A DNA stretch of 60,345 bases from an uncultured virus (IMG/VR IMGVR_UViG_3300031673_013668). Taxonomy: Duplodnaviria; Heunggongvirae; Uroviricota; Caudoviricetes. The position numbers and the translations under genes are program-made. Under the pieces are notes generated by a model. The model saw nothing but the letters and a program-made list of their open reading frames with translations. It was not told the DNA's origin and searched no databases. Where the stretch lies: the IMG/VR virus record IMGVR_UViG_3300031673_013668; one strand, written 5' to 3'. Each line of letters begins with the position of its first letter. Position 1 is the first letter of the stretch. Below are positions 1-60,345 of the stretch, in pieces.

Positions 1-306
1 AAAAGAGCATATAATCGATTATATGCGAAATTCCAGGATAATGTTACTAATATGATTAAAGATTATTATCCCGAATGGTTAAATGATCATAATAAAAATT
101 CTCTTTTTACATTCCATACATACCGGCATAATTTCATTACTGCGAGACAAATAATAGGCATCCCTGATAATATTGGCCAGTTATTTGTTGCTCACAAAAG
201 TCCTGATCCTGAAAGAAAATATTTTGATCCCTCTACCTTAATCGACTATTTCAAAAAAATTCAAAAAGCATTATTTATCGATTTAAATCCAATAGAAAAG
301 GTGTGA
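1..306 (+). CDS. Tyrosine recombinase/integrase, C-terminal part (5' truncated by window)
   Basis: Frame open from base 1; FHTYRHNF (HxxR), VAHKS (second His) and RKYF (candidate catalytic Tyr) at the expected spacing. Confidence 0.8.
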   Translation, partial: KRAYNRLYAKFQDNVTNMIKDYYPEWLNDHNKNSLFTFHTYRHNFITARQIIGIPDNIGQLFVAHKSPDPERKYFDPSTLIDYFKKIQKALFIDLNPIEKV

Positions 307-309
307 AAT

Positions 310-684
310 GTGAGAAAAGAAGATAAAAGACAAGAAGAATTAATGAAAAAATACCCTAATGGGATATCATTACAGGATCAAGTTTATGAATTTGAAGATA
401 AGTGGAAAAAAGATAACATAAAACAACTTCTTTTCAATATTTTCAATAGCTTTATGGTATTATCATTTGTATTTATCTTTGTATATTCTATTTATGACTG
501 GAATCTTCTCTCAATTGAGAATAGTGAGACTTTTTTTATCTTAATTATGATGGGTTTTGTTTCAGGATTATTCTTTCTATTATTTATCTTTATAATCTAT
601 TTTTCTATCATCGATTTTAAGCAAAATATTCAACTTAGAAAAGCAATGAAACAATTAGCAAAAATCAGAAATAAAAAGGTGTGA
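310..684 (+). CDS. Hypothetical membrane protein (2 TM)
   Basis: ORF track; two hydrophobic stretches; ends KKV*. Confidence 0.7.
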   Translation: MRKEDKRQEELMKKYPNGISLQDQVYEFEDKWKKDNIKQLLFNIFNSFMVLSFVFIFVYSIYDWNLLSIENSETFFILIMMGFVSGLFFLLFIFIIYFSIIDFKQNIQLRKAMKQLAKIRNKKV

Positions 685-689
685 AGAAA

Positions 690-812
690 ATGAATGAAGA
701 GAATATTCTGATTCAATGGACTGATAAAGCGATAAAGATAACGGTAGAATGTGATTGCGAAGATTCTAAGTTATTTTATAGTTTTTATATATCTTTGTTC
801 TCATTATTATAA
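690..812 (+). CDS. Small hypothetical protein (40 aa)
   Basis: ATG 5 nt after the junction motif; open to TAA 810-812. Confidence 0.45.
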   Translation: MNEENILIQWTDKAIKITVECDCEDSKLFYSFYISLFSLL

Positions 813-832
813 AAAAAGGTGAAAAAAAAAGA

Positions 833-967
833 ATGAATATGGAGGATATTGGGGTAAAATATGATATAGGAAACCTTAATGATCTAAATAAACCCCAATG
901 GGATGGAGTATATTTCTATATAGTTGATAATGAAAAAGCAAATAATATATTAAAAGAAAAGGTGTGA
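833..967 (+). CDS. Small hypothetical protein (44 aa), ends EKV*
   Basis: Manual translation MNMEDIGVKY...LKEKV*. Confidence 0.55.
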   Translation: MNMEDIGVKYDIGNLNDLNKPQWDGVYFYIVDNEKANNILKEKV

Positions 968-970
968 AAA

Positions 971-1210
971 GTGGGCAAACAAAGATATTTATATAAACAT
1001 ATGATGCTCTATATTATCATTTCATTCATTATTCTTGGTTATTTTGAATGGATTATTGTAACTCTTTATTTATCATATCTCCTACTATTTTTAAAGACTG
1101 AGTTGGAATTTAATCTTACATTTATGTTTTTTACAGCAGTTTATTTAGATTTTATTTTAATTATTTTAATTATTTATTTTCTAAAAATTACTTATTCAAA
1201 GAAGGTATGA
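971..1210 (+). CDS. Hypothetical membrane protein
   Basis: GTG start after the motif; hydrophobic; ends KKV*. Confidence 0.6.
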   Translation: MGKQRYLYKHMMLYIIISFIILGYFEWIIVTLYLSYLLLFLKTELEFNLTFMFFTAVYLDFILIILIIYFLKITYSKKV

Positions 1211-1246
1211 AAGCTGAAACAAAAAAAAGAAAAGGTGTGAAAATAA

Positions 1247-1507
1247 ATGGTGTATTGGTCTGAGTTTTGGTCTTGGTATTTATGGTTTTTAACATTCATG
1301 CTTGGAGTCGCATTAGGATTTGGTTCAAGAGAAATTATTACAAATTTAAAGAATTTAAAGAAATGGTTTAATCATATTTATAGAAAAATGAAATTAAAAT
1401 CTCATAATATATGTTTTCAATGTGAAGGTTTCTTTAAACCAAATGAATTAATTGAATATGAAAAAATGAAATTATGTCCAAAATGCTATAAATTATATAC
1501 AGAATAA
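1247..1507 (+). CDS. Membrane-anchored zinc-finger protein
   Basis: N-terminal TM segment; CxxC...CxxC (CFQC, CPKC). Confidence 0.6.
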   Translation: MVYWSEFWSWYLWFLTFMLGVALGFGSREIITNLKNLKKWFNHIYRKMKLKSHNICFQCEGFFKPNELIEYEKMKLCPKCYKLYTE

Positions 1508-1523
1508 ACTAAAGGTGTGAAAT

Positions 1524-1775
1524 GTGAAAGAAAAAGTTAAATGGGAATGGAATCCAAATCCTTATGTAATATGTATATTTGTAATTGAACTCTTTATCAT
1601 AATTATTACAGGATTCCTTTATTGTTTTGGAATTGCACCATATGAATTCTTTATGTACTTGGGTTTAAATGTTATATTTATGTTTATTATTTTTCTTAGT
1701 TTTTCTTATCTAAATCAAAGGAGACTTCATAAAAGAAGGATAAGATATAAAGGAAACAATAAAGAGAAGGTGTGA
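1524..1775 (+). CDS. Hypothetical membrane protein (2 TM)
   Basis: ORF track; ends EKV*. Confidence 0.6.
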   Translation: MKEKVKWEWNPNPYVICIFVIELFIIIITGFLYCFGIAPYEFFMYLGLNVIFMFIIFLSFSYLNQRRLHKRRIRYKGNNKEKV

Positions 1776-1778
1776 AAA

Positions 1779-2243
1779 GTGAAACTTAATAAAGAGGATT
1801 TTAATGAACTTGATAAACTTCTAAATAAAATAGGATTTGGTTCTTATTATGATTGCCTTCAATTATTAAAAGATGCAATTTATAATTTAAGATCGGATCT
1901 TCAATGTAAATTAGAGAAAGAAACTGATCTTCTTGTTCTTGTTATGTTAGTTAATAAATTAAGTAAAGGAAGAAATGATTTAGATCAAATAATCAAAGAA
2001 AGAAATCAATATATTGAGAAACTAACAATAGATCATGAACAAAGATTCAGAAAAATAATTGAAATCCTTAACAAAATTAAAGAGGAACTATCTATTTCGA
2101 TAGATTCTTGTAAAAATAGTCAAGAGTTTGCAATAGCAACAGGAGATAAATTAGGAGTAGAATATTACAGAGGGATAATAGATAGTCGTCAAGGCAGTCT
2201 AAAAATATTTATTGATTGGTTAAAAGAATTAGAAAAGGTGTGA
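1779..2243 (+). CDS. Hypothetical helical protein
   Basis: ORF track; ends EKV*. Confidence 0.65.
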   Translation: MKLNKEDFNELDKLLNKIGFGSYYDCLQLLKDAIYNLRSDLQCKLEKETDLLVLVMLVNKLSKGRNDLDQIIKERNQYIEKLTIDHEQRFRKIIEILNKIKEELSISIDSCKNSQEFAIATGDKLGVEYYRGIIDSRQGSLKIFIDWLKELEKV

Positions 2244-2247
2244 AAAT

Positions 2248-2508
2248 ATGCATTTACATTTGAATAAAGCAGAAATAACAGCAATTTTGAATTTAATTGA
2301 TTTTTATCATATAAATAATGATATGATTGCAGAAGCACTTGTATCTTTTATCGATAAGATTAATATGGAAATTAGAGATTGGGATAACCTTTTGGATGAA
2401 AAAGTATGCGAATTGATGGAAGTGTCCGATGAAGTCAAATATTTAAAGAAAAGAGAAGTGGAGAGAAATCTACTAAAATCGATGCTAAAACAAAGGTGTG
2501 AAAAATAG
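2248..2508 (+). CDS. Hypothetical coiled-coil protein
   Basis: ORF track. Confidence 0.55.
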   Translation: MHLHLNKAEITAILNLIDFYHINNDMIAEALVSFIDKINMEIRDWDNLLDEKVCELMEVSDEVKYLKKREVERNLLKSMLKQRCEK

Positions 2509-2948
2509 CAAAATCGAAAGCGATCTTTGAGAAGTGCTCCAAATGTGGTAATTGTTGCAAGAGTCATCCTTGCACGATGCATCCAGATGATTTACCAAAA
2601 ATAGCAGACTTTTTAGGATTATCAATTCAAGAAACAATCAATAAATACCTAATATGGAACAATAATACTTTATTGGAGAATTCCGAAGACAAATTTTACC
2701 TACGCCCTATGACTAAAAAAGAAACTAAAGATAAAGATAATATTTATGCTTTCTTTTTAGCTTCTGGGTCTTGTATCTTTCTTAATGAAAAGACTAATTT
2801 ATGCAAAATCCATCCTGTAATCCCTAGAGGAGGAAAGATGTGGTCTTGTGCCATGGAAATTAATGATGAAAATAGAAAAATTGTTTACATAAAAGAATAT
2901 GCTTATTATGATTGGGTTAATCATCCTTTATATCCTAAATTAAATTAA
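2505..2948 (+). CDS. YkgJ-family cysteine-cluster (Fe-S/Zn) protein, probable ATA start
   Basis: In-frame extension upstream of ATG 2577 supplies CSKCGNCC; C-terminal CIFL...LCKIHPVIP; in-frame TGA at 2499-2501 bounds the ORF. Confidence 0.75.
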   Translation: MAKSKAIFEKCSKCGNCCKSHPCTMHPDDLPKIADFLGLSIQETINKYLIWNNNTLLENSEDKFYLRPMTKKETKDKDNIYAFFLASGSCIFLNEKTNLCKIHPVIPRGGKMWSCAMEINDENRKIVYIKEYAYYDWVNHPLYPKLN

Positions 2949-2980
2949 ATGAATTAGAAATAATAGAAAAGGTGTGAAAA

Positions 2981-3277
2981 GTGAATAAAAAGAATATTGA
3001 ATCGTTAGGATTATTTTCTTTAGTCTTGTTTTTTATTATTCTTGATATACTTGTATTTATAGTTTTTACGACTTATTTTATCTATTGGCTAAACAATCTT
3101 GAAGCATATATTGAATTTGCTAAAATAGATCCTTGGTATGTTTATGGAGAATCAATAGGATATGAATATAGTATCTTTGATTGTATCTTTGTTTATAGTG
3201 TCTTTCTAATAATCTTTTTTTATATCAATTCAAAAGCTCTATTAATTTTGATTAAAAAACCAAAAGAAAAGGTGTGA
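2981..3277 (+). CDS. Hypothetical membrane protein (2 TM)
   Basis: ORF track; ends EKV*. Confidence 0.6.
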   Translation: MNKKNIESLGLFSLVLFFIILDILVFIVFTTYFIYWLNNLEAYIEFAKIDPWYVYGESIGYEYSIFDCIFVYSVFLIIFFYINSKALLILIKKPKEKV

Positions 3278-3280
3278 AAG

Positions 3281-3496
3281 TTGAAAGACAAAAGGAGCAG
3301 AATTAATTACGAATTGTTATTCTTTACTTCTTTTTGGGTATTTACAGGGTTCTTTACTTTAGTCACAACTCAAGGGTTACAGGATAATTCTTTTATTAAT
3401 TATACATCATTAAGAATTGTTGCGATTTTTTTTATCCTTCAATTCTTTATTGTTTTCCCTTATATATTTTACAAATTTAAAAAAGGAAAGGTGTGA
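3281..3496 (+). CDS. Hypothetical membrane protein (2 TM)
   Basis: TTG start; ends GKV*. Confidence 0.6.
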   Translation: MKDKRSRINYELLFFTSFWVFTGFFTLVTTQGLQDNSFINYTSLRIVAIFFILQFFIVFPYIFYKFKKGKV

Positions 3497-3499
3497 AAA

Positions 3500-4126
3500 C
3501 TGAAAAAAGAATTAAATGAATTAAAAAAGGGAATTGAAGCTTCAAATATCTTTTTAGTTATGTTAGATGAAGCTTATTTTAAGAATCCAGAATGTGTAGA
3601 GCAATTTCTATATGCAAAATTCCTTGGCAAATCAATGGTGATAATAGAGGAAAATAATATTATGAAACAATGTAAATCATACTTTAAGGGTTGTGATATC
3701 TTACTAAAAATGCCAATGACAGAAGACTCACCTACTCCTGAATACCTATTAAAAAAAATTAAAGAAGAGATAAAAAAAAGAAAGAATAAGGGATCAAATC
3801 AGGAGAAAGATATGAGATTGATCTTTGAGCTCAAGATTAATTCAGATTTGAAATGCAATTGGTGTAATAGGAAGATTGAAGATGGAGATTATATTAACCT
3901 AGATTCTGAATGCAAATTTGAAATAAAAGACGGATTAATAACAATCCATCACCACCATACTTCTCTTTATCATAATGAATGTGTCATAGAAGGATACCCT
4001 GAAGATATTGAGGATAATATAAAAATAATCAGTCAAGGTTATATCTTATGTTTAAGGGATATACCCTGTGAGAAATGCAGTTATTTCATTAAAAAATGTG
4101 AATGGGATTTAAAAAAAACAGATTAA
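3500..4126 (+). CDS. Protein with TIR-like N-terminal segment and Cys/His-rich C-terminus, probable CTG start
   Basis: GIEASNIFLVMLDEAYFKNPECVEQFLYAKFLGKSMVII resembles a TIR_2 core; CNWC and CEKC later. Confidence 0.45.
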   Translation: MKKELNELKKGIEASNIFLVMLDEAYFKNPECVEQFLYAKFLGKSMVIIEENNIMKQCKSYFKGCDILLKMPMTEDSPTPEYLLKKIKEEIKKRKNKGSNQEKDMRLIFELKINSDLKCNWCNRKIEDGDYINLDSECKFEIKDGLITIHHHHTSLYHNECVIEGYPEDIEDNIKIISQGYILCLRDIPCEKCSYFIKKCEWDLKKTD

Positions 4127-4133
4127 TCTAAAG

Positions 4134-4844
4134 GTGAACATAATCGAGATAGAAAGGTTATTTATCCTAAAAAATCAAGATGAGTTAGAACAGATAGAGG
4201 GGAAGGTCATTTCATTAGGTTTTGAATTAAAGGTTCAATCGTCTCAGCATAATTGTTATTATGATTTTCCTGATCATCGTTTAGAGAAAAAAGGCACACG
4301 CCTTCGGTTTCGGTATAATGAATATTATAAACTTCTTACTTCGCTTCCAAAATCGTTAGACTTAGAGATAGATAAAACAAATCAACTAATTGTAATTGAT
4401 GATTACGAAGGCAATATTATAGAAAAATACAATGGTGAACTTTCTCTATCAAAAGAGTGGTTTGATAAAGATCATAATGATGTAAGAGATCAAATTTCAT
4501 TTGAATTAGATAATCTCGAAGTTTTTGTAGATTTAGAAAATATTTTTAAGAAAATTGGATTCATCAATTCTTTTATAATTAACAAAGAGAGGAAAGAATA
4601 TGGGCTCAATTATTTTGATGATTTTAGAAAAAGTATTCATATTGAAATAGACTCGAATATTTTAGTAAAATCTCAATATCCCGATGTCTCTCTTGAAAAT
4701 ACATTACAAATATGTGTAGAAAAGGATACTCTTGAATTGACGAATCAAGAAATTGAAATATTCATAAAAAAATTAAATTCCGAAAGTCTAGAACTAACTA
4801 CAAAAAACTATTTTGAAAGAGCAAAAGAAAAACTAAAGGTGTGA
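4134..4844 (+). CDS. CYTH-domain (class IV adenylate cyclase/triphosphate tunnel) protein
   Basis: N-terminal EIE motif, YYD, LRFR, KERKEY, IEID. Confidence 0.75.
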   Translation: MNIIEIERLFILKNQDELEQIEGKVISLGFELKVQSSQHNCYYDFPDHRLEKKGTRLRFRYNEYYKLLTSLPKSLDLEIDKTNQLIVIDDYEGNIIEKYNGELSLSKEWFDKDHNDVRDQISFELDNLEVFVDLENIFKKIGFINSFIINKERKEYGLNYFDDFRKSIHIEIDSNILVKSQYPDVSLENTLQICVEKDTLELTNQEIEIFIKKLNSESLELTTKNYFERAKEKLKV

Positions 4845-4846
4845 AA

Positions 4847-5014
4847 ATGGCAATAGAAAAAGTCGATTTATATTATAAAGGAAAAATAATTGGATACACT
4901 ATTATAGATTACGAAAAGAAAGAATCTAAATCATATATTACTGCCCCAATTGGAGTGATTCAAAAAATAATAAATCAAAAAAAAGGAGTGAAAAAAAATG
5001 GCGAAAGTATTTAA
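4847..5014 (+). CDS. Small hypothetical protein
   Basis: ATG 2 nt after the junction motif; manual translation MAIEKVDLYY... Confidence 0.45.
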   Translation: MAIEKVDLYYKGKIIGYTIIDYEKKESKSYITAPIGVIQKIINQKKGVKKNGESI

Positions 5015-5168
5015 TTCATTTGAAGAATTTGAGAAAGAATTCTTTCCTAAGAGTTATGAAAAGAAACAATTACAGGAATTAATTAAACAAAAAGGATTTG
5101 GTACAATATTAGCTGAAATGTTTATTAAATCAATAAAAGAAGAATTAGAAAAATTAGAAAAGGTGTGA
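4998..5168 (+). CDS. Small hypothetical protein (56 aa), ends EKV*
   Basis: Manual translation MAKVFNSFEEFEKEFFP...LEKV*. Confidence 0.6.
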   Translation: MAKVFNSFEEFEKEFFPKSYEKKQLQELIKQKGFGTILAEMFIKSIKEELEKLEKV

Positions 5169-5175
5169 AATAAAT

Positions 5176-5955
5176 ATGCCAGGAATAACAATTGGTAATC
5201 CAGAATACAACATTAAAGAAAATGCTGATGAGATGGAATTTGAAGATTATTGGGAGGTATTAGTTCCTGAGAAATTATATAATTTTAGGGCTCTTAATAC
5301 ACTTTTCCCAACTATAGAAGAGAAAATGGAAACAATTAAACAATTCCCTCAACATTATAAGAAAATAATTTCGATAATCCATCTCGGTTATATGGGAAGT
5401 GGGGCATCAACCACAATTAGATTTATTGCATATTTAATGCAGACTTTCTATAAAAGGAAGGTTGATATAATCAATTTGGCTATAAATGAAATCGTAAAGC
5501 TGAACTGTGAAAATCTAAAAAGAATAATTGAATATTCTGAGAATAAAAGAAGATTGATTACCATCTCAGATACAGAAGGAGGTTTTATTCCTAGAGAGTA
5601 TACTATAAAAGAACCATTAAAACAACTCTTTAAAATATTAAAAGAAATAAATGGCTTAAACATCTTATTTCTCCCTATTTTAAATTTAAGGCCATTAGAC
5701 TTTGAACTAAATGATAGAAAGATAAAGAAAACAATCAAACTGATCTTTATAAAATCATATTATGAGAGATTAGAAAGAAAATTCAAGATAAATGAAGAAG
5801 ATCTTACCTTTCTAAAAGAAATCACACATGAAGGTATGGTAAAACGAAATTATGAGGCTCTGAAATTTTGTTTGGTAATTACATCTAAAAAAGAAGTGAA
5901 AAGAGGGATAATCATCCCTATTAGAGAAGATCAATTAATAATTAAAAAGGTGTGA
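5176..5955 (+). CDS. Degenerate P-loop ATPase, paralog of 31430-32788
   Basis: GYMGSGAST in place of GDMQSGKT; shared EVxxPE N-terminal and F.K.Y.E...FLK C-terminal patterns. Confidence 0.6.
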   Translation: MPGITIGNPEYNIKENADEMEFEDYWEVLVPEKLYNFRALNTLFPTIEEKMETIKQFPQHYKKIISIIHLGYMGSGASTTIRFIAYLMQTFYKRKVDIINLAINEIVKLNCENLKRIIEYSENKRRLITISDTEGGFIPREYTIKEPLKQLFKILKEINGLNILFLPILNLRPLDFELNDRKIKKTIKLIFIKSYYERLERKFKINEEDLTFLKEITHEGMVKRNYEALKFCLVITSKKEVKRGIIIPIREDQLIIKKV

Positions 5956-5958
5956 AAG

Positions 5959-6180
5959 ATGAACTCAGAAACAAAAGATAAAGAAAAATACAGTTGCCCT
6001 GAATGTGGTTCTTATGTTTTTTATATCACTACTACTGAAATTAATACTAAATTAAAATATAGATGTAGTAAATGTGGATATTCTACTGAAAAGAATTTTC
6101 AAAATTTATATGAGTTGAATAATTTTGAAAAAAACCGATTAGAATTATTAATAAAATCTACTCCAGAATTTAACCAATAA
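5959..6180 (+). CDS. Zinc-ribbon protein
   Basis: CPECG...CSKCG. Confidence 0.7.
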   Translation: MNSETKDKEKYSCPECGSYVFYITTTEINTKLKYRCSKCGYSTEKNFQNLYELNNFEKNRLELLIKSTPEFNQ

Positions 6181-6205
6181 AATAATAATTAAAAAGGTGT
6201 GAAGT

Positions 6206-6577
6206 ATGCCAATTAGATTAAAGCTTTTGCCGATATTTGGAGGAATAAGGGATTTTAATAATTATTCACATTCGATAATTGAATGTGCAGAAAGATCTGA
6301 ATTAGCAGGGGAAATTGAGAGCGTTGCTAGAGAAAAAGGAAAAATAGTGCCTAATGATTTTACATCATATCTAAGCAGAGATGATAATTATGAAGAACCT
6401 CATTATGGAAAAACATTAGAGGATTGTTATGGATCGCCCCTTCGATATCTTGATGTAAAAGAACTGCTCCAATTTAGCGATCATAAATATGTTCTAGATA
6501 ATTATAAAAATAGAGCAGTCTGGGCATATCTAAAAGAGCTTCCTGAAGATACTAAAATCGTGGTATATTTTGATTAA
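6206..6577 (+). CDS. Hypothetical virus-like protein
   Basis: ORF track; followed by a T-tract. Confidence 0.65.
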   Translation: MPIRLKLLPIFGGIRDFNNYSHSIIECAERSELAGEIESVAREKGKIVPNDFTSYLSRDDNYEEPHYGKTLEDCYGSPLRYLDVKELLQFSDHKYVLDNYKNRAVWAYLKELPEDTKIVVYFD

Positions 6578-6590
6578 TCTCCTTTTTTTT
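6578..6590 (+). terminator. Candidate archaeal oligo-T terminator closing the short-gene array
   Basis: CTCCTTTTTTTT immediately after the stop at 6577. Confidence 0.4.
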
Positions 6591-6632
6591 AATTATAAAG
6601 AGTTATGTGTGAGAAATCTATTCTATGTGTCT

Positions 6633-6675
6633 AATAAAAAGGTCTAATAGACTTTTCTCACATGGCTCTTAAATA
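6633..6675 (+). promoter_or_regulatory. 43-bp conserved promoter element, copy 1 (5' part divergent)
   Basis: TCTAATAGACTTTTCTCACATGGCTCTTAAATA. Confidence 0.8.
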
Positions 6676-6912
6676 GTTCTAAGGTTATTTTTTAACTAAT
6701 TCTTTTAAAATAAAGTAAATCACATGAAGCATCTATACCTTGGTTTTCTATTTTTTTCTCAGAAATATTTTAATTCATATTTTCTTAAATCTTTAGATGA
6801 TTACCCTTACAGAACTATTATGGAAGGAAAGAAAAGGAGTTATATTATTCATATTTGTAATCTGGGGGATTGTATTTGAAATTCTTTTGTATCTTAGCAT
6901 GTAATATAAAAG

Positions 6913-8694
6913 ATGTTTTGTACTATGTTTCATAAATCTCATAGGTCAAAAAGAAAGGTTATTAAAACAAAGAAAAGATTTATTAAGTCCTCTATTTTCT
7001 TGATTTTAATTGAATATTTATACATACTCACATGCTTAAGGACTAGTATTTATGATACATTCCTTTTACAAATCCCAATTCTCTTTTTCTATTACAAAAT
7101 CAATTTCATAAAGAAAAGAAAGCGTAAAGGTGTATATTTACTTTTCTTATTTATATTGCCTTATACTTCATTTTTAATTGAAGATAAAATCACAATTACC
7201 TCTAAGAAACAAGATCTAAATTACACATTCTGGGTTGAATCATATAACATACCTTATGAGGATGAATTAATCAAATTAAAAAGTAAAAATGTTGATTTTT
7301 TAATTCCAATAAGCACAAGCACATTAAATGATATTGGCTTTTTTTATGGAGGAAATGAAAGTTTCTCTTATGAAGATGTTGGAGAAGAAGAAAACATAAA
7401 ATGGGTTGATTCAAAATATATTTATGGAAATTGTAGTATTAAGATTGTTAAAGAATATGAAAATCATGGAAATGTATTAGAGATTCAGGATAAAGATTTA
7501 AAAAGCTATTGTATAATAAGACATAATTATAATTATAGTTTAATAAATAAAACAATAGAGTTTTGGATTGGTTCAACTGGTGGGTGTTCTGCTGTTGTAT
7601 CGTTTGGTAATTCTGAAAGGGAAATTGAATCATTAGCTTTTACAAGCAAGAATATTTGGAAAAGAATAAATATAACAGATTGGGATGTTGTTTTCAATGG
7701 TGTGGATTCTTATAAAAAATTATTACATATTAAAATTCTTTTTAGTAATTATTATTTTAATATATATTTAGAAAACATTTATTTAGGTACATCTAAATAT
7801 AGTTGCTTGTTTGATAATTATACATTTAATAACATTACTTATATGAGCTTATCTACGTTTAGCTTTCAAGAAAGCTGTATTTATTTTGATGCCATTGGCA
7901 CCACTGGTGATATAAGTTATAAAGAAGGACAAAATCTACATCCCTATAAATCAATTATTGACAATGATTATCCACAGTTCCAACGACTAAATGATATAGG
8001 AATTAAATATTCCTTATGTTTGATGGTTAATGATTATGCTTTTTTAGATAATGGTGAAACATTATTGTCATTATTAAAAAGCATTAGAAATTATGATTTT
8101 TACAAAACTGCTTCAGAAATTTTCATAGATGCTGAGATTTCTAAAGAAATTAGAGAAAAATTTACATTAAATACAATTCCATCAAATAATAAATATAGAG
8201 ATGGTTTAGAAATCTACAATGATATAAAAGAGATTATTAAAGAAGATGGCAAAGAATTTGGGATAATTAGAGGTCCAACAGCACCAGGGAATATTAATAA
8301 AGCAACAAGGAATGTTCCTTTTGATGAACTGGGTTTTGATTTAAGTGTGATTATGCTTTATAGAACATATGAAAATATCTATCAAAAAAACTCAGATTAT
8401 TGGTTTTATCAATCTGTTAAAAAAGAAAAGGGAAACATCTTTATCGGAAGTCTTAAGAAAGGTTATTCTGATTTGAGAAAAGACCTAACAATATGTAGTT
8501 CTCTTGGAAAAGAAAGAATATTTATATATGAATATGAGAGTTTTTCAGATAAATATAGCCTAGATGATTTAAAACCATACAAAAGAAGCATAACCATACA
8601 AAAGAAGTGTGAAAATTATGAGTATTTTATAAAATTCCTTGGTTTAGAGTGCTTAAACTTCCTTTTACTTTTTCACTTCATATATACAAATTAG
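6913..8694 (+). CDS. Membrane protein with ConA-like insert and glycoside-hydrolase-like domain; paralog of 9372-11102
   Basis: TM segments at both ends; IDAE, FDLSVIMLYRT and IFIG motifs shared with 9372. Confidence 0.55.
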   Translation: MFCTMFHKSHRSKRKVIKTKKRFIKSSIFLILIEYLYILTCLRTSIYDTFLLQIPILFFYYKINFIKKRKRKGVYLLFLFILPYTSFLIEDKITITSKKQDLNYTFWVESYNIPYEDELIKLKSKNVDFLIPISTSTLNDIGFFYGGNESFSYEDVGEEENIKWVDSKYIYGNCSIKIVKEYENHGNVLEIQDKDLKSYCIIRHNYNYSLINKTIEFWIGSTGGCSAVVSFGNSEREIESLAFTSKNIWKRINITDWDVVFNGVDSYKKLLHIKILFSNYYFNIYLENIYLGTSKYSCLFDNYTFNNITYMSLSTFSFQESCIYFDAIGTTGDISYKEGQNLHPYKSIIDNDYPQFQRLNDIGIKYSLCLMVNDYAFLDNGETLLSLLKSIRNYDFYKTASEIFIDAEISKEIREKFTLNTIPSNNKYRDGLEIYNDIKEIIKEDGKEFGIIRGPTAPGNINKATRNVPFDELGFDLSVIMLYRTYENIYQKNSDYWFYQSVKKEKGNIFIGSLKKGYSDLRKDLTICSSLGKERIFIYEYESFSDKYSLDDLKPYKRSITIQKKCENYEYFIKFLGLECLNFLLLFHFIYTN

Positions 8695-8700
8695 CGATAA

Positions 8701-8743
8701 ATTATACACTTCTAATAGACTTTTCTAACATTCATTTTTTATA
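8701..8743 (+). promoter_or_regulatory. 43-bp conserved promoter element, copy 2
   Basis: ATTATACACTTCTAATAGACTTTTCTAACAT...TTTATA. Confidence 0.85.
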
Positions 8744-8790
8744 GGTTTAATCGTCTATTTTAAAATAAGAATTAGAAAAAGTGTTTTTTT

Positions 8791-9345
8791 ATGGGTTGGA
8801 TCAAATCTCTGTTTAAAAATACGGTATTTCAGATAGTGTGTCAGGTAATTTTAATTTTTTCAGGCTTTATTATGATTGCGCTTCAGGTTAATATGCAATA
8901 TTTTGAGATGGGGAGTAATCCATGGAATGCAAGGCTCTATGGGATTATAGGAACATTTTTAATCTCAATCGGGACCTCAGTCGTGGGTTCTGAACTTATG
9001 ATGAGTCTTAAGCGCTTTTTAATAACTACAGCGATATTATTTGGGTGTTGGACTTTCGTAGGAGGCTTTTTTGTCTTGAATGATATATCAGCAGGGACAA
9101 ATTATACGAAGGGTAATCTCTGGGTGGGGTTCGATGCCTTAAGTGGGACACTTCAGGGAGCTAGTGTTATCACAAATGCAGTATTTATTTTATTGATAAT
9201 CGGGATACTTATTACTGCAGTTCTATTTATCGTACTGAGATATAAGGATAAGGGGTCTCGTATTACAACCATTATTTTAATAATTTCAGCAATAGTTTTG
9301 AGTTGCATCTATTTTTTTATGAGAGCAGGGGTTATATTATTTTAA
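8791..9345 (+). CDS. Multi-pass membrane protein, candidate virion envelope protein; paralog of 11245-11805
   Basis: MGSNPWNARLY and NYTKGNLWVGFDAL shared with 11245. Confidence 0.65.
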   Translation: MGWIKSLFKNTVFQIVCQVILIFSGFIMIALQVNMQYFEMGSNPWNARLYGIIGTFLISIGTSVVGSELMMSLKRFLITTAILFGCWTFVGGFFVLNDISAGTNYTKGNLWVGFDALSGTLQGASVITNAVFILLIIGILITAVLFIVLRYKDKGSRITTIILIISAIVLSCIYFFMRAGVILF

Positions 9346-9371
9346 ATGTAGAATAGGGGTTATTTTATAGA

Positions 9372-11102
9372 ATGCTAGATAAAAGCTTTTGTAATAAGAT
9401 TCTTTTGGTGGGGCTTCTTACATTCTATTTTTTCATGTTTGAATTAGCGTTTATTGTAGTGTTGATGAGATCTTTATTAGTGTTGAGTATTTTAGAAATA
9501 CTTCTCTGCCAAATCTTATCAATCTCGCTTTATACATTCCTCTTTTATGTATCTTATACAAAACGGATCTGGCGCATAAATCTTTCTATATTCTTTAGCA
9601 TCCTTTCTTTAGTTGCCCTTTTGATATTTGTTTTATTTCATATACCTCATATAATAGAGGTCATTCTGTCTTTAGCGCTTATTTTAGCAGTCATAGTTTT
9701 TATAATTATAAAGGTAATTATAAAATCGCATTTATGGGCTCTTATTTTAAAAATAATAATTATTTCATTATTCTGTATTTTAGCATATTTCTTTTTAAGC
9801 ACCCAATTCTTTATCTCGAAAGTAATTTTCTTAAGTTCTGCAATAGGTTCTGTTATAGCCTTATTCTATTCCATCAAAACATTTAACACTCCTTCAATAA
9901 AACCTCTTAATCTTAAATTATATTTCAAATTAGCATTAGTGTCAATCCCTTTAATAAGTGCATCTTTTTTATTTTTTCCAATCAAATCTGTAGAAATTGA
10001 TCCTGATGGAGAACCTGAATTAGTATTTTGGTCAGATCCTTTCTCATTACCACGTTCAAATACTACATTACAAACATGTGCTCAAAATGGGATCACATTT
10101 ACAGTTGTATTAAGAACATCCTTTATTGATAGTGTTGATGAGAGAACCACGGTAGCCTCACGAATTCAGAACTTAATTGATGCGGGATTGAGATTTCATA
10201 TAACTATTGGGGGCCCTTCAGGTGACTTTTATTGCCATATAGATAATGCCGACACTTTTCTTGAAGAATTCAAAATCATCAGGGCATTTTTATTAAATTA
10301 TAGTCTTTATGCATATATAGATTCTATTAATGTAGATGCCGAATCTCCAGGAGATTATTTTAAACAATTTGAAACCGAAGGATATTCTACTGCCGGACAG
10401 TATTATGTTAAGAGTTTACCTTCTGAACGTGATATAGAAAAAGCAGAAGAGGGGCTGAAAGAGTTCTTAGAATTAATTCATGCTGATGGGAAGGATGCTG
10501 GCATTATTATGAACCCTATTTATCTCGATGAGGAAGATGGAGACTCAGATCAGGCACAACTCCAAAAAACTATTTATGGGCTTGATTTAGATTTTGACTA
10601 TAGCGTCACGATGCTATACCGGACGCAACGAGTCCCAAGCGTTTTTGACTATGCTCTTTTAGGGTTGAAAGATTATCATTATCTTAATGATTATGAAATT
10701 GACTACTATAAATATGAGAAAGAAGATCGTTATTTAATGCCTCTCTCCGAGTTTTATTATAAAGTCTCTTTAGAAATGTCAGGCAGTCCCGTTGGTGTAA
10801 AGGGGAATGAGCGTTACATTTTTATAGGCAACTTTCATAGCAGAAATAAATATACCTCTTATATAAAAGATAAAGAGTATAAAAAAGATTTAGATATTTG
10901 TAAGCATTTTGAGATCGAAAAGGTTTTTCTTTATGAATGGTCATCATTTATAAGTCGATATGGTGAGGAAGAACTAGAAAAACTCGGTTCTCATAATCAG
11001 CATAATAAAAAATGGGTTCTTACCTTTCCGAGTTATTCTTTATACCGAGAGCTTGCTTATGTGCTTATCATCGTGATGTGTGATCGCTTCCTCTATCTTT
11101 AG
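9372..11102 (+). CDS. Multi-TM protein with soluble glycoside-hydrolase-like domain
   Basis: About 7 N-terminal TMs; NVDAES, FDYSVTMLYRT. Confidence 0.55.
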   Translation: MLDKSFCNKILLVGLLTFYFFMFELAFIVVLMRSLLVLSILEILLCQILSISLYTFLFYVSYTKRIWRINLSIFFSILSLVALLIFVLFHIPHIIEVILSLALILAVIVFIIIKVIIKSHLWALILKIIIISLFCILAYFFLSTQFFISKVIFLSSAIGSVIALFYSIKTFNTPSIKPLNLKLYFKLALVSIPLISASFLFFPIKSVEIDPDGEPELVFWSDPFSLPRSNTTLQTCAQNGITFTVVLRTSFIDSVDERTTVASRIQNLIDAGLRFHITIGGPSGDFYCHIDNADTFLEEFKIIRAFLLNYSLYAYIDSINVDAESPGDYFKQFETEGYSTAGQYYVKSLPSERDIEKAEEGLKEFLELIHADGKDAGIIMNPIYLDEEDGDSDQAQLQKTIYGLDLDFDYSVTMLYRTQRVPSVFDYALLGLKDYHYLNDYEIDYYKYEKEDRYLMPLSEFYYKVSLEMSGSPVGVKGNERYIFIGNFHSRNKYTSYIKDKEYKKDLDICKHFEIEKVFLYEWSSFISRYGEEELEKLGSHNQHNKKWVLTFPSYSLYRELAYVLIIVMCDRFLYL

Positions 11103-11142
11103 TTTTAAAAAAAATCGCTTTTTCTAGTTAAACCTTTCTTAT

Positions 11143-11185
11143 ATTATACACTTCTAATAGACTTTTCTAACATGACTCTTAAATA
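11143..11185 (+). promoter_or_regulatory. 43-bp conserved promoter element, copy 3
   Basis: ATTATACACTTCTAATAGACTTTTCTAACATGACTCTTAAATA. Confidence 0.9.
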
Positions 11186-11244
11186 GTGTTAATTCTATTT
11201 TTAGTCAATATAAATATATTTATATAAATGAGGTTAAAAAAACA

Positions 11245-11805
11245 ATGGTCATGGAATTATTAGCAAATAAATGGATTAAAAGGCTTATTATGGCATTAAC
11301 CTGTATTTTAGGATTATTTCTTTTATTCGAGCAAAGCGTAAACCGTCTTTTTTCAATGGGTACTAATCCTTGGAATGCGAGAGTCTATGCGATTATAGCA
11401 ATAGGGATCATTGCCATTGGCTATGCATGGATTGAATATCCTAATAAAAAGAATATGTTCATCAAATTCACTGTAATGTTCGGGATCTCATTCGGGATCG
11501 TCTTAGTGGTTGGAGGGTTATATTTAGGTAATGATATGGCTACAGGATCAAATTATACTGGAGGCAATATCTGGGTAGGATTTGATGCATTGGAGTCATT
11601 AGAAGGTGTTGGAAAAGCAGCAGTTCTTATTGCAAATGCCGCAGTTATTTTAGTGCCCCTTGGCATACTTAGTGCGACCGTCATGATGATCTTCTATTCT
11701 GATACGACTGACGACCTTATGAGCGTCATTATAGAAGGCGGGCTCTCATTCGGGTTTATGGCATTATACGGTATCTTAGGATCTATGTTCGGGTGGCTTC
11801 CTTAA
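11245..11805 (+). CDS. Multi-pass membrane protein, candidate major envelope protein
   Basis: MGTNPWNARVY, NYTGGNIWVGFDAL; GAGG SD; directly downstream of the promoter element. Confidence 0.65.
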   Translation: MVMELLANKWIKRLIMALTCILGLFLLFEQSVNRLFSMGTNPWNARVYAIIAIGIIAIGYAWIEYPNKKNMFIKFTVMFGISFGIVLVVGGLYLGNDMATGSNYTGGNIWVGFDALESLEGVGKAAVLIANAAVILVPLGILSATVMMIFYSDTTDDLMSVIIEGGLSFGFMALYGILGSMFGWLP

Positions 11806-11907
11806 GCTTAACTCATAAAATAAGTCTTGGTATCTATCATGCACTAAAAAGCCTTTTTTTTCTATAAAATTCAATAAAATAAAGAAAGTAATTGAAATTG
11901 AGATCAC

Positions 11908-13764
11908 ATGTTAAAGAAGCCAGCATTATTGGAGCCTGCATTAGAGTTCGGAGCATCGAGGCGAGAATTGGTTTTGATGTATGGCTCTGCACTATTTGGG
12001 ATCATAGGTTATTTCTTCTTTCCTAGTTGGTTAAAATTCTTAGCCTTTTTTCTTCCTATTATTGTATTATGCTGGGTCTATAAAAGCAGAAACGATCTCT
12101 TTAATCAGAATTTATTCATAATTTTAGGTATTATTTTTTTTTTACTTCCTTGTAGTTATATTACATTTGACGCATCAACCAATTATAGTGTTGATATGCT
12201 CAATTTTATCATGCCTGTAGTCGATATTTTTTCACTCTTAATCTTTGTAGGGCTTCCTGTCTTTTTATTTGTGTGTGCGATTATCGCAATCATAAGAGGC
12301 AACATTGGAGGCGCTACAAATGCGATTACAAAATTAATCATTATTATCATTTTCGTAACCTTAGCAATCTATATTTTTAATATTATAGGGATTTCGATCC
12401 CTGGAGTAACAGGAGGCGTATTCAGACTCTATAGTATTATGATCAGTATTATCGTTCAGATCCCTTTAGTGATCATAGAAGCAATTAATTGGATTATCAA
12501 ATTTCTTAATGTGTTTATTTTAGCGATCACTGGTGTAATGAAATGGTTTGGTGTAGAGACCACATTTGATAAAATACCATCTATAGAACTTCCTCGGGAG
12601 ATTGAAGGCGCTTTTTCTTCGTTCAAGGGCATTTACAGCTTTGATATCGCAGCAGAGAGATTCGATAATATGACCCATACAGAGCGAGTCTTTGCAGTCC
12701 ATAATTCGCTTCCTTTATTAATTTCTATTCTCTGTATAGCGTTTGCGATCTTCTCTTCTCGAAAAAAATGGCATGCGAGAATTACTGATGTTTTTACTAA
12801 ATTAGATTATGAAGAGAAAGAAAAAGAACGATTCTTTTTTCCTAATATGGATTATACACTCATTATTTATATCGTTATCATCCTTATCGCAGCATTTGGA
12901 ATTTATCTTACCTATGTAAATGCTTTCAAAAAAGAAGGAGCCCTTGCCTATGAAATGTTTAAAGTCTTAGGTTTCTTCTCAATTTATTTATTCTTATCAA
13001 TTATCCCCCTCATCTTATTAAACTTTTCCGGACTCGCATATTATAAAAAAGCCAAAATAGGAGACTCCATCAAAGGCACTCTTATAGGACTCATTATCTT
13101 ATTCATTGTTTTTCAGGTTATGAACTCTGGGACTACTATGTCTGCTATGGCTCTCGAAAACCATTCAGGAGAGATCCTCTATATCCTCCAGACCTTCATC
13201 TTCGTTGCCCCCTCTGAATCTCTCATGTTCCATGTTTTCATTCCTGCCCTTGTCATGGGAATGATCGCAAGTTACTCCGGAAAAAAAGTATTTCAACTAC
13301 AAGGGCTCTCAGTCACAGAACGCTTAGTCCTCAAAAGCGCTGAGATCATGGCGAAACAAGAAACCGTAAGCATTTATGAAAATTTAGGCTATAAAAAGAA
13401 AGTTGCTAGAGAAAGAGCAAAACTCAATAAACTCAACCAAGAAAGAACTGAAATCGTAAAAGAAATTACCGACATTGTAAGTGTCTATGAGGAAACTATA
13501 TTTGGCAGACCAGCAAGCGTCATCATTCTCATCATCTTTGGGATGATCCTCCCAAGCTTCGTGTTCGCATCCTTCCACTTCTTTACCTCCGGACTTGATG
13601 ACTATGTACTTTTTTGGACATCAGGCTTAGGAACAATATACTTCACAGGCGGATGCGTTTTTATATACTTGAATCTGCGTTACGGGTGGCTCTCCGCAGT
13701 CTTGGCACATGCGGCGTGGAACACATGGACAATCATCCTCGTTGTATTCCTCACTGTGGGATAA
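11908..13764 (+). CDS. Large multi-TM protein with C-terminal CPBP/Abi (type II CAAX) intramembrane protease domain
   Basis: APSESLMFH (variant motif 1), FASFH (FxxxH), AHAAWN (HxxxN). Confidence 0.7.
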   Translation: MLKKPALLEPALEFGASRRELVLMYGSALFGIIGYFFFPSWLKFLAFFLPIIVLCWVYKSRNDLFNQNLFIILGIIFFLLPCSYITFDASTNYSVDMLNFIMPVVDIFSLLIFVGLPVFLFVCAIIAIIRGNIGGATNAITKLIIIIIFVTLAIYIFNIIGISIPGVTGGVFRLYSIMISIIVQIPLVIIEAINWIIKFLNVFILAITGVMKWFGVETTFDKIPSIELPREIEGAFSSFKGIYSFDIAAERFDNMTHTERVFAVHNSLPLLISILCIAFAIFSSRKKWHARITDVFTKLDYEEKEKERFFFPNMDYTLIIYIVIILIAAFGIYLTYVNAFKKEGALAYEMFKVLGFFSIYLFLSIIPLILLNFSGLAYYKKAKIGDSIKGTLIGLIILFIVFQVMNSGTTMSAMALENHSGEILYILQTFIFVAPSESLMFHVFIPALVMGMIASYSGKKVFQLQGLSVTERLVLKSAEIMAKQETVSIYENLGYKKKVARERAKLNKLNQERTEIVKEITDIVSVYEETIFGRPASVIILIIFGMILPSFVFASFHFFTSGLDDYVLFWTSGLGTIYFTGGCVFIYLNLRYGWLSAVLAHAAWNTWTIILVVFLTVG

Positions 13765-13950
13765 TATAATTAATCTTATTTAATATTTATTTTTATAAAA
13801 TCATCTATTTTTAAGAATATTTAAATAGATCTTTGCAAGAAGATAATATTATATTTATATAATTTATAATATTAATAAATAATATTCAATATTAAGGAAA
13901 AAAAATCAATTTCTTTTTTATTTAAGGAAAAGAGATAAGGATGAGAATAG

Positions 13951-14679
13951 ATGGAGTTAGAGGCTAAAAAGATCAAGAAAATAAAAATTGAGGAGATCTC
14001 TAAAGAACATTTTGGAGATCGAGTATGTTTAGATTTTAATAGTTTATTGGGAGAAAATGAAGGTTTATTGGTGGGAAACTATAGCAGAGGGTTGTTTCTT
14101 ATTAATAATGAAAAAGCTCCTGAAGCGCAAAAATATGAAATTGAGGAGAGACCTTTTAGGGTTAATGCGGGAGTCGTTTCTGCGTATGTGTATATGCCTA
14201 ACGGTAAAACAAAATATCTTTCCGAGCTTAGGACAGGGGACAAAGTATTAATAATAAATCCCAAAGGTCATGCGAGGGAAGTTGAGATCACAAGACTTAA
14301 AATAGAAACAAGACCTATGACCTTAATAAGAGGAACAAGCATCTATGATAAGGAGATCCCTCTTGAGACTGAAAGAGATCTTACCTATTTTAAAACATAT
14401 CGAGAAATATTTAAATGGTACGACCCACACACGATGGATCCTATATTAAAAGTTCAGGACGTGGAGTCTTATATCGGAAAAAAGCTTCATGTCAAAATGG
14501 ATATCTCAACATACGTTCAAACCGCAGAAACGGTTAGATTAGTAAAAGCCCCGGAGGAGAAACCGATCTCTATAACAGACCTTGAATTAGGAATGGAAGT
14601 CTATGCCTATATTATAAATCCTACCTTAAGAGGGCGCCATTTCGGAACCGAATATGAAGGGTTCTGCCTAGAAGTCTAA
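13951..14679 (+). CDS. 3-dehydroquinate synthase II (AroB'-like) C-terminal domain only
   Basis: GDRVCLD, EGLLVG, RPFRVNAG, TKYLSEL, KIETRPM, QTAETVRL, RHFG. Confidence 0.8.
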   Translation: MELEAKKIKKIKIEEISKEHFGDRVCLDFNSLLGENEGLLVGNYSRGLFLINNEKAPEAQKYEIEERPFRVNAGVVSAYVYMPNGKTKYLSELRTGDKVLIINPKGHAREVEITRLKIETRPMTLIRGTSIYDKEIPLETERDLTYFKTYREIFKWYDPHTMDPILKVQDVESYIGKKLHVKMDISTYVQTAETVRLVKAPEEKPISITDLELGMEVYAYIINPTLRGRHFGTEYEGFCLEV

Positions 14680-14847
14680 GAAATACGTTTTTTATTCTTT
14701 TTCTTATTATCTTTATTTTTATCTTGCATTGCTACTAAAAGAAAAAAAATATTTATGATACTATTTTCATAAGCTTGTATTGTATTTTTATTAGGGGACA
14801 TATTGTCTATTAATTATCCCGAAAATCGGGACAAATTAATAATATAA

Positions 14848-15018
14848 TTAGGATTCATTTTCTCCAAATCTTACTCCATATTTTGTAAGATGCAATCGAA
14901 TTGCCTCTTTGATGAATTCAGCTCTGCTGGAATATCCATACTCTTTATTATCTACTATCTCATCAATTTTCTTCACAAATGATTTTGGTAATGAAATGCT
15001 AGAATAATCCTCAGTCAT
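14848..15018 (-). CDS. Ribbon-helix-helix regulator (56 aa), not in the ORF track
   Basis: MTEDYSSISLPKSFVKKIDEIVDNKEYGYSSRAEFIKEAIR. Confidence 0.8.
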   Translation of the reverse strand: MTEDYSSISLPKSFVKKIDEIVDNKEYGYSSRAEFIKEAIRLHLTKYGVRFGENES

Positions 15019-15171
15019 ACATAATATATATATACCCTAAAGTTAAATAATTCTATTATAATTTTAGAGTTAGTTTATATATAGCGCAGAGGTGACGTAA
15101 GATTTAAATACTTCTTCTTCTTTATTTAATTCATACATCAATTATAAATCAATTATATATGGTCGATCAAA

Positions 15172-15384
15172 ATGACAAAATATGCTACGATATCCCTCCC
15201 TAAGAAGTTTATTCAAAAGATCAATGCCGTTATTATAGAAAATCCTGAGGCTGGCTATTCTAGCGTAGCTGAATTCGCAAGGGATGCAATAAGATCCCTT
15301 CTAAGAGAAATTGATAGTAAAAAAAAGGATTCAAGACCCTCTCCAGAAGTGCCCATCATTATTGAGGAGGATTTAAATGAGTAA
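15172..15384 (+). CDS. Ribbon-helix-helix regulator
   Basis: YATISLPKKFIQKI...GYSSVAEFARDAIR. Confidence 0.85.
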   Translation: MTKYATISLPKKFIQKINAVIIENPEAGYSSVAEFARDAIRSLLREIDSKKKDSRPSPEVPIIIEEDLNE

Positions 15385-16342
15385 GAAAACTAAACAAGGA
15401 TCCATTCAACAATTTGGAACATTAGAACGCTTTCTTACTCCACTTGTTGAGAGATTTTCATATAAGCCCGATAAAGATTTTGCTCGTTATAGCTTTGGTC
15501 TCTTTAATGAACACGAAATATTTTATTATGCTATAAATAAAGAGATGTGTTTTACTTTAGATGAATTTGCAAAATATATAATTATCCCATATAATACCGT
15601 TGCAAGGGCATTTAAAAGAATGACTTTGAAAAAATTTGGAGATGAATCATATCAATTTATTGAAGGAAAAGATTATTTTAAGGAGCTTAGAAGTAATTTT
15701 GGATCGATGGACAATTTGTCCATCGATAGTAAAGGGGATAAAAACATTATTTTCCTCACATTTTTGGGAACTTGGAAATTATTACCTACTTTTAGAAATG
15801 ATATCCCAATCAAATTATATCATTGGTTTGGGGAGAAACTTTATTTGTTAATGAAATCAAATCAATTAATTTCAGGAGAATTCTTCTTTACAAATAAAAT
15901 AGGTACTTTGGTTCACCAAATTATTGGAGATAAAAAAAGGTGTTTTGTTGATGAAAAAGGATATATGTATTCTTCAAAAGGAGAGATGTTAATTGCTAAA
16001 ACTCTGAGGCAAATTAATATTGATTTTCAATATAATGCGCCCATTAATTTACCAAATTGGCTTATTACTAAATTACGGAAAGATTTTCCTAAAGAAATCT
16101 TACTTAAAGCAGGATGGATGACTATTCCTTCATATATTACTTCTGATTTTTTATTAAGAATAATCCCTAAAACAGTTATTGAATATTGGGGGATAGAAGA
16201 TTCATCTTCTTATAATGCTAAAAGGGAAATAAAAGAATTTATTTATCGTGAGATAGAAATTCGATGCATTCCAATTGAAGCCCACGAAGACCATAATATT
16301 CCGATTTTAAAGAAAAATTTACTTAAAAAATTAGAAAATTAA
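15377..16342 (+). CDS. Antirepressor-like (Bro-N/KilA/ORF6N-like) N-terminus fused to a PD-(D/E)XK-like nuclease; paralog of 46176-47129
   Basis: FIEGKDYF and IFLTFLG N-terminal pattern; SKGEMLIA...SDFLL...VIEYWG C-terminal pattern. Confidence 0.55.
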   Translation: MSKKTKQGSIQQFGTLERFLTPLVERFSYKPDKDFARYSFGLFNEHEIFYYAINKEMCFTLDEFAKYIIIPYNTVARAFKRMTLKKFGDESYQFIEGKDYFKELRSNFGSMDNLSIDSKGDKNIIFLTFLGTWKLLPTFRNDIPIKLYHWFGEKLYLLMKSNQLISGEFFFTNKIGTLVHQIIGDKKRCFVDEKGYMYSSKGEMLIAKTLRQINIDFQYNAPINLPNWLITKLRKDFPKEILLKAGWMTIPSYITSDFLLRIIPKTVIEYWGIEDSSSYNAKREIKEFIYREIEIRCIPIEAHEDHNIPILKKNLLKKLEN

Positions 16343-16373
16343 AGAAGAAATTAAAAACAATAAATAAAAAGAG

Positions 16374-16676
16374 ATGAGCAAAATGAATGAAATAGAATGC
16401 GAAACAATCGAAATAAAAATACCAAAAGCTCTATTACCACTTCTTGAATGCTTGAAAACAGTCTCAGGGCAAGATACAAAATCCCTCTTAACCGAGATGA
16501 TACGCTCAGAATTAAAATCAATCTTCGAGCAACCGTATCATATTATAGATTATCTTGATCAAGCGAAATGCGCTATATTCCTTGAATTTGAAAAAGGGTT
16601 AGAGCAATGGGATGTTATAAAACAAGAGCAAGAAAAAGATCATACACAAGAAGAAAAAATATATGTGCATACATAG
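16374..16676 (+). CDS. RHH-like protein
   Basis: TIEIKIPKALLPLLECLK beta-helix-helix pattern. Confidence 0.5.
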   Translation: MSKMNEIECETIEIKIPKALLPLLECLKTVSGQDTKSLLTEMIRSELKSIFEQPYHIIDYLDQAKCAIFLEFEKGLEQWDVIKQEQEKDHTQEEKIYVHT

Positions 16677-16801
16677 TTTTCTTCCCTTCTTGTTCTGATC
16701 TCTAAATTAAATATTTTTTTTCTTTTATTAATGTTCTTAAAAATATGATGACAAAAAAATTAAATACTCAAAAATATAATAAAATAGTGGTGATGACAAA
16801 A

Positions 16802-17380
16802 ATGAGAAAAATAAACTTTCTTTTACAAATTATATATTTTATCTTTTTAATTATTTTATTCACATTCTTACATGAATTAGGTCATTTTATTATGTTAAAC
16901 TTCTTAGGTATCAAATCAAAGATTTATCTTAATTTATTTGAACCAAAGGTAATTGGTAGATTTCATAAAAGAAACCCTAATAAAAATTATATTAGATTAG
17001 TAGCAGTGAGTGGATCTTTGTTTGAATTGCCTTTTACAATAATATTTCTGATTTTAGGAAGATACAAAAAACAATTCGGGATGTACTTTTCGTCATGGAT
17101 TAAATTATTATCTAATATTTGGTATTGGGCAATATCACCAATTTACAAATATGGAGATGCATATATATTTTTAAAGATGACACCATCTCTTAATTATACG
17201 ATATTCACATTATTATTTATTCTATTTGGGATCATTACATTTATATTGTTTATAATAGACTTTGATATATATTATCAAGAATATTTAAGATTGAACAAGT
17301 TAATCAGAATTGAAAAAACAAACTATAAAGAGGCACAGTCAAGATTTGATTTTAACTTATGGGATGAAATCGTTATTTAA
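16802..17380 (+). CDS. M50-like membrane zinc metallopeptidase
   Basis: FLHELGH (HExxH), VAVSG, YGDA; several TMs; start could be 16745-16802. Confidence 0.7.
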   Translation: MRKINFLLQIIYFIFLIILFTFLHELGHFIMLNFLGIKSKIYLNLFEPKVIGRFHKRNPNKNYIRLVAVSGSLFELPFTIIFLILGRYKKQFGMYFSSWIKLLSNIWYWAISPIYKYGDAYIFLKMTPSLNYTIFTLLFILFGIITFILFIIDFDIYYQEYLRLNKLIRIEKTNYKEAQSRFDFNLWDEIVI

Positions 17381-17409
17381 AGAATAAATCTAAAAACCCT
17401 TCTCTTTTT

Positions 17410-17452
17410 ATTATACACTTCTAATAGACTTTTCTCACATGACTCTTAAATA
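17410..17452 (+). promoter_or_regulatory. 43-bp conserved promoter element, copy 4
   Basis: ATTATACACTTCTAATAGACTTTTCTCACATGACTCTTAAATA. Confidence 0.9.
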
Positions 17453-17517
17453 ATGTAAATCCATATTTAAAAGCAATAATTAAGATATTTCTTCATTATA
17501 ATTTATTATCTCTAGAA

Positions 17518-20500
17518 ATGAGAAAAGAAAGTAAGAAAAAAATAATCATCGGATTCATCATTAGTTTGATAGTTTTTTCAGTTCTCTTTTTCTTATCTCA
17601 AAATGGTTTGGCAACCCAAGATGATGAAGACACTGAAGCCACGTTGCATTGTTCTTTAGAAACTAATTCTCTTGAACTTGTTGGAAGTACACTAATGACA
17701 TTGGGGACTTATTCGTTTTGGGAAGAACCTGAATTAGATATTGGAGCATTTAGTCACGATACCACAAGAGTAGAAATATCTGAAATACAAAACGCATTAT
17801 TTGAGACAACATCTACAAACTTTAATAATACGATAATTCCTTCAAATTTAATGTTTAATCATACTACAAATTCTATTCCTGAATATACAACTTCAGCTCC
17901 ATTTGATACAATTATTTCTACAAATATTAATTATAATTATACAAACTTTGTAAATTATGATACTTATGAAGGATTTACATTAGAAACGGGAAATATAGTT
18001 CCAAATGGAGATATACAAAAACAATGGCAGAGACCTATAGGAAACGATAATTATGCTCTTATTGATGAGGGAATTATACCAATTACTATAGGTGGAGACT
18101 ATATATTTCATTCAAGCGATAATGAATATACAGATATCTATACTATGGGAACCATTGATATGTCGGGATATGATTCTTATGTGGGAGGTGGTGTGGGAAA
18201 ACAGGTTTATCAAATTACTTGCTATATTTATTGTTATAGTGTATGGTCTTCCTCAAATATATATTTCTCTGGAAATCAACTTGGAATGGTTGAGACACCC
18301 GTGTCTTGTCCAATATCAAATTATGGGTGGAGGACAGTTGTATGGTCTGGATTGAAGTTAAATCAAACTGAGTTAAATAATTTACAAATAACAAATAGAA
18401 AACCTTATGCTTATGATATTGATTATTATATTGGTACAATGTATTGTAAAGTAGATTTCTATGGAAACGCTAATAATTCTTTAAGTGAACCATTTAAGGG
18501 ACTTCAAGTTAATAATTTTAAATATCAAATTCTTGGAACAAATTATACAGCACCATCATTTAACATTTCTTATAATCCTTTATATGGTAATTATCTACCA
18601 CTTAAAGAAGAAAATGTGTTTGTATCATATTATTTTACAAGTATGAGTTTAACATATTATGATCATATAAATGACTTAATAATTCTCCCTCAAAATTTAA
18701 GTTTAACCTTTTATTTTTGGTTTAGTGAGGTATCATATAATTTTTCTGTAAATGTTTCTTGGAGCTTTAATGAATGGAAAGTTCCAACGGAAGTGGATTT
18801 AGCGATAAATGGCGAGGAAGTAATTGATAGCACCTACAACTCTGGGTTTTGCCTTCTTTCAACGTATCCCACATTCCTCATGATTACAGCGACAGATACG
18901 GTATTTTTTAAACTTAACATTTCCATCGACTTTAGTTTTTCCTTTTCCTTAGATGTCATATCAAAAACATATTTACGTAAATCATTTGAATTGGAGAGTA
19001 ATCATGAAATAAATATAGAGCAAATCAATTTCGATTCTAATTTAGTCATTAAGAAAATCTATTTGAATAATGCTGATAAGGGTTCAAGTAATCCTTGCAT
19101 GTTATCTCCAAGTGTGAGTATGGATACTGGGAATATTTATTATTTAGAGGTAATTTTAACGGAGGAGATCTATTTACCATTACAATATTTTTATAACGCT
19201 CTGGGAGATGGCACATCTTCAATATATATGTCAGGGAGTATAAATACATTACATTATTATAATATTGGAGGTAATTCTCTCTACAGTTTAGTTATTCCTT
19301 CAGGCTGGGTTGTAGAAAATGGTTATCTCACATTCTCAAATCTGGATTATTTACCAGATTATACTCCGAATTATAGTGAGGATTTAAATGATTATGGTTA
19401 TTCCTCGCCTAGTTATGGAGATGAGGACGTATCATGGGATTCACAATATTATCAAACTAATGCAAATGGAACAAAAATAGACGAGTCTGGCGGGAGTGGT
19501 TATGAAATAGTCTATGCAGAGTATTTCAATGCTCTGAATGGATATATGTATCATACCTATGGAGACTTGGATGGATACAATAGCACATACTCAGTTGTGG
19601 ATTATCTCTACATGCAGAATTTATTCCCAACCGAATTTAGTTATGAAGATTGGTCAGACTGGGTACATTATTATAATCCATATTATATTTTAAGCTCTTT
19701 TGATTCTGGAAGTTTGAGCTCTTCTTTATCCCCTGAGCCTGATGAAAGTGTTCCTTTAAATGATTCTTTTACCTTTATAAATGGTACAAAAATAGATGAT
19801 GGTAATTTTTATGAGATTGATGAGGATTATGCTTATTTTTTATATGATATTTTTAATGAAACTGAGAATTTTGAGTTTCTTACCGCAAGTTATGATATTG
19901 GTGGGTTAGGTGGTAATGATCATCCTTATGATATTTGTTATTCTAATAATTATTTTTATGTAACAGATGGTACTTTCGATTATATCTATAAATATCCGAC
20001 AGATTTTAGTACACTCACAGAAAGTTATGATATTGGTGGGTTAGGTGGTAATGATTATCCTCGTGGAATTTGTGAATATAATAATTCCTTTTATGTAACA
20101 GATGGTACTTTCGATTATATTTATCAATATCCATTAGATTTCTCCACACTTACAACATCCTATAATATAGGAGCTTTAGGTGGTAATAATGAACCTATTG
20201 GTATTTGTTATTCTAATAATTATTTTTATGTAGTGGATTATATCGATTGTTATGTATATCAATATCCATTAGATTTCTCCACACTTACAGCATCCTATAA
20301 TATAGGAGCTTTAGGTGGGAATGATGCTCCTTATGGAATTTGTTATTCTAATAATTATTTTTATGTAGTGGATTATATCGATTGTTATGTATATCAATAT
20401 CCATTAGATTTCTCCACACTTACAGCATCCTATAATATTGGAGCTTTAGGTGGGAATGATGCTCCTTATGGAATTTGTGAATATAATACGTATTTTTATG

Positions 20501-23500
20501 TAGTGGATTATTTCGATTGTTATGTATATCAATATCCTTGTTATAGTGAGCATATCCTGAACTTTACAACCGAATTTACATTTACAACGAATGAAAATGG
20601 AACAATTAGTTTTATTAATTTATTTTATTCTCATAAAACTAATGAATCCATAGAAATCTCATTCTACATTTGGAATTATGCTTTAAGTCAATGGGATTTA
20701 ATAAATAGTTCTACAAACAATGTTGGTTTTTTTAATAATTATTTTACGTTAAATTCAAGTTATTATGATGTTTCTAATACGGTTAAACTAAAATGGTATG
20801 GAAACGATACAAATCATCCATTTGAATTATATCTCGATAAACTAATGGTTTATGTATATTACTCTATGCCTCACCATTACCCTGCAACCTATTCTTTTAC
20901 AGAGGAATTAGGAAAATCAGGATTGGATATTGGGTTTGTAGATTCTGCAACATTACCAAATTCATGTTCAGTAAAAATTGACGCAGAATTGGATAATCAT
21001 CGAAATATTCTAAACCTGACACATGATGGGGGAGCAGATGATCCCATTATTGTTCATAATATCGATACACCTCAAACCACAGGTACATGGGAATGGTATT
21101 GGGCAAGCTCGGATATATCACGAATCCAACTTTTGCGTTTTTATTCCTCTGCAACAATAGGGATAGTATTACGAATATCCTCAGGTAAATATTACTATGC
21201 TAATTTAGCAGGTACATCTATTGAAATTGTGGGAGACACACCTGTTAATAACATATTTGATCATTTTAAATTGGTTTTTGATTGTACCACAGATCGCTTT
21301 GATCTTTATATAAATAATGTTTTACGGGTTGATGATGGAGAATTCAGAAATGTAGTAGATTCTATTAATAATATTAATATTATAAATTCTGATAATGCTG
21401 TCTATTCACAGTATCTTGATGCTGTTGGAGATGTTGCCGATCCTAATTACCAGACAGGCGACAATTACTTTTATGAGAATTACATGGGAACTCACACATT
21501 TGAGAATTATAATATTACTTCCAACCTTACCACTTTAGATGGATGGACACTTACACCTGCAACAGGTTGTAGTATCAACATAAACGGAACGTATGATGCT
21601 CATAAGAAATATATGGAATTATTTGATAATTCTATAGATCAAATTTCTATAAAGGATGATTGGATTCCTCAAACATCAGGGACAACAGAATTTTATTTTA
21701 AATCTTCTGATGTTGTAAAAACAACGTCTTTTTTATTTTATAACGAGTTAAGTCAACAAACAATCCCACTTCAAGCAAAAAATAATACCATTCAATATTA
21801 TATAACGTCTTGGGTTAATATGCCCGGCGGAAGTATCAATAATAACACTTGGTATAATATTAAAATCGTGTTTAATTGTGCTACAGACACTTATGATTTT
21901 TATTTAAATAGTGTATTATGTGCGACTAATTCATTTAGATTTGTTTCTACAACTATAACTTATTTATCTTTGAGAACAAGTACAACCGAATTGGGTTATT
22001 ATTCCTATTTTGATTCTCTTTCATTTAGTTGGGAAGATGATATAAATTCGAGTCTAATATTATATATGGAGGAATTGGATGATGTTTATGCTAATATAAA
22101 TAAAAGCATAGATCTCCCATTTTTGAATAGATATGATATAGGATATGATGATTATCAAAAACTCTATAATGTGACAATAGAGTTTGAATATAAATGGACT
22201 GTTTATAATGGCTCATATCTTCAAGATGCACAATTTATAGCCGATTCAAATGTGTATTCTCTTATATTAGACGGTAATTGGCACTCAGCAGAATATACTT
22301 TTCATTTCAATTCTGGTTCTGTTGATGAATTTAATGCTATTTTTAATATAACAAATGGAGAATTAGAAATCAGAAATATGAACTATACCATTCAATTTGA
22401 TGCAGTAGATACATTAGGGTATAATAGATTATATCAGTTTTTCAGATACCTTCCTTCATTGTCGCTGGATTATTTACAACAAACAAGAGGGAATTGGATT
22501 CTCAATTTTTCATATACATTTATAGAGAGTTCGGATGCAGAATATTACAATTTCTATAATACAATAGATAATTCTCTACTCTATTTTATGATTTATATTA
22601 ATACTGAGAATGGGTGGGAAGATCCTGTAATTTATAATTATAATACTACACAGAATAATGTAGCTTTTTCATTCAATATTACACAATATATTAATGGAGA
22701 AGGAAGTTTTGAGTTCAATGATTTTTATTTAGAGTTTTATTTGGCAGGAAACCCTTCTGAATTTGAATTAGATGATTTAATTCTATTTGATTTTGATGAT
22801 GAATTTTATGAAGTATTGGCATTATGGATAACTGATACTCTGGTAATCCCAAGTCAAAACCTAACAATATATTGGATTGCATCTGATCGTTATATTTCAA
22901 ATGTAGAAATAGTGCAGGAACATGAATCTGTATCTGGAACTTGGCTATTGGGAAATATAACACTCCTTAACAATATTTTACAGAGTTTTATGTTTGAAAA
23001 CAATACTGTAGGTTTTTATCAAATGAATTTGACCTTTTATGATGATTACGATAATTGGGAATTATGGACATTAAATTTTACAATAATTAGTTCAATTTCG
23101 ATTTCTACAAATTATAAGAATCCTCTTTTCATAAATGAAATTGGTACAATCTCAGCATATATTTATGCAGATTATCCAATTCATAGGGTTTGGTATGAGG
23201 ATTCTATAAATTATGTATTAGAATATGATAATTCCTCATATCCAATTTATGAATATGAGTTTAATTTTACATATAGTTCGGCAATAGAAACTCAATATAA
23301 CATTAGTATAATGGTTCTAGGAGAATATGGTGATTATTTCTGTTGTAATATCACATTCTTGAGTGTAATTGAAAGGACAACTATGATGGATTTCAACAAT
23401 ATCTATTCAAGTTATTATCAAGATGAATCATTATATATACTGGTTTTACTAAAAGATTTATATAATAATCCATTAGGCTCAAAATCAGTTTATTACAGTA

Positions 23501-25443
23501 TTTTAGATCCCTCTGATATAACAATAGCCTCTGTATTAACTTCCACCAATGGTTCTGGTATTGTTTTAATTCAATTAGATTTTGATATTACCTATGAAAT
23601 TGGATTTTATCATTTATATGCAAATTACACAGGAGACACAAGTTATACTGGTGTGTGGAAAATTCAGAGTTTTCAATTAAGACCGATTTTTAGATCAGTA
23701 AATTCAAGTGATATAAGTTTACAGGTGAATGGATATAATGTAATTGATAATTATATTCAAATCAACAATACAAACAACTTCACTTTAACAAACGATAATA
23801 CAGCGACATTTGATATGTCAATCTTATGTAAGTTAAATTATACTGAAACAATACCTTATTCTGAATACTTAGATTATGATTATTTATTCACTGCGACCTC
23901 AGATATAACTCAGATAATATTTGATACTGCAAATATATCGAGTTATCCTTCTAATTTCACTTATTACTATTTTGATAATTTAGTATCATCAAATTATGCG
24001 ATTGTTGGAACTACATTTAGTGTTTTAGATATAATTGGAGATACGTTTTATAATAATGATGATTTTAACGTGCAATTTAGATATTACTATGATTCAATTG
24101 AAAGAACCCAAATAACCTCAAATCCGAGAACTGATTCTAATCATGTTATTTTTGATGAGAATTTATTGGCTTCCAGATCATTTGATTATTGGTATGTGTT
24201 AAATTCTTATGATATTAACACAATGTCACTAAATCACGTTAGAACAGGAACTACAATAACTTATGAGGATTTTACAATAGAGGCTTCAAAATATTATTTC
24301 GAGAAATCAAGTCTAAGTAATGATATTTATACAGCTACAGTTGATTATATGTGGAATCCTATTGTAAATAGCACAATTACATTTGATAATGGAACAACCT
24401 GTAATGTGAGAATTACATATCAAGCAAGTTTGAATATTAATAATGTGACAATTGTATTAGATTTATCATCAAAAAACCTTTATGCAGAAAACTGGACATA
24501 TTCAGCTACACAATCAGAAATTACTAAAGTCTTAGAGGTCCCTCATATCAATTTTACTACATCTTCTCAGATAATTACAATCACAGGGATTTCGGATACT
24601 CCTTATGCTATAATTTCAAGCTATACGAATCTTGAAGAAGTGAGTTTTGATGAGGACAATTATGGGAAATTAAGGGAGCCTTATATAGGATATCTTTCAT
24701 ATTCTAAATTCTCAAGATCGTTCTTAATCTATGATATTAAATCTGATTGGGTATTAGATGGCATTCATTATGGGACTACCGTTAATGATATTTTAGATAA
24801 TGGTTATTTTGAATGCACAGGATGGGGCACAGGGATTTCCTCCTCATATTTGGTTTTTACAGCAAATCCTGTTGATAGGATTAAAAGAGAACAATTTGAA
24901 GATAAAGTAGTGTATAAAATAACATGTAACTTACCGGTCTATGATGCGGATTTTGATTTCTATATCTCAGGGGAAGGAAGGATCACAATTAACAAGCAAT
25001 TAACTGATATTGATGAGGATAAGGATCAAACTATAATGAAAGAATATTCTTATAAGAGTAAAACGTATTTTGAATTCGAGAACATAGACTTTAGTATCGG
25101 TAAAAATGAGCTCATTATTTATTACGAAGAGCATACAATTGTAAATGATATAGGATATTATATCGTAGTAGGGGTTGCAATTGCAGGACTTATAGTTATT
25201 TGGAAACGAAAAGAATTACTTGATAAATTTGGCCTTGATAAAAATAAATCATGGTTTTTAAGAATTTTGATGTGGAATAAAAAGAATGCTCCTAAAGAAA
25301 AAACAAAGGAAGGAATAGAAAAAGCAAAAATACCGAATTCTGAACGTGGTAAAAAGAAAAGAGTAAAAATTAAAGAAAAACAAAAAGAAAAAACATTTTC
25401 AAATAAAGTATTAAAATTTGCATGGGGTGAATCAAAAACATGA
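17518..25443 (+). CDS. Giant (2641 aa) surface glycoprotein/adhesin: signal anchor, beta-propeller repeats, ConA/LamG-like and Ig-like domains, C-terminal TM and basic tail
   Basis: N-terminal hydrophobic segment; many NxS/T sequons; 45-aa repeats; WYNIKIVFNC...YDFYLN LamG-like pattern; YYIVVGVAIAGLIVIW TM. Confidence 0.8.
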   Translation: MRKESKKKIIIGFIISLIVFSVLFFLSQNGLATQDDEDTEATLHCSLETNSLELVGSTLMTLGTYSFWEEPELDIGAFSHDTTRVEISEIQNALFETTSTNFNNTIIPSNLMFNHTTNSIPEYTTSAPFDTIISTNINYNYTNFVNYDTYEGFTLETGNIVPNGDIQKQWQRPIGNDNYALIDEGIIPITIGGDYIFHSSDNEYTDIYTMGTIDMSGYDSYVGGGVGKQVYQITCYIYCYSVWSSSNIYFSGNQLGMVETPVSCPISNYGWRTVVWSGLKLNQTELNNLQITNRKPYAYDIDYYIGTMYCKVDFYGNANNSLSEPFKGLQVNNFKYQILGTNYTAPSFNISYNPLYGNYLPLKEENVFVSYYFTSMSLTYYDHINDLIILPQNLSLTFYFWFSEVSYNFSVNVSWSFNEWKVPTEVDLAINGEEVIDSTYNSGFCLLSTYPTFLMITATDTVFFKLNISIDFSFSFSLDVISKTYLRKSFELESNHEINIEQINFDSNLVIKKIYLNNADKGSSNPCMLSPSVSMDTGNIYYLEVILTEEIYLPLQYFYNALGDGTSSIYMSGSINTLHYYNIGGNSLYSLVIPSGWVVENGYLTFSNLDYLPDYTPNYSEDLNDYGYSSPSYGDEDVSWDSQYYQTNANGTKIDESGGSGYEIVYAEYFNALNGYMYHTYGDLDGYNSTYSVVDYLYMQNLFPTEFSYEDWSDWVHYYNPYYILSSFDSGSLSSSLSPEPDESVPLNDSFTFINGTKIDDGNFYEIDEDYAYFLYDIFNETENFEFLTASYDIGGLGGNDHPYDICYSNNYFYVTDGTFDYIYKYPTDFSTLTESYDIGGLGGNDYPRGICEYNNSFYVTDGTFDYIYQYPLDFSTLTTSYNIGALGGNNEPIGICYSNNYFYVVDYIDCYVYQYPLDFSTLTASYNIGALGGNDAPYGICYSNNYFYVVDYIDCYVYQYPLDFSTLTASYNIGALGGNDAPYGICEYNTYFYVVDYFDCYVYQYPCYSEHILNFTTEFTFTTNENGTISFINLFYSHKTNESIEISFYIWNYALSQWDLINSSTNNVGFFNNYFTLNSSYYDVSNTVKLKWYGNDTNHPFELYLDKLMVYVYYSMPHHYPATYSFTEELGKSGLDIGFVDSATLPNSCSVKIDAELDNHRNILNLTHDGGADDPIIVHNIDTPQTTGTWEWYWASSDISRIQLLRFYSSATIGIVLRISSGKYYYANLAGTSIEIVGDTPVNNIFDHFKLVFDCTTDRFDLYINNVLRVDDGEFRNVVDSINNINIINSDNAVYSQYLDAVGDVADPNYQTGDNYFYENYMGTHTFENYNITSNLTTLDGWTLTPATGCSININGTYDAHKKYMELFDNSIDQISIKDDWIPQTSGTTEFYFKSSDVVKTTSFLFYNELSQQTIPLQAKNNTIQYYITSWVNMPGGSINNNTWYNIKIVFNCATDTYDFYLNSVLCATNSFRFVSTTITYLSLRTSTTELGYYSYFDSLSFSWEDDINSSLILYMEELDDVYANINKSIDLPFLNRYDIGYDDYQKLYNVTIEFEYKWTVYNGSYLQDAQFIADSNVYSLILDGNWHSAEYTFHFNSGSVDEFNAIFNITNGELEIRNMNYTIQFDAVDTLGYNRLYQFFRYLPSLSLDYLQQTRGNWILNFSYTFIESSDAEYYNFYNTIDNSLLYFMIYINTENGWEDPVIYNYNTTQNNVAFSFNITQYINGEGSFEFNDFYLEFYLAGNPSEFELDDLILFDFDDEFYEVLALWITDTLVIPSQNLTIYWIASDRYISNVEIVQEHESVSGTWLLGNITLLNNILQSFMFENNTVGFYQMNLTFYDDYDNWELWTLNFTIISSISISTNYKNPLFINEIGTISAYIYADYPIHRVWYEDSINYVLEYDNSSYPIYEYEFNFTYSSAIETQYNISIMVLGEYGDYFCCNITFLSVIERTTMMDFNNIYSSYYQDESLYILVLLKDLYNNPLGSKSVYYSILDPSDITIASVLTSTNGSGIVLIQLDFDITYEIGFYHLYANYTGDTSYTGVWKIQSFQLRPIFRSVNSSDISLQVNGYNVIDNYIQINNTNNFTLTNDNTATFDMSILCKLNYTETIPYSEYLDYDYLFTATSDITQIIFDTANISSYPSNFTYYYFDNLVSSNYAIVGTTFSVLDIIGDTFYNNDDFNVQFRYYYDSIERTQITSNPRTDSNHVIFDENLLASRSFDYWYVLNSYDINTMSLNHVRTGTTITYEDFTIEASKYYFEKSSLSNDIYTATVDYMWNPIVNSTITFDNGTTCNVRITYQASLNINNVTIVLDLSSKNLYAENWTYSATQSEITKVLEVPHINFTTSSQIITITGISDTPYAIISSYTNLEEVSFDEDNYGKLREPYIGYLSYSKFSRSFLIYDIKSDWVLDGIHYGTTVNDILDNGYFECTGWGTGISSSYLVFTANPVDRIKREQFEDKVVYKITCNLPVYDADFDFYISGEGRITINKQLTDIDEDKDQTIMKEYSYKSKTYFEFENIDFSIGKNELIIYYEEHTIVNDIGYYIVVGVAIAGLIVIWKRKELLDKFGLDKNKSWFLRILMWNKKNAPKEKTKEGIEKAKIPNSERGKKKRVKIKEKQKEKTFSNKVLKFAWGESKT
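19888..20538 (+). repeat. Five tandem 135-bp (45-aa) NHL-like repeats
   Basis: Units start 19888, 20023, 20158, 20293, 20428 (SY[DN]IG[GA]LGGN..P..IC). Confidence 0.95.
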
Positions 25444-26057
25444 AAGGATCAAGAATTTTCTTAACTGTTTTTTTGATTATACTTGTATTCGCAAGTGCAT
25501 ATTCCTTTCTCTTACTCTATTATAATAACCTTAATATCGTAAAAACATTTTTATATCTTCTCTATAAAAATGATCAATTTCTTTCTAACATTCCTTTCTT
25601 TTTTGTCCCTAAAGCATTAATGATATTTAGTTTAAGCTTAGGTATTCTTACCTTTAATGCTTATTTTAATTATAAAAAATCGATTCAGTATAAAATCGTA
25701 TTAAAAGCGATATTCATTTTATATCTTGCTTTGTCTAGTTGTTATACTTTTGGTCTCTTTGATACCATTTATAATATCAAAAAACTGAATATAATAGAAT
25801 GGGGGATTGTAGTATTTGGGATTTTCGCTCCTATTTGTATTTTAGTCGTAGGAAAGATTATTCTCAATTTCAGGATAAGAGGGCATAAAATATTCAATTA
25901 CACTACGTTATGGGTAATTTATATTATAATTGCACTCATATGGGAGTTTTTATATCCTGGAGAAATTATGTTTGTGTGTATTGGGGTTTATTGTGTTATG
26001 AATGCGATTTTACTTTATTATTGTTTAGCAAAAGGGGGTGGTAAAGAAGATGAATAA
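25440..26057 (+). CDS. Multi-pass membrane protein
   Basis: About 6 hydrophobic segments; ATGA overlap with the adhesin stop. Confidence 0.65.
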   Translation: MKGSRIFLTVFLIILVFASAYSFLLLYYNNLNIVKTFLYLLYKNDQFLSNIPFFFVPKALMIFSLSLGILTFNAYFNYKKSIQYKIVLKAIFILYLALSSCYTFGLFDTIYNIKKLNIIEWGIVVFGIFAPICILVVGKIILNFRIRGHKIFNYTTLWVIYIIIALIWEFLYPGEIMFVCIGVYCVMNAILLYYCLAKGGGKEDE

Positions 26058-26379
26058 AGAACAGAGGAATATAAAAACAAAAACAATCTATGTTCTAAAA
26101 AATATAATTTTATTTACTATTATTTATGTGATTGTAATTAGCATTCTCTATGATCTCTGGTCATTATGGCAAATGATAGTATTCAAAAGAATAATCCTTG
26201 ATCATTGGGAAATAGGGGCTATTTTTATGTGTTGGTTTGCGGGGTGTTATATTATAGACTCTGGGTTTTTTTTATTCAAAATCGATAACTTCAATGAAAT
26301 TGCGCTTGCTGTTGCGTTTTCCTTTTTCTTAGGTGACATTGGTGGCTTTCTTCTCTTTCTTAAACATGTTCTATACTAA
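26050..26379 (+). CDS. Membrane protein (3 TM)
   Basis: ORF track (26038); ATG 26050 follows GGTGGT SD. Confidence 0.6.
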   Translation: MNKEQRNIKTKTIYVLKNIILFTIIYVIVISILYDLWSLWQMIVFKRIILDHWEIGAIFMCWFAGCYIIDSGFFLFKIDNFNEIALAVAFSFFLGDIGGFLLFLKHVLY

Positions 26380-26414
26380 AAAACATCCATCAATCCAAAA
26401 TCAAAACCTTTTTT

Positions 26415-26457
26415 ATTATACATTTCTAATAGACTTTTCTAACATGAGACTTAAATA
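26415..26457 (+). promoter_or_regulatory. 43-bp conserved promoter element, copy 5
   Basis: ATTATACATTTCTAATAGACTTTTCTAACATGAGACTTAAATA. Confidence 0.9.
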
Positions 26458-26512
26458 TTTAGAAAAGCATTTTTTAATAATACTCTATATAAAATAAAAA
26501 AATGTTCTAAAA

Positions 26513-26905
26513 ATGGCAAAAGAAAAGTCTGAAAAGTCTAATTATGGAATAGTCTTTACCTTTGGTCTATCGGTCTTAATTATGCTCTTATTGTGTATCT
26601 TTCTTTATCCAAGCATGAAATATGGAGACATGAAAGTAATTGATTTATTTATTGTTACTTCTGTTGGATTTGGGGTCGGAGTGGGTGTTGCAATAATTTT
26701 AATATTCGTAGCAAAAATAAATACTGACTTTAATCTATTAGGATTTGCGATCTGGTTTTTTACGTTGTTTTTACTTTTATTCTGTGGAAGCACTATTGAA
26801 ATTGGAGATATTTATATGGGACAATTGCTCACAATTCTTGCAATAACTCTTGTAGTGACCGCAGTCGCAGGCTTTATCTTGATTGGGATAAGTAAAATAA
26901 TTTAA
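26513..26905 (+). CDS. Small 4-TM membrane protein, candidate virion protein
   Basis: Four hydrophobic segments in 130 aa. Confidence 0.65.
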   Translation: MAKEKSEKSNYGIVFTFGLSVLIMLLLCIFLYPSMKYGDMKVIDLFIVTSVGFGVGVGVAIILIFVAKINTDFNLLGFAIWFFTLFLLLFCGSTIEIGDIYMGQLLTILAITLVVTAVAGFILIGISKII

Positions 26906-26937
26906 TAAACAATAATTCCTTAGACAGGTGAATAAAA

Positions 26938-28458
26938 ATGAAGCAACAAGTGAAAAAAAAGATCCTATTAGGATTCATTGCGATATGCCTTATACTAACT
27001 GGTTTCGCTGTATTAACTTTGAACATACATAATAAAAACTCTGCTGTAAAAGCTGAAATAAATGATGTTATCTTAGAGAGGCCTAAATCCTCCACAACAG
27101 TTTATTATGATTTCAATATAACGATTGATAATGAAGACCCCACATGTGATTGGACGTGGGCAGAAGGAGAAGCGTGGTGTTCGGGAGATGGTTCATGGAC
27201 TACTCCATATCTTATTGATGATATAGAGATCTATCTAAATAATACAGATACAGCCTGTATTAATATCTCAAATAGTTATGGAGTGTATTTCAAAATCTCT
27301 AATGTGATTTTAACAAATAATGCATCAGATTATGGAGTAGGGATTTCCTTACTTAATTCCACAAATGGAATAATTGATACTGCAATAAGTGACAGTAATG
27401 GAGATTATGGGATTCATGTAGAGGACTGTCTTAATATTACTCTCGTTGATGCACATTGTTCTGGTAATCATCATGGAGGGGCTGTATTCCTAAACACAAA
27501 TTCGTCTAGTGTTATTTCATGTAATTTTAGTGCAAACAATATGTATGGTCTAATCTTTCAATCGGGATGCATTGATAATATAATTGATTCGGACTGCTAT
27601 TTCAATGATAATGGCATGATTGGCATTCTATTACAAAATGTGATAAACTGTAATCTAACTGAAACAGGAGACAAACAAATATATAGAAATGGTATAGGTT
27701 TATGCTTGAATGAAGCAATCGAATGTATTATTCAAAATGGAGACTTCATTAATAACACAAATTACGGACTACAAATCGCTGAATCTGGAGAGGCATCTGA
27801 GAATAATATGATCTATGAAAACTCTTTTGAAGGGAATGGTATAAATGGAGAAGATAATGCGACAATCGGGGTAGGAAACCTATGGGATAACAACATCGCT
27901 TCTGGGAACTACTGGGCGGATTATACAGGCGCAGATTTAGATGATGATGGAATCGGAGATGATCCTTATGATATTTCTGGTTCTGCTGGAAGACAAGATA
28001 ATTTTCCTATTTGGGATGATGGAGACTCAATAGCTCCTGCTATTACAATTACATCACCTACCTCTGGATTCACTTCTGTAAGCCCTCCCTCCTTCAGCCT
28101 GACAATAATTGAGGCAGTTGGAATAAGCACACGATGGTACACGTTAGATAATGGTATTGTAAATATTACCTTTACTGGCGTAACAGGATCTATAAACTTT
28201 AACGAATGGGACGCAATCACAGGGGATCCAGAAACAACCAAAACAGTTTCAATCATATTCTATGCAAATGATACTTCTGAAAATGAAGGTTCTGCATCTA
28301 TCTCTGTAAGAAAAGTGTTTCCCCCTCTGCCTCCTGAAAAGGAAGAGAAGGAAGAAGAAGCACCTCCTTATTTCATAGAGCAAGTATATGTCTGTGTGTC
28401 TTTAATTGGTTTATTTGCGATCTTTAAGTTAAAGAAATATTTGAAAAAATTAACTTAA
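26938..28458 (+). CDS. NosD/parallel beta-helix surface protein with Ig-like domain and C-terminal anchor
   Basis: GDGSWTTPYLI, N..GI repeats, GNYWADYTGADLDDDGIGDDPY, WYTLDNG...FYANDT. Confidence 0.8.
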   Translation: MKQQVKKKILLGFIAICLILTGFAVLTLNIHNKNSAVKAEINDVILERPKSSTTVYYDFNITIDNEDPTCDWTWAEGEAWCSGDGSWTTPYLIDDIEIYLNNTDTACINISNSYGVYFKISNVILTNNASDYGVGISLLNSTNGIIDTAISDSNGDYGIHVEDCLNITLVDAHCSGNHHGGAVFLNTNSSSVISCNFSANNMYGLIFQSGCIDNIIDSDCYFNDNGMIGILLQNVINCNLTETGDKQIYRNGIGLCLNEAIECIIQNGDFINNTNYGLQIAESGEASENNMIYENSFEGNGINGEDNATIGVGNLWDNNIASGNYWADYTGADLDDDGIGDDPYDISGSAGRQDNFPIWDDGDSIAPAITITSPTSGFTSVSPPSFSLTIIEAVGISTRWYTLDNGIVNITFTGVTGSINFNEWDAITGDPETTKTVSIIFYANDTSENEGSASISVRKVFPPLPPEKEEKEEEAPPYFIEQVYVCVSLIGLFAIFKLKKYLKKLT

Positions 28459-28500
28459 ATATTTTTTTTGTTTTTCTCTTTTTTTTTTAATTTATTTTAT

Positions 28501-28542
28501 ATTATACACTTCTAATAGACCTTTCTAATATAATATTAAATA
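28501..28542 (+). promoter_or_regulatory. Conserved promoter element, copy 6
   Basis: ATTATACACTTCTAATAGACCTTTCTAATATAATATTAAATA. Confidence 0.85.
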
Positions 28543-28612
28543 ACCTATCTTCTTTAGACTATATTTAGGAACGGACTTAACTATAAAAATTGATTGTTTC
28601 ACGTGAAAAACT

Positions 28613-30508
28613 ATGAAAAAAAAGAGCAAACTAAAGTATATTGCTTTACCTTTATTGAGTATTCTAATACTCCTTTTCTTTATCGATTCAGGAAGAGCAA
28701 CGTACACAGACCAAATTACTATTGATTGTGAGCGAGAAGGATCTTATACATTATTATTAGATTTAGAAAAATATGATATTTATTATGCAAACTCTGATAC
28801 AAAACATTTTCTTTTCATTAATAGTACAGAATCCTTTTCAGGAAAAACAATAACACTAAAAGCGCAGGATCTTACCCAAGACCTCACACCTGAAGAAGTT
28901 GAAACGAGCTTCTTACATTCCTTACATAACACTTCTCTTCTAGAATTCGAGATATTACGCTCTGTATCCGGCAATCAGATTGAACTAGAAGTCGAAAGCG
29001 ATAATATAGGGCTTTCATTAACTCCTGCATCGCAAACAGCCCCTGAGATAATCCCCCTCCCTATTGAAGAAGAGGATGAAGAAAAAGAGAAACCTCATTT
29101 TGGTCTTGGAGATTTGGTAATCGATGTAATTAATCTGTATGAGGAAACGCCATGGATGTGGGCTCTTACAGCTCTTATTATTATAATCGGAGTAGTTGGC
29201 TTCTGGCGCTTAACTGAAAAACCATATGTTCATGTGCAACATTTCAAGAAATATAAAAGTGAATATATTGGGCGTTTTATTAGAGAAGAGCAATCTCCTG
29301 AGATGCTTGGTTATTGGAAACCATTCTATAAATGCAGTAAAAAAGAGGGGATTAGACCCTTCTATACAAAAATGGATTTTAAACTTATGAACGTGTATAT
29401 GTTTAATTCATTTTGTTATATTCATCAATATTTCCCTGCGATTATTCATCTCAAAGTGAAATTACCTCCTATGTTACAATTTATAGAGCAAGTAAGAAAA
29501 GAGACAAAATGGAATACATTCAAATATTATCTCTTTAGAATAATCTGTGTTTTCATTCCTTCTGGACGTGTTGCTGAAGCATTTTATAACAGAATCGAAT
29601 TCGTTGATAATTATGGAGTTGAGATCAAGAAAAGGGAGGTTGAGCGTAAATTTAGAAAAGGGAAAAGAAAACCTAAAATAATTGAATACAAAGAATATAA
29701 GAAAGATCAGAACGGTAATTTAATCCCTATCAAAGTAAAAGAAATTGATGTCTTACAACATGAATATGTAATGATGAGATTTACTGATGTTGCAGATACT
29801 CGTTATTGGAAAATCGTGCTTGATCCTATGAAAGGGAAGATTATTCAACAAATAACTGAAGAGAGAGTCCCCCTTCATAAACTTCAAACGTTACGCTCCG
29901 ATCCTGATATCATAATTGGTTCTATTCCAGAGGACATTCCCTTAGATGATGACTCCAAAGTGCGCCCTGAAAAATGTGATATTGAAATACTAAAGCACTA
30001 TAAAATCCCTGAGCCTATTATTAATATGAAAGAGGCAATTCAAGAAAAGCATTCTATTGATAACATTATTAGCCTCTTTGATTTAGAAAGCGCTATTAAA
30101 GATAAAAAAATCCAAGATCTGTACTTAGAAAACCATGGCTTAAGAAGCACGCTCAGGACAATGCAGAATGAAAAAGTAGCAGACATCGAAAAAGCACTTA
30201 CATCAATGCGGGAGCAGCAACTATTTAATGAGCAGGATTTAGCACAAATCATAGGGCGTGCAGTTGGTCTTAGAAGTTTATCTATAAATCAAATAAATGT
30301 GATTACTACCGTCATTACAGAACATTTCAATAAAAAGCTTTTTGAAAGGGAGCAACAAAAATATCTTGACCACAAAAATGCTGAGCTCGAACAAAGCGCA
30401 AACCAACAAGCCTCACAAGAGATATTTTCTTATCTTAAGGAATTAAAAAAAGAAAGATCGAATATAATCGAGATTAAAGAACTTAAAGATAATATACAAA
30501 TTCAATAA
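28613..30508 (+). CDS. Membrane protein with external N-domain and large cytoplasmic coiled-coil domain
   Basis: Signal anchor; TM WMWALTALIIIIGVVGFW; heptad-rich C-terminus. Confidence 0.65.
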   Translation: MKKKSKLKYIALPLLSILILLFFIDSGRATYTDQITIDCEREGSYTLLLDLEKYDIYYANSDTKHFLFINSTESFSGKTITLKAQDLTQDLTPEEVETSFLHSLHNTSLLEFEILRSVSGNQIELEVESDNIGLSLTPASQTAPEIIPLPIEEEDEEKEKPHFGLGDLVIDVINLYEETPWMWALTALIIIIGVVGFWRLTEKPYVHVQHFKKYKSEYIGRFIREEQSPEMLGYWKPFYKCSKKEGIRPFYTKMDFKLMNVYMFNSFCYIHQYFPAIIHLKVKLPPMLQFIEQVRKETKWNTFKYYLFRIICVFIPSGRVAEAFYNRIEFVDNYGVEIKKREVERKFRKGKRKPKIIEYKEYKKDQNGNLIPIKVKEIDVLQHEYVMMRFTDVADTRYWKIVLDPMKGKIIQQITEERVPLHKLQTLRSDPDIIIGSIPEDIPLDDDSKVRPEKCDIEILKHYKIPEPIINMKEAIQEKHSIDNIISLFDLESAIKDKKIQDLYLENHGLRSTLRTMQNEKVADIEKALTSMREQQLFNEQDLAQIIGRAVGLRSLSINQINVITTVITEHFNKKLFEREQQKYLDHKNAELEQSANQQASQEIFSYLKELKKERSNIIEIKELKDNIQIQ

Positions 30509-30530
30509 TAAAAAGAGAGGTGCTCCTAAT

Positions 30531-31415
30531 ATGATACAAGAATCTGATGATGATATTATAATAGAGGACTCTGAAGAGGACTCTGATTTCGAAGATGAGG
30601 ATGAAGATAAGGATGAAGATAATCTCCTTCCCTATCTTATCGAGGACTTTTCAAAAGCGAAAGATAAGGACGGAAAAGGAACCGAAATAATCACTGAACT
30701 TTATACGAGAACTCAACAACTAGAGAAAAAGCTCTTTAAACTACAAAAAGACTCTGAAGAAGGACGCACTATAAAGACAAAAAGAGCATGTATCAATGCA
30801 GAAAGTTTACTTGAAAAGATCCTTATTATTGAAAGTTTTATCGAAAAAAACAAAATAGGACTTGAAAAAAGTCTCTCTCCCCTTTTAAAAGATATTCCTC
30901 TTACACCTTCAAAAAAAGATTCAAAGGAGCAAAATGTTTTATTAAATGATCTAAAAGAACTTACTCTTTCATTACAAAAAGAAGCAAACAATACTAGAAA
31001 CATTTCAGAGCAGATTACGTATATGACAAAAGAGATCATTTCTTTAGAAGCAGTAAGTCTAAAAGATGCGTTAAAGCTTTATGGAACAACCAAAGCGCCA
31101 AAATATAAACAATTTGAAATTGCATATAAAGAGTATGAACTCAAGATCATTGATATTTTACAAAGGGTTTCTGATCTTTATAATGATAAGAAAGAACGAA
31201 AGAGTAAAGAAAAGATCGCATTTAAGCGTTATCTAAGGCTCCTTAAAGAAGTTATTAAAGCACGCTCTAAAGGCGCAACGGATACTGCCACATATGCGGG
31301 ACCCAGTATGGAAGACTATTTCAAAGGTCAAGCAGAAATATGCTTTGATGGTGAAAATAAACTTATTCAAAAAAAGATTGAACAATTACGCTTTTTTCAG
31401 GATAAAGAAAAATAA
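30531..31415 (+). CDS. Coiled-coil protein with acidic N-terminus
   Basis: ORF track; D/E run; GAGGTG SD. Confidence 0.65.
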   Translation: MIQESDDDIIIEDSEEDSDFEDEDEDKDEDNLLPYLIEDFSKAKDKDGKGTEIITELYTRTQQLEKKLFKLQKDSEEGRTIKTKRACINAESLLEKILIIESFIEKNKIGLEKSLSPLLKDIPLTPSKKDSKEQNVLLNDLKELTLSLQKEANNTRNISEQITYMTKEIISLEAVSLKDALKLYGTTKAPKYKQFEIAYKEYELKIIDILQRVSDLYNDKKERKSKEKIAFKRYLRLLKEVIKARSKGATDTATYAGPSMEDYFKGQAEICFDGENKLIQKKIEQLRFFQDKEK

Positions 31416-31429
31416 GAGGGATTTAAATA

Positions 31430-32788
31430 ATGCGAATCATAGCAACTCCGATGTTTGTTTATCCTATTGGGGATAACGAATTCAAATATGAAGTCAGACT
31501 TCCTGAAGAATTTTACAGAGAAACATTCTCCTTTCCTGAGACGTTGAATCTGCCTAGCGATAGAATTGAGACAACCACATTTATCATCGCAGGAGATATG
31601 CAATCTGGCAAAACATTTGCAGTTCATTATTTTGCCTCTATATGCAAATCAATTTGGGGGGAAAATATAGATTTTTTTGAATGTGATGACATTTTTTCAA
31701 CAATAGAAGCTGTACGAGCATCAGATAAATATGCTCATTTTATATTTATTGATGATGCGATTAAGAAAGGGTTTGATGTGAGAACCTCAATGCATAGAAC
31801 AACAATTAGTACAAGTGAAAAATATTTAATTATCCGGCATATGATCCGAGATGGGTATCTAAACTCAGATGCTACTCCAAAAAAATGCGGGTATGTAATC
31901 ATAGCGATTGCTTCTCAAATATTCACCGCAATCGATAAAAGGATAAGAAAGCATTGCTCTTTCACATTATTTAAGACGTATGATGAAGAATGCGAAGAGA
32001 AAATAAAGAATCCTGAGTTAATCGACTTTCTCAAACTTGTAGGAGACCAAAGCACTAGAGTAAAAGACTGGCGCTACCGGGCATATGGGGTTGCTGTTGC
32101 GAAGGATGACTTATTTACTCCAGTATTGATTCCTCATGAGTTTGAAGATGTTGAATTTATAAAAGTCAAAGCAGATTCATTAATTAAACTACAAAAAGAA
32201 GAATGTATTAAATTTCTGCTAAAATATAATCTAGAGGGTATTCATAATAATGATTTAAAAGGCGCATTACATATGTTCTTAGATGAGATGGTGATTAGAT
32301 ATCGTTTTTGCGAGATCTCGTCAGGGATGTTTGGGGAGATTATTTATAGAGCTCGAATTATTAATAAAGCGAAACAATTTGGGAAAACAGAGAATGTAAA
32401 ATTAGAAGATTATCTAGACAAAATAGACGAATACTTACGCAATATAGAGAATGGCGAAGAACAAGACCAAGAGGCTGATAAGATCCCTACTCTTGTCGAA
32501 GGGATTACGTATGCCCTTAGAAGGGGTGTAAGAGTTAATAATATTAGATACCCCTTTGCCGATTTTGAGACGATAATGAATGTTTCAGGAGGCGATTATG
32601 GATCTGTGAGGTCCACATTAAATAGTTATAATAAATTTATAAGAATTTTCAGAAATCATTTCTGTCTCGCATTAAATAAGCATAAAATCACTGACGAAAT
32701 GATTGAAGAATATCAGCGAGCAATGAACATATATAAAGAACCTCTAAAAAGACTTGAAGGTCCTATTTTAACCCTTCAAAATAAATAA
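31430..32788 (+). CDS. Zot/pI-like (FtsK-HerA superfamily) morphogenesis or packaging ATPase with C-terminal wHTH-like region
   Basis: Walker A GDMQSGKT, Walker B FIFIDD, IRH and IASQIFTAIDKRIR (Q..ID..IR) motifs. Confidence 0.7.
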   Translation: MRIIATPMFVYPIGDNEFKYEVRLPEEFYRETFSFPETLNLPSDRIETTTFIIAGDMQSGKTFAVHYFASICKSIWGENIDFFECDDIFSTIEAVRASDKYAHFIFIDDAIKKGFDVRTSMHRTTISTSEKYLIIRHMIRDGYLNSDATPKKCGYVIIAIASQIFTAIDKRIRKHCSFTLFKTYDEECEEKIKNPELIDFLKLVGDQSTRVKDWRYRAYGVAVAKDDLFTPVLIPHEFEDVEFIKVKADSLIKLQKEECIKFLLKYNLEGIHNNDLKGALHMFLDEMVIRYRFCEISSGMFGEIIYRARIINKAKQFGKTENVKLEDYLDKIDEYLRNIENGEEQDQEADKIPTLVEGITYALRRGVRVNNIRYPFADFETIMNVSGGDYGSVRSTLNSYNKFIRIFRNHFCLALNKHKITDEMIEEYQRAMNIYKEPLKRLEGPILTLQNK

Positions 32789-32861
32789 TTAAATAAAATT
32801 GAAAAAAAGGAAGTGATATAATATAAGTGAAATTAAAGAGATAACTCAAATAAAGGAAAGA

Positions 32862-33314
32862 ATGATCGAGGCTCAGCAAGCCTATACTGAGATACAAAAC
32901 AAATATCATCGATACGCCTATTTTTTAATGGGGATGTTTGTATTTTTTATTATTATCCTTTTGTTCATTCCCTCTTATATTATTTTTATAATCTCCATCT
33001 TTTATCTTGTGATTTGTCTAGTGTTTATTTTAAATATCTTTCCTAAGAAGGTTAGAAAAGTAGGAATAACACTAAAGGATTTTTCAAATGAATGGAAATT
33101 AAAACAACTATTCATGCTTGAACAAGAGAAAGGAGAGGAAATAACGAAAATAATGAAAGACTATGTAAAGGATGGTTTTTTTGCATGTCAAAACTGCGGA
33201 TCTGTAAATCTCAAATATAACCAACATAGGCTTATAGATATAGATATAATTGAGCTTGACCTAACATGTAAATGTGGAGAGACCTTTACAAGAGCGATTG
33301 CATTAGAAACCTAA
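32862..33314 (+). CDS. 2-TM protein with C-terminal zinc ribbon
   Basis: CQNCG...CKCG; open in frame from ATA 32823. Confidence 0.65.
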   Translation: MIEAQQAYTEIQNKYHRYAYFLMGMFVFFIIILLFIPSYIIFIISIFYLVICLVFILNIFPKKVRKVGITLKDFSNEWKLKQLFMLEQEKGEEITKIMKDYVKDGFFACQNCGSVNLKYNQHRLIDIDIIELDLTCKCGETFTRAIALET

Positions 33315-33318
33315 TTAA

Positions 33319-33825
33319 TTAATCTTTTTTAAATTTCTCTTTTATTTGCCTTAGATAAAATAGTTCGATATCATCAAACTCAGATTTTGAGACGTCTCGC
33401 ACAAGTTTTTTATAATGCTCAAATAAAATTAAACGATTATACGCTTCTGTTACATTCTTTTGAAATTGTATATCTTCCTGATCAAATTCTACTCCTCCAA
33501 GTCTAGTGTCCCCATTTTTACCACTTTCTTTCACAAGTTCTTTATAATGATCTATTAAAATCGCCTGTTTATGTATTAATTTCTCAAGCCTTCCAGTTTT
33601 ATTATTATCTTTTAGATCCCACACGCCATATGCTACATTCTTAAAAAGATGGCGATTATTATATAATGTAGATTCAATCGAACCTTGTGTTGTCTGTCTC
33701 TGGCTCAGAACTCCTTCTATTATTTCCCTATTCCGGCAAGGGCCTTCTCTCTCCAAAAGATCGATAATAATATCACGGATAACAAGATCTTTCTCTTTTT
33801 CTTCTTCTTTTGTTTTTGCCAACAT
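33319..33825 (-). CDS. Winged-helix (HARE-HTH-like) DNA-binding protein
   Basis: IRDIIIDLLEREGP...EII...SIESTLY....FKNVAYGVWDL. Confidence 0.7.
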   Translation of the reverse strand: MLAKTKEEEKEKDLVIRDIIIDLLEREGPCRNREIIEGVLSQRQTTQGSIESTLYNNRHLFKNVAYGVWDLKDNNKTGRLEKLIHKQAILIDHYKELVKESGKNGDTRLGGVEFDQEDIQFQKNVTEAYNRLILFEHYKKLVRDVSKSEFDDIELFYLRQIKEKFKKD

Positions 33826-34175
33826 ATCTTTTTTTATATATATAAATTATACTAAATATAATAGAGTTATATGAATATAAAAAGATTAGCACTATTTAAT
33901 TATTAAATCAAAAATATATCTTCTTAAAGAATAAATATATTATATATATTATCTAGTTTTATTATTATTTCACATTATGTATAATGGTATGGTATTATAG
34001 AACTTGAATCTCACATTATAAGTAGTGATACATAACTAACATTAACCACTCATAATGAAGCATAATACAGGATAGTTAGTGCTAACTATGCATAATGAAC
34101 CCCAATTACACCACATTACCCTATTAAAAAGAAAAATAGTCTAGTTAAAATCTTTTCTAGTTTAAACCTCCTTTC

Positions 34176-34218
34176 ATTATACACTTCTAATAGACTTTTC
34201 TCACATGAGTCTTAAATA
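34176..34218 (+). promoter_or_regulatory. 43-bp conserved promoter element, copy 7
   Basis: ATTATACACTTCTAATAGACTTTTCTCACATGAGTCTTAAATA. Confidence 0.9.
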
Positions 34219-34266
34219 TTTAGAAAAGCATTTTTTTATAATACTCTATATAAAATAAAAAAAAGA

Positions 34267-35475
34267 ATGCTTAAAAAAAAAGAGTTGCCCCGGAGCAAAA
34301 ATAATAGAAAAAAAGTATTCTATCTTTTCTCATTCACATTAATCTTATTTCTTTTTATATGTAATATTCCTCAAGAAGGGAGGGCAATTGATGTTCATAA
34401 AGACCCTAAAGAGGATCTCTATAGAATTACAATATTAGATTTTTTGTATGTTATTGGGGATGCCTATCCAGATATTCCCAATGACGCAGATGATATGATA
34501 GAATTAATTAATGATATGATTGTAAGGAGTCAAGAAGTTGATAACCCTGATTGCATCGATCAGCGAGAAACAAAAATACATCATGGTGGTCTAAATGAAT
34601 TTTTTGAAGTGGAAATGGAAGGAGATATTGATGACTGTGAATATGTGTTAATTTATGCATTTATAGATGCAAAAGCTTCAAATAATTGGATTGGATTAAG
34701 GATGGAATATGATGAAGGTAATGAAGAATTTGCTTATGAATCTCGTAATGGAATAAATGATGATAATGCGACTGGTGACTTTACAGGACATACCGTATGG
34801 ATGGCATTTAATAACACAGCATATTATTTTAGAGAAGGAGACACTGTATTAGTGTTATCACTAACTGGAGATCCTGATTTTGGAGACTTTCTACAAAGTT
34901 ATATTTATTATGATTTTTGTCCCAATTCTGAAATAGATGAGGAAATCACTACAGGCTCCTATACTGGTATGGATCCCGTCACGCAATTACTAGATGACTT
35001 TGCTGACTTTCTTTTTGGTTGGCTATTTGAAGGCGCATTACCTTTCTTAATTTTAATCGTCTTATTCCTGATCCTAGGACAAATCTTATTCGATAGAGTG
35101 AATATTTATCTGCATTGGATCGGGTTCGGGCTTTTAGTATTCTTATTATATCCTATTATCTTTTATATGCTTTCTATTAATCTTATAGGGGCGCTAGGTA
35201 TCCCAAACATTTTCGGTATTATTGAAATGATTATATTAGGATCATTTTTAGGATTCATAATTCTTTCAGGTTTCAATGCTATAGGTTTAATAAAACATTA
35301 CAAACTCGCAATTCTACTAAGCTTCATGGGTATGATTGCTGAACAGATTGTATATTTATGCTTTTATACATCAACATTACAAATAGTTGCTCTTATTGCT
35401 CTCATCGTAGGAGCAATCTGTCTGTATGCCTTACTTATTTATTCCAAGAAAGTAGGGCGCAATAAATTTAAATAA
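34267..35475 (+). CDS. Membrane protein with acidic external domain and about 5 C-terminal TMs
   Basis: ORF track hydropathy. Confidence 0.65.
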   Translation: MLKKKELPRSKNNRKKVFYLFSFTLILFLFICNIPQEGRAIDVHKDPKEDLYRITILDFLYVIGDAYPDIPNDADDMIELINDMIVRSQEVDNPDCIDQRETKIHHGGLNEFFEVEMEGDIDDCEYVLIYAFIDAKASNNWIGLRMEYDEGNEEFAYESRNGINDDNATGDFTGHTVWMAFNNTAYYFREGDTVLVLSLTGDPDFGDFLQSYIYYDFCPNSEIDEEITTGSYTGMDPVTQLLDDFADFLFGWLFEGALPFLILIVLFLILGQILFDRVNIYLHWIGFGLLVFLLYPIIFYMLSINLIGALGIPNIFGIIEMIILGSFLGFIILSGFNAIGLIKHYKLAILLSFMGMIAEQIVYLCFYTSTLQIVALIALIVGAICLYALLIYSKKVGRNKFK

Positions 35476-35494
35476 TTTAATTTAAAAATAAAAT

Positions 35495-36150
35495 AAAAAA
35501 ATAAAACAAAAAACCAAAAAAGGTGATATAAAAAAATGGCTAAGAAAAGAAAAAGTAAGACCACTAAATGGGGTAAAACACGGAGAATCGATGGTGAATT
35601 ATATACTCTCTACGAAACTGGTTCTAAAATAAATATTGAAAAAACGGCAAAATTTTATAGAGGGGCGTTAAATTTAAGGGTACTTCCAGGGAAATCAAAT
35701 ATGGATTATGCATTATATATGAAACAGAAGAAACCGACACAGTTTCAGAAAATTAGATCAAACTTACCAGAACTTCAAGATGATATAGGCTCTACACTGA
35801 AGGAAAAGAAAGAAGGGCGCTATAAAGCTGCGATGAGTTCATCAAGGCTCAAATCAAAATTCACATATATTGGAAACGATGAGGACTTTGACCCTGAATT
35901 TATAAAAGAAGCAGCAAAAGAAAAAAAAGAAATAGCAAAAGCAGTAAGGGAGCTTCAAAGTAAGGACCTCGTAGATAAAATAGAACCCAAAACAGACATC
36001 GAACCCACTTACAAACTCACAGATAAAGGAAAGAAAGTCTTCGAATATGACCCTGACATATTTAATGAAGACTAACCTAAAATCAATTTTATTAAATATT
36101 TTTTTTTAAAAATACAAAAAAATAAAACAAAAAACCAAAAAAGGTGATAT
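35495..36150 (+). repeat. 35-bp direct repeat leader AAAAAAATAAAACAAAAAACCAAAAAAGGTGATAT at about 35495 and 36116
   Basis: Identical leader with SD before ATG 35536 and ATG 36157. Confidence 0.85.
35536..36075 (+). CDS. Basic protein with C-terminal MarR-like winged helix
   Basis: MAKKRKSK; AVRELQSKDLV...YKLTDKGK. Confidence 0.6.
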   Translation: MAKKRKSKTTKWGKTRRIDGELYTLYETGSKINIEKTAKFYRGALNLRVLPGKSNMDYALYMKQKKPTQFQKIRSNLPELQDDIGSTLKEKKEGRYKAAMSSSRLKSKFTYIGNDEDFDPEFIKEAAKEKKEIAKAVRELQSKDLVDKIEPKTDIEPTYKLTDKGKKVFEYDPDIFNED

Positions 36151-36156
36151 GAAAAA

Positions 36157-36450
36157 ATGCCAAAAATAACAGGATGGACTAAAAGGAGTGATTTTCTATG
36201 GACTAATGATCACAATCCTAATATTAGAATCGGGATCTATAAACAAACACGTGGGCCTTATCCTTGGAAAATCTCTTTACCTAATGGGAAAGTCACAGGA
36301 TGCAAAACCTATGAAAGAGCATATAAAATCGCTATCAATTTTATGAAACGAAATAGCATAAAAGTGCATGCTCCTGGTTATGTAAAGCGTCCAAAACAGA
36401 GAAAACTTAGAAAACAAGCTCCTTTAAGAAGTCTTTATAATATAGAATAA
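36157..36450 (+). CDS. Small basic hypothetical protein
   Basis: K/R-rich ORF with SD. Confidence 0.65.
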   Translation: MPKITGWTKRSDFLWTNDHNPNIRIGIYKQTRGPYPWKISLPNGKVTGCKTYERAYKIAINFMKRNSIKVHAPGYVKRPKQRKLRKQAPLRSLYNIE

Positions 36451-36806
36451 ACCAGAATCTCTTTTAAATTATTTAAAAAATAAAGAAATGAGCAAAGTAA
36501 AAAATCAAATGAATGATTCAAAAATAGAATGGGAATTGCGCCAAAAAGAAATAGACAAATTAATGTCGCACTTCGAGGAAGACTTACAAAAGCTAAAAAC
36601 AATACCACGCTCATTTTATTTTCAATATATCCAAAATAAAGAAAGAAGTGATTCACACTAATAGAGATATTATATTTCACATTTCAAGAAAAAGAACATC
36701 TCAAAAATGAGCTTGAAATACTCAAGCAGCAAAATCAAGAGTATCGAACTTTAATAAAAACATTACAACAAAAAATTCAATTATTAAAAAATAAGGAGGA
36801 AAATTT

Positions 36807-36932
36807 ATGGCTAAAAAAAAGAAATATACAAAACACGAGACTATAATGTATTTAAATAACCTTTTAAAAGCAAAAAACATCACACAAAAACAAAAGAAAG
36901 AAATTAGGGAAGAAATAGCCCAAATGTATTAA
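36807..36932 (+). CDS. Small basic protein (41 aa)
   Basis: GGAGG SD; MAKKKKYTKHE... Confidence 0.55.
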   Translation: MAKKKKYTKHETIMYLNNLLKAKNITQKQKKEIREEIAQMY

Positions 36933-36960
36933 TAAATTGTTAAAAAAAGGAGGAAAATAT

Positions 36961-37155
36961 ATGGCTAAAAAAAAGACTAAAAGAAAGCACCCCCCATATA
37001 AAAAAAGGCAAAGTAAATCTACTAAAATATGTGCATATCCCGGTTGTAATCGAACTATAGAGCCTTGGATGTTCTATTGTTATCAACATCATCACATAAA
37101 AAAAGATGACTACAATCCTAGAAAATTGCAGAAAGTCCATGGTGGGTCCAAATAA
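36961..37155 (+). CDS. Small basic zinc-finger protein
   Basis: GGAGG SD; MAKKKTKRK; CAYPGC...YCYQH. Confidence 0.65.
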   Translation: MAKKKTKRKHPPYKKRQSKSTKICAYPGCNRTIEPWMFYCYQHHHIKKDDYNPRKLQKVHGGSK

Positions 37156-37210
37156 TCTCTAAATTAAATATTTTTTTTTAATCAAATAAAATAATAAATC
37201 AGGTAAAAAA

Positions 37211-38668
37211 ATGGTAAGTAAACAAACCCCAAAAAGGAAAATCAGTAAACGAGTGAATTTAGGGGGTTATTATAATAAATATGGGACAAAAGTAGGTCCC
37301 TACAAAAAGACATTTAAGAAATATCCTAATCATTATTTTACAGAACTTATTGATCCAAACACAGGGCAAAAGAGATTAGCAGAAGTCTGGGTAAAGGGCA
37401 AGCAACGCAGATATAAGTGGGTTGATGATCGAAGGAAATTAAGATCAAAAAAACCATTATATACATATACTAGATTTGATCAATTCGCAAAATCATCGGA
37501 ATCAGAATTACTCGAATTAGCAAAACAAAACAATATACATATAGATCTAAATGAATCTGTAATAAAAAGCGAGGTTATATACAAATTATTAGATCATGCC
37601 GAAGAAATGAGGTTCCAAAGAGAGATCAGAAAAGAATCGAAACAAGAACTACTCTCTTTTGTTACGTATCTTAAAGGCGATCCCTCTGAATTCAATAAAT
37701 ATACTAAAGAACAACTTGTTAACTATATAAAGGACTTTAAATCTAGTCATATAACATGGAAACGTGATTATGAGACCACAAATACGCTTTCGAACAACGC
37801 TAAATTTGCGATAAGACTATTATCTAAAGAATATTTAGAACAATCGGGTTCTAAAGGATATCAAGCGAGATTAGATAGAGAATATTTAGTTCGCCTAGTA
37901 GGAGAAAACGTGGTAGATACATTAGAGAATGAAGGCATTATAAGCCCTGTAATTTCATCTAATGAACACGATATAAATTGTCGTTGGCTTACAAATCATG
38001 GAAGGGATGTTTATAATGCGAATCAAAATGCATTTAAAGAATTGAAAAATCCCCATTATATTATAATGCAAAAAGAGATTCCCTCTGATGTAATGCAGAG
38101 TACAAAAGCGTTATCAAAGAACAAAAGAGAATATGCCATTGCCATAGACTTTGAGAGAGAACTAGAAAATCCACAACAAATCGTAGCTGTGCAAGGAGCT
38201 GAGACTTTTACATACCGTCTTGGAGACTTCGAGTTTTTTGGTCATACTCATCCTTCTCGATATGATCCTCATCCTTCCACAGGTGACCTAGTAAATATGG
38301 TATATGGCAAACCAGAATTTATCGTTGCGGGACTAACAGGAAAAGCAATTATTATTAACATAGAAGACTACAACAAATATTATGATTGGTTGCAACGAAT
38401 GAAACAAGAATCAAAAACCAATAAAGACTACTTTCATTATGATTATTGGAGCCATCCCTTATTTGACTTAAATAAAAAAGTATATCGAGATAAGTTCTTC
38501 GAGAATACAGGTATTAATGTGTATCCATATAAAAAAGGAATGGTAATCTCATTAATAAATGATCCAAAACTCGAAAAGAGATTTCCTTTATTCAGTCAAA
38601 ATCAATTAGATATAATCGCTAAAAGTCAAACAGAAGGCGAACCTAAAAAAATAATAAACGAGAGGTAA
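37211..38668 (+). CDS. Basic N-terminus, wHTH-like segment and JAB/MPN metalloprotease-like domain
   Basis: REYA...GHTHPSRYDPHPSTGD (E...HxH...SxxD). Confidence 0.7.
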   Translation: MVSKQTPKRKISKRVNLGGYYNKYGTKVGPYKKTFKKYPNHYFTELIDPNTGQKRLAEVWVKGKQRRYKWVDDRRKLRSKKPLYTYTRFDQFAKSSESELLELAKQNNIHIDLNESVIKSEVIYKLLDHAEEMRFQREIRKESKQELLSFVTYLKGDPSEFNKYTKEQLVNYIKDFKSSHITWKRDYETTNTLSNNAKFAIRLLSKEYLEQSGSKGYQARLDREYLVRLVGENVVDTLENEGIISPVISSNEHDINCRWLTNHGRDVYNANQNAFKELKNPHYIIMQKEIPSDVMQSTKALSKNKREYAIAIDFERELENPQQIVAVQGAETFTYRLGDFEFFGHTHPSRYDPHPSTGDLVNMVYGKPEFIVAGLTGKAIIINIEDYNKYYDWLQRMKQESKTNKDYFHYDYWSHPLFDLNKKVYRDKFFENTGINVYPYKKGMVISLINDPKLEKRFPLFSQNQLDIIAKSQTEGEPKKIINER

Positions 38669-38676
38669 TCATATAA

Positions 38677-40755
38677 ATGGAGCGCAAAGCATCTACACAA
38701 ATAAGAGTAAAAAAAAGAGTTAAAAGATATCAACAAAAGAAAACAGGAAAATGGGTTAAAGGATACACAAAAACCATCCACAAATATCCCCGTAAATATA
38801 GAACCTTTCGAACTATTAATGGAGTCGTGAGATTTGTAGAGATTACAAGAGTCGGTACTACTGAGCAAATAAAAATATTAGATTCTAAACATCTTGATCT
38901 AAGTACAGGTCATTATTCTGGAACCCTTTATATAGAGCAACCGAGTAATCTTAAACAGAGTGTTCCTTATACAAAATTCATGAAGAAATATTTATATAAT
39001 CGAGAAATACAAGCGTTTGAGAAATTATCACAAGACTATAAAGAGCGTTCTTTTGCAGTAGATTTCGAGCGATATTTAGTACATCCTGAGCGTTATGCAA
39101 TTACGAAAGGGGGATATAATCGAACAATGAAAATAGGAGACTTTGAATTATTTGGACATTCTCATCCCTATGAGTCTAAAGATCAACGCTTACCAAGCGC
39201 AGCAGACTTAAGAAATATGAATACTTTCAGTCCAGAATTTATTATCTCTTACCCTCAATATGCTCGTAATCCAGAAAGTGAAAGCGAGATCTACTTTTTC
39301 AATATTGAAGATTTACAAAAATATGATATCTGGAAAGAGAGATATAAAGACGCAGGAAAAAATGCGGGATCAATTAATGATTTAGAAATTGCGAGTGAAG
39401 TTGCAAAATTAGTCGTAAAAGAAAAAGATCCTAAGAAAATAGCTGAGTTAAAACAAATAACGGAAGCTACCTTATTTGATACAGATCTTGGTCGCCAAAT
39501 ATTTTTTGAGAAAACAGGTGTGAAAATATATCCTTATGATAAATCGATGGTTAATGTGAATATCGAACTTCCTGACTATCCTAGAGAAACATATGCAGTT
39601 ATCCCTGGCACTAGTACAGAAAACCTAAAAGAGTGGCAAGCTCATTTAAAACCGTATATGAATAAAGAGAAAACAAGAGAAGCAATTGATCGAGAAAGAA
39701 AAGAACTTAAAGAACGCATCTATCCTTTTTCTAAAAAAGAAATCACGCTAGATGATCAATTAAATGAATCTCAATGGATGCTATCATATTTAAGAGAGAA
39801 ACAGAAAGAAGGCATAATGAACCAAGAAGAGATTGAAAAAGAGACAGAAAAAGAAGTTGAACATTATAGAGAAATAGTTCATAAACTAGAAGACCAAATG
39901 ATAAAAAACCCCTCTTTAATAGTTCTCCCCCCAGAACAACAGAAAAAAGAAACCAAACAAGAATGGACCCTTAAAGAACTTGAGACTATACATCATGATG
40001 TTAATGCAATTATGAAAACACGAGGCTTAAAAACTAAAAAAGAAAGAAGGGAAATAAGAGCGAAAGTAGAGAGCGAATTTACAGCCAAATCAATTTCACT
40101 TCTTGAGAAAAGAATGGGAGATCCTAATCTATCTGAAAGCAAAAAAGAGGAATTAAAAGAGAAAAAAAGAATATTGGAACATCACTTAACGACTCTAATA
40201 AATGATCCTTCATTAGTAGGCAGTCCTGAGCCAAAACCGAAAAGATCATATACAACAAAAGCAGACAAGACACAAAATGCAATTCATAAAAAATACAATC
40301 TTATTGCAATGAGTTATATGGGTGTATCTAAAATGACTCCTGATGATCGCATTGACAAACTCAAACTAGAACTTGAAGCATTAGAACAACTGCAAAAAGA
40401 TCCTAAACTTGATAAAAAGGTACTTGATAATGAATTAAAAAAAGTAAGACAAGAACTAAAAATGGAGGCTCATTATGGTATGGGGTCTCCAACCCTTCAA
40501 GAATATGAATCTGTAAAGAAAGGCTCACCTCCTATTAAAAGAGATCAAACTGTAAGATGGATGGGATTAACTTCAGAACAATTAAAAAATGAATTAAATG
40601 ACACTACAAAATATCCTGATACAGAATCTATAAAAAGAGCTTCTGAAACACTCCTTACTAAAAATGAAATGAAGCTTAAAATAAGGGAAAGAATTATTAC
40701 TATTATTATAAAAAAAATGGCAGAAGACCGAGCAATCGCACATTTAGGAAGGTAA
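38677..40755 (+). CDS. Basic N-terminus, JAB/MPN-like domain and long helical tail; paralog of 37211
   Basis: KERS...GHSHPYESKDQRLPSAAD; shared DFER, GDFE, PEFI and FFE.TG..YPY. Confidence 0.7.
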   Translation: MERKASTQIRVKKRVKRYQQKKTGKWVKGYTKTIHKYPRKYRTFRTINGVVRFVEITRVGTTEQIKILDSKHLDLSTGHYSGTLYIEQPSNLKQSVPYTKFMKKYLYNREIQAFEKLSQDYKERSFAVDFERYLVHPERYAITKGGYNRTMKIGDFELFGHSHPYESKDQRLPSAADLRNMNTFSPEFIISYPQYARNPESESEIYFFNIEDLQKYDIWKERYKDAGKNAGSINDLEIASEVAKLVVKEKDPKKIAELKQITEATLFDTDLGRQIFFEKTGVKIYPYDKSMVNVNIELPDYPRETYAVIPGTSTENLKEWQAHLKPYMNKEKTREAIDRERKELKERIYPFSKKEITLDDQLNESQWMLSYLREKQKEGIMNQEEIEKETEKEVEHYREIVHKLEDQMIKNPSLIVLPPEQQKKETKQEWTLKELETIHHDVNAIMKTRGLKTKKERREIRAKVESEFTAKSISLLEKRMGDPNLSESKKEELKEKKRILEHHLTTLINDPSLVGSPEPKPKRSYTTKADKTQNAIHKKYNLIAMSYMGVSKMTPDDRIDKLKLELEALEQLQKDPKLDKKVLDNELKKVRQELKMEAHYGMGSPTLQEYESVKKGSPPIKRDQTVRWMGLTSEQLKNELNDTTKYPDTESIKRASETLLTKNEMKLKIRERIITIIIKKMAEDRAIAHLGR

Positions 40756-40799
40756 TATTATGATTCTATTTAAAAAATTAAAAAGAGAAGAGAAATATT

Positions 40800-41351
40800 A
40801 TGAATTGTAGAGTCGTTTATATTTTTATAGGCATAATCTTATTAATTCTACGTATTATCTCAATGATTGAATTATGGTATGAAGTTGCTTATCCTTTTTA
40901 TGAAGGCTTTTTTGTAATAAAACTTCAACTTGAGAGAAGTGGTTTATTTCATACTTCAAATCTAATTAGTATAATTGTATGCATTTCGTTGTTAACACAA
41001 TTAAAAATCAAATTTCTTAATTCAATCATAATTATTCTTTATCCTCTTATTGGAGTAATTTGCGTTCTTGACATCATGAGCATTCTCTTTCTACAAATCC
41101 CAATTGGAGTATTCTCACTTAACTCATTAACATTACATATTCCAACCACAATTGTAGGTACTCTTATATTAATTAATCATAGAAACAAGATTAGTTTAAA
41201 TGGATATATTATAAGTTTAGGATTTATTTTCATTTGTTTAACTTTTATAGATTATCCTAGACTCTTATACATTTTCTTTGCTAATTTTGCCTTATGGCTT
41301 ATAATCTTATCAATTTACAATATCCTTTTGTTAAAATATGGTATAATATAA
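40800..41351 (+). CDS. Multi-pass membrane protein
   Basis: ORF track hydropathy. Confidence 0.6.
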   Translation: MNCRVVYIFIGIILLILRIISMIELWYEVAYPFYEGFFVIKLQLERSGLFHTSNLISIIVCISLLTQLKIKFLNSIIIILYPLIGVICVLDIMSILFLQIPIGVFSLNSLTLHIPTTIVGTLILINHRNKISLNGYIISLGFIFICLTFIDYPRLLYIFFANFALWLIILSIYNILLLKYGII

Positions 41352-41411
41352 AAAGCATTACAATAATTTATTAAATATCAATAAAATGAAAATAAAATAA
41401 GATGATATATT

Positions 41412-41630
41412 ATACCCTATTCAAAAAAAGCGAAATTCTTACATAAAAGGCAACAACAACCAGAATTGTTTGAGAAAGAGACTCTTCGCACAGTCGATTT
41501 CAATAAAGTACCATATCGAGGCACAAAATATGCGAATTACCATAAAAAAGGCTCTGGAGCAAAAGCGATCAGAGGCAAAAAGAAAAATAAAAAGAAATGG
41601 TCCACTCAATCAATTCTAATCCCTAAATAA
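41412..41630 (+). CDS. Small basic virus-like protein (72 aa), probable ATA start
   Basis: (M)PYSKKAKFLHKRQQQPELFEKETLRT...GAKAIRG...WSTQSILIPK*; no in-frame ATG, GTG or early TTG at the N-terminus. Confidence 0.6.
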   Translation: MPYSKKAKFLHKRQQQPELFEKETLRTVDFNKVPYRGTKYANYHKKGSGAKAIRGKKKNKKKWSTQSILIPK

Positions 41631-41648
41631 AATTGAAAGTGTGTTTCA

Positions 41649-41894
41649 TTGAGAAAAAAGAAAAGAGTCAAAAGAATTCTCTATGCATATACGCTTTTAT
41701 GCTGTCCTAAATGTGGACTTGATTTAGATGATAATGATAATTGCCCAACTCATGGCAACATCACAGATGAAACATATTTAGACGATTTAGCCTCTCTCTT
41801 CTTACCTAAAATAGAAAAACCATTTGAGAAATTTCCTCATAATCTCTTTAAAACCTTAGATAAACATTATTCTAAAGAAATAAAAAACAATTAA
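41649..41894 (+). CDS. Zinc-finger protein
   Basis: CPKCG...CPTHG. Confidence 0.6.
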   Translation: MRKKKRVKRILYAYTLLCCPKCGLDLDDNDNCPTHGNITDETYLDDLASLFLPKIEKPFEKFPHNLFKTLDKHYSKEIKNN

Positions 41895-41900
41895 GCTATT

Positions 41901-42671
41901 TCATTTAAACTGTAAGAATTTCTCTTTATCTATGGACCACGCTAAAATTTGGTCAGCATAATCCCCAAGAAAGTCACTTACCTTTTTTATATCTATTTTA
42001 TCTTTATCATTATATAGCGCCCACAACTTTGGTATTTTGCTCTCTTTTGGATAGTGTCGTTTTATTTGATCAAAATTAACTGCCCAATCCTTTACGATCT
42101 CATTACTTGTTATGACTTTCGTTAATATATTTCCTTTTTGAAATTTAAACTCGAAAGGAAAAGAATATAAACTTCCATGTAGAGTTATTTTGACTTTTGG
42201 ATCCTCCGTGAAAGAAACATTATTTTCTTTTAAATATATCTCAACGTTTCTCCTGAAAATATCAATCGTTCCTGATCGCACTAATAAGGTGAGTGAAGCT
42301 AATTCATTCATAATATTAGACATTTGAAATATCGATTCATATAACTCTTCTCTTGTAGATTCAATTGCAATATAAGGTTTCTTCTCAGCAAGAATATTAT
42401 AACGCTTTTTAGTTCGTAAGAAAAGTTCACTCATTCTTTTTGCCGATAAATCCCAGAGATCTATAGCATAACTGAATAAATAATCATCAATAAATCCTTC
42501 ATCTGAAATAAGAAAGGTCCCCTTATCTAATTCTTCAATAAGTAATACAATTGAGTCTCCTGCCGGTCTAGGAAAAGGCAATTCTATTTTGCAGAAACCC
42601 TTCTCTTTAAGTTCCACCAAGTCTTTTCTCAAATACTTAAAATACCCATCTAATACATTATCACATTCCAT
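41901..42671 (-). CDS. DUF1828/DUF1829-like protein
   Basis: IELPF....DSI.L.I......ISDEG pattern; downstream of a DUF6978-like gene. Confidence 0.65.
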   Translation of the reverse strand: MECDNVLDGYFKYLRKDLVELKEKGFCKIELPFPRPAGDSIVLLIEELDKGTFLISDEGFIDDYLFSYAIDLWDLSAKRMSELFLRTKKRYNILAEKKPYIAIESTREELYESIFQMSNIMNELASLTLLVRSGTIDIFRRNVEIYLKENNVSFTEDPKVKITLHGSLYSFPFEFKFQKGNILTKVITSNEIVKDWAVNFDQIKRHYPKESKIPKLWALYNDKDKIDIKKVSDFLGDYADQILAWSIDKEKFLQFK

Positions 42672-42831
42672 ACTTTTTACACCTTTTATACTTCAATAAT
42701 TTGAAAACTTATTTATATTTACACTCCTACTTAATTTTTAGTTATTCCCTCTTATATTTTTTACTATCATAAGTCTTTTACAAATTCTTGATAAGTATAT
42801 CCTGGATAAAACTCTAGACTACTAAAACGAG

Positions 42832-44061
42832 TTAAACTATACTCATTTTATTCCAAATACTATTATCAACCATGTTTTGTTGTAGTATTTGTGGTATTAG
42901 TCCGAATACCTCTATCCCATCAACCATCATGGAATTTGGGAATCCTTTTTTCATGATATTATACGCTCCATTTACATCGGCATTGAGTATTGTTCCTGTA
43001 GAACTTTTAAACAACCCTCTGGAAATTCTTTTTCCTAAATAAAGGTCATGTTGTTCTATTGTTTCATTATCTAAGAAGGAGCATTTAGAAGTGTAGGATT
43101 CATTTATTATCTTAACATGAGTTCCTATTAACTTCGTTTTATATTCTATCTGTTTTACTAACTTCAGAAAGGGAACTTGAACAAATCTCTGGTTGTTCCT
43201 TTTACCAATATTGATATTTTGTTTCCAATTATGATTATACCCAATTATAATACTCCCAACATTGTTGTGAACACAATATTCAATTATATTCTTAGAAATT
43301 CGGTGAAATAAAGTATTAAGTTTATTGTTTCGGATTAAATGTAGTCTTTTCATTCGGTTGGTGTCAGCAAAATTACCTTTCTTATTTTCAATACTTCTAA
43401 AATATGCTACTTGTTTGTTGTAATATTGATTGATAGATTTTACAATCCCACCTTTAATAATAAACGGATTACATCCATTATTATTTACAGCAGTTATGAG
43501 ATTATTTAATCCTAAATCAATTGCTAAAATATGATCCTTATTTAAATTTAAGTTTTGTACCTCTTTTTCATATACAAGTTCTACTTTATAACAGTTCCCC
43601 AAAGGGATGATTCTTACTTCCTTTAACCTGTCTCTTATTCTGGTCTTTATAGATTCAATACACACCTTTCTTGGAAAGGATAAATATCCATCTTTGATTT
43701 TACACTGCTGATTGGTAAAAATAACAAGAGTCTCTCCATCCTTCTTTTTATATCCTGGTATTTTAGGTTTTCTTTTAAATTTCTTAAAATCACTCTTATA
43801 TTCTTTTACCGCTTTAAAATACGATCTCCAATTTCTAACTACAAGGCTTATTGTTTGTTGTGCTGTCTGAGAAGGTAAGCTTCTATATACTTCTTTATGT
43901 TTAAGCATAAAATCTAAATCATAATATGATAAAAAATTATTTAAATGAAAGAAATCTTGCCTAAAATACCAATTCGCTACATTATAAAGATTCTTAGTTA
44001 AATGGCATAGTTTAGATAAATTCTCTGAATATTGAACTTGAATAATTTCAGTTAGTCTCAT
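42832..44061 (-). CDS. tnpB: RNA-guided endonuclease TnpB
   Basis: KNLYNVAN, LAIDLGLNNL, INESYTSKCS, NADVNGAYNI. Confidence 0.95.
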   Translation of the reverse strand: MRLTEIIQVQYSENLSKLCHLTKNLYNVANWYFRQDFFHLNNFLSYYDLDFMLKHKEVYRSLPSQTAQQTISLVVRNWRSYFKAVKEYKSDFKKFKRKPKIPGYKKKDGETLVIFTNQQCKIKDGYLSFPRKVCIESIKTRIRDRLKEVRIIPLGNCYKVELVYEKEVQNLNLNKDHILAIDLGLNNLITAVNNNGCNPFIIKGGIVKSINQYYNKQVAYFRSIENKKGNFADTNRMKRLHLIRNNKLNTLFHRISKNIIEYCVHNNVGSIIIGYNHNWKQNINIGKRNNQRFVQVPFLKLVKQIEYKTKLIGTHVKIINESYTSKCSFLDNETIEQHDLYLGKRISRGLFKSSTGTILNADVNGAYNIMKKGFPNSMMVDGIEVFGLIPQILQQNMVDNSIWNKMSIV

Positions 44062-44647
44062 TTTGTAGTATTAACTCCTCAATTAGCTTTTTTTTTCTTT
44101 TAGAATATAACTTCATTGAATAACAATGAAGTAAAGATACAATTTCTTCAAAAATCTCTTCTGAGTCCAGTTTTTCGTTTCCTAACTCTGAAATTACAAC
44201 AATTTTAGTTCCAAATTTATGAAATAAATAATAAAACAGATTAAATCCAATTCTACTCAATCTATCTTTATATGTAATAATTACATTTTGAACTTTAAAA
44301 TCTAAGATTTCATCTAATAATTGGAAAAAATCCTTTCTTTTTTCAAAATTTATTCCTGAGGCTATATCTGAATAAATACCCTCTATTTTATATCCTGATT
44401 GAAAACAAAAGTTTTTTAACAATTCAATTTGATTTACTAGATCATTCTTTTGTTTATAAGTAGAAACTCTCGCATATATATAATTCTTTTTAGGAATATC
44501 TTTATTTAAAAGAGAATAAACAGAGGTTTCATCAAAATCATAATATCCATTCGGCATTTTCATAGCTTTAAGAGTACCACTTTCTAAATATCTATATAAT
44601 GTTGATCGGGATATTCTTAATATTTTTAAAACTTCTTTTGTTTTCAT
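44048..44647 (-). CDS. tnpA: IS607 serine-recombinase transposase
   Basis: MerR-like HTH (ISRSTLYRY), YARVST, DIASG, YKDRLSRIGF; ATG at 44647. Confidence 0.95.
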   Translation of the reverse strand: MKTKEVLKILRISRSTLYRYLESGTLKAMKMPNGYYDFDETSVYSLLNKDIPKKNYIYARVSTYKQKNDLVNQIELLKNFCFQSGYKIEGIYSDIASGINFEKRKDFFQLLDEILDFKVQNVIITYKDRLSRIGFNLFYYLFHKFGTKIVVISELGNEKLDSEEIFEEIVSLLHCYSMKLYSKRKKKLIEELILQNETN

Positions 44648-45326
44648 TAGTATTATTAAATGAATATAAAATATATATGTTTTGCTAAAAATAGTTACTA
44701 TATTATTTTCTCTCATAAATTGAAAAATAAATTGTTTAGGGGTCATTGCATTAGTGAATTCATGAGATACATCAAACGCCACAGCATCTCCCCATATTAT
44801 ATCCCATTTATGTTTATGCCAGGTTGTAAATCTTAATCTATTCACTTGTTTCGGATTATTATGGTTCGCTTTATCTATTCTCGTTAGGGGAAATAATTTA
44901 TTATATATTAAAACTAACGATTTCATTTCATTTTTTAACATATTATAATTTCCTTCAAATACAAAATAATCTCCATTTATGGATTCAATACGCACTTGGA
45001 ATCGACATAGAACTTTAGTGGCATCTTCAGACCATTCAATATGTCCATAAATAAACTTCTGAATTCCTTGTAAATAATCAAGATCATCTTGGGTAGTCAT
45101 AGGAATTCTTGTCTTTTTTAAGAGATTATTAGTATTATTGTGCCGACAAAACTTTTAAAGTTTATTTTTACTTTCAGTGACCCCTCCCCCTCTCTCAGAA
45201 ACATCATTCCTTAGTGCCAGCTTTCTGATTTAGTGATCCCTTAAATACCCGACAATTCTATCTATTATTATAAGAATATACATTTTAGTACGTTTTTACA
45301 CACAAAAAACAAAGGGGGAATGATAT

Positions 45327-45473
45327 ATTAAAATCGAAATTGATGTACCGGATGGATATAATCCTTATTTTAATTACATAAAAACATATTTTAATCTTGA
45401 AATGAAAACATATTGCGAATCAATTATTGAAGATGAAATAAAAAGCAGAAATAATGAGTTAAGAATATTTTAA
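45327..45473 (+). CDS. Small RHH-like protein, probable ATT start
   Basis: (M)KIEIDVPDGYNPYFNYIK...YCESIIEDEIK; purine-rich SD upstream. Confidence 0.45.
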   Translation: MKIEIDVPDGYNPYFNYIKTYFNLEMKTYCESIIEDEIKSRNNELRIF

Positions 45474-45475
45474 TC

Positions 45476-45724
45476 CTATTCTCTCATATTTTCTAATATT
45501 TTTTTAATCTCTTCTTTTGTATAAGTCCCAGTCCTTAATGTTATTACTCTCTCTCTTTCTTTAGGGGCGCCACTCAAGTTTAATAGCTCTTTTGCATGAT
45601 CCTGCAATACATGCAACACATACTGAGAGATAAACTTATACCCCAATTCTTTATGCTCATCAATATATTTTTGAAAAAAACCAGCTAATTCTTGTGGTAA
45701 CTTCATGCTATAACTATCTCCCAT
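45476..45724 (-). CDS. RHH-like regulator (candidate repressor)
   Basis: YSMKLPQELAGFFQKYIDEHKELGYKFISQYV; ATG 45724 with GAGG SD. Confidence 0.7.
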   Translation of the reverse strand: MGDSYSMKLPQELAGFFQKYIDEHKELGYKFISQYVLHVLQDHAKELLNLSGAPKERERVITLRTGTYTKEEIKKILENMRE

Positions 45725-45943
45725 TTTTAAACCTCTATTACACACATAGACCTTATTTAAATAATACATAAGTAAAATAGCTTTTAAAATTGTTTATAAT
45801 AGATAATAATCGTCTATTTGGAGATGACTATACGATATTCATACGAAATAAAAACGAACATTTAAATATGAAAATATTCTAGAAGATATTAGTAGAAAAA
45901 TTTCGTATCATCAAAATATATATTTAGAAAAAGTGCATAAAAG

Positions 45944-46165
45944 ATGGGTAATGAAATAAACTTTAAAATTGATAAGGATCTTTGTGATGAAGTTAAGGAA
46001 ATTGCTCAGAATAAATTCCCTTTAAGAAAGATTTTGTCTTATGCTGATGCAATCAAAGAGGCTCTGCTTGAATTTGCTAATGCCCGAAAAAATCAAAGAT
46101 ACAAAAACAAAAAAAACACAGAATCAACATCTTCGATTAATCAAGAAAACACCATCAAAATATAG
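45944..46165 (+). CDS. RHH-like regulator
   Basis: INFKIDKDLCDEVKEIA...SYADAIKEAL. Confidence 0.7.
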   Translation: MGNEINFKIDKDLCDEVKEIAQNKFPLRKILSYADAIKEALLEFANARKNQRYKNKKNTESTSSINQENTIKI

Positions 46166-46175
46166 GAGGAATTAA

Positions 46176-47129
46176 ATGAGCAAAAGATCCAAACAAAGAT
46201 CTCTTCAGCAATTTGGAACATTAGATCGTTTTCTTACGCCAATTGTTGAGAGATTTTCATATAAGCCTGATAAGGATTTTGCTCGTTATTTTTTTGGGCT
46301 CTTTAATGAACAAAAGATCTATTATTATGCGATCAATGGAGAAATGTGTTTTACATTAAGAGAATTTGCGAAATATCTTGTAGTAAATATTAAAACAGTG
46401 CAAAATAAATTTAGTGTAAAATCCAACGAAGGTTTTCTACTTGAAAAAGTTCATTATTTTATGATTACAGCTTCTGAAAATAATCCCGAAAATCGGGAAG
46501 ATTTACGAGGCGTGAAAACCTCAATCTATCTGACTTTTCTAGGTGTTTGGAAATTATTACCCACCTTTAGAGGTGAGATTCCCAGTCAGTTATATGACTG
46601 GTTTGGAGAGAAATTATATAAATTAATGAAGTCAAATAAATTGACTTCAGGAGAATTCTTTTTTACAAATCATGTAGGGAATTTAGTTCATCAAGTTATT
46701 GGGGATAGAAAACGATGTTTTGTTGATGAAAGAGGATATATGTATTCTTCAAAAGGAGAGATGTTAATTGCTAAAACTCTGCGTCAAATTAATATTGATT
46801 TTCAATATAATGCTCCAATAAATCTCCCAATATGGCTTATCAATAAATTAAGTAAGGATTATCCGAAGGAAATCTTACTTAAAGCAGGATGGATAAATAT
46901 TCCTTATTATATTACCTCTGATTTTTTACTAAGAATCCTCCCGAAAACGGTCATTGAATATTGGGGTATGGAAGATTCATCTTCTTATAATGCTAAACGA
47001 GAGATAAAGGAATTTATTTATCATGAATTGGAGGTTAAATGCATTTCAATTGAACCTCATGAAGATCATAATCTCCCTATTTTAAAGAAGAATTTACTTA
47101 TAAAATTACAATTAAAAGGAGGAAATTAA
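46176..47129 (+). CDS. Antirepressor-like/PD-(D/E)XK protein, paralog of 15377-16342
   Basis: Near-identical N- and C-terminal blocks, divergent middle. Confidence 0.6.
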   Translation: MSKRSKQRSLQQFGTLDRFLTPIVERFSYKPDKDFARYFFGLFNEQKIYYYAINGEMCFTLREFAKYLVVNIKTVQNKFSVKSNEGFLLEKVHYFMITASENNPENREDLRGVKTSIYLTFLGVWKLLPTFRGEIPSQLYDWFGEKLYKLMKSNKLTSGEFFFTNHVGNLVHQVIGDRKRCFVDERGYMYSSKGEMLIAKTLRQINIDFQYNAPINLPIWLINKLSKDYPKEILLKAGWINIPYYITSDFLLRILPKTVIEYWGMEDSSSYNAKREIKEFIYHELEVKCISIEPHEDHNLPILKKNLLIKLQLKGGN

Positions 47130-47133
47130 ATAA

Positions 47134-47598
47134 ATGTTAGTAGAATATGAACAAATATCATGTTTTTATTATAAGGGGAATGTGTGTCATGCGAATAGTC
47201 ATGTTCCTTTATTCTCTCAATGCGCATCATGCTCCTACAGAATAGAGAATCTTTCCAGACATATTATAATGAATAGATTCAATTCGGAGAAATATATCCT
47301 GAATCAGATCTATTTCAAATTAATTGAAAGGGATATTGTTACTGAGGATGATTTGTTTGCGAATCCCTTTTATCATTCTCTCAGGAAAATAAGATATCCT
47401 GATCTTGAGAAGAAAGAGAAACTCATGTTTAATATTTATAATCTAAGCTCGAATGAGTATTCGTTTGAGATCTTCGAGCTTGAGCTAAAAGAATTACCCG
47501 AATTCATTTGGCATTTAGAGGAGTTCGGGTATTCAGATACATTATTATCGAAATTTAAAGAAAATGTAATAGAATTGCATGAGGCGATAGTTAAATAA
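47134..47598 (+). CDS. Hypothetical protein, Cys-rich N-terminus
   Basis: ORF track. Confidence 0.6.
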   Translation: MLVEYEQISCFYYKGNVCHANSHVPLFSQCASCSYRIENLSRHIIMNRFNSEKYILNQIYFKLIERDIVTEDDLFANPFYHSLRKIRYPDLEKKEKLMFNIYNLSSNEYSFEIFELELKELPEFIWHLEEFGYSDTLLSKFKENVIELHEAIVK

Positions 47599-47903
47599 TG
47601 TTTGACGGATTAAAAAAAGCATTGGATAGAGATCCTGACCGCAAGAAGGTATGTCCTTATTTAACGGTCTGTGGTTCAATGATCTCAGTGCAACATTGTT
47701 CTGATTATAAATCATGTAAGGAATACAAAGAATTAGAAAAGGAGTTCTGGGATAAAGGCAATTCTGAAAAAGAATCTTGGTATAATTCTAGATTAATACT
47801 TCATAGTAAATCAGAGGGTATTGCAAAAGCCCTAGAGGTCATAGATGTTTTTACAAATTATACTCCTGAAATCCATAAATTAATAGATGATTCACGAAAA
47901 TAG
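47598..47903 (+). CDS. Hypothetical protein with Cys cluster
   Basis: ORF track; TAATG overlap. Confidence 0.6.
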   Translation: MFDGLKKALDRDPDRKKVCPYLTVCGSMISVQHCSDYKSCKEYKELEKEFWDKGNSEKESWYNSRLILHSKSEGIAKALEVIDVFTNYTPEIHKLIDDSRK

Positions 47904-47917
47904 AGGTGTAAAAAAAC

Positions 47918-48142
47918 ATGACAAATAGAGACAAATATCCGGACAGATATTTATTCAGGCAGACTAATTTTAACCTTCTCAACAATCCCTTCCATAAAGC
48001 AAAGACTAAAGGATCTAATGTTGATGAGCTTGGATCTTATTTAGCAAGCCAAATGCATTCAGAGAATCCACATGATGGTAAATATTATAACCGTGATAAA
48101 TATCAAAAATATCTTACCAATAAAAAGGAGGGATCATACTAA
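47918..48142 (+). CDS. Hypothetical protein
   Basis: GAGGTG SD; ORF track. Confidence 0.55.
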   Translation: MTNRDKYPDRYLFRQTNFNLLNNPFHKAKTKGSNVDELGSYLASQMHSENPHDGKYYNRDKYQKYLTNKKEGSY

Positions 48143-48143
48143 A

Positions 48144-48506
48144 ATGAGTTATGAATCTCTAGTTCATAATAACACACTCATTTCGAGTGAAACAAGAGAG
48201 ATGAGAGGTTTTTTCAATATACCAATGTTTAACACGAAACACAATTCATTTTGCTTTATTTTTCGCCTATTTTTTCCTCTCATCCTTGAGATAGAAACTG
48301 AAATGATACACAAGAAAAGGGGAGGCTCTCTTTTCTATAAATTAAGAAAACCTGCATGTTATGATTTTCATAAAACCCTGGATTTTTGTCTTTTTGTATG
48401 TGTATTGAGATACACATCTTTCTTACCCTTGGATATTTATATTCTTAATTCTTTCTCCCACTTTTCTTGGTCAAGATTTCAAAATAAAATTGGAGGTTAT
48501 GCATAA
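48144..48506 (+). CDS. Hypothetical protein
   Basis: GGAGG SD before ATG 48144; atypical composition. Confidence 0.35.
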   Translation: MSYESLVHNNTLISSETREMRGFFNIPMFNTKHNSFCFIFRLFFPLILEIETEMIHKKRGGSLFYKLRKPACYDFHKTLDFCLFVCVLRYTSFLPLDIYILNSFSHFSWSRFQNKIGGYA

Positions 48507-48508
48507 AG

Positions 48509-48985
48509 ATGTTTACAAAGATAAGAACATATATAGATAAAATTTCAGGAGTTAAATTCCTTTCAATTAGTTATCTCTTCTATCTTTCTTGCTTTTCTAT
48601 TGTATATATTATTCCTAATAGTTCTCTTTTTATTCAACTTTTTATAAACCCTTTTTTATTATTTTCATTAATTTTCCTTACAATATTACAATATCTCGAT
48701 TGTAGAACGACTCGAATAGGGTTAAGAAAATATGGGGCTAGAGAGAGAAACCCTCTTTTTAAAGAAATGAATATAGAGGGTGTTCCAAATATCCTTTTTG
48801 TTGTTAAAATGGTAATTCCTTTTATATATATTTACTGTTTTTTAATACTCTCTATAGATGTATTAACCCTCTCTTGTTTAATACTTGCTCAAATAGCATA
48901 TTTTATTGTCATATTATCAAATTATCATCAAATCAATAAAAAAAAAAAGATTTTTAGAGAATTTTATGAATCAATACCACGATAA
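48509..48985 (+). CDS. DUF5658-like membrane protein
   Basis: LDCRTTRIGL...ERNPL with TMs. Confidence 0.6.
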   Translation: MFTKIRTYIDKISGVKFLSISYLFYLSCFSIVYIIPNSSLFIQLFINPFLLFSLIFLTILQYLDCRTTRIGLRKYGARERNPLFKEMNIEGVPNILFVVKMVIPFIYIYCFLILSIDVLTLSCLILAQIAYFIVILSNYHQINKKKKIFREFYESIPR

Positions 48986-49005
48986 TTGGATGTGAATAAA
49001 TAAAA

Positions 49006-49245
49006 ATGATACCTATAGACATAAGAAAATTAATAGATCCAACGGACATAGAAAAGAAAATAGATTTTCTATTCAATAAAGCATGGCATGGGACTAAAAC
49101 AGAAAGGATCGGAGCGTTTGAGGATCTAATTGAAATAAAGATAGAAACAAAAAAAGAACAAGTACACAAACAAGTAAGTATCGATTTAATCACACTCAAT
49201 TATTATCATGATATTAAATTTCTTTTGGAGGATAGTTTAAAATGA
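49006..49245 (+). CDS. Hypothetical protein
   Basis: ORF track. Confidence 0.55.
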   Translation: MIPIDIRKLIDPTDIEKKIDFLFNKAWHGTKTERIGAFEDLIEIKIETKKEQVHKQVSIDLITLNYYHDIKFLLEDSLK

Positions 49246-49760
49246 GATATATAGAAGCTCCTAATAATTATGACTATGATACATTATTAGAATATGAAAA
49301 AGTAAGTAAGAAGAGCCTATTCCTATCAGGTGGCATTACAAATTGTCCAGATTGGCAATCTGAAATTGTAGAAATGTTAAAAGATACTGATTTGATAATA
49401 TTTAATCCCCGTAGAAAAAACTTTCCTATTCATGATCCAAATGCTGCAAAAGAACAAATTAAATGGGAGTATAAACATTTTGAACTTTGTAAATTACATC
49501 TATTTTGGTTTTCGAGAGGTTCTCTAAACCCAATTGTTTTATTTGAATATGGACGTTGGAGTTATATTGTAAAAAAGTTTTGGCAATATCATAGAAAAAT
49601 ATTTGTAGGAATTGATCCTGAATATGAAAGAAGACAAGATGTTGAAATTCAAACAGAATTATTAGATCCTATTCAAGATCATCTTAAAATTGTTTATTCA
49701 TTAAGTGAATTAACAAATCAAATAATAGAAAAGGTGTCTAAAACAAAATGGTTAAAATAG
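49242..49760 (+). CDS. Nucleoside 2-deoxyribosyltransferase-like protein
   Basis: LFLSGGITNCPDWQ, FNPRR, QIKWE, PIVLFEYG. Confidence 0.85.
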   Translation: MRYIEAPNNYDYDTLLEYEKVSKKSLFLSGGITNCPDWQSEIVEMLKDTDLIIFNPRRKNFPIHDPNAAKEQIKWEYKHFELCKLHLFWFSRGSLNPIVLFEYGRWSYIVKKFWQYHRKIFVGIDPEYERRQDVEIQTELLDPIQDHLKIVYSLSELTNQIIEKVSKTKWLK

Positions 49761-49972
49761 TATTTTGGACGTGTCCGGAGGGGCATCATACAAGGAAAGA
49801 GCCTGAATTAACTTCAATTTATCACAATATCAAATATTTTAAATGTGTCCAATGTGAGAAGAGTTATTCGAATAGTCATTGGCATGTAGAAATATTCAAG
49901 AATATCGAACCTGAAAAGATCGAGATCATTACGTATGAAGAGTTAAAAAAAATAGGAGTGAAAGCGCAATAA
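49748..49972 (+). CDS. Zinc-ribbon protein
   Basis: CPEGH...CVQC. Confidence 0.55.
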   Translation: MVKIVFWTCPEGHHTRKEPELTSIYHNIKYFKCVQCEKSYSNSHWHVEIFKNIEPEKIEIITYEELKKIGVKAQ

Positions 49973-49973
49973 T

Positions 49974-50348
49974 ATGACAAAGCAAGATGAAGAAGCCTAT
50001 TTAGAGTATGAAAATAAACGCTCAGAATTGAAGAGCCAGATACAACATTTAGATATAGAATGGGCTCATAAAGTCTTCACGCTAGAGAATGCTGAAAAGA
50101 AATGTCAACGCTATGCTGATAAGAATCAGATTCATGCGCTATGGCATGAGAAAGGAGAAGTGATAATAGTATATTTCAAGAATCCAACTCCTTCAGGTGA
50201 AGAGCCTGAGATCTGCCTTCTAGGATATCATATTGATTCCTTTAATGGTATTGATCCTAGTAAACTTGCCCATTGGACCGCATTTATTGAAATGGAGTTT
50301 CCATTATCCCAACTAAAAGAATTCATAGAACTTATAAAGAAAAAATAG
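49974..50348 (+). CDS. Hypothetical protein
   Basis: ORF track. Confidence 0.6.
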   Translation: MTKQDEEAYLEYENKRSELKSQIQHLDIEWAHKVFTLENAEKKCQRYADKNQIHALWHEKGEVIIVYFKNPTPSGEEPEICLLGYHIDSFNGIDPSKLAHWTAFIEMEFPLSQLKEFIELIKKK

Positions 50349-50358
50349 AGGCAAACAA

Positions 50359-50826
50359 ATGCAAAAAAGATTGTCAGGAAAGAAATGGTATGATAAACCA
50401 TATGCAAACACCAAGGTCCCAGTACAAGAGACGTTATCACAGATTAAAGGGCTTCTTAATAAATATAATGTAATTGGAATCCAAGAGACAGAATATCAGA
50501 ATATAATCCAAATTAGATTTGTGTTAGAAGAAAATGGAGAGAAAATCCCTTTTGAATTTACAATTACATTACCTTCGAATAAGAATGAAAAATCAATAGA
50601 ATCCCAACAAAAGCAGTACATGAGAGCGTATTATTACTATTTGAAATCTAAAATCGAAATGATAAAAGACTTTGGGATTAAAGCATTTAAAAATGAATTC
50701 ATGGCTGAGAGGCTCCTAAAACTTCCTAATGGACAATTAAGAACGCTTGGTCAAGTAATAAAAGACCAAGAAGAAAAATTATCATATGGAGAAAACCTAT
50801 TTTTACCTTTAAAAGAAGGAGTGTGA
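50359..50826 (+). CDS. Conserved virus-type hypothetical protein
   Basis: YANTKVPV..T...I..LL and RA..YYLKSK.E...F..EF pattern recalled from phage proteins. Confidence 0.6.
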   Translation: MQKRLSGKKWYDKPYANTKVPVQETLSQIKGLLNKYNVIGIQETEYQNIIQIRFVLEENGEKIPFEFTITLPSNKNEKSIESQQKQYMRAYYYYLKSKIEMIKDFGIKAFKNEFMAERLLKLPNGQLRTLGQVIKDQEEKLSYGENLFLPLKEGV

Positions 50827-50971
50827 ATGAAATGATCTTATGTCAATTATGCAAAACAGAAGATAATAAAGAAGTAGAAATCAAGGATAGAGATTCTTTC
50901 ATACAGCATTTAAAAGAAGCCCATCACCTCGATTTAAAACAAATAAAAGAGAAAGAGGCTGAGGCGAATAA

Positions 50972-51367
50972 ATGAAAGTTAAAGAACTTATAAGAGAATT
51001 ACAGAAAAAGGATCCCAATGCTATAATATGTGCAGGGTACAAACCAATTCATTTTATTGAACAAATGGAATCTTATTGGAATGGTTATGTTGCTGAAGTA
51101 ATAAATGATGAATGGATTTACAATACAGATAAAGATAAAGTGGTAATACATTTATGGGATGAATCTGATTTTGTTGGAGCCTTTTTTGAGAAATTTGATA
51201 ATAATACTAATTTTAATGATATTTTACCATATATAAAAAACATTCCTAAAGACATTAAAGGAAATATAAAAGAATGTTATTTACTCCGTTTTAAAAAAGC
51301 TTTTGAAGATTGGATTGAAGATTGGAAAAAAGCATATGAAGAATTAGATAAAGAGAAAGAGGGATAA
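50972..51367 (+). CDS. Virus-type hypothetical protein
   Basis: MKVKELIRELQKKDPNA N-terminus typical of phage ORFs. Confidence 0.6.
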   Translation: MKVKELIRELQKKDPNAIICAGYKPIHFIEQMESYWNGYVAEVINDEWIYNTDKDKVVIHLWDESDFVGAFFEKFDNNTNFNDILPYIKNIPKDIKGNIKECYLLRFKKAFEDWIEDWKKAYEELDKEKEG

Positions 51368-51373
51368 ATAGAA

Positions 51374-52342
51374 ATGGTTCAATCAATTAAGCATGGCATT
51401 GGAGAGTATGATCACATTTATACTACTTACAAAAACCTTCCTGACACTATGCCTGATTCGATATGTAAAGAAAAGTTTGGTTTTGAAAATATAGAATTTC
51501 TCCAAGAATATCAAAGTCTTTCTGAAGAAACAAAAGACCTTGCGCTTAAAAAAGCTCTCGAAGAAATTAACGCTTATTTTATTACTGTAAATAAAGATTA
51601 TACTTTCGAAAATAAAGGTAATCTTGTAGCAATCGAATTTTTAAATATCCCCCAATCAGAAAGAGAAGGTTTTGGGCTTATTATTTCTGAAATAATGGAA
51701 CAAATCAAAACTAAAATTCTCAATTTTCGTTTTAATCGGAATTACAAATCCACAGGGATTATGAAATTAAGGTTTCATATAAAAAATTGTGGCTGGAATT
51801 TCAGTGATCAAAATGTCATCACATTTCATGATAAAATGTCATCACAAATCGAGGGCGAGATAAAAAAAATGTCATCACAAAATCATAATGAAAAGGAAAA
51901 CGTCATCACAAATCCAGATGAAGATCAGAAGAATGTGATGACAAAATTAGAGGAAGAGGGAAATGTCATCACAAAACCAAAAAAAGGGGATTATATTCAT
52001 TTGAGGATTTCTACAGAAAAAAAGGCAGAAATCCAAGAGAAAGCTCATAATGCGAAGTATAAATCACTTTCGAAATATATTATCGATGTGATGACAAAAC
52101 AAGAAAGTGTGATGACAAATGAGGAAAGCGTCATCACATCCAATATGAATCATAGAATTCTTCATGATAAAATTGATTCCCTAACCTTTTATAAAGAGAA
52201 ATCTAAAGATTTCGCTCTTATGTTTAATCATTTATTTGAAAATAATCCTGAAGTCAAAAAAGCAGTATTGGTTTATAAAAAAAAGTTTCCTGATAATTTT
52301 GAAAATATAAAAGATTTAATTAAAAAACTGAAAGGAGGCTGA
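51374..52342 (+). CDS. Protein with internal RHH (MobC/CopG-like) domain flanked by DNA repeats
   Basis: YIHLRISTEKKAEIQEKAHNAKYKSLSKYII. Confidence 0.7.
   Translation: MVQSIKHGIGEYDHIYTTYKNLPDTMPDSICKEKFGFENIEFLQEYQSLSEETKDLALKKALEEINAYFITVNKDYTFENKGNLVAIEFLNIPQSEREGFGLIISEIMEQIKTKILNFRFNRNYKSTGIMKLRFHIKNCGWNFSDQNVITFHDKMSSQIEGEIKKMSSQNHNEKENVITNPDEDQKNVMTKLEEEGNVITKPKKGDYIHLRISTEKKAEIQEKAHNAKYKSLSKYIIDVMTKQESVMTNEESVITSNMNHRILHDKIDSLTFYKEKSKDFALMFNHLFENNPEVKKAVLVYKKKFPDNFENIKDLIKKLKGG
51814..52138. repeat. Nine copies of the pseudo-palindrome YGTCATCACA / TGTGATGACA
   Basis: Starts 51814, 51837, 51870, 51901, 51934(rc), 51964, 52087(rc), 52108(rc), 52129. Confidence 0.95.
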
Positions 52343-52508
52343 AGCGAATAAATGAAACAAATAATTAATAGAATTTTTGATCCTGAAACGAATGAAACTT
52401 TAATTGATTTATCTAATTTAGATAAACTTACTATTATACAATTAGAAGTTTTAATCTTTGAGGCAGAATCTATGTTGCATAAAAAAGAGAAGGAGGTTAA
52501 ATAATATA

Positions 52509-52982
52509 ATGACCGATAATTCAGAAGACTTTAGTGGATGGGATGATCTTTTGGATGATAAAACTCCTGAAGAGAAAATATCAAAATCGAAACCAAAAGC
52601 AATAGCAAAAAGAAAACCTAAATCAAAATCTCAAATCGAAGTTCAGGGACAAAAAGGACCTTCAGAAAATCTAGAAACGATCCTCACGAAAGATGAAGCG
52701 TTATTGAATATAATTTCAGAGGTAAAACAACTCAAACAAGAAAATCACATATTAAAAACAGAACTTGAGACAATAAAACAAGGCTTAGATCAAACGCACT
52801 CATTAGGGATGGTATTACAATCACAATCAATTATAGTTAAAAGGATGTGTATTACTGTGTTAAAACAATATCAAAATAGTCTTACAACTCCTTTAGCTGA
52901 AGATGCAATTGAATTATTAAAATCAATAGGATATGATCCTGAGTATATTATTAAAGAAATTAGAAAAACAAAAAGGAAGTGA
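52509..52982 (+). CDS. Coiled-coil hypothetical protein
   Basis: GGAGG SD before ATG 52509. Confidence 0.6.
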   Translation: MTDNSEDFSGWDDLLDDKTPEEKISKSKPKAIAKRKPKSKSQIEVQGQKGPSENLETILTKDEALLNIISEVKQLKQENHILKTELETIKQGLDQTHSLGMVLQSQSIIVKRMCITVLKQYQNSLTTPLAEDAIELLKSIGYDPEYIIKEIRKTKRK

Positions 52983-53184
52983 ATGAATAAAAATGATATT
53001 CAATAATGATCTTTTAGAAAAGATCTCAAAGGATCGAGAGAATGACTGGGGCGAATTTGAGCATGTAAATAAGGAATATAAAGAATATGTAATAGAAGAT
53101 GATCCTAAAGGAGGGGATTAGGTCATTACAATAGTACAAGAAACGGAACAACCTTCGCTACTGGACTTAGAAATAAAAAAGAAG

Positions 53185-53484
53185 GTGCCCTTTTATAAAA
53201 AGCGCATTCTCTCAGGGCTCTTTAATCTAATCTCTATGGCGGGAATAACCTTTCTTTTTATATATATTCTCCCCTTTATTGTATATTCATTTATTTTTAA
53301 TAATTTCAGTAAACAAGCCCTCAGTATAACTCTTACCTGCATTATTTTCGCATTTCTTATTTATATAATTTCTAAAATGAAAAAAAGCAAGAAAGAACAG
53401 ATGGAGTGTAATCGAAGTGCTAGAACAAAAAACCAAGAAAATATTTTACAAAATAGAAATCTACAAATACAAATACAAGGGTAA
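53185..53484 (+). CDS. 2-TM membrane protein
   Basis: ORF track; open in frame from ATT 53125. Confidence 0.5.
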   Translation: MPFYKKRILSGLFNLISMAGITFLFIYILPFIVYSFIFNNFSKQALSITLTCIIFAFLIYIISKMKKSKKEQMECNRSARTKNQENILQNRNLQIQIQG

Positions 53485-53677
53485 GGAGCGCATTCTCTTA
53501 GAAAGCCAATATTTAGAGAAAGCCCTCTTGGACCAAGAATTTTATCTTGAGGATTTTCTCAAACCCTTTTTTAAATATAACAATTATGAAACGCTCGAAA
53601 TTCATATTAAGAGAAAGGCAAAAACCATAGACACAGAATACAATCATTTCAATCCAAGTATGGAGATGTTATTATGA
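53417..53677 (+). CDS. Hypothetical protein
   Basis: GGAGTG SD, GTG start. Confidence 0.5.
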   Translation: MLEQKTKKIFYKIEIYKYKYKGKERILLESQYLEKALLDQEFYLEDFLKPFFKYNNYETLEIHIKRKAKTIDTEYNHFNPSMEMLL

Positions 53678-54009
53678 AAATCAAAAAAGCAAAAACAGTA
53701 AAACTCTCTACAATAAATGTTTGTCCTGAAGTGTGTGAAGGATGCCAAAATCTCAGGGATACAATGCCTTATTGCAAGTTAGTTGAAAAGAATAATCCAA
53801 TTACCTTAAATGTCACCATGAAAGACCACAAAAAAGACTTAGAATCCTTTATTTTTAGGTCAGTCAAAATCAAACAGATTACCTATAATAAAGTAGAGGA
53901 GATGGCTAAAGAAGTAAAACAACAACCTGATCAATTTCTTGATAATTTCATAAATGAATTACATAAACATTTTTTCAATTCAATTGGAGGTAATAATATT
54001 CAATGCTAA
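53674..54009 (+). CDS. Cys-rich protein with RHH-like C-terminus
   Basis: CPEVCEGC; SVKIKQITYNKVEEMAK. Confidence 0.5.
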   Translation: MKIKKAKTVKLSTINVCPEVCEGCQNLRDTMPYCKLVEKNNPITLNVTMKDHKKDLESFIFRSVKIKQITYNKVEEMAKEVKQQPDQFLDNFINELHKHFFNSIGGNNIQC

Positions 54010-54320
54010 AAACAAAATTACTCATACATGAGAAAACAGAAAACATTCCTGATAATAAGGCTACAGTTGTTGAGGAGATTGAGAGAGAAACACGCTTTCG
54101 GGGCGCAGTATTCCTGAAAAAGATGGGCTTCTCTTTTAAGAGCCTTCTGAGCTTTCTTAGGAACCCAGAGGGCTTACCAAAGCGTTCTATCATAATGATC
54201 ACAAAAAAGGTTCTCGATGATGTCATAGGCGCTAATTATTTCGAGATCAAGAAAGAGGATATTACTGTGAAATATGTTTATACTTCAATTATAGAGAAAT
54301 TATTTGGAGGGATTCAATAA
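54003..54320 (+). CDS. Hypothetical protein
   Basis: GGAGG SD; ORF track. Confidence 0.55.
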   Translation: MLKTKLLIHEKTENIPDNKATVVEEIERETRFRGAVFLKKMGFSFKSLLSFLRNPEGLPKRSIIMITKKVLDDVIGANYFEIKKEDITVKYVYTSIIEKLFGGIQ

Positions 54321-54321
54321 A

Positions 54322-54747
54322 ATGAGTAAAGAAGTCTTAGAAAGCGAGAAAGAAATTAATAAAATAAAAAATAGGTGGGAGTGTCCTAATTGTAAAAGTA
54401 ACTCTGTTGCATTAGATCCAATCGGGGAACATAAACATTTTAATGATGATTACAGAACTTTTGAGATTTTAATTAGATGTTGTAATTGTCAAATGGTTTT
54501 TCATTTTATTTATAAAATAGCAAACGTAAAACTACATTCAATAAAGAAATCAGAAGCTGAGCCTAAAGAGAGTAAAGGAAAGAAAATATGGATCTCAGAT
54601 AATAAAAATTATATTATTTCTGAATTAGAAAATTTAATCTCCGATCTTGGGGATGAGCATTATTCTACGCCTAAGTTCTTTAAGTCCTTAGAACTTAATA
54701 TTGAGAAATGGAAAGCATTATGGGAACAAGAGAAGGTGATGGATTAG
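54322..54747 (+). CDS. Zinc-ribbon protein
   Basis: CPNC...CCNC; ATG 54322 after GGAGG. Confidence 0.6.
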   Translation: MSKEVLESEKEINKIKNRWECPNCKSNSVALDPIGEHKHFNDDYRTFEILIRCCNCQMVFHFIYKIANVKLHSIKKSEAEPKESKGKKIWISDNKNYIISELENLISDLGDEHYSTPKFFKSLELNIEKWKALWEQEKVMD

Positions 54748-54749
54748 AA

Positions 54750-55601
54750 ATGAGTTTAGAAGAGAGAATAGAACTATTACAGAAACAATTAATCGATAAT
54801 TTAAATTCAGAGAATAAGCGTTATGATGAATTAAATAAGAAAGTTAAAGCGATTGAAACGCAAACCAAAGAGCAATATAAAAGAGGGGATAAAATCTTTA
54901 ATGATTTTAATAAAAATAAATTTGATAATCTTATCTTATTTCTCCGAGAGTTAATCTATAAGCATATTAATAAAGATGGAGACAATTACGGAGACGATAT
55001 TGAGGACTTATTAAAAATGCTTGATAAAATACAACTTGGCTCGGAAAAAGAGTCTCAAGTAATTATGGATCAATCTACTGCATTCCCCAATTTCCGTAAG
55101 AAAGGAGTTGGCTCGGAAAAAGAGCCTTGTATTGAATGTTGGTGGTATAAGAACAAGGATTGTTGTTATGTAATTAAGGAAGAATGTAGGGATAATAATT
55201 ATAAATACTTTAAAACAAAAGAGCACTCGGAAAAAGAGGAGCTGGAAGTCATAAAACCAGATATTAAACTTGAAATGATTATGAAAGAATTTTGTGAGGT
55301 ATGTCATCATAAAGATAATTGTGCTTTTGATTATCTATGCCCCCCATTAATAAAGATAAATAAATTAGATAAAAAACTAGGCGAATCCACAGAAAGCAAT
55401 AAGGCTATAGATTCTATTTATGAATTAATTATAGAAAATGAAAAATTAGAAGAAGGAAATAAGAAGCTGATTGATGACTGTAAAAAAATCATAGATGACA
55501 TCCCCTTTTGCACAGATACAGCTTCATTTGGAAATATGAAAGATGAGGCAAAAAAACAATTAGACCCTCTAAAGAAGCGAAAGGAGCTGAACGAGAAATG
55601 A
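54750..55601 (+). CDS. Modular coiled-coil/Cys-rich protein
   Basis: AGGTGA SD before ATG 54750; three SEKE repeats separating small modules. Confidence 0.6.
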   Translation: MSLEERIELLQKQLIDNLNSENKRYDELNKKVKAIETQTKEQYKRGDKIFNDFNKNKFDNLILFLRELIYKHINKDGDNYGDDIEDLLKMLDKIQLGSEKESQVIMDQSTAFPNFRKKGVGSEKEPCIECWWYKNKDCCYVIKEECRDNNYKYFKTKEHSEKEELEVIKPDIKLEMIMKEFCEVCHHKDNCAFDYLCPPLIKINKLDKKLGESTESNKAIDSIYELIIENEKLEEGNKKLIDDCKKIIDDIPFCTDTASFGNMKDEAKKQLDPLKKRKELNEK

Positions 55602-55746
55602 GTCCATGCGAAAAAGAAGAATGCTATTATTACACTAATGAACTTGATGCTTGTGGGATACCCATAGGATTAAAAACATTACAACATTGTGAAATTGGTA
55701 AATGTTTAACCAAACAGATTAAGGAGAAGGAGGATGAGAAAAAGAA

Positions 55747-56100
55747 ATGAGTCCCTTAATCATAAAGGAAAGGAGTAAAAAGCCTCACGAAAATCAAGGT
55801 TTTAAACATGAATGTGGGCACTTCTGTGCAGATACTTCAAATCAATCACATTGCTGTAGATGTCAAAATCCTGAAAATGGTTATGCTTTTTTGCCAATCA
55901 ATTTGTTCTGTAAAATCTGTAAGGGAACTATGAGAAAATATGGTGATGGGTTTTATTATCAAAAATGTCCTGTTTGTGGTAAGATATCTCAAACTATAAA
56001 TCATTCCCTTCCTATTTTAGCCCCTTTGGTGGCATGTAGTAAAGAATGCTCTAATCAAAGAGGTAATGCAGGCTCACTCCAGATCTCCTGGACACCCTGA
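55747..56100 (+). CDS. Cys-rich zinc-binding protein
   Basis: Several CxxC motifs. Confidence 0.55.
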   Translation: MSPLIIKERSKKPHENQGFKHECGHFCADTSNQSHCCRCQNPENGYAFLPINLFCKICKGTMRKYGDGFYYQKCPVCGKISQTINHSLPILAPLVACSKECSNQRGNAGSLQISWTP

Positions 56101-56149
56101 AACATTCAATTTAAATAAAAAATAAAAAGAAAACAAAGAGAAAAAAAAA

Positions 56150-56335
56150 ATGAGTCAAATAAATCAAGACATAAAAAAGAACTTATGGATTATTGTTGCG
56201 ACAGTAGATTTCTCTAAAGGTATAATCGCAGAATTCAAAGAGGAAGCATTACGAAAAGCACAGAATCTTATAGATTCTATTGAATATCCCGAACAAATTG
56301 CTAATATAGAATTAGAAGATGTAATAAAAGCATAA
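56150..56335 (+). CDS. Small hypothetical protein
   Basis: ORF track. Confidence 0.5.
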   Translation: MSQINQDIKKNLWIIVATVDFSKGIIAEFKEEALRKAQNLIDSIEYPEQIANIELEDVIKA

Positions 56336-56346
56336 GAGGTAAAAAA

Positions 56347-56745
56347 ATGTCAGACACAGAACAAACAGTTAAAGAGGTACCACAAGAAAAACAAGGCTCT
56401 TTTACAAGAAAAATGGCAGAATATATTCAAATGATTTCAGGAAAACAATTTGATATTGATGTATGGCCTAAGACAGATCTAATATGTCTTTATGATTTCA
56501 ATAGATCATTGGCTCTTTTCCCCATAGACTACAATCTCAAGGATCTAATATCTACACATAAAAAAGATGAACCTTACACTTTCGATGGAGATACTGTAAA
56601 AAAAGCAATCGATATTCTGGATTCTTTAAGGGATACAAGTTTTGATGTAATAAGGGAGTTAGGATGGCCACTCCTTTTAAGAGGCGAATACTTTCAAATA
56701 AGTATCGCTCCACTAGGCTCTACAATTAATGAGGAGGAGGACTAA
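56347..56745 (+). CDS. Hypothetical protein, possibly a single clamp-like domain
   Basis: C-terminal GWPLLLR...ISIAP resembles the end of a PCNA domain; weak. Confidence 0.5.
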   Translation: MSDTEQTVKEVPQEKQGSFTRKMAEYIQMISGKQFDIDVWPKTDLICLYDFNRSLALFPIDYNLKDLISTHKKDEPYTFDGDTVKKAIDILDSLRDTSFDVIRELGWPLLLRGEYFQISIAPLGSTINEEED

Positions 56746-56747
56746 CC

Positions 56748-57689
56748 ATGGCAAAATCAAGAACAGAACAACTATTACAGAAAGAGTTCAATCTAAAGCT
56801 AGAAAACCCAAAGATCCTAAAGGTACTTGTCGAGACATTAGCGACAATTATTGGCGATGTAAAATTCTCAATAATCCCGGGAGTATTCACAGCAAGAGCG
56901 ATGGATCAGAGCAAGATCTGTTTATTAGAAGTCAAACTCCCCGAAAGCAGTTTTGATGAATACAAATGCGATGATACTTTTGAAATCGGATTAAAATTAG
57001 AGGATCTCGATAAAATACTCAAGCGCTCATCCCCTAAAGATACCCTCATTATATCTTATAAAGAGCAAGAACAAAAAATAAAGCTTTCAATGAAGTATCC
57101 AGACGCAAACAGAACGAGAACATTCATTTTAGCATTATTGGACTTAGACATAGAAGAGATCCCTATGGAGAAGCTTCATTCAATAGATTATGATACAACG
57201 TGGAGTATTGATCCAGATTTCTTACTTGAAGCAATCAAAGATGCGGAAATATACTCTGAAATCCTAAATATCAAATCAGAAGAAGGACAGGGCTTAGTAT
57301 TTAGTTCATCAGGACAAATAGGAGAAATGACCTATGAACTCGGTCTCGAAGAGCTTCTCGAACCGATATTCAATGGAAAACAAGTAGGGGCATATTCACT
57401 TACCTTTCTAAAATCAATTCTAAAACTTTCATCGATCACAGAAAAGCTAGAAGTTTCCTTAAAAACAGATCATCCTTTAAAAATGACCTTCTCTCTCATT
57501 GAAGGTGGGACAGTCTCCTATTTTCTCGCTCCGAGAGTTGAAGAGAATGATAATGAGGCTATGCTTGAAGATGAGATTGAATGGGATAATAAAGAGTTAG
57601 AAAACCTTTCAGAAGAAGTAACAACAACAGAAGAAGAAAAAACTACACCTGAACCTATAGAAGAAACTGATGAAGAGGTAGAACTATAA
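56748..57689 (+). CDS. pcn: DNA polymerase sliding clamp (PCNA) with acidic tail
   Basis: AMDQSKICLL, FDEYKCD, YSLTFL, TDHPLKM, YFLAPRVE. Confidence 0.95.
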   Translation: MAKSRTEQLLQKEFNLKLENPKILKVLVETLATIIGDVKFSIIPGVFTARAMDQSKICLLEVKLPESSFDEYKCDDTFEIGLKLEDLDKILKRSSPKDTLIISYKEQEQKIKLSMKYPDANRTRTFILALLDLDIEEIPMEKLHSIDYDTTWSIDPDFLLEAIKDAEIYSEILNIKSEEGQGLVFSSSGQIGEMTYELGLEELLEPIFNGKQVGAYSLTFLKSILKLSSITEKLEVSLKTDHPLKMTFSLIEGGTVSYFLAPRVEENDNEAMLEDEIEWDNKELENLSEEVTTTEEEKTTPEPIEETDEEVEL

Positions 57690-57691
57690 AG

Positions 57692-58051
57692 ATGGCACAT
57701 GAAACCGTAGAAATACAAATCTTACAAGAAAAGCAAAATAAAGAGTTTATGACTCCAATTCAATTAAAACTAATTGAACTTCTTGATAGAAATGGGCCTA
57801 TGAGTAGAAAGGATTTTTGTAATGCTTTTGGATTTGAAACGTATGATACAGAATATACTCGAAAATATACCCGAACAGGTAAAAGGATAGAAACAAAATA
57901 CTATGATAAAAAGATCGTTACACAGCATAAACAACGCACAACAATCTATGATAATCTCATAAAATTACAGAAAAGAAAAATAGTAGAAAAACACTCAGAA
58001 AACAATGGCAAGCGAGGCAGGCCTTTAGTATTGTGGCGCTTAAAAAATTAA
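57692..58051 (+). CDS. Winged-helix DNA-binding protein
   Basis: LLDRNGPMSR...RTTIYDNLIKLQKRKIVEK...RGRPLVLW. Confidence 0.75.
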   Translation: MAHETVEIQILQEKQNKEFMTPIQLKLIELLDRNGPMSRKDFCNAFGFETYDTEYTRKYTRTGKRIETKYYDKKIVTQHKQRTTIYDNLIKLQKRKIVEKHSENNGKRGRPLVLWRLKN

Positions 58052-58114
58052 ATTATTTTTTTTTATTTTTTTTAAATTGAAATTAAACACAACTAAAAAA
58101 AGAAACTATTAAAA

Positions 58115-58348
58115 ATGCGTAAATTGAAACCGTTTGATATGATTTACAGGGATTATACTATTAGAGTCACCAATATAAGAAATTATTCTGAACCACTAAT
58201 CCGTTTAACACGTAATATGTATAAATGTAAGTTAATTATCAAAAAAGATGGCAATAATTATACAACTAAGAATATAGAACTTGAAGCGCATGATAAACAA
58301 GATTTAAAATTTCAATTACGTTTAGTATTAAATTCTTTAAATTTCTGA
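58115..58348 (+). CDS. Hypothetical protein
   Basis: ORF track. Confidence 0.5.
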   Translation: MRKLKPFDMIYRDYTIRVTNIRNYSEPLIRLTRNMYKCKLIIKKDGNNYTTKNIELEAHDKQDLKFQLRLVLNSLNF

Positions 58349-58364
58349 GGTGTAATAATAAAGA

Positions 58365-58583
58365 ATGGGTAATCATAGAAAGAGGGGTTATCTCAATGGA
58401 GAGAAGCCTCCAATGAAAAATATTACAATCAATATTCCAAATTGTTATGATAAAAAGATTCAATGGCTCATCTCAAAAAGAATCGTAAGTTCTCGGTCTG
58501 CTGCGATTAGGCAAGCACTTCAAGAATTCTTGCAAAGAGAATACGGATTAAATTTAGAATTATTAGGATATGAGGGTTTATAA
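58365..58583 (+). CDS. RHH (CopG/Arc/MetJ) regulator
   Basis: ITINIP...SRSAAIRQALQEFL. Confidence 0.85.
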   Translation: MGNHRKRGYLNGEKPPMKNITINIPNCYDKKIQWLISKRIVSSRSAAIRQALQEFLQREYGLNLELLGYEGL

Positions 58584-58781
58584 ATGGCTATAGAAAATAA
58601 AACTCATTATATTGGTGCGAGATTTACAACAAAAGAAAGGGATTATATTAATGATTTCGCTGATAAATATTCTAAGACACTTAGCACACTATTACGGGAA
58701 GCCCTCTTTTCACATATCAATTTTCTAAAACAATTTGAAAGAAAAATGACAAAAATAGAGGTATATCTAATAGATGCATGA
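58584..58781 (+). CDS. RHH regulator
   Basis: IGARFTTKE...TLSTLLREAL. Confidence 0.75.
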   Translation: MAIENKTHYIGARFTTKERDYINDFADKYSKTLSTLLREALFSHINFLKQFERKMTKIEVYLIDA

Positions 58782-59148
58782 AAATAAGGACCAACAGATT
58801 GGCATTAGGTTTACTAAAACTGAAAGAGAGATTATTGAAACTTTAGCCTCTAATAGATCATTATCTCTCGCAGAATTCATACGATCTGCTATTTTCTCGC
58901 ATATAAATCATTTAGAGGAGGATATTGGCATTTTAAATGTTGATGTACTTATGAAACAAATTGATAATATAAATAAATCAATAGAAAAAGTAATCGAAAG
59001 TATTACTGTTATGAAAAAAGAAATTAATATTTTTGATTTAAAGAAAATACAACATAATTTAGGGATAAATGGCTCAATCTATTTCATTGACCAGTCCAAA
59101 CTTAACTTTACCGAAAAAATAGAACAAGATCAAACAAAAGAGGTGTAG
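58774..59148 (+). CDS. RHH regulator with coiled coil, paralog of 58584
   Basis: IGIRFTKTE...SLAEFIRSAIFSHIN. Confidence 0.75.
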   Translation: MHENKDQQIGIRFTKTEREIIETLASNRSLSLAEFIRSAIFSHINHLEEDIGILNVDVLMKQIDNINKSIEKVIESITVMKKEINIFDLKKIQHNLGINGSIYFIDQSKLNFTEKIEQDQTKEV

Positions 59149-59151
59149 ATT

Positions 59152-59346
59152 ATAAAAATAATAACAATTAACCTTCCATTACAATACTTAAACGCAATTC
59201 AAGCACTAACTGATTCCGGGATATATCCTTCAAGAAGTGAAGCTGTAAGAATCGCACTAAAGGATTTTCTAAAAGATGAACTAAAACTATATCAAGATCT
59301 TGAACCCGATACGTTCCAAAAAACAATAAAGAAGGCGAGAGCATGA
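59152..59346 (+). CDS. RHH regulator, probable ATA start (not in the ORF track)
   Basis: (M)KIITINLPLQYLNAIQALTDSGIYPSRSEAVRIALKDFL; in-frame TAG at 59146-59148. Confidence 0.8.
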   Translation: MKIITINLPLQYLNAIQALTDSGIYPSRSEAVRIALKDFLKDELKLYQDLEPDTFQKTIKKARA

Positions 59347-59996
59347 AAAAGGATTTACCAAAATATCAAGATAAGAATTGGTTAGAAGAACAATATCTGA
59401 TATTAGAGCGAAAGGTTGTTGATATAGCAAGGGAATGTAATGTAAATATCATAACAATAGGGAGATGGAGGAAGAAATTTGGTTTTCCTTCCAGAAAGTT
59501 CTCACAAGAAGCCCTTCTTAAAATGAGTGAATATAAAAGAGGGAAGTTTGCTGAAGAGGAAAACCATAATTGGAAAGGAGACAATGTAGGCTATCATTGT
59601 TTACATAAATGGATACAAAAAAATAAACCAAAGCCAGAAGCATGTCAAAAATGTGGTAAAAAACAAAAATATCTAGAATTAGCGAATTTATCTGGAGAAT
59701 ACAAACGAGATATTGAAGATTATATTTATTTATGTGTTAGATGTCATAAAGAGATGGATGGAACCTTAAAATCCTTTATTAAAGGAGGAAAAGAAACACG
59801 CTTTAAGAAAGGGAATATTCCATGGAATACAGAGCTCCCTCCCGAATTACAACCTAACTTTAGGAGAACATATTCTGAGCAAAGTAAATTAAAGGTAAGC
59901 AAAGCAAAAAAGAAATATTGGGCAGAGAAAAAACAACAAAAAAACAAAAATCTCTTAGACATAAATCAATCAAAAATAGAGGTGTATTCAAATTAA
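59343..59996 (+). CDS. HNH-type homing endonuclease with HTH and NUMOD3-like motifs
   Basis: WLEEQY...IARECNV HTH; NHNWKG; CQKC...LANL...LCVRCH; FKKGNIPWN. Confidence 0.75.
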   Translation: MKKDLPKYQDKNWLEEQYLILERKVVDIARECNVNIITIGRWRKKFGFPSRKFSQEALLKMSEYKRGKFAEEENHNWKGDNVGYHCLHKWIQKNKPKPEACQKCGKKQKYLELANLSGEYKRDIEDYIYLCVRCHKEMDGTLKSFIKGGKETRFKKGNIPWNTELPPELQPNFRRTYSEQSKLKVSKAKKKYWAEKKQQKNKNLLDINQSKIEVYSN

Positions 59997-60345
59997 GATT
60001 GTGACTGTAAATATTGAAGAAAATGCTCTAGAAGCAATCGAGAGATTAGTAGGCGAGAATGGATTATATCCGAGTAGGTCTGAATTGATCAGGGTAGCAG
60101 TAAGAGAATTTCTACTCAAAGAATTGAGACTAGCAAAAAACGTACAAATATTCAATGAGCCTGTGATCACGGATTATGATTCAGAACATTATGTAAAGAT
60201 TCCTACTGAGAACTCAAACAAAAGCGAGCCTGTGAGAGAATTCAAAACCTATAAGATTCTCAGAAAGCTAGAATATGGAAATGGGGCATCTCATTCTGAA
60301 GTGGATGTCCCACCAGAACATAACGCTATAACAAAGAAAGCTGAT
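59992..60345 (+). CDS. RHH regulator, probable ATT start, 3' truncated by window
   Basis: (M)KIVTVNIEENALEAIERLVGENGLYPSRSELIRVAVREFL; frame open to the window end. Confidence 0.8.
   Translation, partial: MKIVTVNIEENALEAIERLVGENGLYPSRSELIRVAVREFLLKELRLAKNVQIFNEPVITDYDSEHYVKIPTENSNKSEPVREFKTYKILRKLEYGNGASHSEVDVPPEHNAITKKAD

Follow-up and report, generated by a model that had tools for sequence, protein, structure and literature searches.

In integrons, every cassette carries at its 3' end an attC site, an imperfect inverted repeat that forms a hairpin, and an IntI-type integrase lies at the head of the array beside attI, usually in divergent orientation. Genes are also shuffled in the hyperplastic regions of T4-type phages by promoter-early stem-loop (PeSL) cassettes, whose conserved element is described as a transcriptional unit of ~100 bp with a sigma-70 promoter and a terminator stem-loop (Arbiol et al., 2010; PMC2839356). 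Short conserved boundary sequences ("linkers") have been proposed to serve modular exchange in phage genomes (PMC3029335). On the side of expression, termination-reinitiation with Shine-Dalgarno (SD) motifs inside the upstream gene was shown experimentally in the archaeon Haloferax (Huber et al., 2019; PMC6728339). Here we describe a gene array of an uncultured Promethearchaeota (Asgard) archaeon in which a single short sequence recurs from one gene boundary to the next.

The window, i.e. the whole stretch of 60,345 nt that was analysed, holds at 291-6205 a run of small genes that an earlier note had described as an integron-like array starting directly after a tyrosine recombinase. An overlapping metagenome contig (L034), 100% identical to window positions 1-3263 and ending 5 nt short of the junction at 3268-3279, carries the array further upstream. 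Since it adds four junctions and ~9 small genes, the recombinase lies within the array rather than at its head, and the proposed start of the array is to be given up. Contig and window combined, the array comprises ~30 mostly tiny co-directional genes over ~8.5 kb (Table 1). It is a hyperplastic, ORFan-rich gene cluster in a region that is gene-dark and probably mobile. The cargo consists of ORFans of uniform composition (GC 0.27 +/- 0.03), and about half of the genes encode membrane proteins with two transmembrane (TM) segments. A homologue search with the gene that follows the recombinase returned only itself and a 99% identical copy. The CYTH and CxxCxxCC/YkgJ assignments made earlier agree with the Pfam matches listed in Table 1, whereas the label "TIR-like" for 3500..4126 is supported by no library compared. 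The 259-aa ORFan, previously called a dead ATPase, has a P-loop-like match in the Atlas (features 0.94, TM 0.63). What we take to be its Walker A position reads GSGAST instead of the expected GSGKST; the P-loop NTPase-like fold match makes the label a plausible lead only. Translation of the YkgJ-like gene must start at or near ATA 2505, because the first ATG (2577) comes only after its Cys motif; this ATA is 3 nt past the junction TGA and overlaps the upstream TAG. A T8 run is found at 6583-6590, 3' of the last gene, and we read it as a putative archaeal oligo-T terminator.

Table 1. Genes and junctions of the array within the window
Feature	Coordinates	Strand	Remarks
Tyrosine recombinase gene, 3' part	1..306	+	ends I-E-K-V-stop inside first window junction
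Junction 1, AAAGGTGTGAAA	297..308	+	recombinase stop, then GTG start at 310
Small gene, 2 TM segments	310-684	+	junction 675-686
Small gene	690-812	+	variant junction 815-826
Small gene	833-967	+	junction 958-969
Small gene, 2 TM segments	971-1210	+	decayed variant junction 1201-1212; further junction 1231-1242
Small gene, Cys-pair protein	1247-1507	+	fifth of block 310..1507
Junction after TAA stop, not K-V-stop	1511..1522	+	then GTG start 1524
Gene, 2 TM segments, GTG start	1524-1775	+	K-V-stop in junction 1766-1777
154-aa ORFan, GTG start	1779-2243	+	K-V-stop in junction 2234-2245
86-aa cassette gene	2248-2508	+	junction 2492-2503 read in other frame; R-C-E-K-stop, TAG 2506-2508
CxxCxxCC (YkgJ-like) gene	2505..2948	+	Pfam PF03692 1.5e-9, match from residue 10
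Junction	2968-2979	+	intergenic
2-TM gene, GTG start	2981-3277	+	K-V-stop; junction 3268-3279
2-TM gene, TTG start	3281-3496	+	K-V-stop; junction 3487-3498
208-aa ORF if CTG 3500 is the start	3500..4126	+	first ATG 3560; no family match
Variant junction AAAGGTGAAC and CYTH-domain gene	4130..4844	+	Pfam PF01928 2.6e-9; K-V-stop, junction 4835-4846
Small gene	4847-5014	+	variant junction AAAGGAGTGAAA at 4982-4993
Small gene	4998-5168	+	junction 5159-5170
259-aa ORFan	5176..5955	+	K-V-stop in junction 5946-5957
Zn-ribbon gene	5959-6180	+	junction 6193-6204
Last gene of array	6206-6577	+	then T8 run

In order to count the junction, AAAGGTGTGAAA was matched with up to two mismatches. This gave 31 matches in the window versus 11.1 +/- 3.4 in 100 shuffles, none of which attained 31; 20 of the 31 lie on the + strand within 297-6204, and all exact copies (n=12) fall within 297-5957. 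The core GGTGTGA is present in 15 + strand copies in 300-6196, and in the other 54 kb of the window only twice, at 39517 (+) and 28890 (-). Between the recombinase stop and the start at 6206, the exact core occupies 15 of the 18 gene boundaries, and the remaining three carry the variants GGTGAAA (815-826), GGTGAAC (~4130-4141) and GGAGTGA (4982-4993), which bears out the earlier claim of a shared motif at essentially every boundary. Across the 19 junctions of L034 and the window, AGGTGTGAA is invariant (19/19; ~23 bits against the local background), the consensus reads GAAAAGGTGTGAAA, and pairs of junctions have 9-21 identical nt in common.

The geometry can be read off directly as well. AGGTG, by its sequence the likely SD core, lies 5-11 nt ahead of the start in 19/19 junctions; the TGA is in frame at 14/19, and the next start follows 2-8 nt after it. 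Within the window the gap from TGA to start is exactly 3 nt at 10 of 15 junctions, as had been said to be usual, and 2-7 nt at the others. The annotated stop-to-start gap is <=10 nt in 11/17 window pairs, the other six having an earlier stop before the junction. Starts at junctions are often GTG, TTG, CTG or ATA. A K-V-stop end had been listed for twelve ORFs and was found in those ending at 306, 684, 967, 1210 (which carries the variant GGTATGA), 1775, 2243, 3277, 3496, 4844, 5168 and 5955, but the "ORF" ending at 1240 is merely a 9-codon frame without an ATG, GTG or TTG start. The junction is intergenic at 1511, 2968 and 6193. At 2492, and likewise in the upstream paralogue, it is read in a different frame. 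Even at these places, where it does not encode K-V-stop, its nucleotide sequence is preserved, so the bases matter and not the peptide. Co-directional genes that overlap or are separated by a very short gap, the upstream one carrying an SD within its 3' end, show the layout of termination-reinitiation.

This uniformity is local, as had been noticed before. At 17 close co-directional junctions outside the array, the commonest 7-mer is found in only 3/17, and the SD-like 5-mers GAGGT and AGAGG in 6/17 each. Outside the array all 37 genes start with ATG and 5/37 stop with TGA. Inside it, non-ATG starts amount to 12/30 (a count in which the start of one upstream gene was taken one base off, as TGC, and is in fact ATG) and TGA stops to 18/30. 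The SD-stop-start layout also occurs elsewhere in the window, with varied SDs and TAA stops. No inverted repeats or dyad symmetry were found at the motif, nine junction regions folded no better than shuffles (z +1.53 to -1.33), in keeping with an open ribosome site, and Rfam gave no match at E <= 1 in 1-7000; the array is indeed free of attC hairpins, as previously stated. The promoter scan used a bacterial sigma-70 consensus, which is uninformative for an archaeon.

Natural variants of the array were observed directly in other contigs. Contigs from runs X5 and X6 (separate study codes, both 2019 soil metagenomes, which may be one campaign) join 296 to 1511 with 0 mismatches and 255 nt on the shorter side, a 1,214-bp deletion of five genes. 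Both sides have 17 nt in common (AAAGGTGTGAAATGTGA), and the breakpoint lies within these 17 nt, which are shared by junctions 297..308 and 1511..1522. In this variant the block 310..1507 is absent and the recombinase stop now precedes the GTG start at 1524, so that cassettes are lost while the coupled arrangement is kept, in line with what the earlier note had expected. A duplication was likewise observed: cassette 2231-2453 has a second copy in L034, 5' of the recombinase, and both of its ends lie within junctions; the copy measures 223 nt, is 96% identical and lacks 14 codons of cassette 2248-2508. A second deletion, joining 2726 to 5974 (span 2727..5973 missing; X5; shorter side 79 nt), has its joint at an 11-nt match (AAAGATAAAGA) inside two coding regions, away from any junction, and yields an in-frame YkgJ/Zn-ribbon chimera (protein P0038). 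Breakpoints thus fall within the motif for one deletion and one duplication, and outside it for the second deletion. Divergence points of other contigs were not enriched at junctions (4 of the 17 listed lie near junctions, P = 0.14), and no trustworthy circle-type joint was found among the contig joints examined. The off-junction deletion, the divergence points and the lack of dyad symmetry speak against the motif as a dedicated crossover site. The 11-nt match of the second deletion and the 17 nt shared by the first pair suggest a generic short-homology behaviour.

The ORF ending at 306 is a divergent tyrosine recombinase. Its full length is 362-363 aa (P0001; L034 4049..2958, minus strand), its start overlaps the stop of the small gene upstream, and it is co-oriented with the cargo in the middle of the array, with junction-type boundaries on both sides. 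Pfam PF00589 scored 27.1 bits, equal to the cut-off, and PHROG_1 integrase matched at 1.8e-7. The AlphaFold model (pLDDT 83) has the two-domain tyrosine-recombinase fold, in agreement with the Pfam Phage_integrase match, and its top PDB folds are without exception tyrosine recombinases, namely XerA in first place (5hxy, E 1.2e-5), IntI, XerH, lambda Int and Cre; a sequence search of the PDB found no relative. The family is small, with 20 representatives at E <= 0.001 among 1.84 billion. Its closest relative, P0002 (72% identical), likewise ends E-V, and more distant members are without the K-V end. Tyrosine recombinases have the catalytic set R-K-H-R-H/W-Y. In the alignment of 15 family members, K224, H300, R303, H326 and Y335 are fully or almost fully conserved. 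The position that we take to be box I holds Gly or Ser and not Arg in 14/15, and P0001 and P0002 also do without the Arg that the others have two residues beyond it. The recombinase had been suggested as the driver of cassette shuffling; nothing shows this, and it looks like one more coupled gene among the cargo.

We consider it rather probable that the junction is a translational-coupling element which doubles as a short-homology recombination seam in a hyperplastic Asgard array. The upstream gene would end at the fused TGA, AGGTG would serve as the SD core and the next start would lie 2-8 nt further; the K-V tail would follow because the TGA is fused to AGGTG. The terminating small subunit would be handed over to the next gene by termination-reinitiation, a handover that would likewise account for GTG, TTG, CTG and ATA being tolerated as starts. 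Since a direct repeat of 12-21 nt recurs at every boundary, the junction could act as a seam of short homology. If two copies recombine or slip against each other, whole genes would be deleted or duplicated and a working junction restored automatically, making the array modular in the manner of PeSL cassettes. We infer from the sequences both the coupling itself and a mechanism driven by homology, not by the recombinase. As the primary function of the junction, a selected termination-reinitiation signal, mentioned in the earlier note as the simpler reading, is better than the recombination site that it had put forward. Of the proposal that one element acts as stop, SD and crossover site, the stop and ribosome site are supported at nearly every boundary and the dedicated crossover is not.

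If the junction were purely an optimised termination-reinitiation site, rearrangements would survive as long as the operon stays readable, with no special propensity to recombine. The unenriched divergence points, the non-junction deletion and the recurrence of the SD-stop-start layout elsewhere in the window agree with this, and selection alone could enrich junction-bounded survivors, of which the contigs show one deletion and one duplication. We nevertheless hold it to be unlikely: a deletion breakpoint falls exactly within the 17-nt identity, and the same 9 nt at 19/19 junctions would not be expected from independent selection in a contig that tolerates many SD/stop combinations. This invariance exceeds the known needs of reinitiation, so some process that copies or homogenises the junctions has to be invoked as well. 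Core invariance beyond the needs of SD pairing might also point to a non-ribosomal role, either an RNA-processing cleavage site or an operator of a DNA- or RNA-binding regulator overlapping the gene ends. That seems very improbable, as the register of the motif is fixed to stops and starts and neither symmetry nor an Rfam match was found.

An attC-less integron-like platform would make the 9-17 nt junction a specific crossover site at which the atypical embedded recombinase, or another dedicated enzyme, excises, captures and reorders cassettes, captured ORFs being plugged in with stop, ribosome site and restart. Like integrons, the array has short, unrelated, mostly unknown genes on one strand, a protein of tyrosine-recombinase fold, and a gene loss that breaks within a boundary repeat. 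Such a platform would be in line with the junction-bounded deletion and duplication, the E-V end of P0002 and the gene after the recombinase, for which only the near-identical copy was found and which fits variable cargo. However, we regard it as doubtful, more so than the purely expressive function. The boundary is an asymmetric 12-mer within coding and translation signals, lacking inverted-repeat arms and hairpins; by sequence the recombinase falls outside the IntI family, IntI being only one of its many fold matches, and it lies co-oriented inside the array with the same junctions as the cargo; its distant relatives lack the K-V end and its box I Arg is, by our reading, replaced. Moreover, non-motif deletions also occur, and reliable circle-type joints were missing among those examined.

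Compared with the described systems, the array resembles PeSL cassettes more than integrons. As reported for PeSL, a repeated regulatory element lies between small, non-essential ORFan genes, indels are bounded by it, and copy-to-copy recombination, here as a proposed mechanism, would remove or insert whole genes and leave one working element with no need of a dedicated site-specific recombinase (PMC2839356). Unlike PeSL as described there for bacteriophages (PMC2839356), the element is 9-21 nt long, by our reading translational, without a stem-loop and Asgard archaeal. The proposed linkers likewise use homologous recombination at short gene-boundary sequences to give mosaicism with intact genes, whereas the repeat here occupies essentially every boundary of one array (PMC3029335). 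Co-directional genes, an SD in the upstream 3' end and stop and start a few nt apart are shared with the Haloferax cases (PMC6728339). Those described there are individual junctions (PMC6728339); in the array the same stretch of 9-12 nt serves 19 boundaries in a row, a common K-V tail is forced, many starts are non-ATG and the coupling is predicted.

Coupling by termination-reinitiation is known, as is the modular shuffling of genes at regulatory junctions that are repeated, and the two would be joined here in unusually pure form, in an Asgard lineage for which almost nothing is known of either. Should the array instead be an attC-less platform, it would be a nursery for new small membrane proteins. 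The 19 near-identical junctions with ATG, GTG, TTG, CTG and ATA starts form a natural Asgard test bed, which could reveal how SD pairing and reinitiation are carried out by a ribosome with eukaryote-like initiation factors. If the reading of the junction as coupling element and seam holds, a 9-12 nt expression signal suffices for a modular gene array without integron machinery, and the accessory-gene regions of viruses and mobile elements in different domains may quite generally have converged on such a design.

In the window, the 12-mer AAAGGTGTGAAA, allowing up to two mismatches, was found 31 times, against 11.1 +/- 3.4 in 100 dinucleotide-preserving shuffles, none of which reached 31. Twenty of these matches lay on the + strand within 297-6204, and all 12 exact copies fell within 297-5957. 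Of the GGTGTGA core, 15 copies lay on the + strand within 300-6196 and only two, both strands counted, in the remaining 54 kb. According to our own gene list for the window array, there are 18 boundaries from the recombinase stop up to the gene at 6206; 15 have the exact core and three have variant cores, which bears out the earlier note's claim of one junction at essentially every boundary in 291-6205. Eleven real ORFs end in K-V-stop inside the junction; the note had counted 12, but its 1240 'ORF' has only nine codons and no start. As also described there, the next start usually followed the TGA by exactly 3 nt (10 of 15 window junctions; 2-7 nt at the other five).

When the 19 junctions of the window and of L034, an overlapping metagenome contig that carries the array further upstream, were taken together, AGGTGTGAA was invariant in all of them, and the information content of the consensus GAAAAGGTGTGAAA was about 23 bits over the local sequence, which is A-rich. 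At 14 of the 19 the TGA served as the in-frame stop of the upstream gene; the remaining five either lay between genes, behind an earlier stop (1511, 2968, 6193), or were in another reading frame (2492 and its upstream paralogue). Hence, it is the nucleotides that are conserved and not the K-V peptide. The AGGTG within the junction presumably corresponds to the core of the archaeal Shine-Dalgarno (SD) sequence. No hairpin or inverted repeat was found with the junctions, in agreement with the note's statement that attC hairpins are absent, and an Rfam search of the array gave no match.

We compared codon use at the ends of 30 array genes (window plus upstream L034) with that of 37 genes from the rest of the window. 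All 37 of the latter start with ATG, compared with 18 of 30 in the array, where GTG (8), TTG (1), CTG (1) and ATA (2) are also used; TGA stops account for 18/30 array genes and 5/37 of the others. The SD-stop-start layout is also present outside the array; there the SDs vary and the stops are TAA, and the commonest 7-mer is common to only 3 of 17 close junctions. The uniformity is thus local, as had been proposed.

Pfam supported only CYTH and CxxCxxCC among the array cargo. Of the note's cargo labels these two hold, whereas 'TIR-like' found no support in any library searched. The 259-aa protein (5176-5955) looks P-loop-like by Atlas match, with Ala, by our reading, at the Walker A lysine position. 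Homologue searches with this protein and with that of 310-684 found nothing beyond the query and 99-100% copies, and both are ORFans. Cluster look-ups for 20 array proteins gave identical or near-identical members only, except for P0034 and P0038, two database proteins matching array variants. PADLOC and PHROGs, run on 28-29 array proteins, yielded nothing above noise except the integrase, the Zn-ribbon matches being noise. Array GC was even (0.27 +/- 0.03). Among 30 downstream proteins no virus hallmark was found with PHROGs, and one family of unknown function matched.

We sought related arrays with a two-junction pattern in three collections. There were no matches in viral_contigs; the 19 loci in genome_contigs all proved to be tandem repeats within sequences that are unrelated and for the most part bacterial; and of 78 loci in metagenome_contigs the array was present only in L033/L034, which are one contig, the others being unrelated repeats. 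An 18-mer junction scan of viral_contigs gave three single chance matches and no arrays. L034 matches window 1-3263 at 100% identity and reaches 9.3 kb further upstream, where it contains the complete recombinase gene, four more GGTGTGA junctions and about nine more small genes, mostly 2-TM and on the same strand. Array proteins from both sides of the recombinase have the same longest contig on record (122,345 bp). Contrary to the earlier note, the array does not begin directly after the recombinase. The recombinase gene starts in overlap with the stop of the gene before it, and the enzyme is therefore predicted to be one coupled member of the array and not its head.

A full-length protein of 362 aa, P0001, matches the recombinase fragment at 100% identity; the fragment also has a relative, P0002 (67-72% identical), that its source names as Promethearchaeota (Asgard). 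The model showed a tyrosine-recombinase fold (pLDDT 83), with XerA, IntI, XerH, lambda Int and Cre as top PDB matches; a PDB sequence search gave no match, and the Pfam score was exactly at the cut-off. The family is tiny, with 20 representatives among 1.84 billion, and the recombinase alignment found no relative in viral_contigs. Members below 55% identity lack the K-V end, and most have a C-terminal extension. In a 15-member alignment K, H-x-x-R, H and Y were conserved, while the position that we read as the box I arginine was Gly or Ser in 14 of 15 members; P0001 and P0002 also lack a nearby Arg that other members have. No link between the recombinase and the junction motif was found in this analysis, and the suggestion that the adjacent enzyme drives shuffling gained nothing from it.

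Several other features of the window and contigs are collected in the table. The 17-nt core of the ~45-nt intergenic element (core TTCTAATAGACTTTTCT) gave 9 matches at up to three mismatches versus 1.4 expected. Seven + strand genes, among them several large ORFans, are each preceded at about 60-270 nt by a copy of this conserved element. The first copy comes directly after the last gene of the array; neither the array nor L034 contains the element, which probably serves as a common promoter or leader. A scan for terminators and for promoters of the bacterial sigma-70 consensus is uninformative for an archaeon. The PCNA homologue and small proteins are in keeping with the wider region being a plasmid- or virus-like replicon. 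The double junctions may be scars of past junction-level events, and the run-contig comparison points to a comparable arrangement behind a relative of the 3281 gene.

Features of the window, of L034 and of two further contigs
Feature	Position	Strand	Observation
Start of YkgJ-like gene	2499-2580		appears to need ATA 2505, exactly 3 nt after junction TGA, because its CxxCxxCC motif is upstream of the first ATG; ATA overlaps upstream TAG as 'ATAG'
Start of 208-aa ORF	3496-3562		appears to need CTG 3500, exactly 3 nt after junction TGA
Double junction	1201-1242		decayed copy GAAGGTATGAAA ~20-30 nt ahead of intact one
Double junction, L034	about 5612-5556	minus	27-nt tandem duplication of gene 3' end; first junction copy degenerate
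HTH protein, L034	8059-8829	+	upstream of array; 256 aa, repeated HTH modules
Small protein, L034	10270-10491	minus	upstream of array; 74 aa, weak histone-fold match
~45-nt element	6642-6690, 8710-8760, 11152-11200, 17419-17470, 26424-26475, 28510-28560, 34185-34235	+	
242-aa ORF	13951-14679		matches only 165-286 of 344-position 3-dehydroquinate synthase II profile, in two stretches; looks like truncated or rearranged aroB' gene among ORFans
Paralogous segments	15353-16355, 46152-47130		~0.8-1 kb, 83-84% identity; each spans ~320-aa gene and its upstream region
Giant ORF	17518-25443		2,641 aa; no Pfam or PHROG match
Repeats in giant ORF	19879-20537		tandem, ~135 nt, 75-86% identity
IS607-like pair	42832-45100	minus	serine resolvase with HTH (PF00239), then TnpB/OrfB_IS605 protein with Cas12f-like TNB domain
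PCNA and small proteins	56748-57689, 58774-60345		PCNA homologue (PF00705/PF02747); ribbon-helix-helix or NikA-like small proteins
Repeat units, L089 and L041			metagenome contigs unrelated to array; dense ~35-nt conserved units ending GGTGTGAATAAGAGAAC, irregular spacing (45-540 nt)

The stretch was present in six public runs, and the contigs of four were compared with the window. Of the ten joints listed, eight had a shorter side of 20-24 nt and were discounted as unreliable, as was every 'letters between' row. In X5 and X6, two 2019 soil metagenome runs that may come from one sampling campaign, a contig runs straight from window 296 to 1511 and lacks 1,214 bp (shorter side 255 nt, no mismatches). 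Because 17 nt at this joint (AAAGGTGTGAAATGTGA) fit either side, the breakpoint lies inside two junction copies; five genes are gone, and the GTG start of the 1524 gene now comes right behind the recombinase stop. A second joint in X5 connects 2726 to 5974, skipping 3,247 bp (shorter side 79 nt, 11 nt common), and here the breakpoint is a non-junction match, AAAGATAAAGA. P0038, an independently called protein, is the exact in-frame chimera predicted from this joint. The cassette at 2231-2453 has a second copy upstream of the recombinase at 96% identity, and the homology starts and stops inside junctions. P0034 carries a 14-codon deletion of the upstream paralogue, on the window allele. Loose contig ends lay near a junction at 4 of 17 distinct places, the best supported of 483, which was not significant (P = 0.14).

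From its sequence, the likeliest role of the junction is that of a stereotyped termination-reinitiation signal, a process established in archaea (PMC6728339). The note had further proposed that one element serves as stop, SD and crossover site. The stop and SD geometry agrees with the first two roles, and the 296/1511 deletion and the duplication both have their limits inside junctions; the distribution of loose ends and the 2726/5974 deletion count against a junction-specific process, and the latter favours recombination through generic short homology over a site-specific enzyme. The array behaves in part like an integron but lacks the defining marks of one, having no attC and no IntI at its head. 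Aloposons, with giant genes and integration at tRNA genes (PMC8813620), do not fit the array, nor do the Atabeyarchaeia elements, which come from genomes with a GC content of about 50% and for which the available text describes no junction motif (PMC11529989).

As the same 12-21 identical nt stand at every boundary, the termination-reinitiation signal would also act as a short-homology seam, at which whole genes would be deleted or duplicated and a working junction restored each time. The same combination, deletion and duplication with a working element kept, is reported for the PeSL (promoter-early stem-loop) cassettes of T4-type phages (PMC2839356), and 'boundary sequences' have been proposed for the same role in phage mosaicism (PMC3029335). 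The same 9 nt could have come to stand at 19/19 boundaries by being carried along when cassettes were duplicated or inserted, by gene conversion, or through some dedicated mechanism. Collectively, the array is probably an archaeal, translational form of an already known modular-shuffling architecture.
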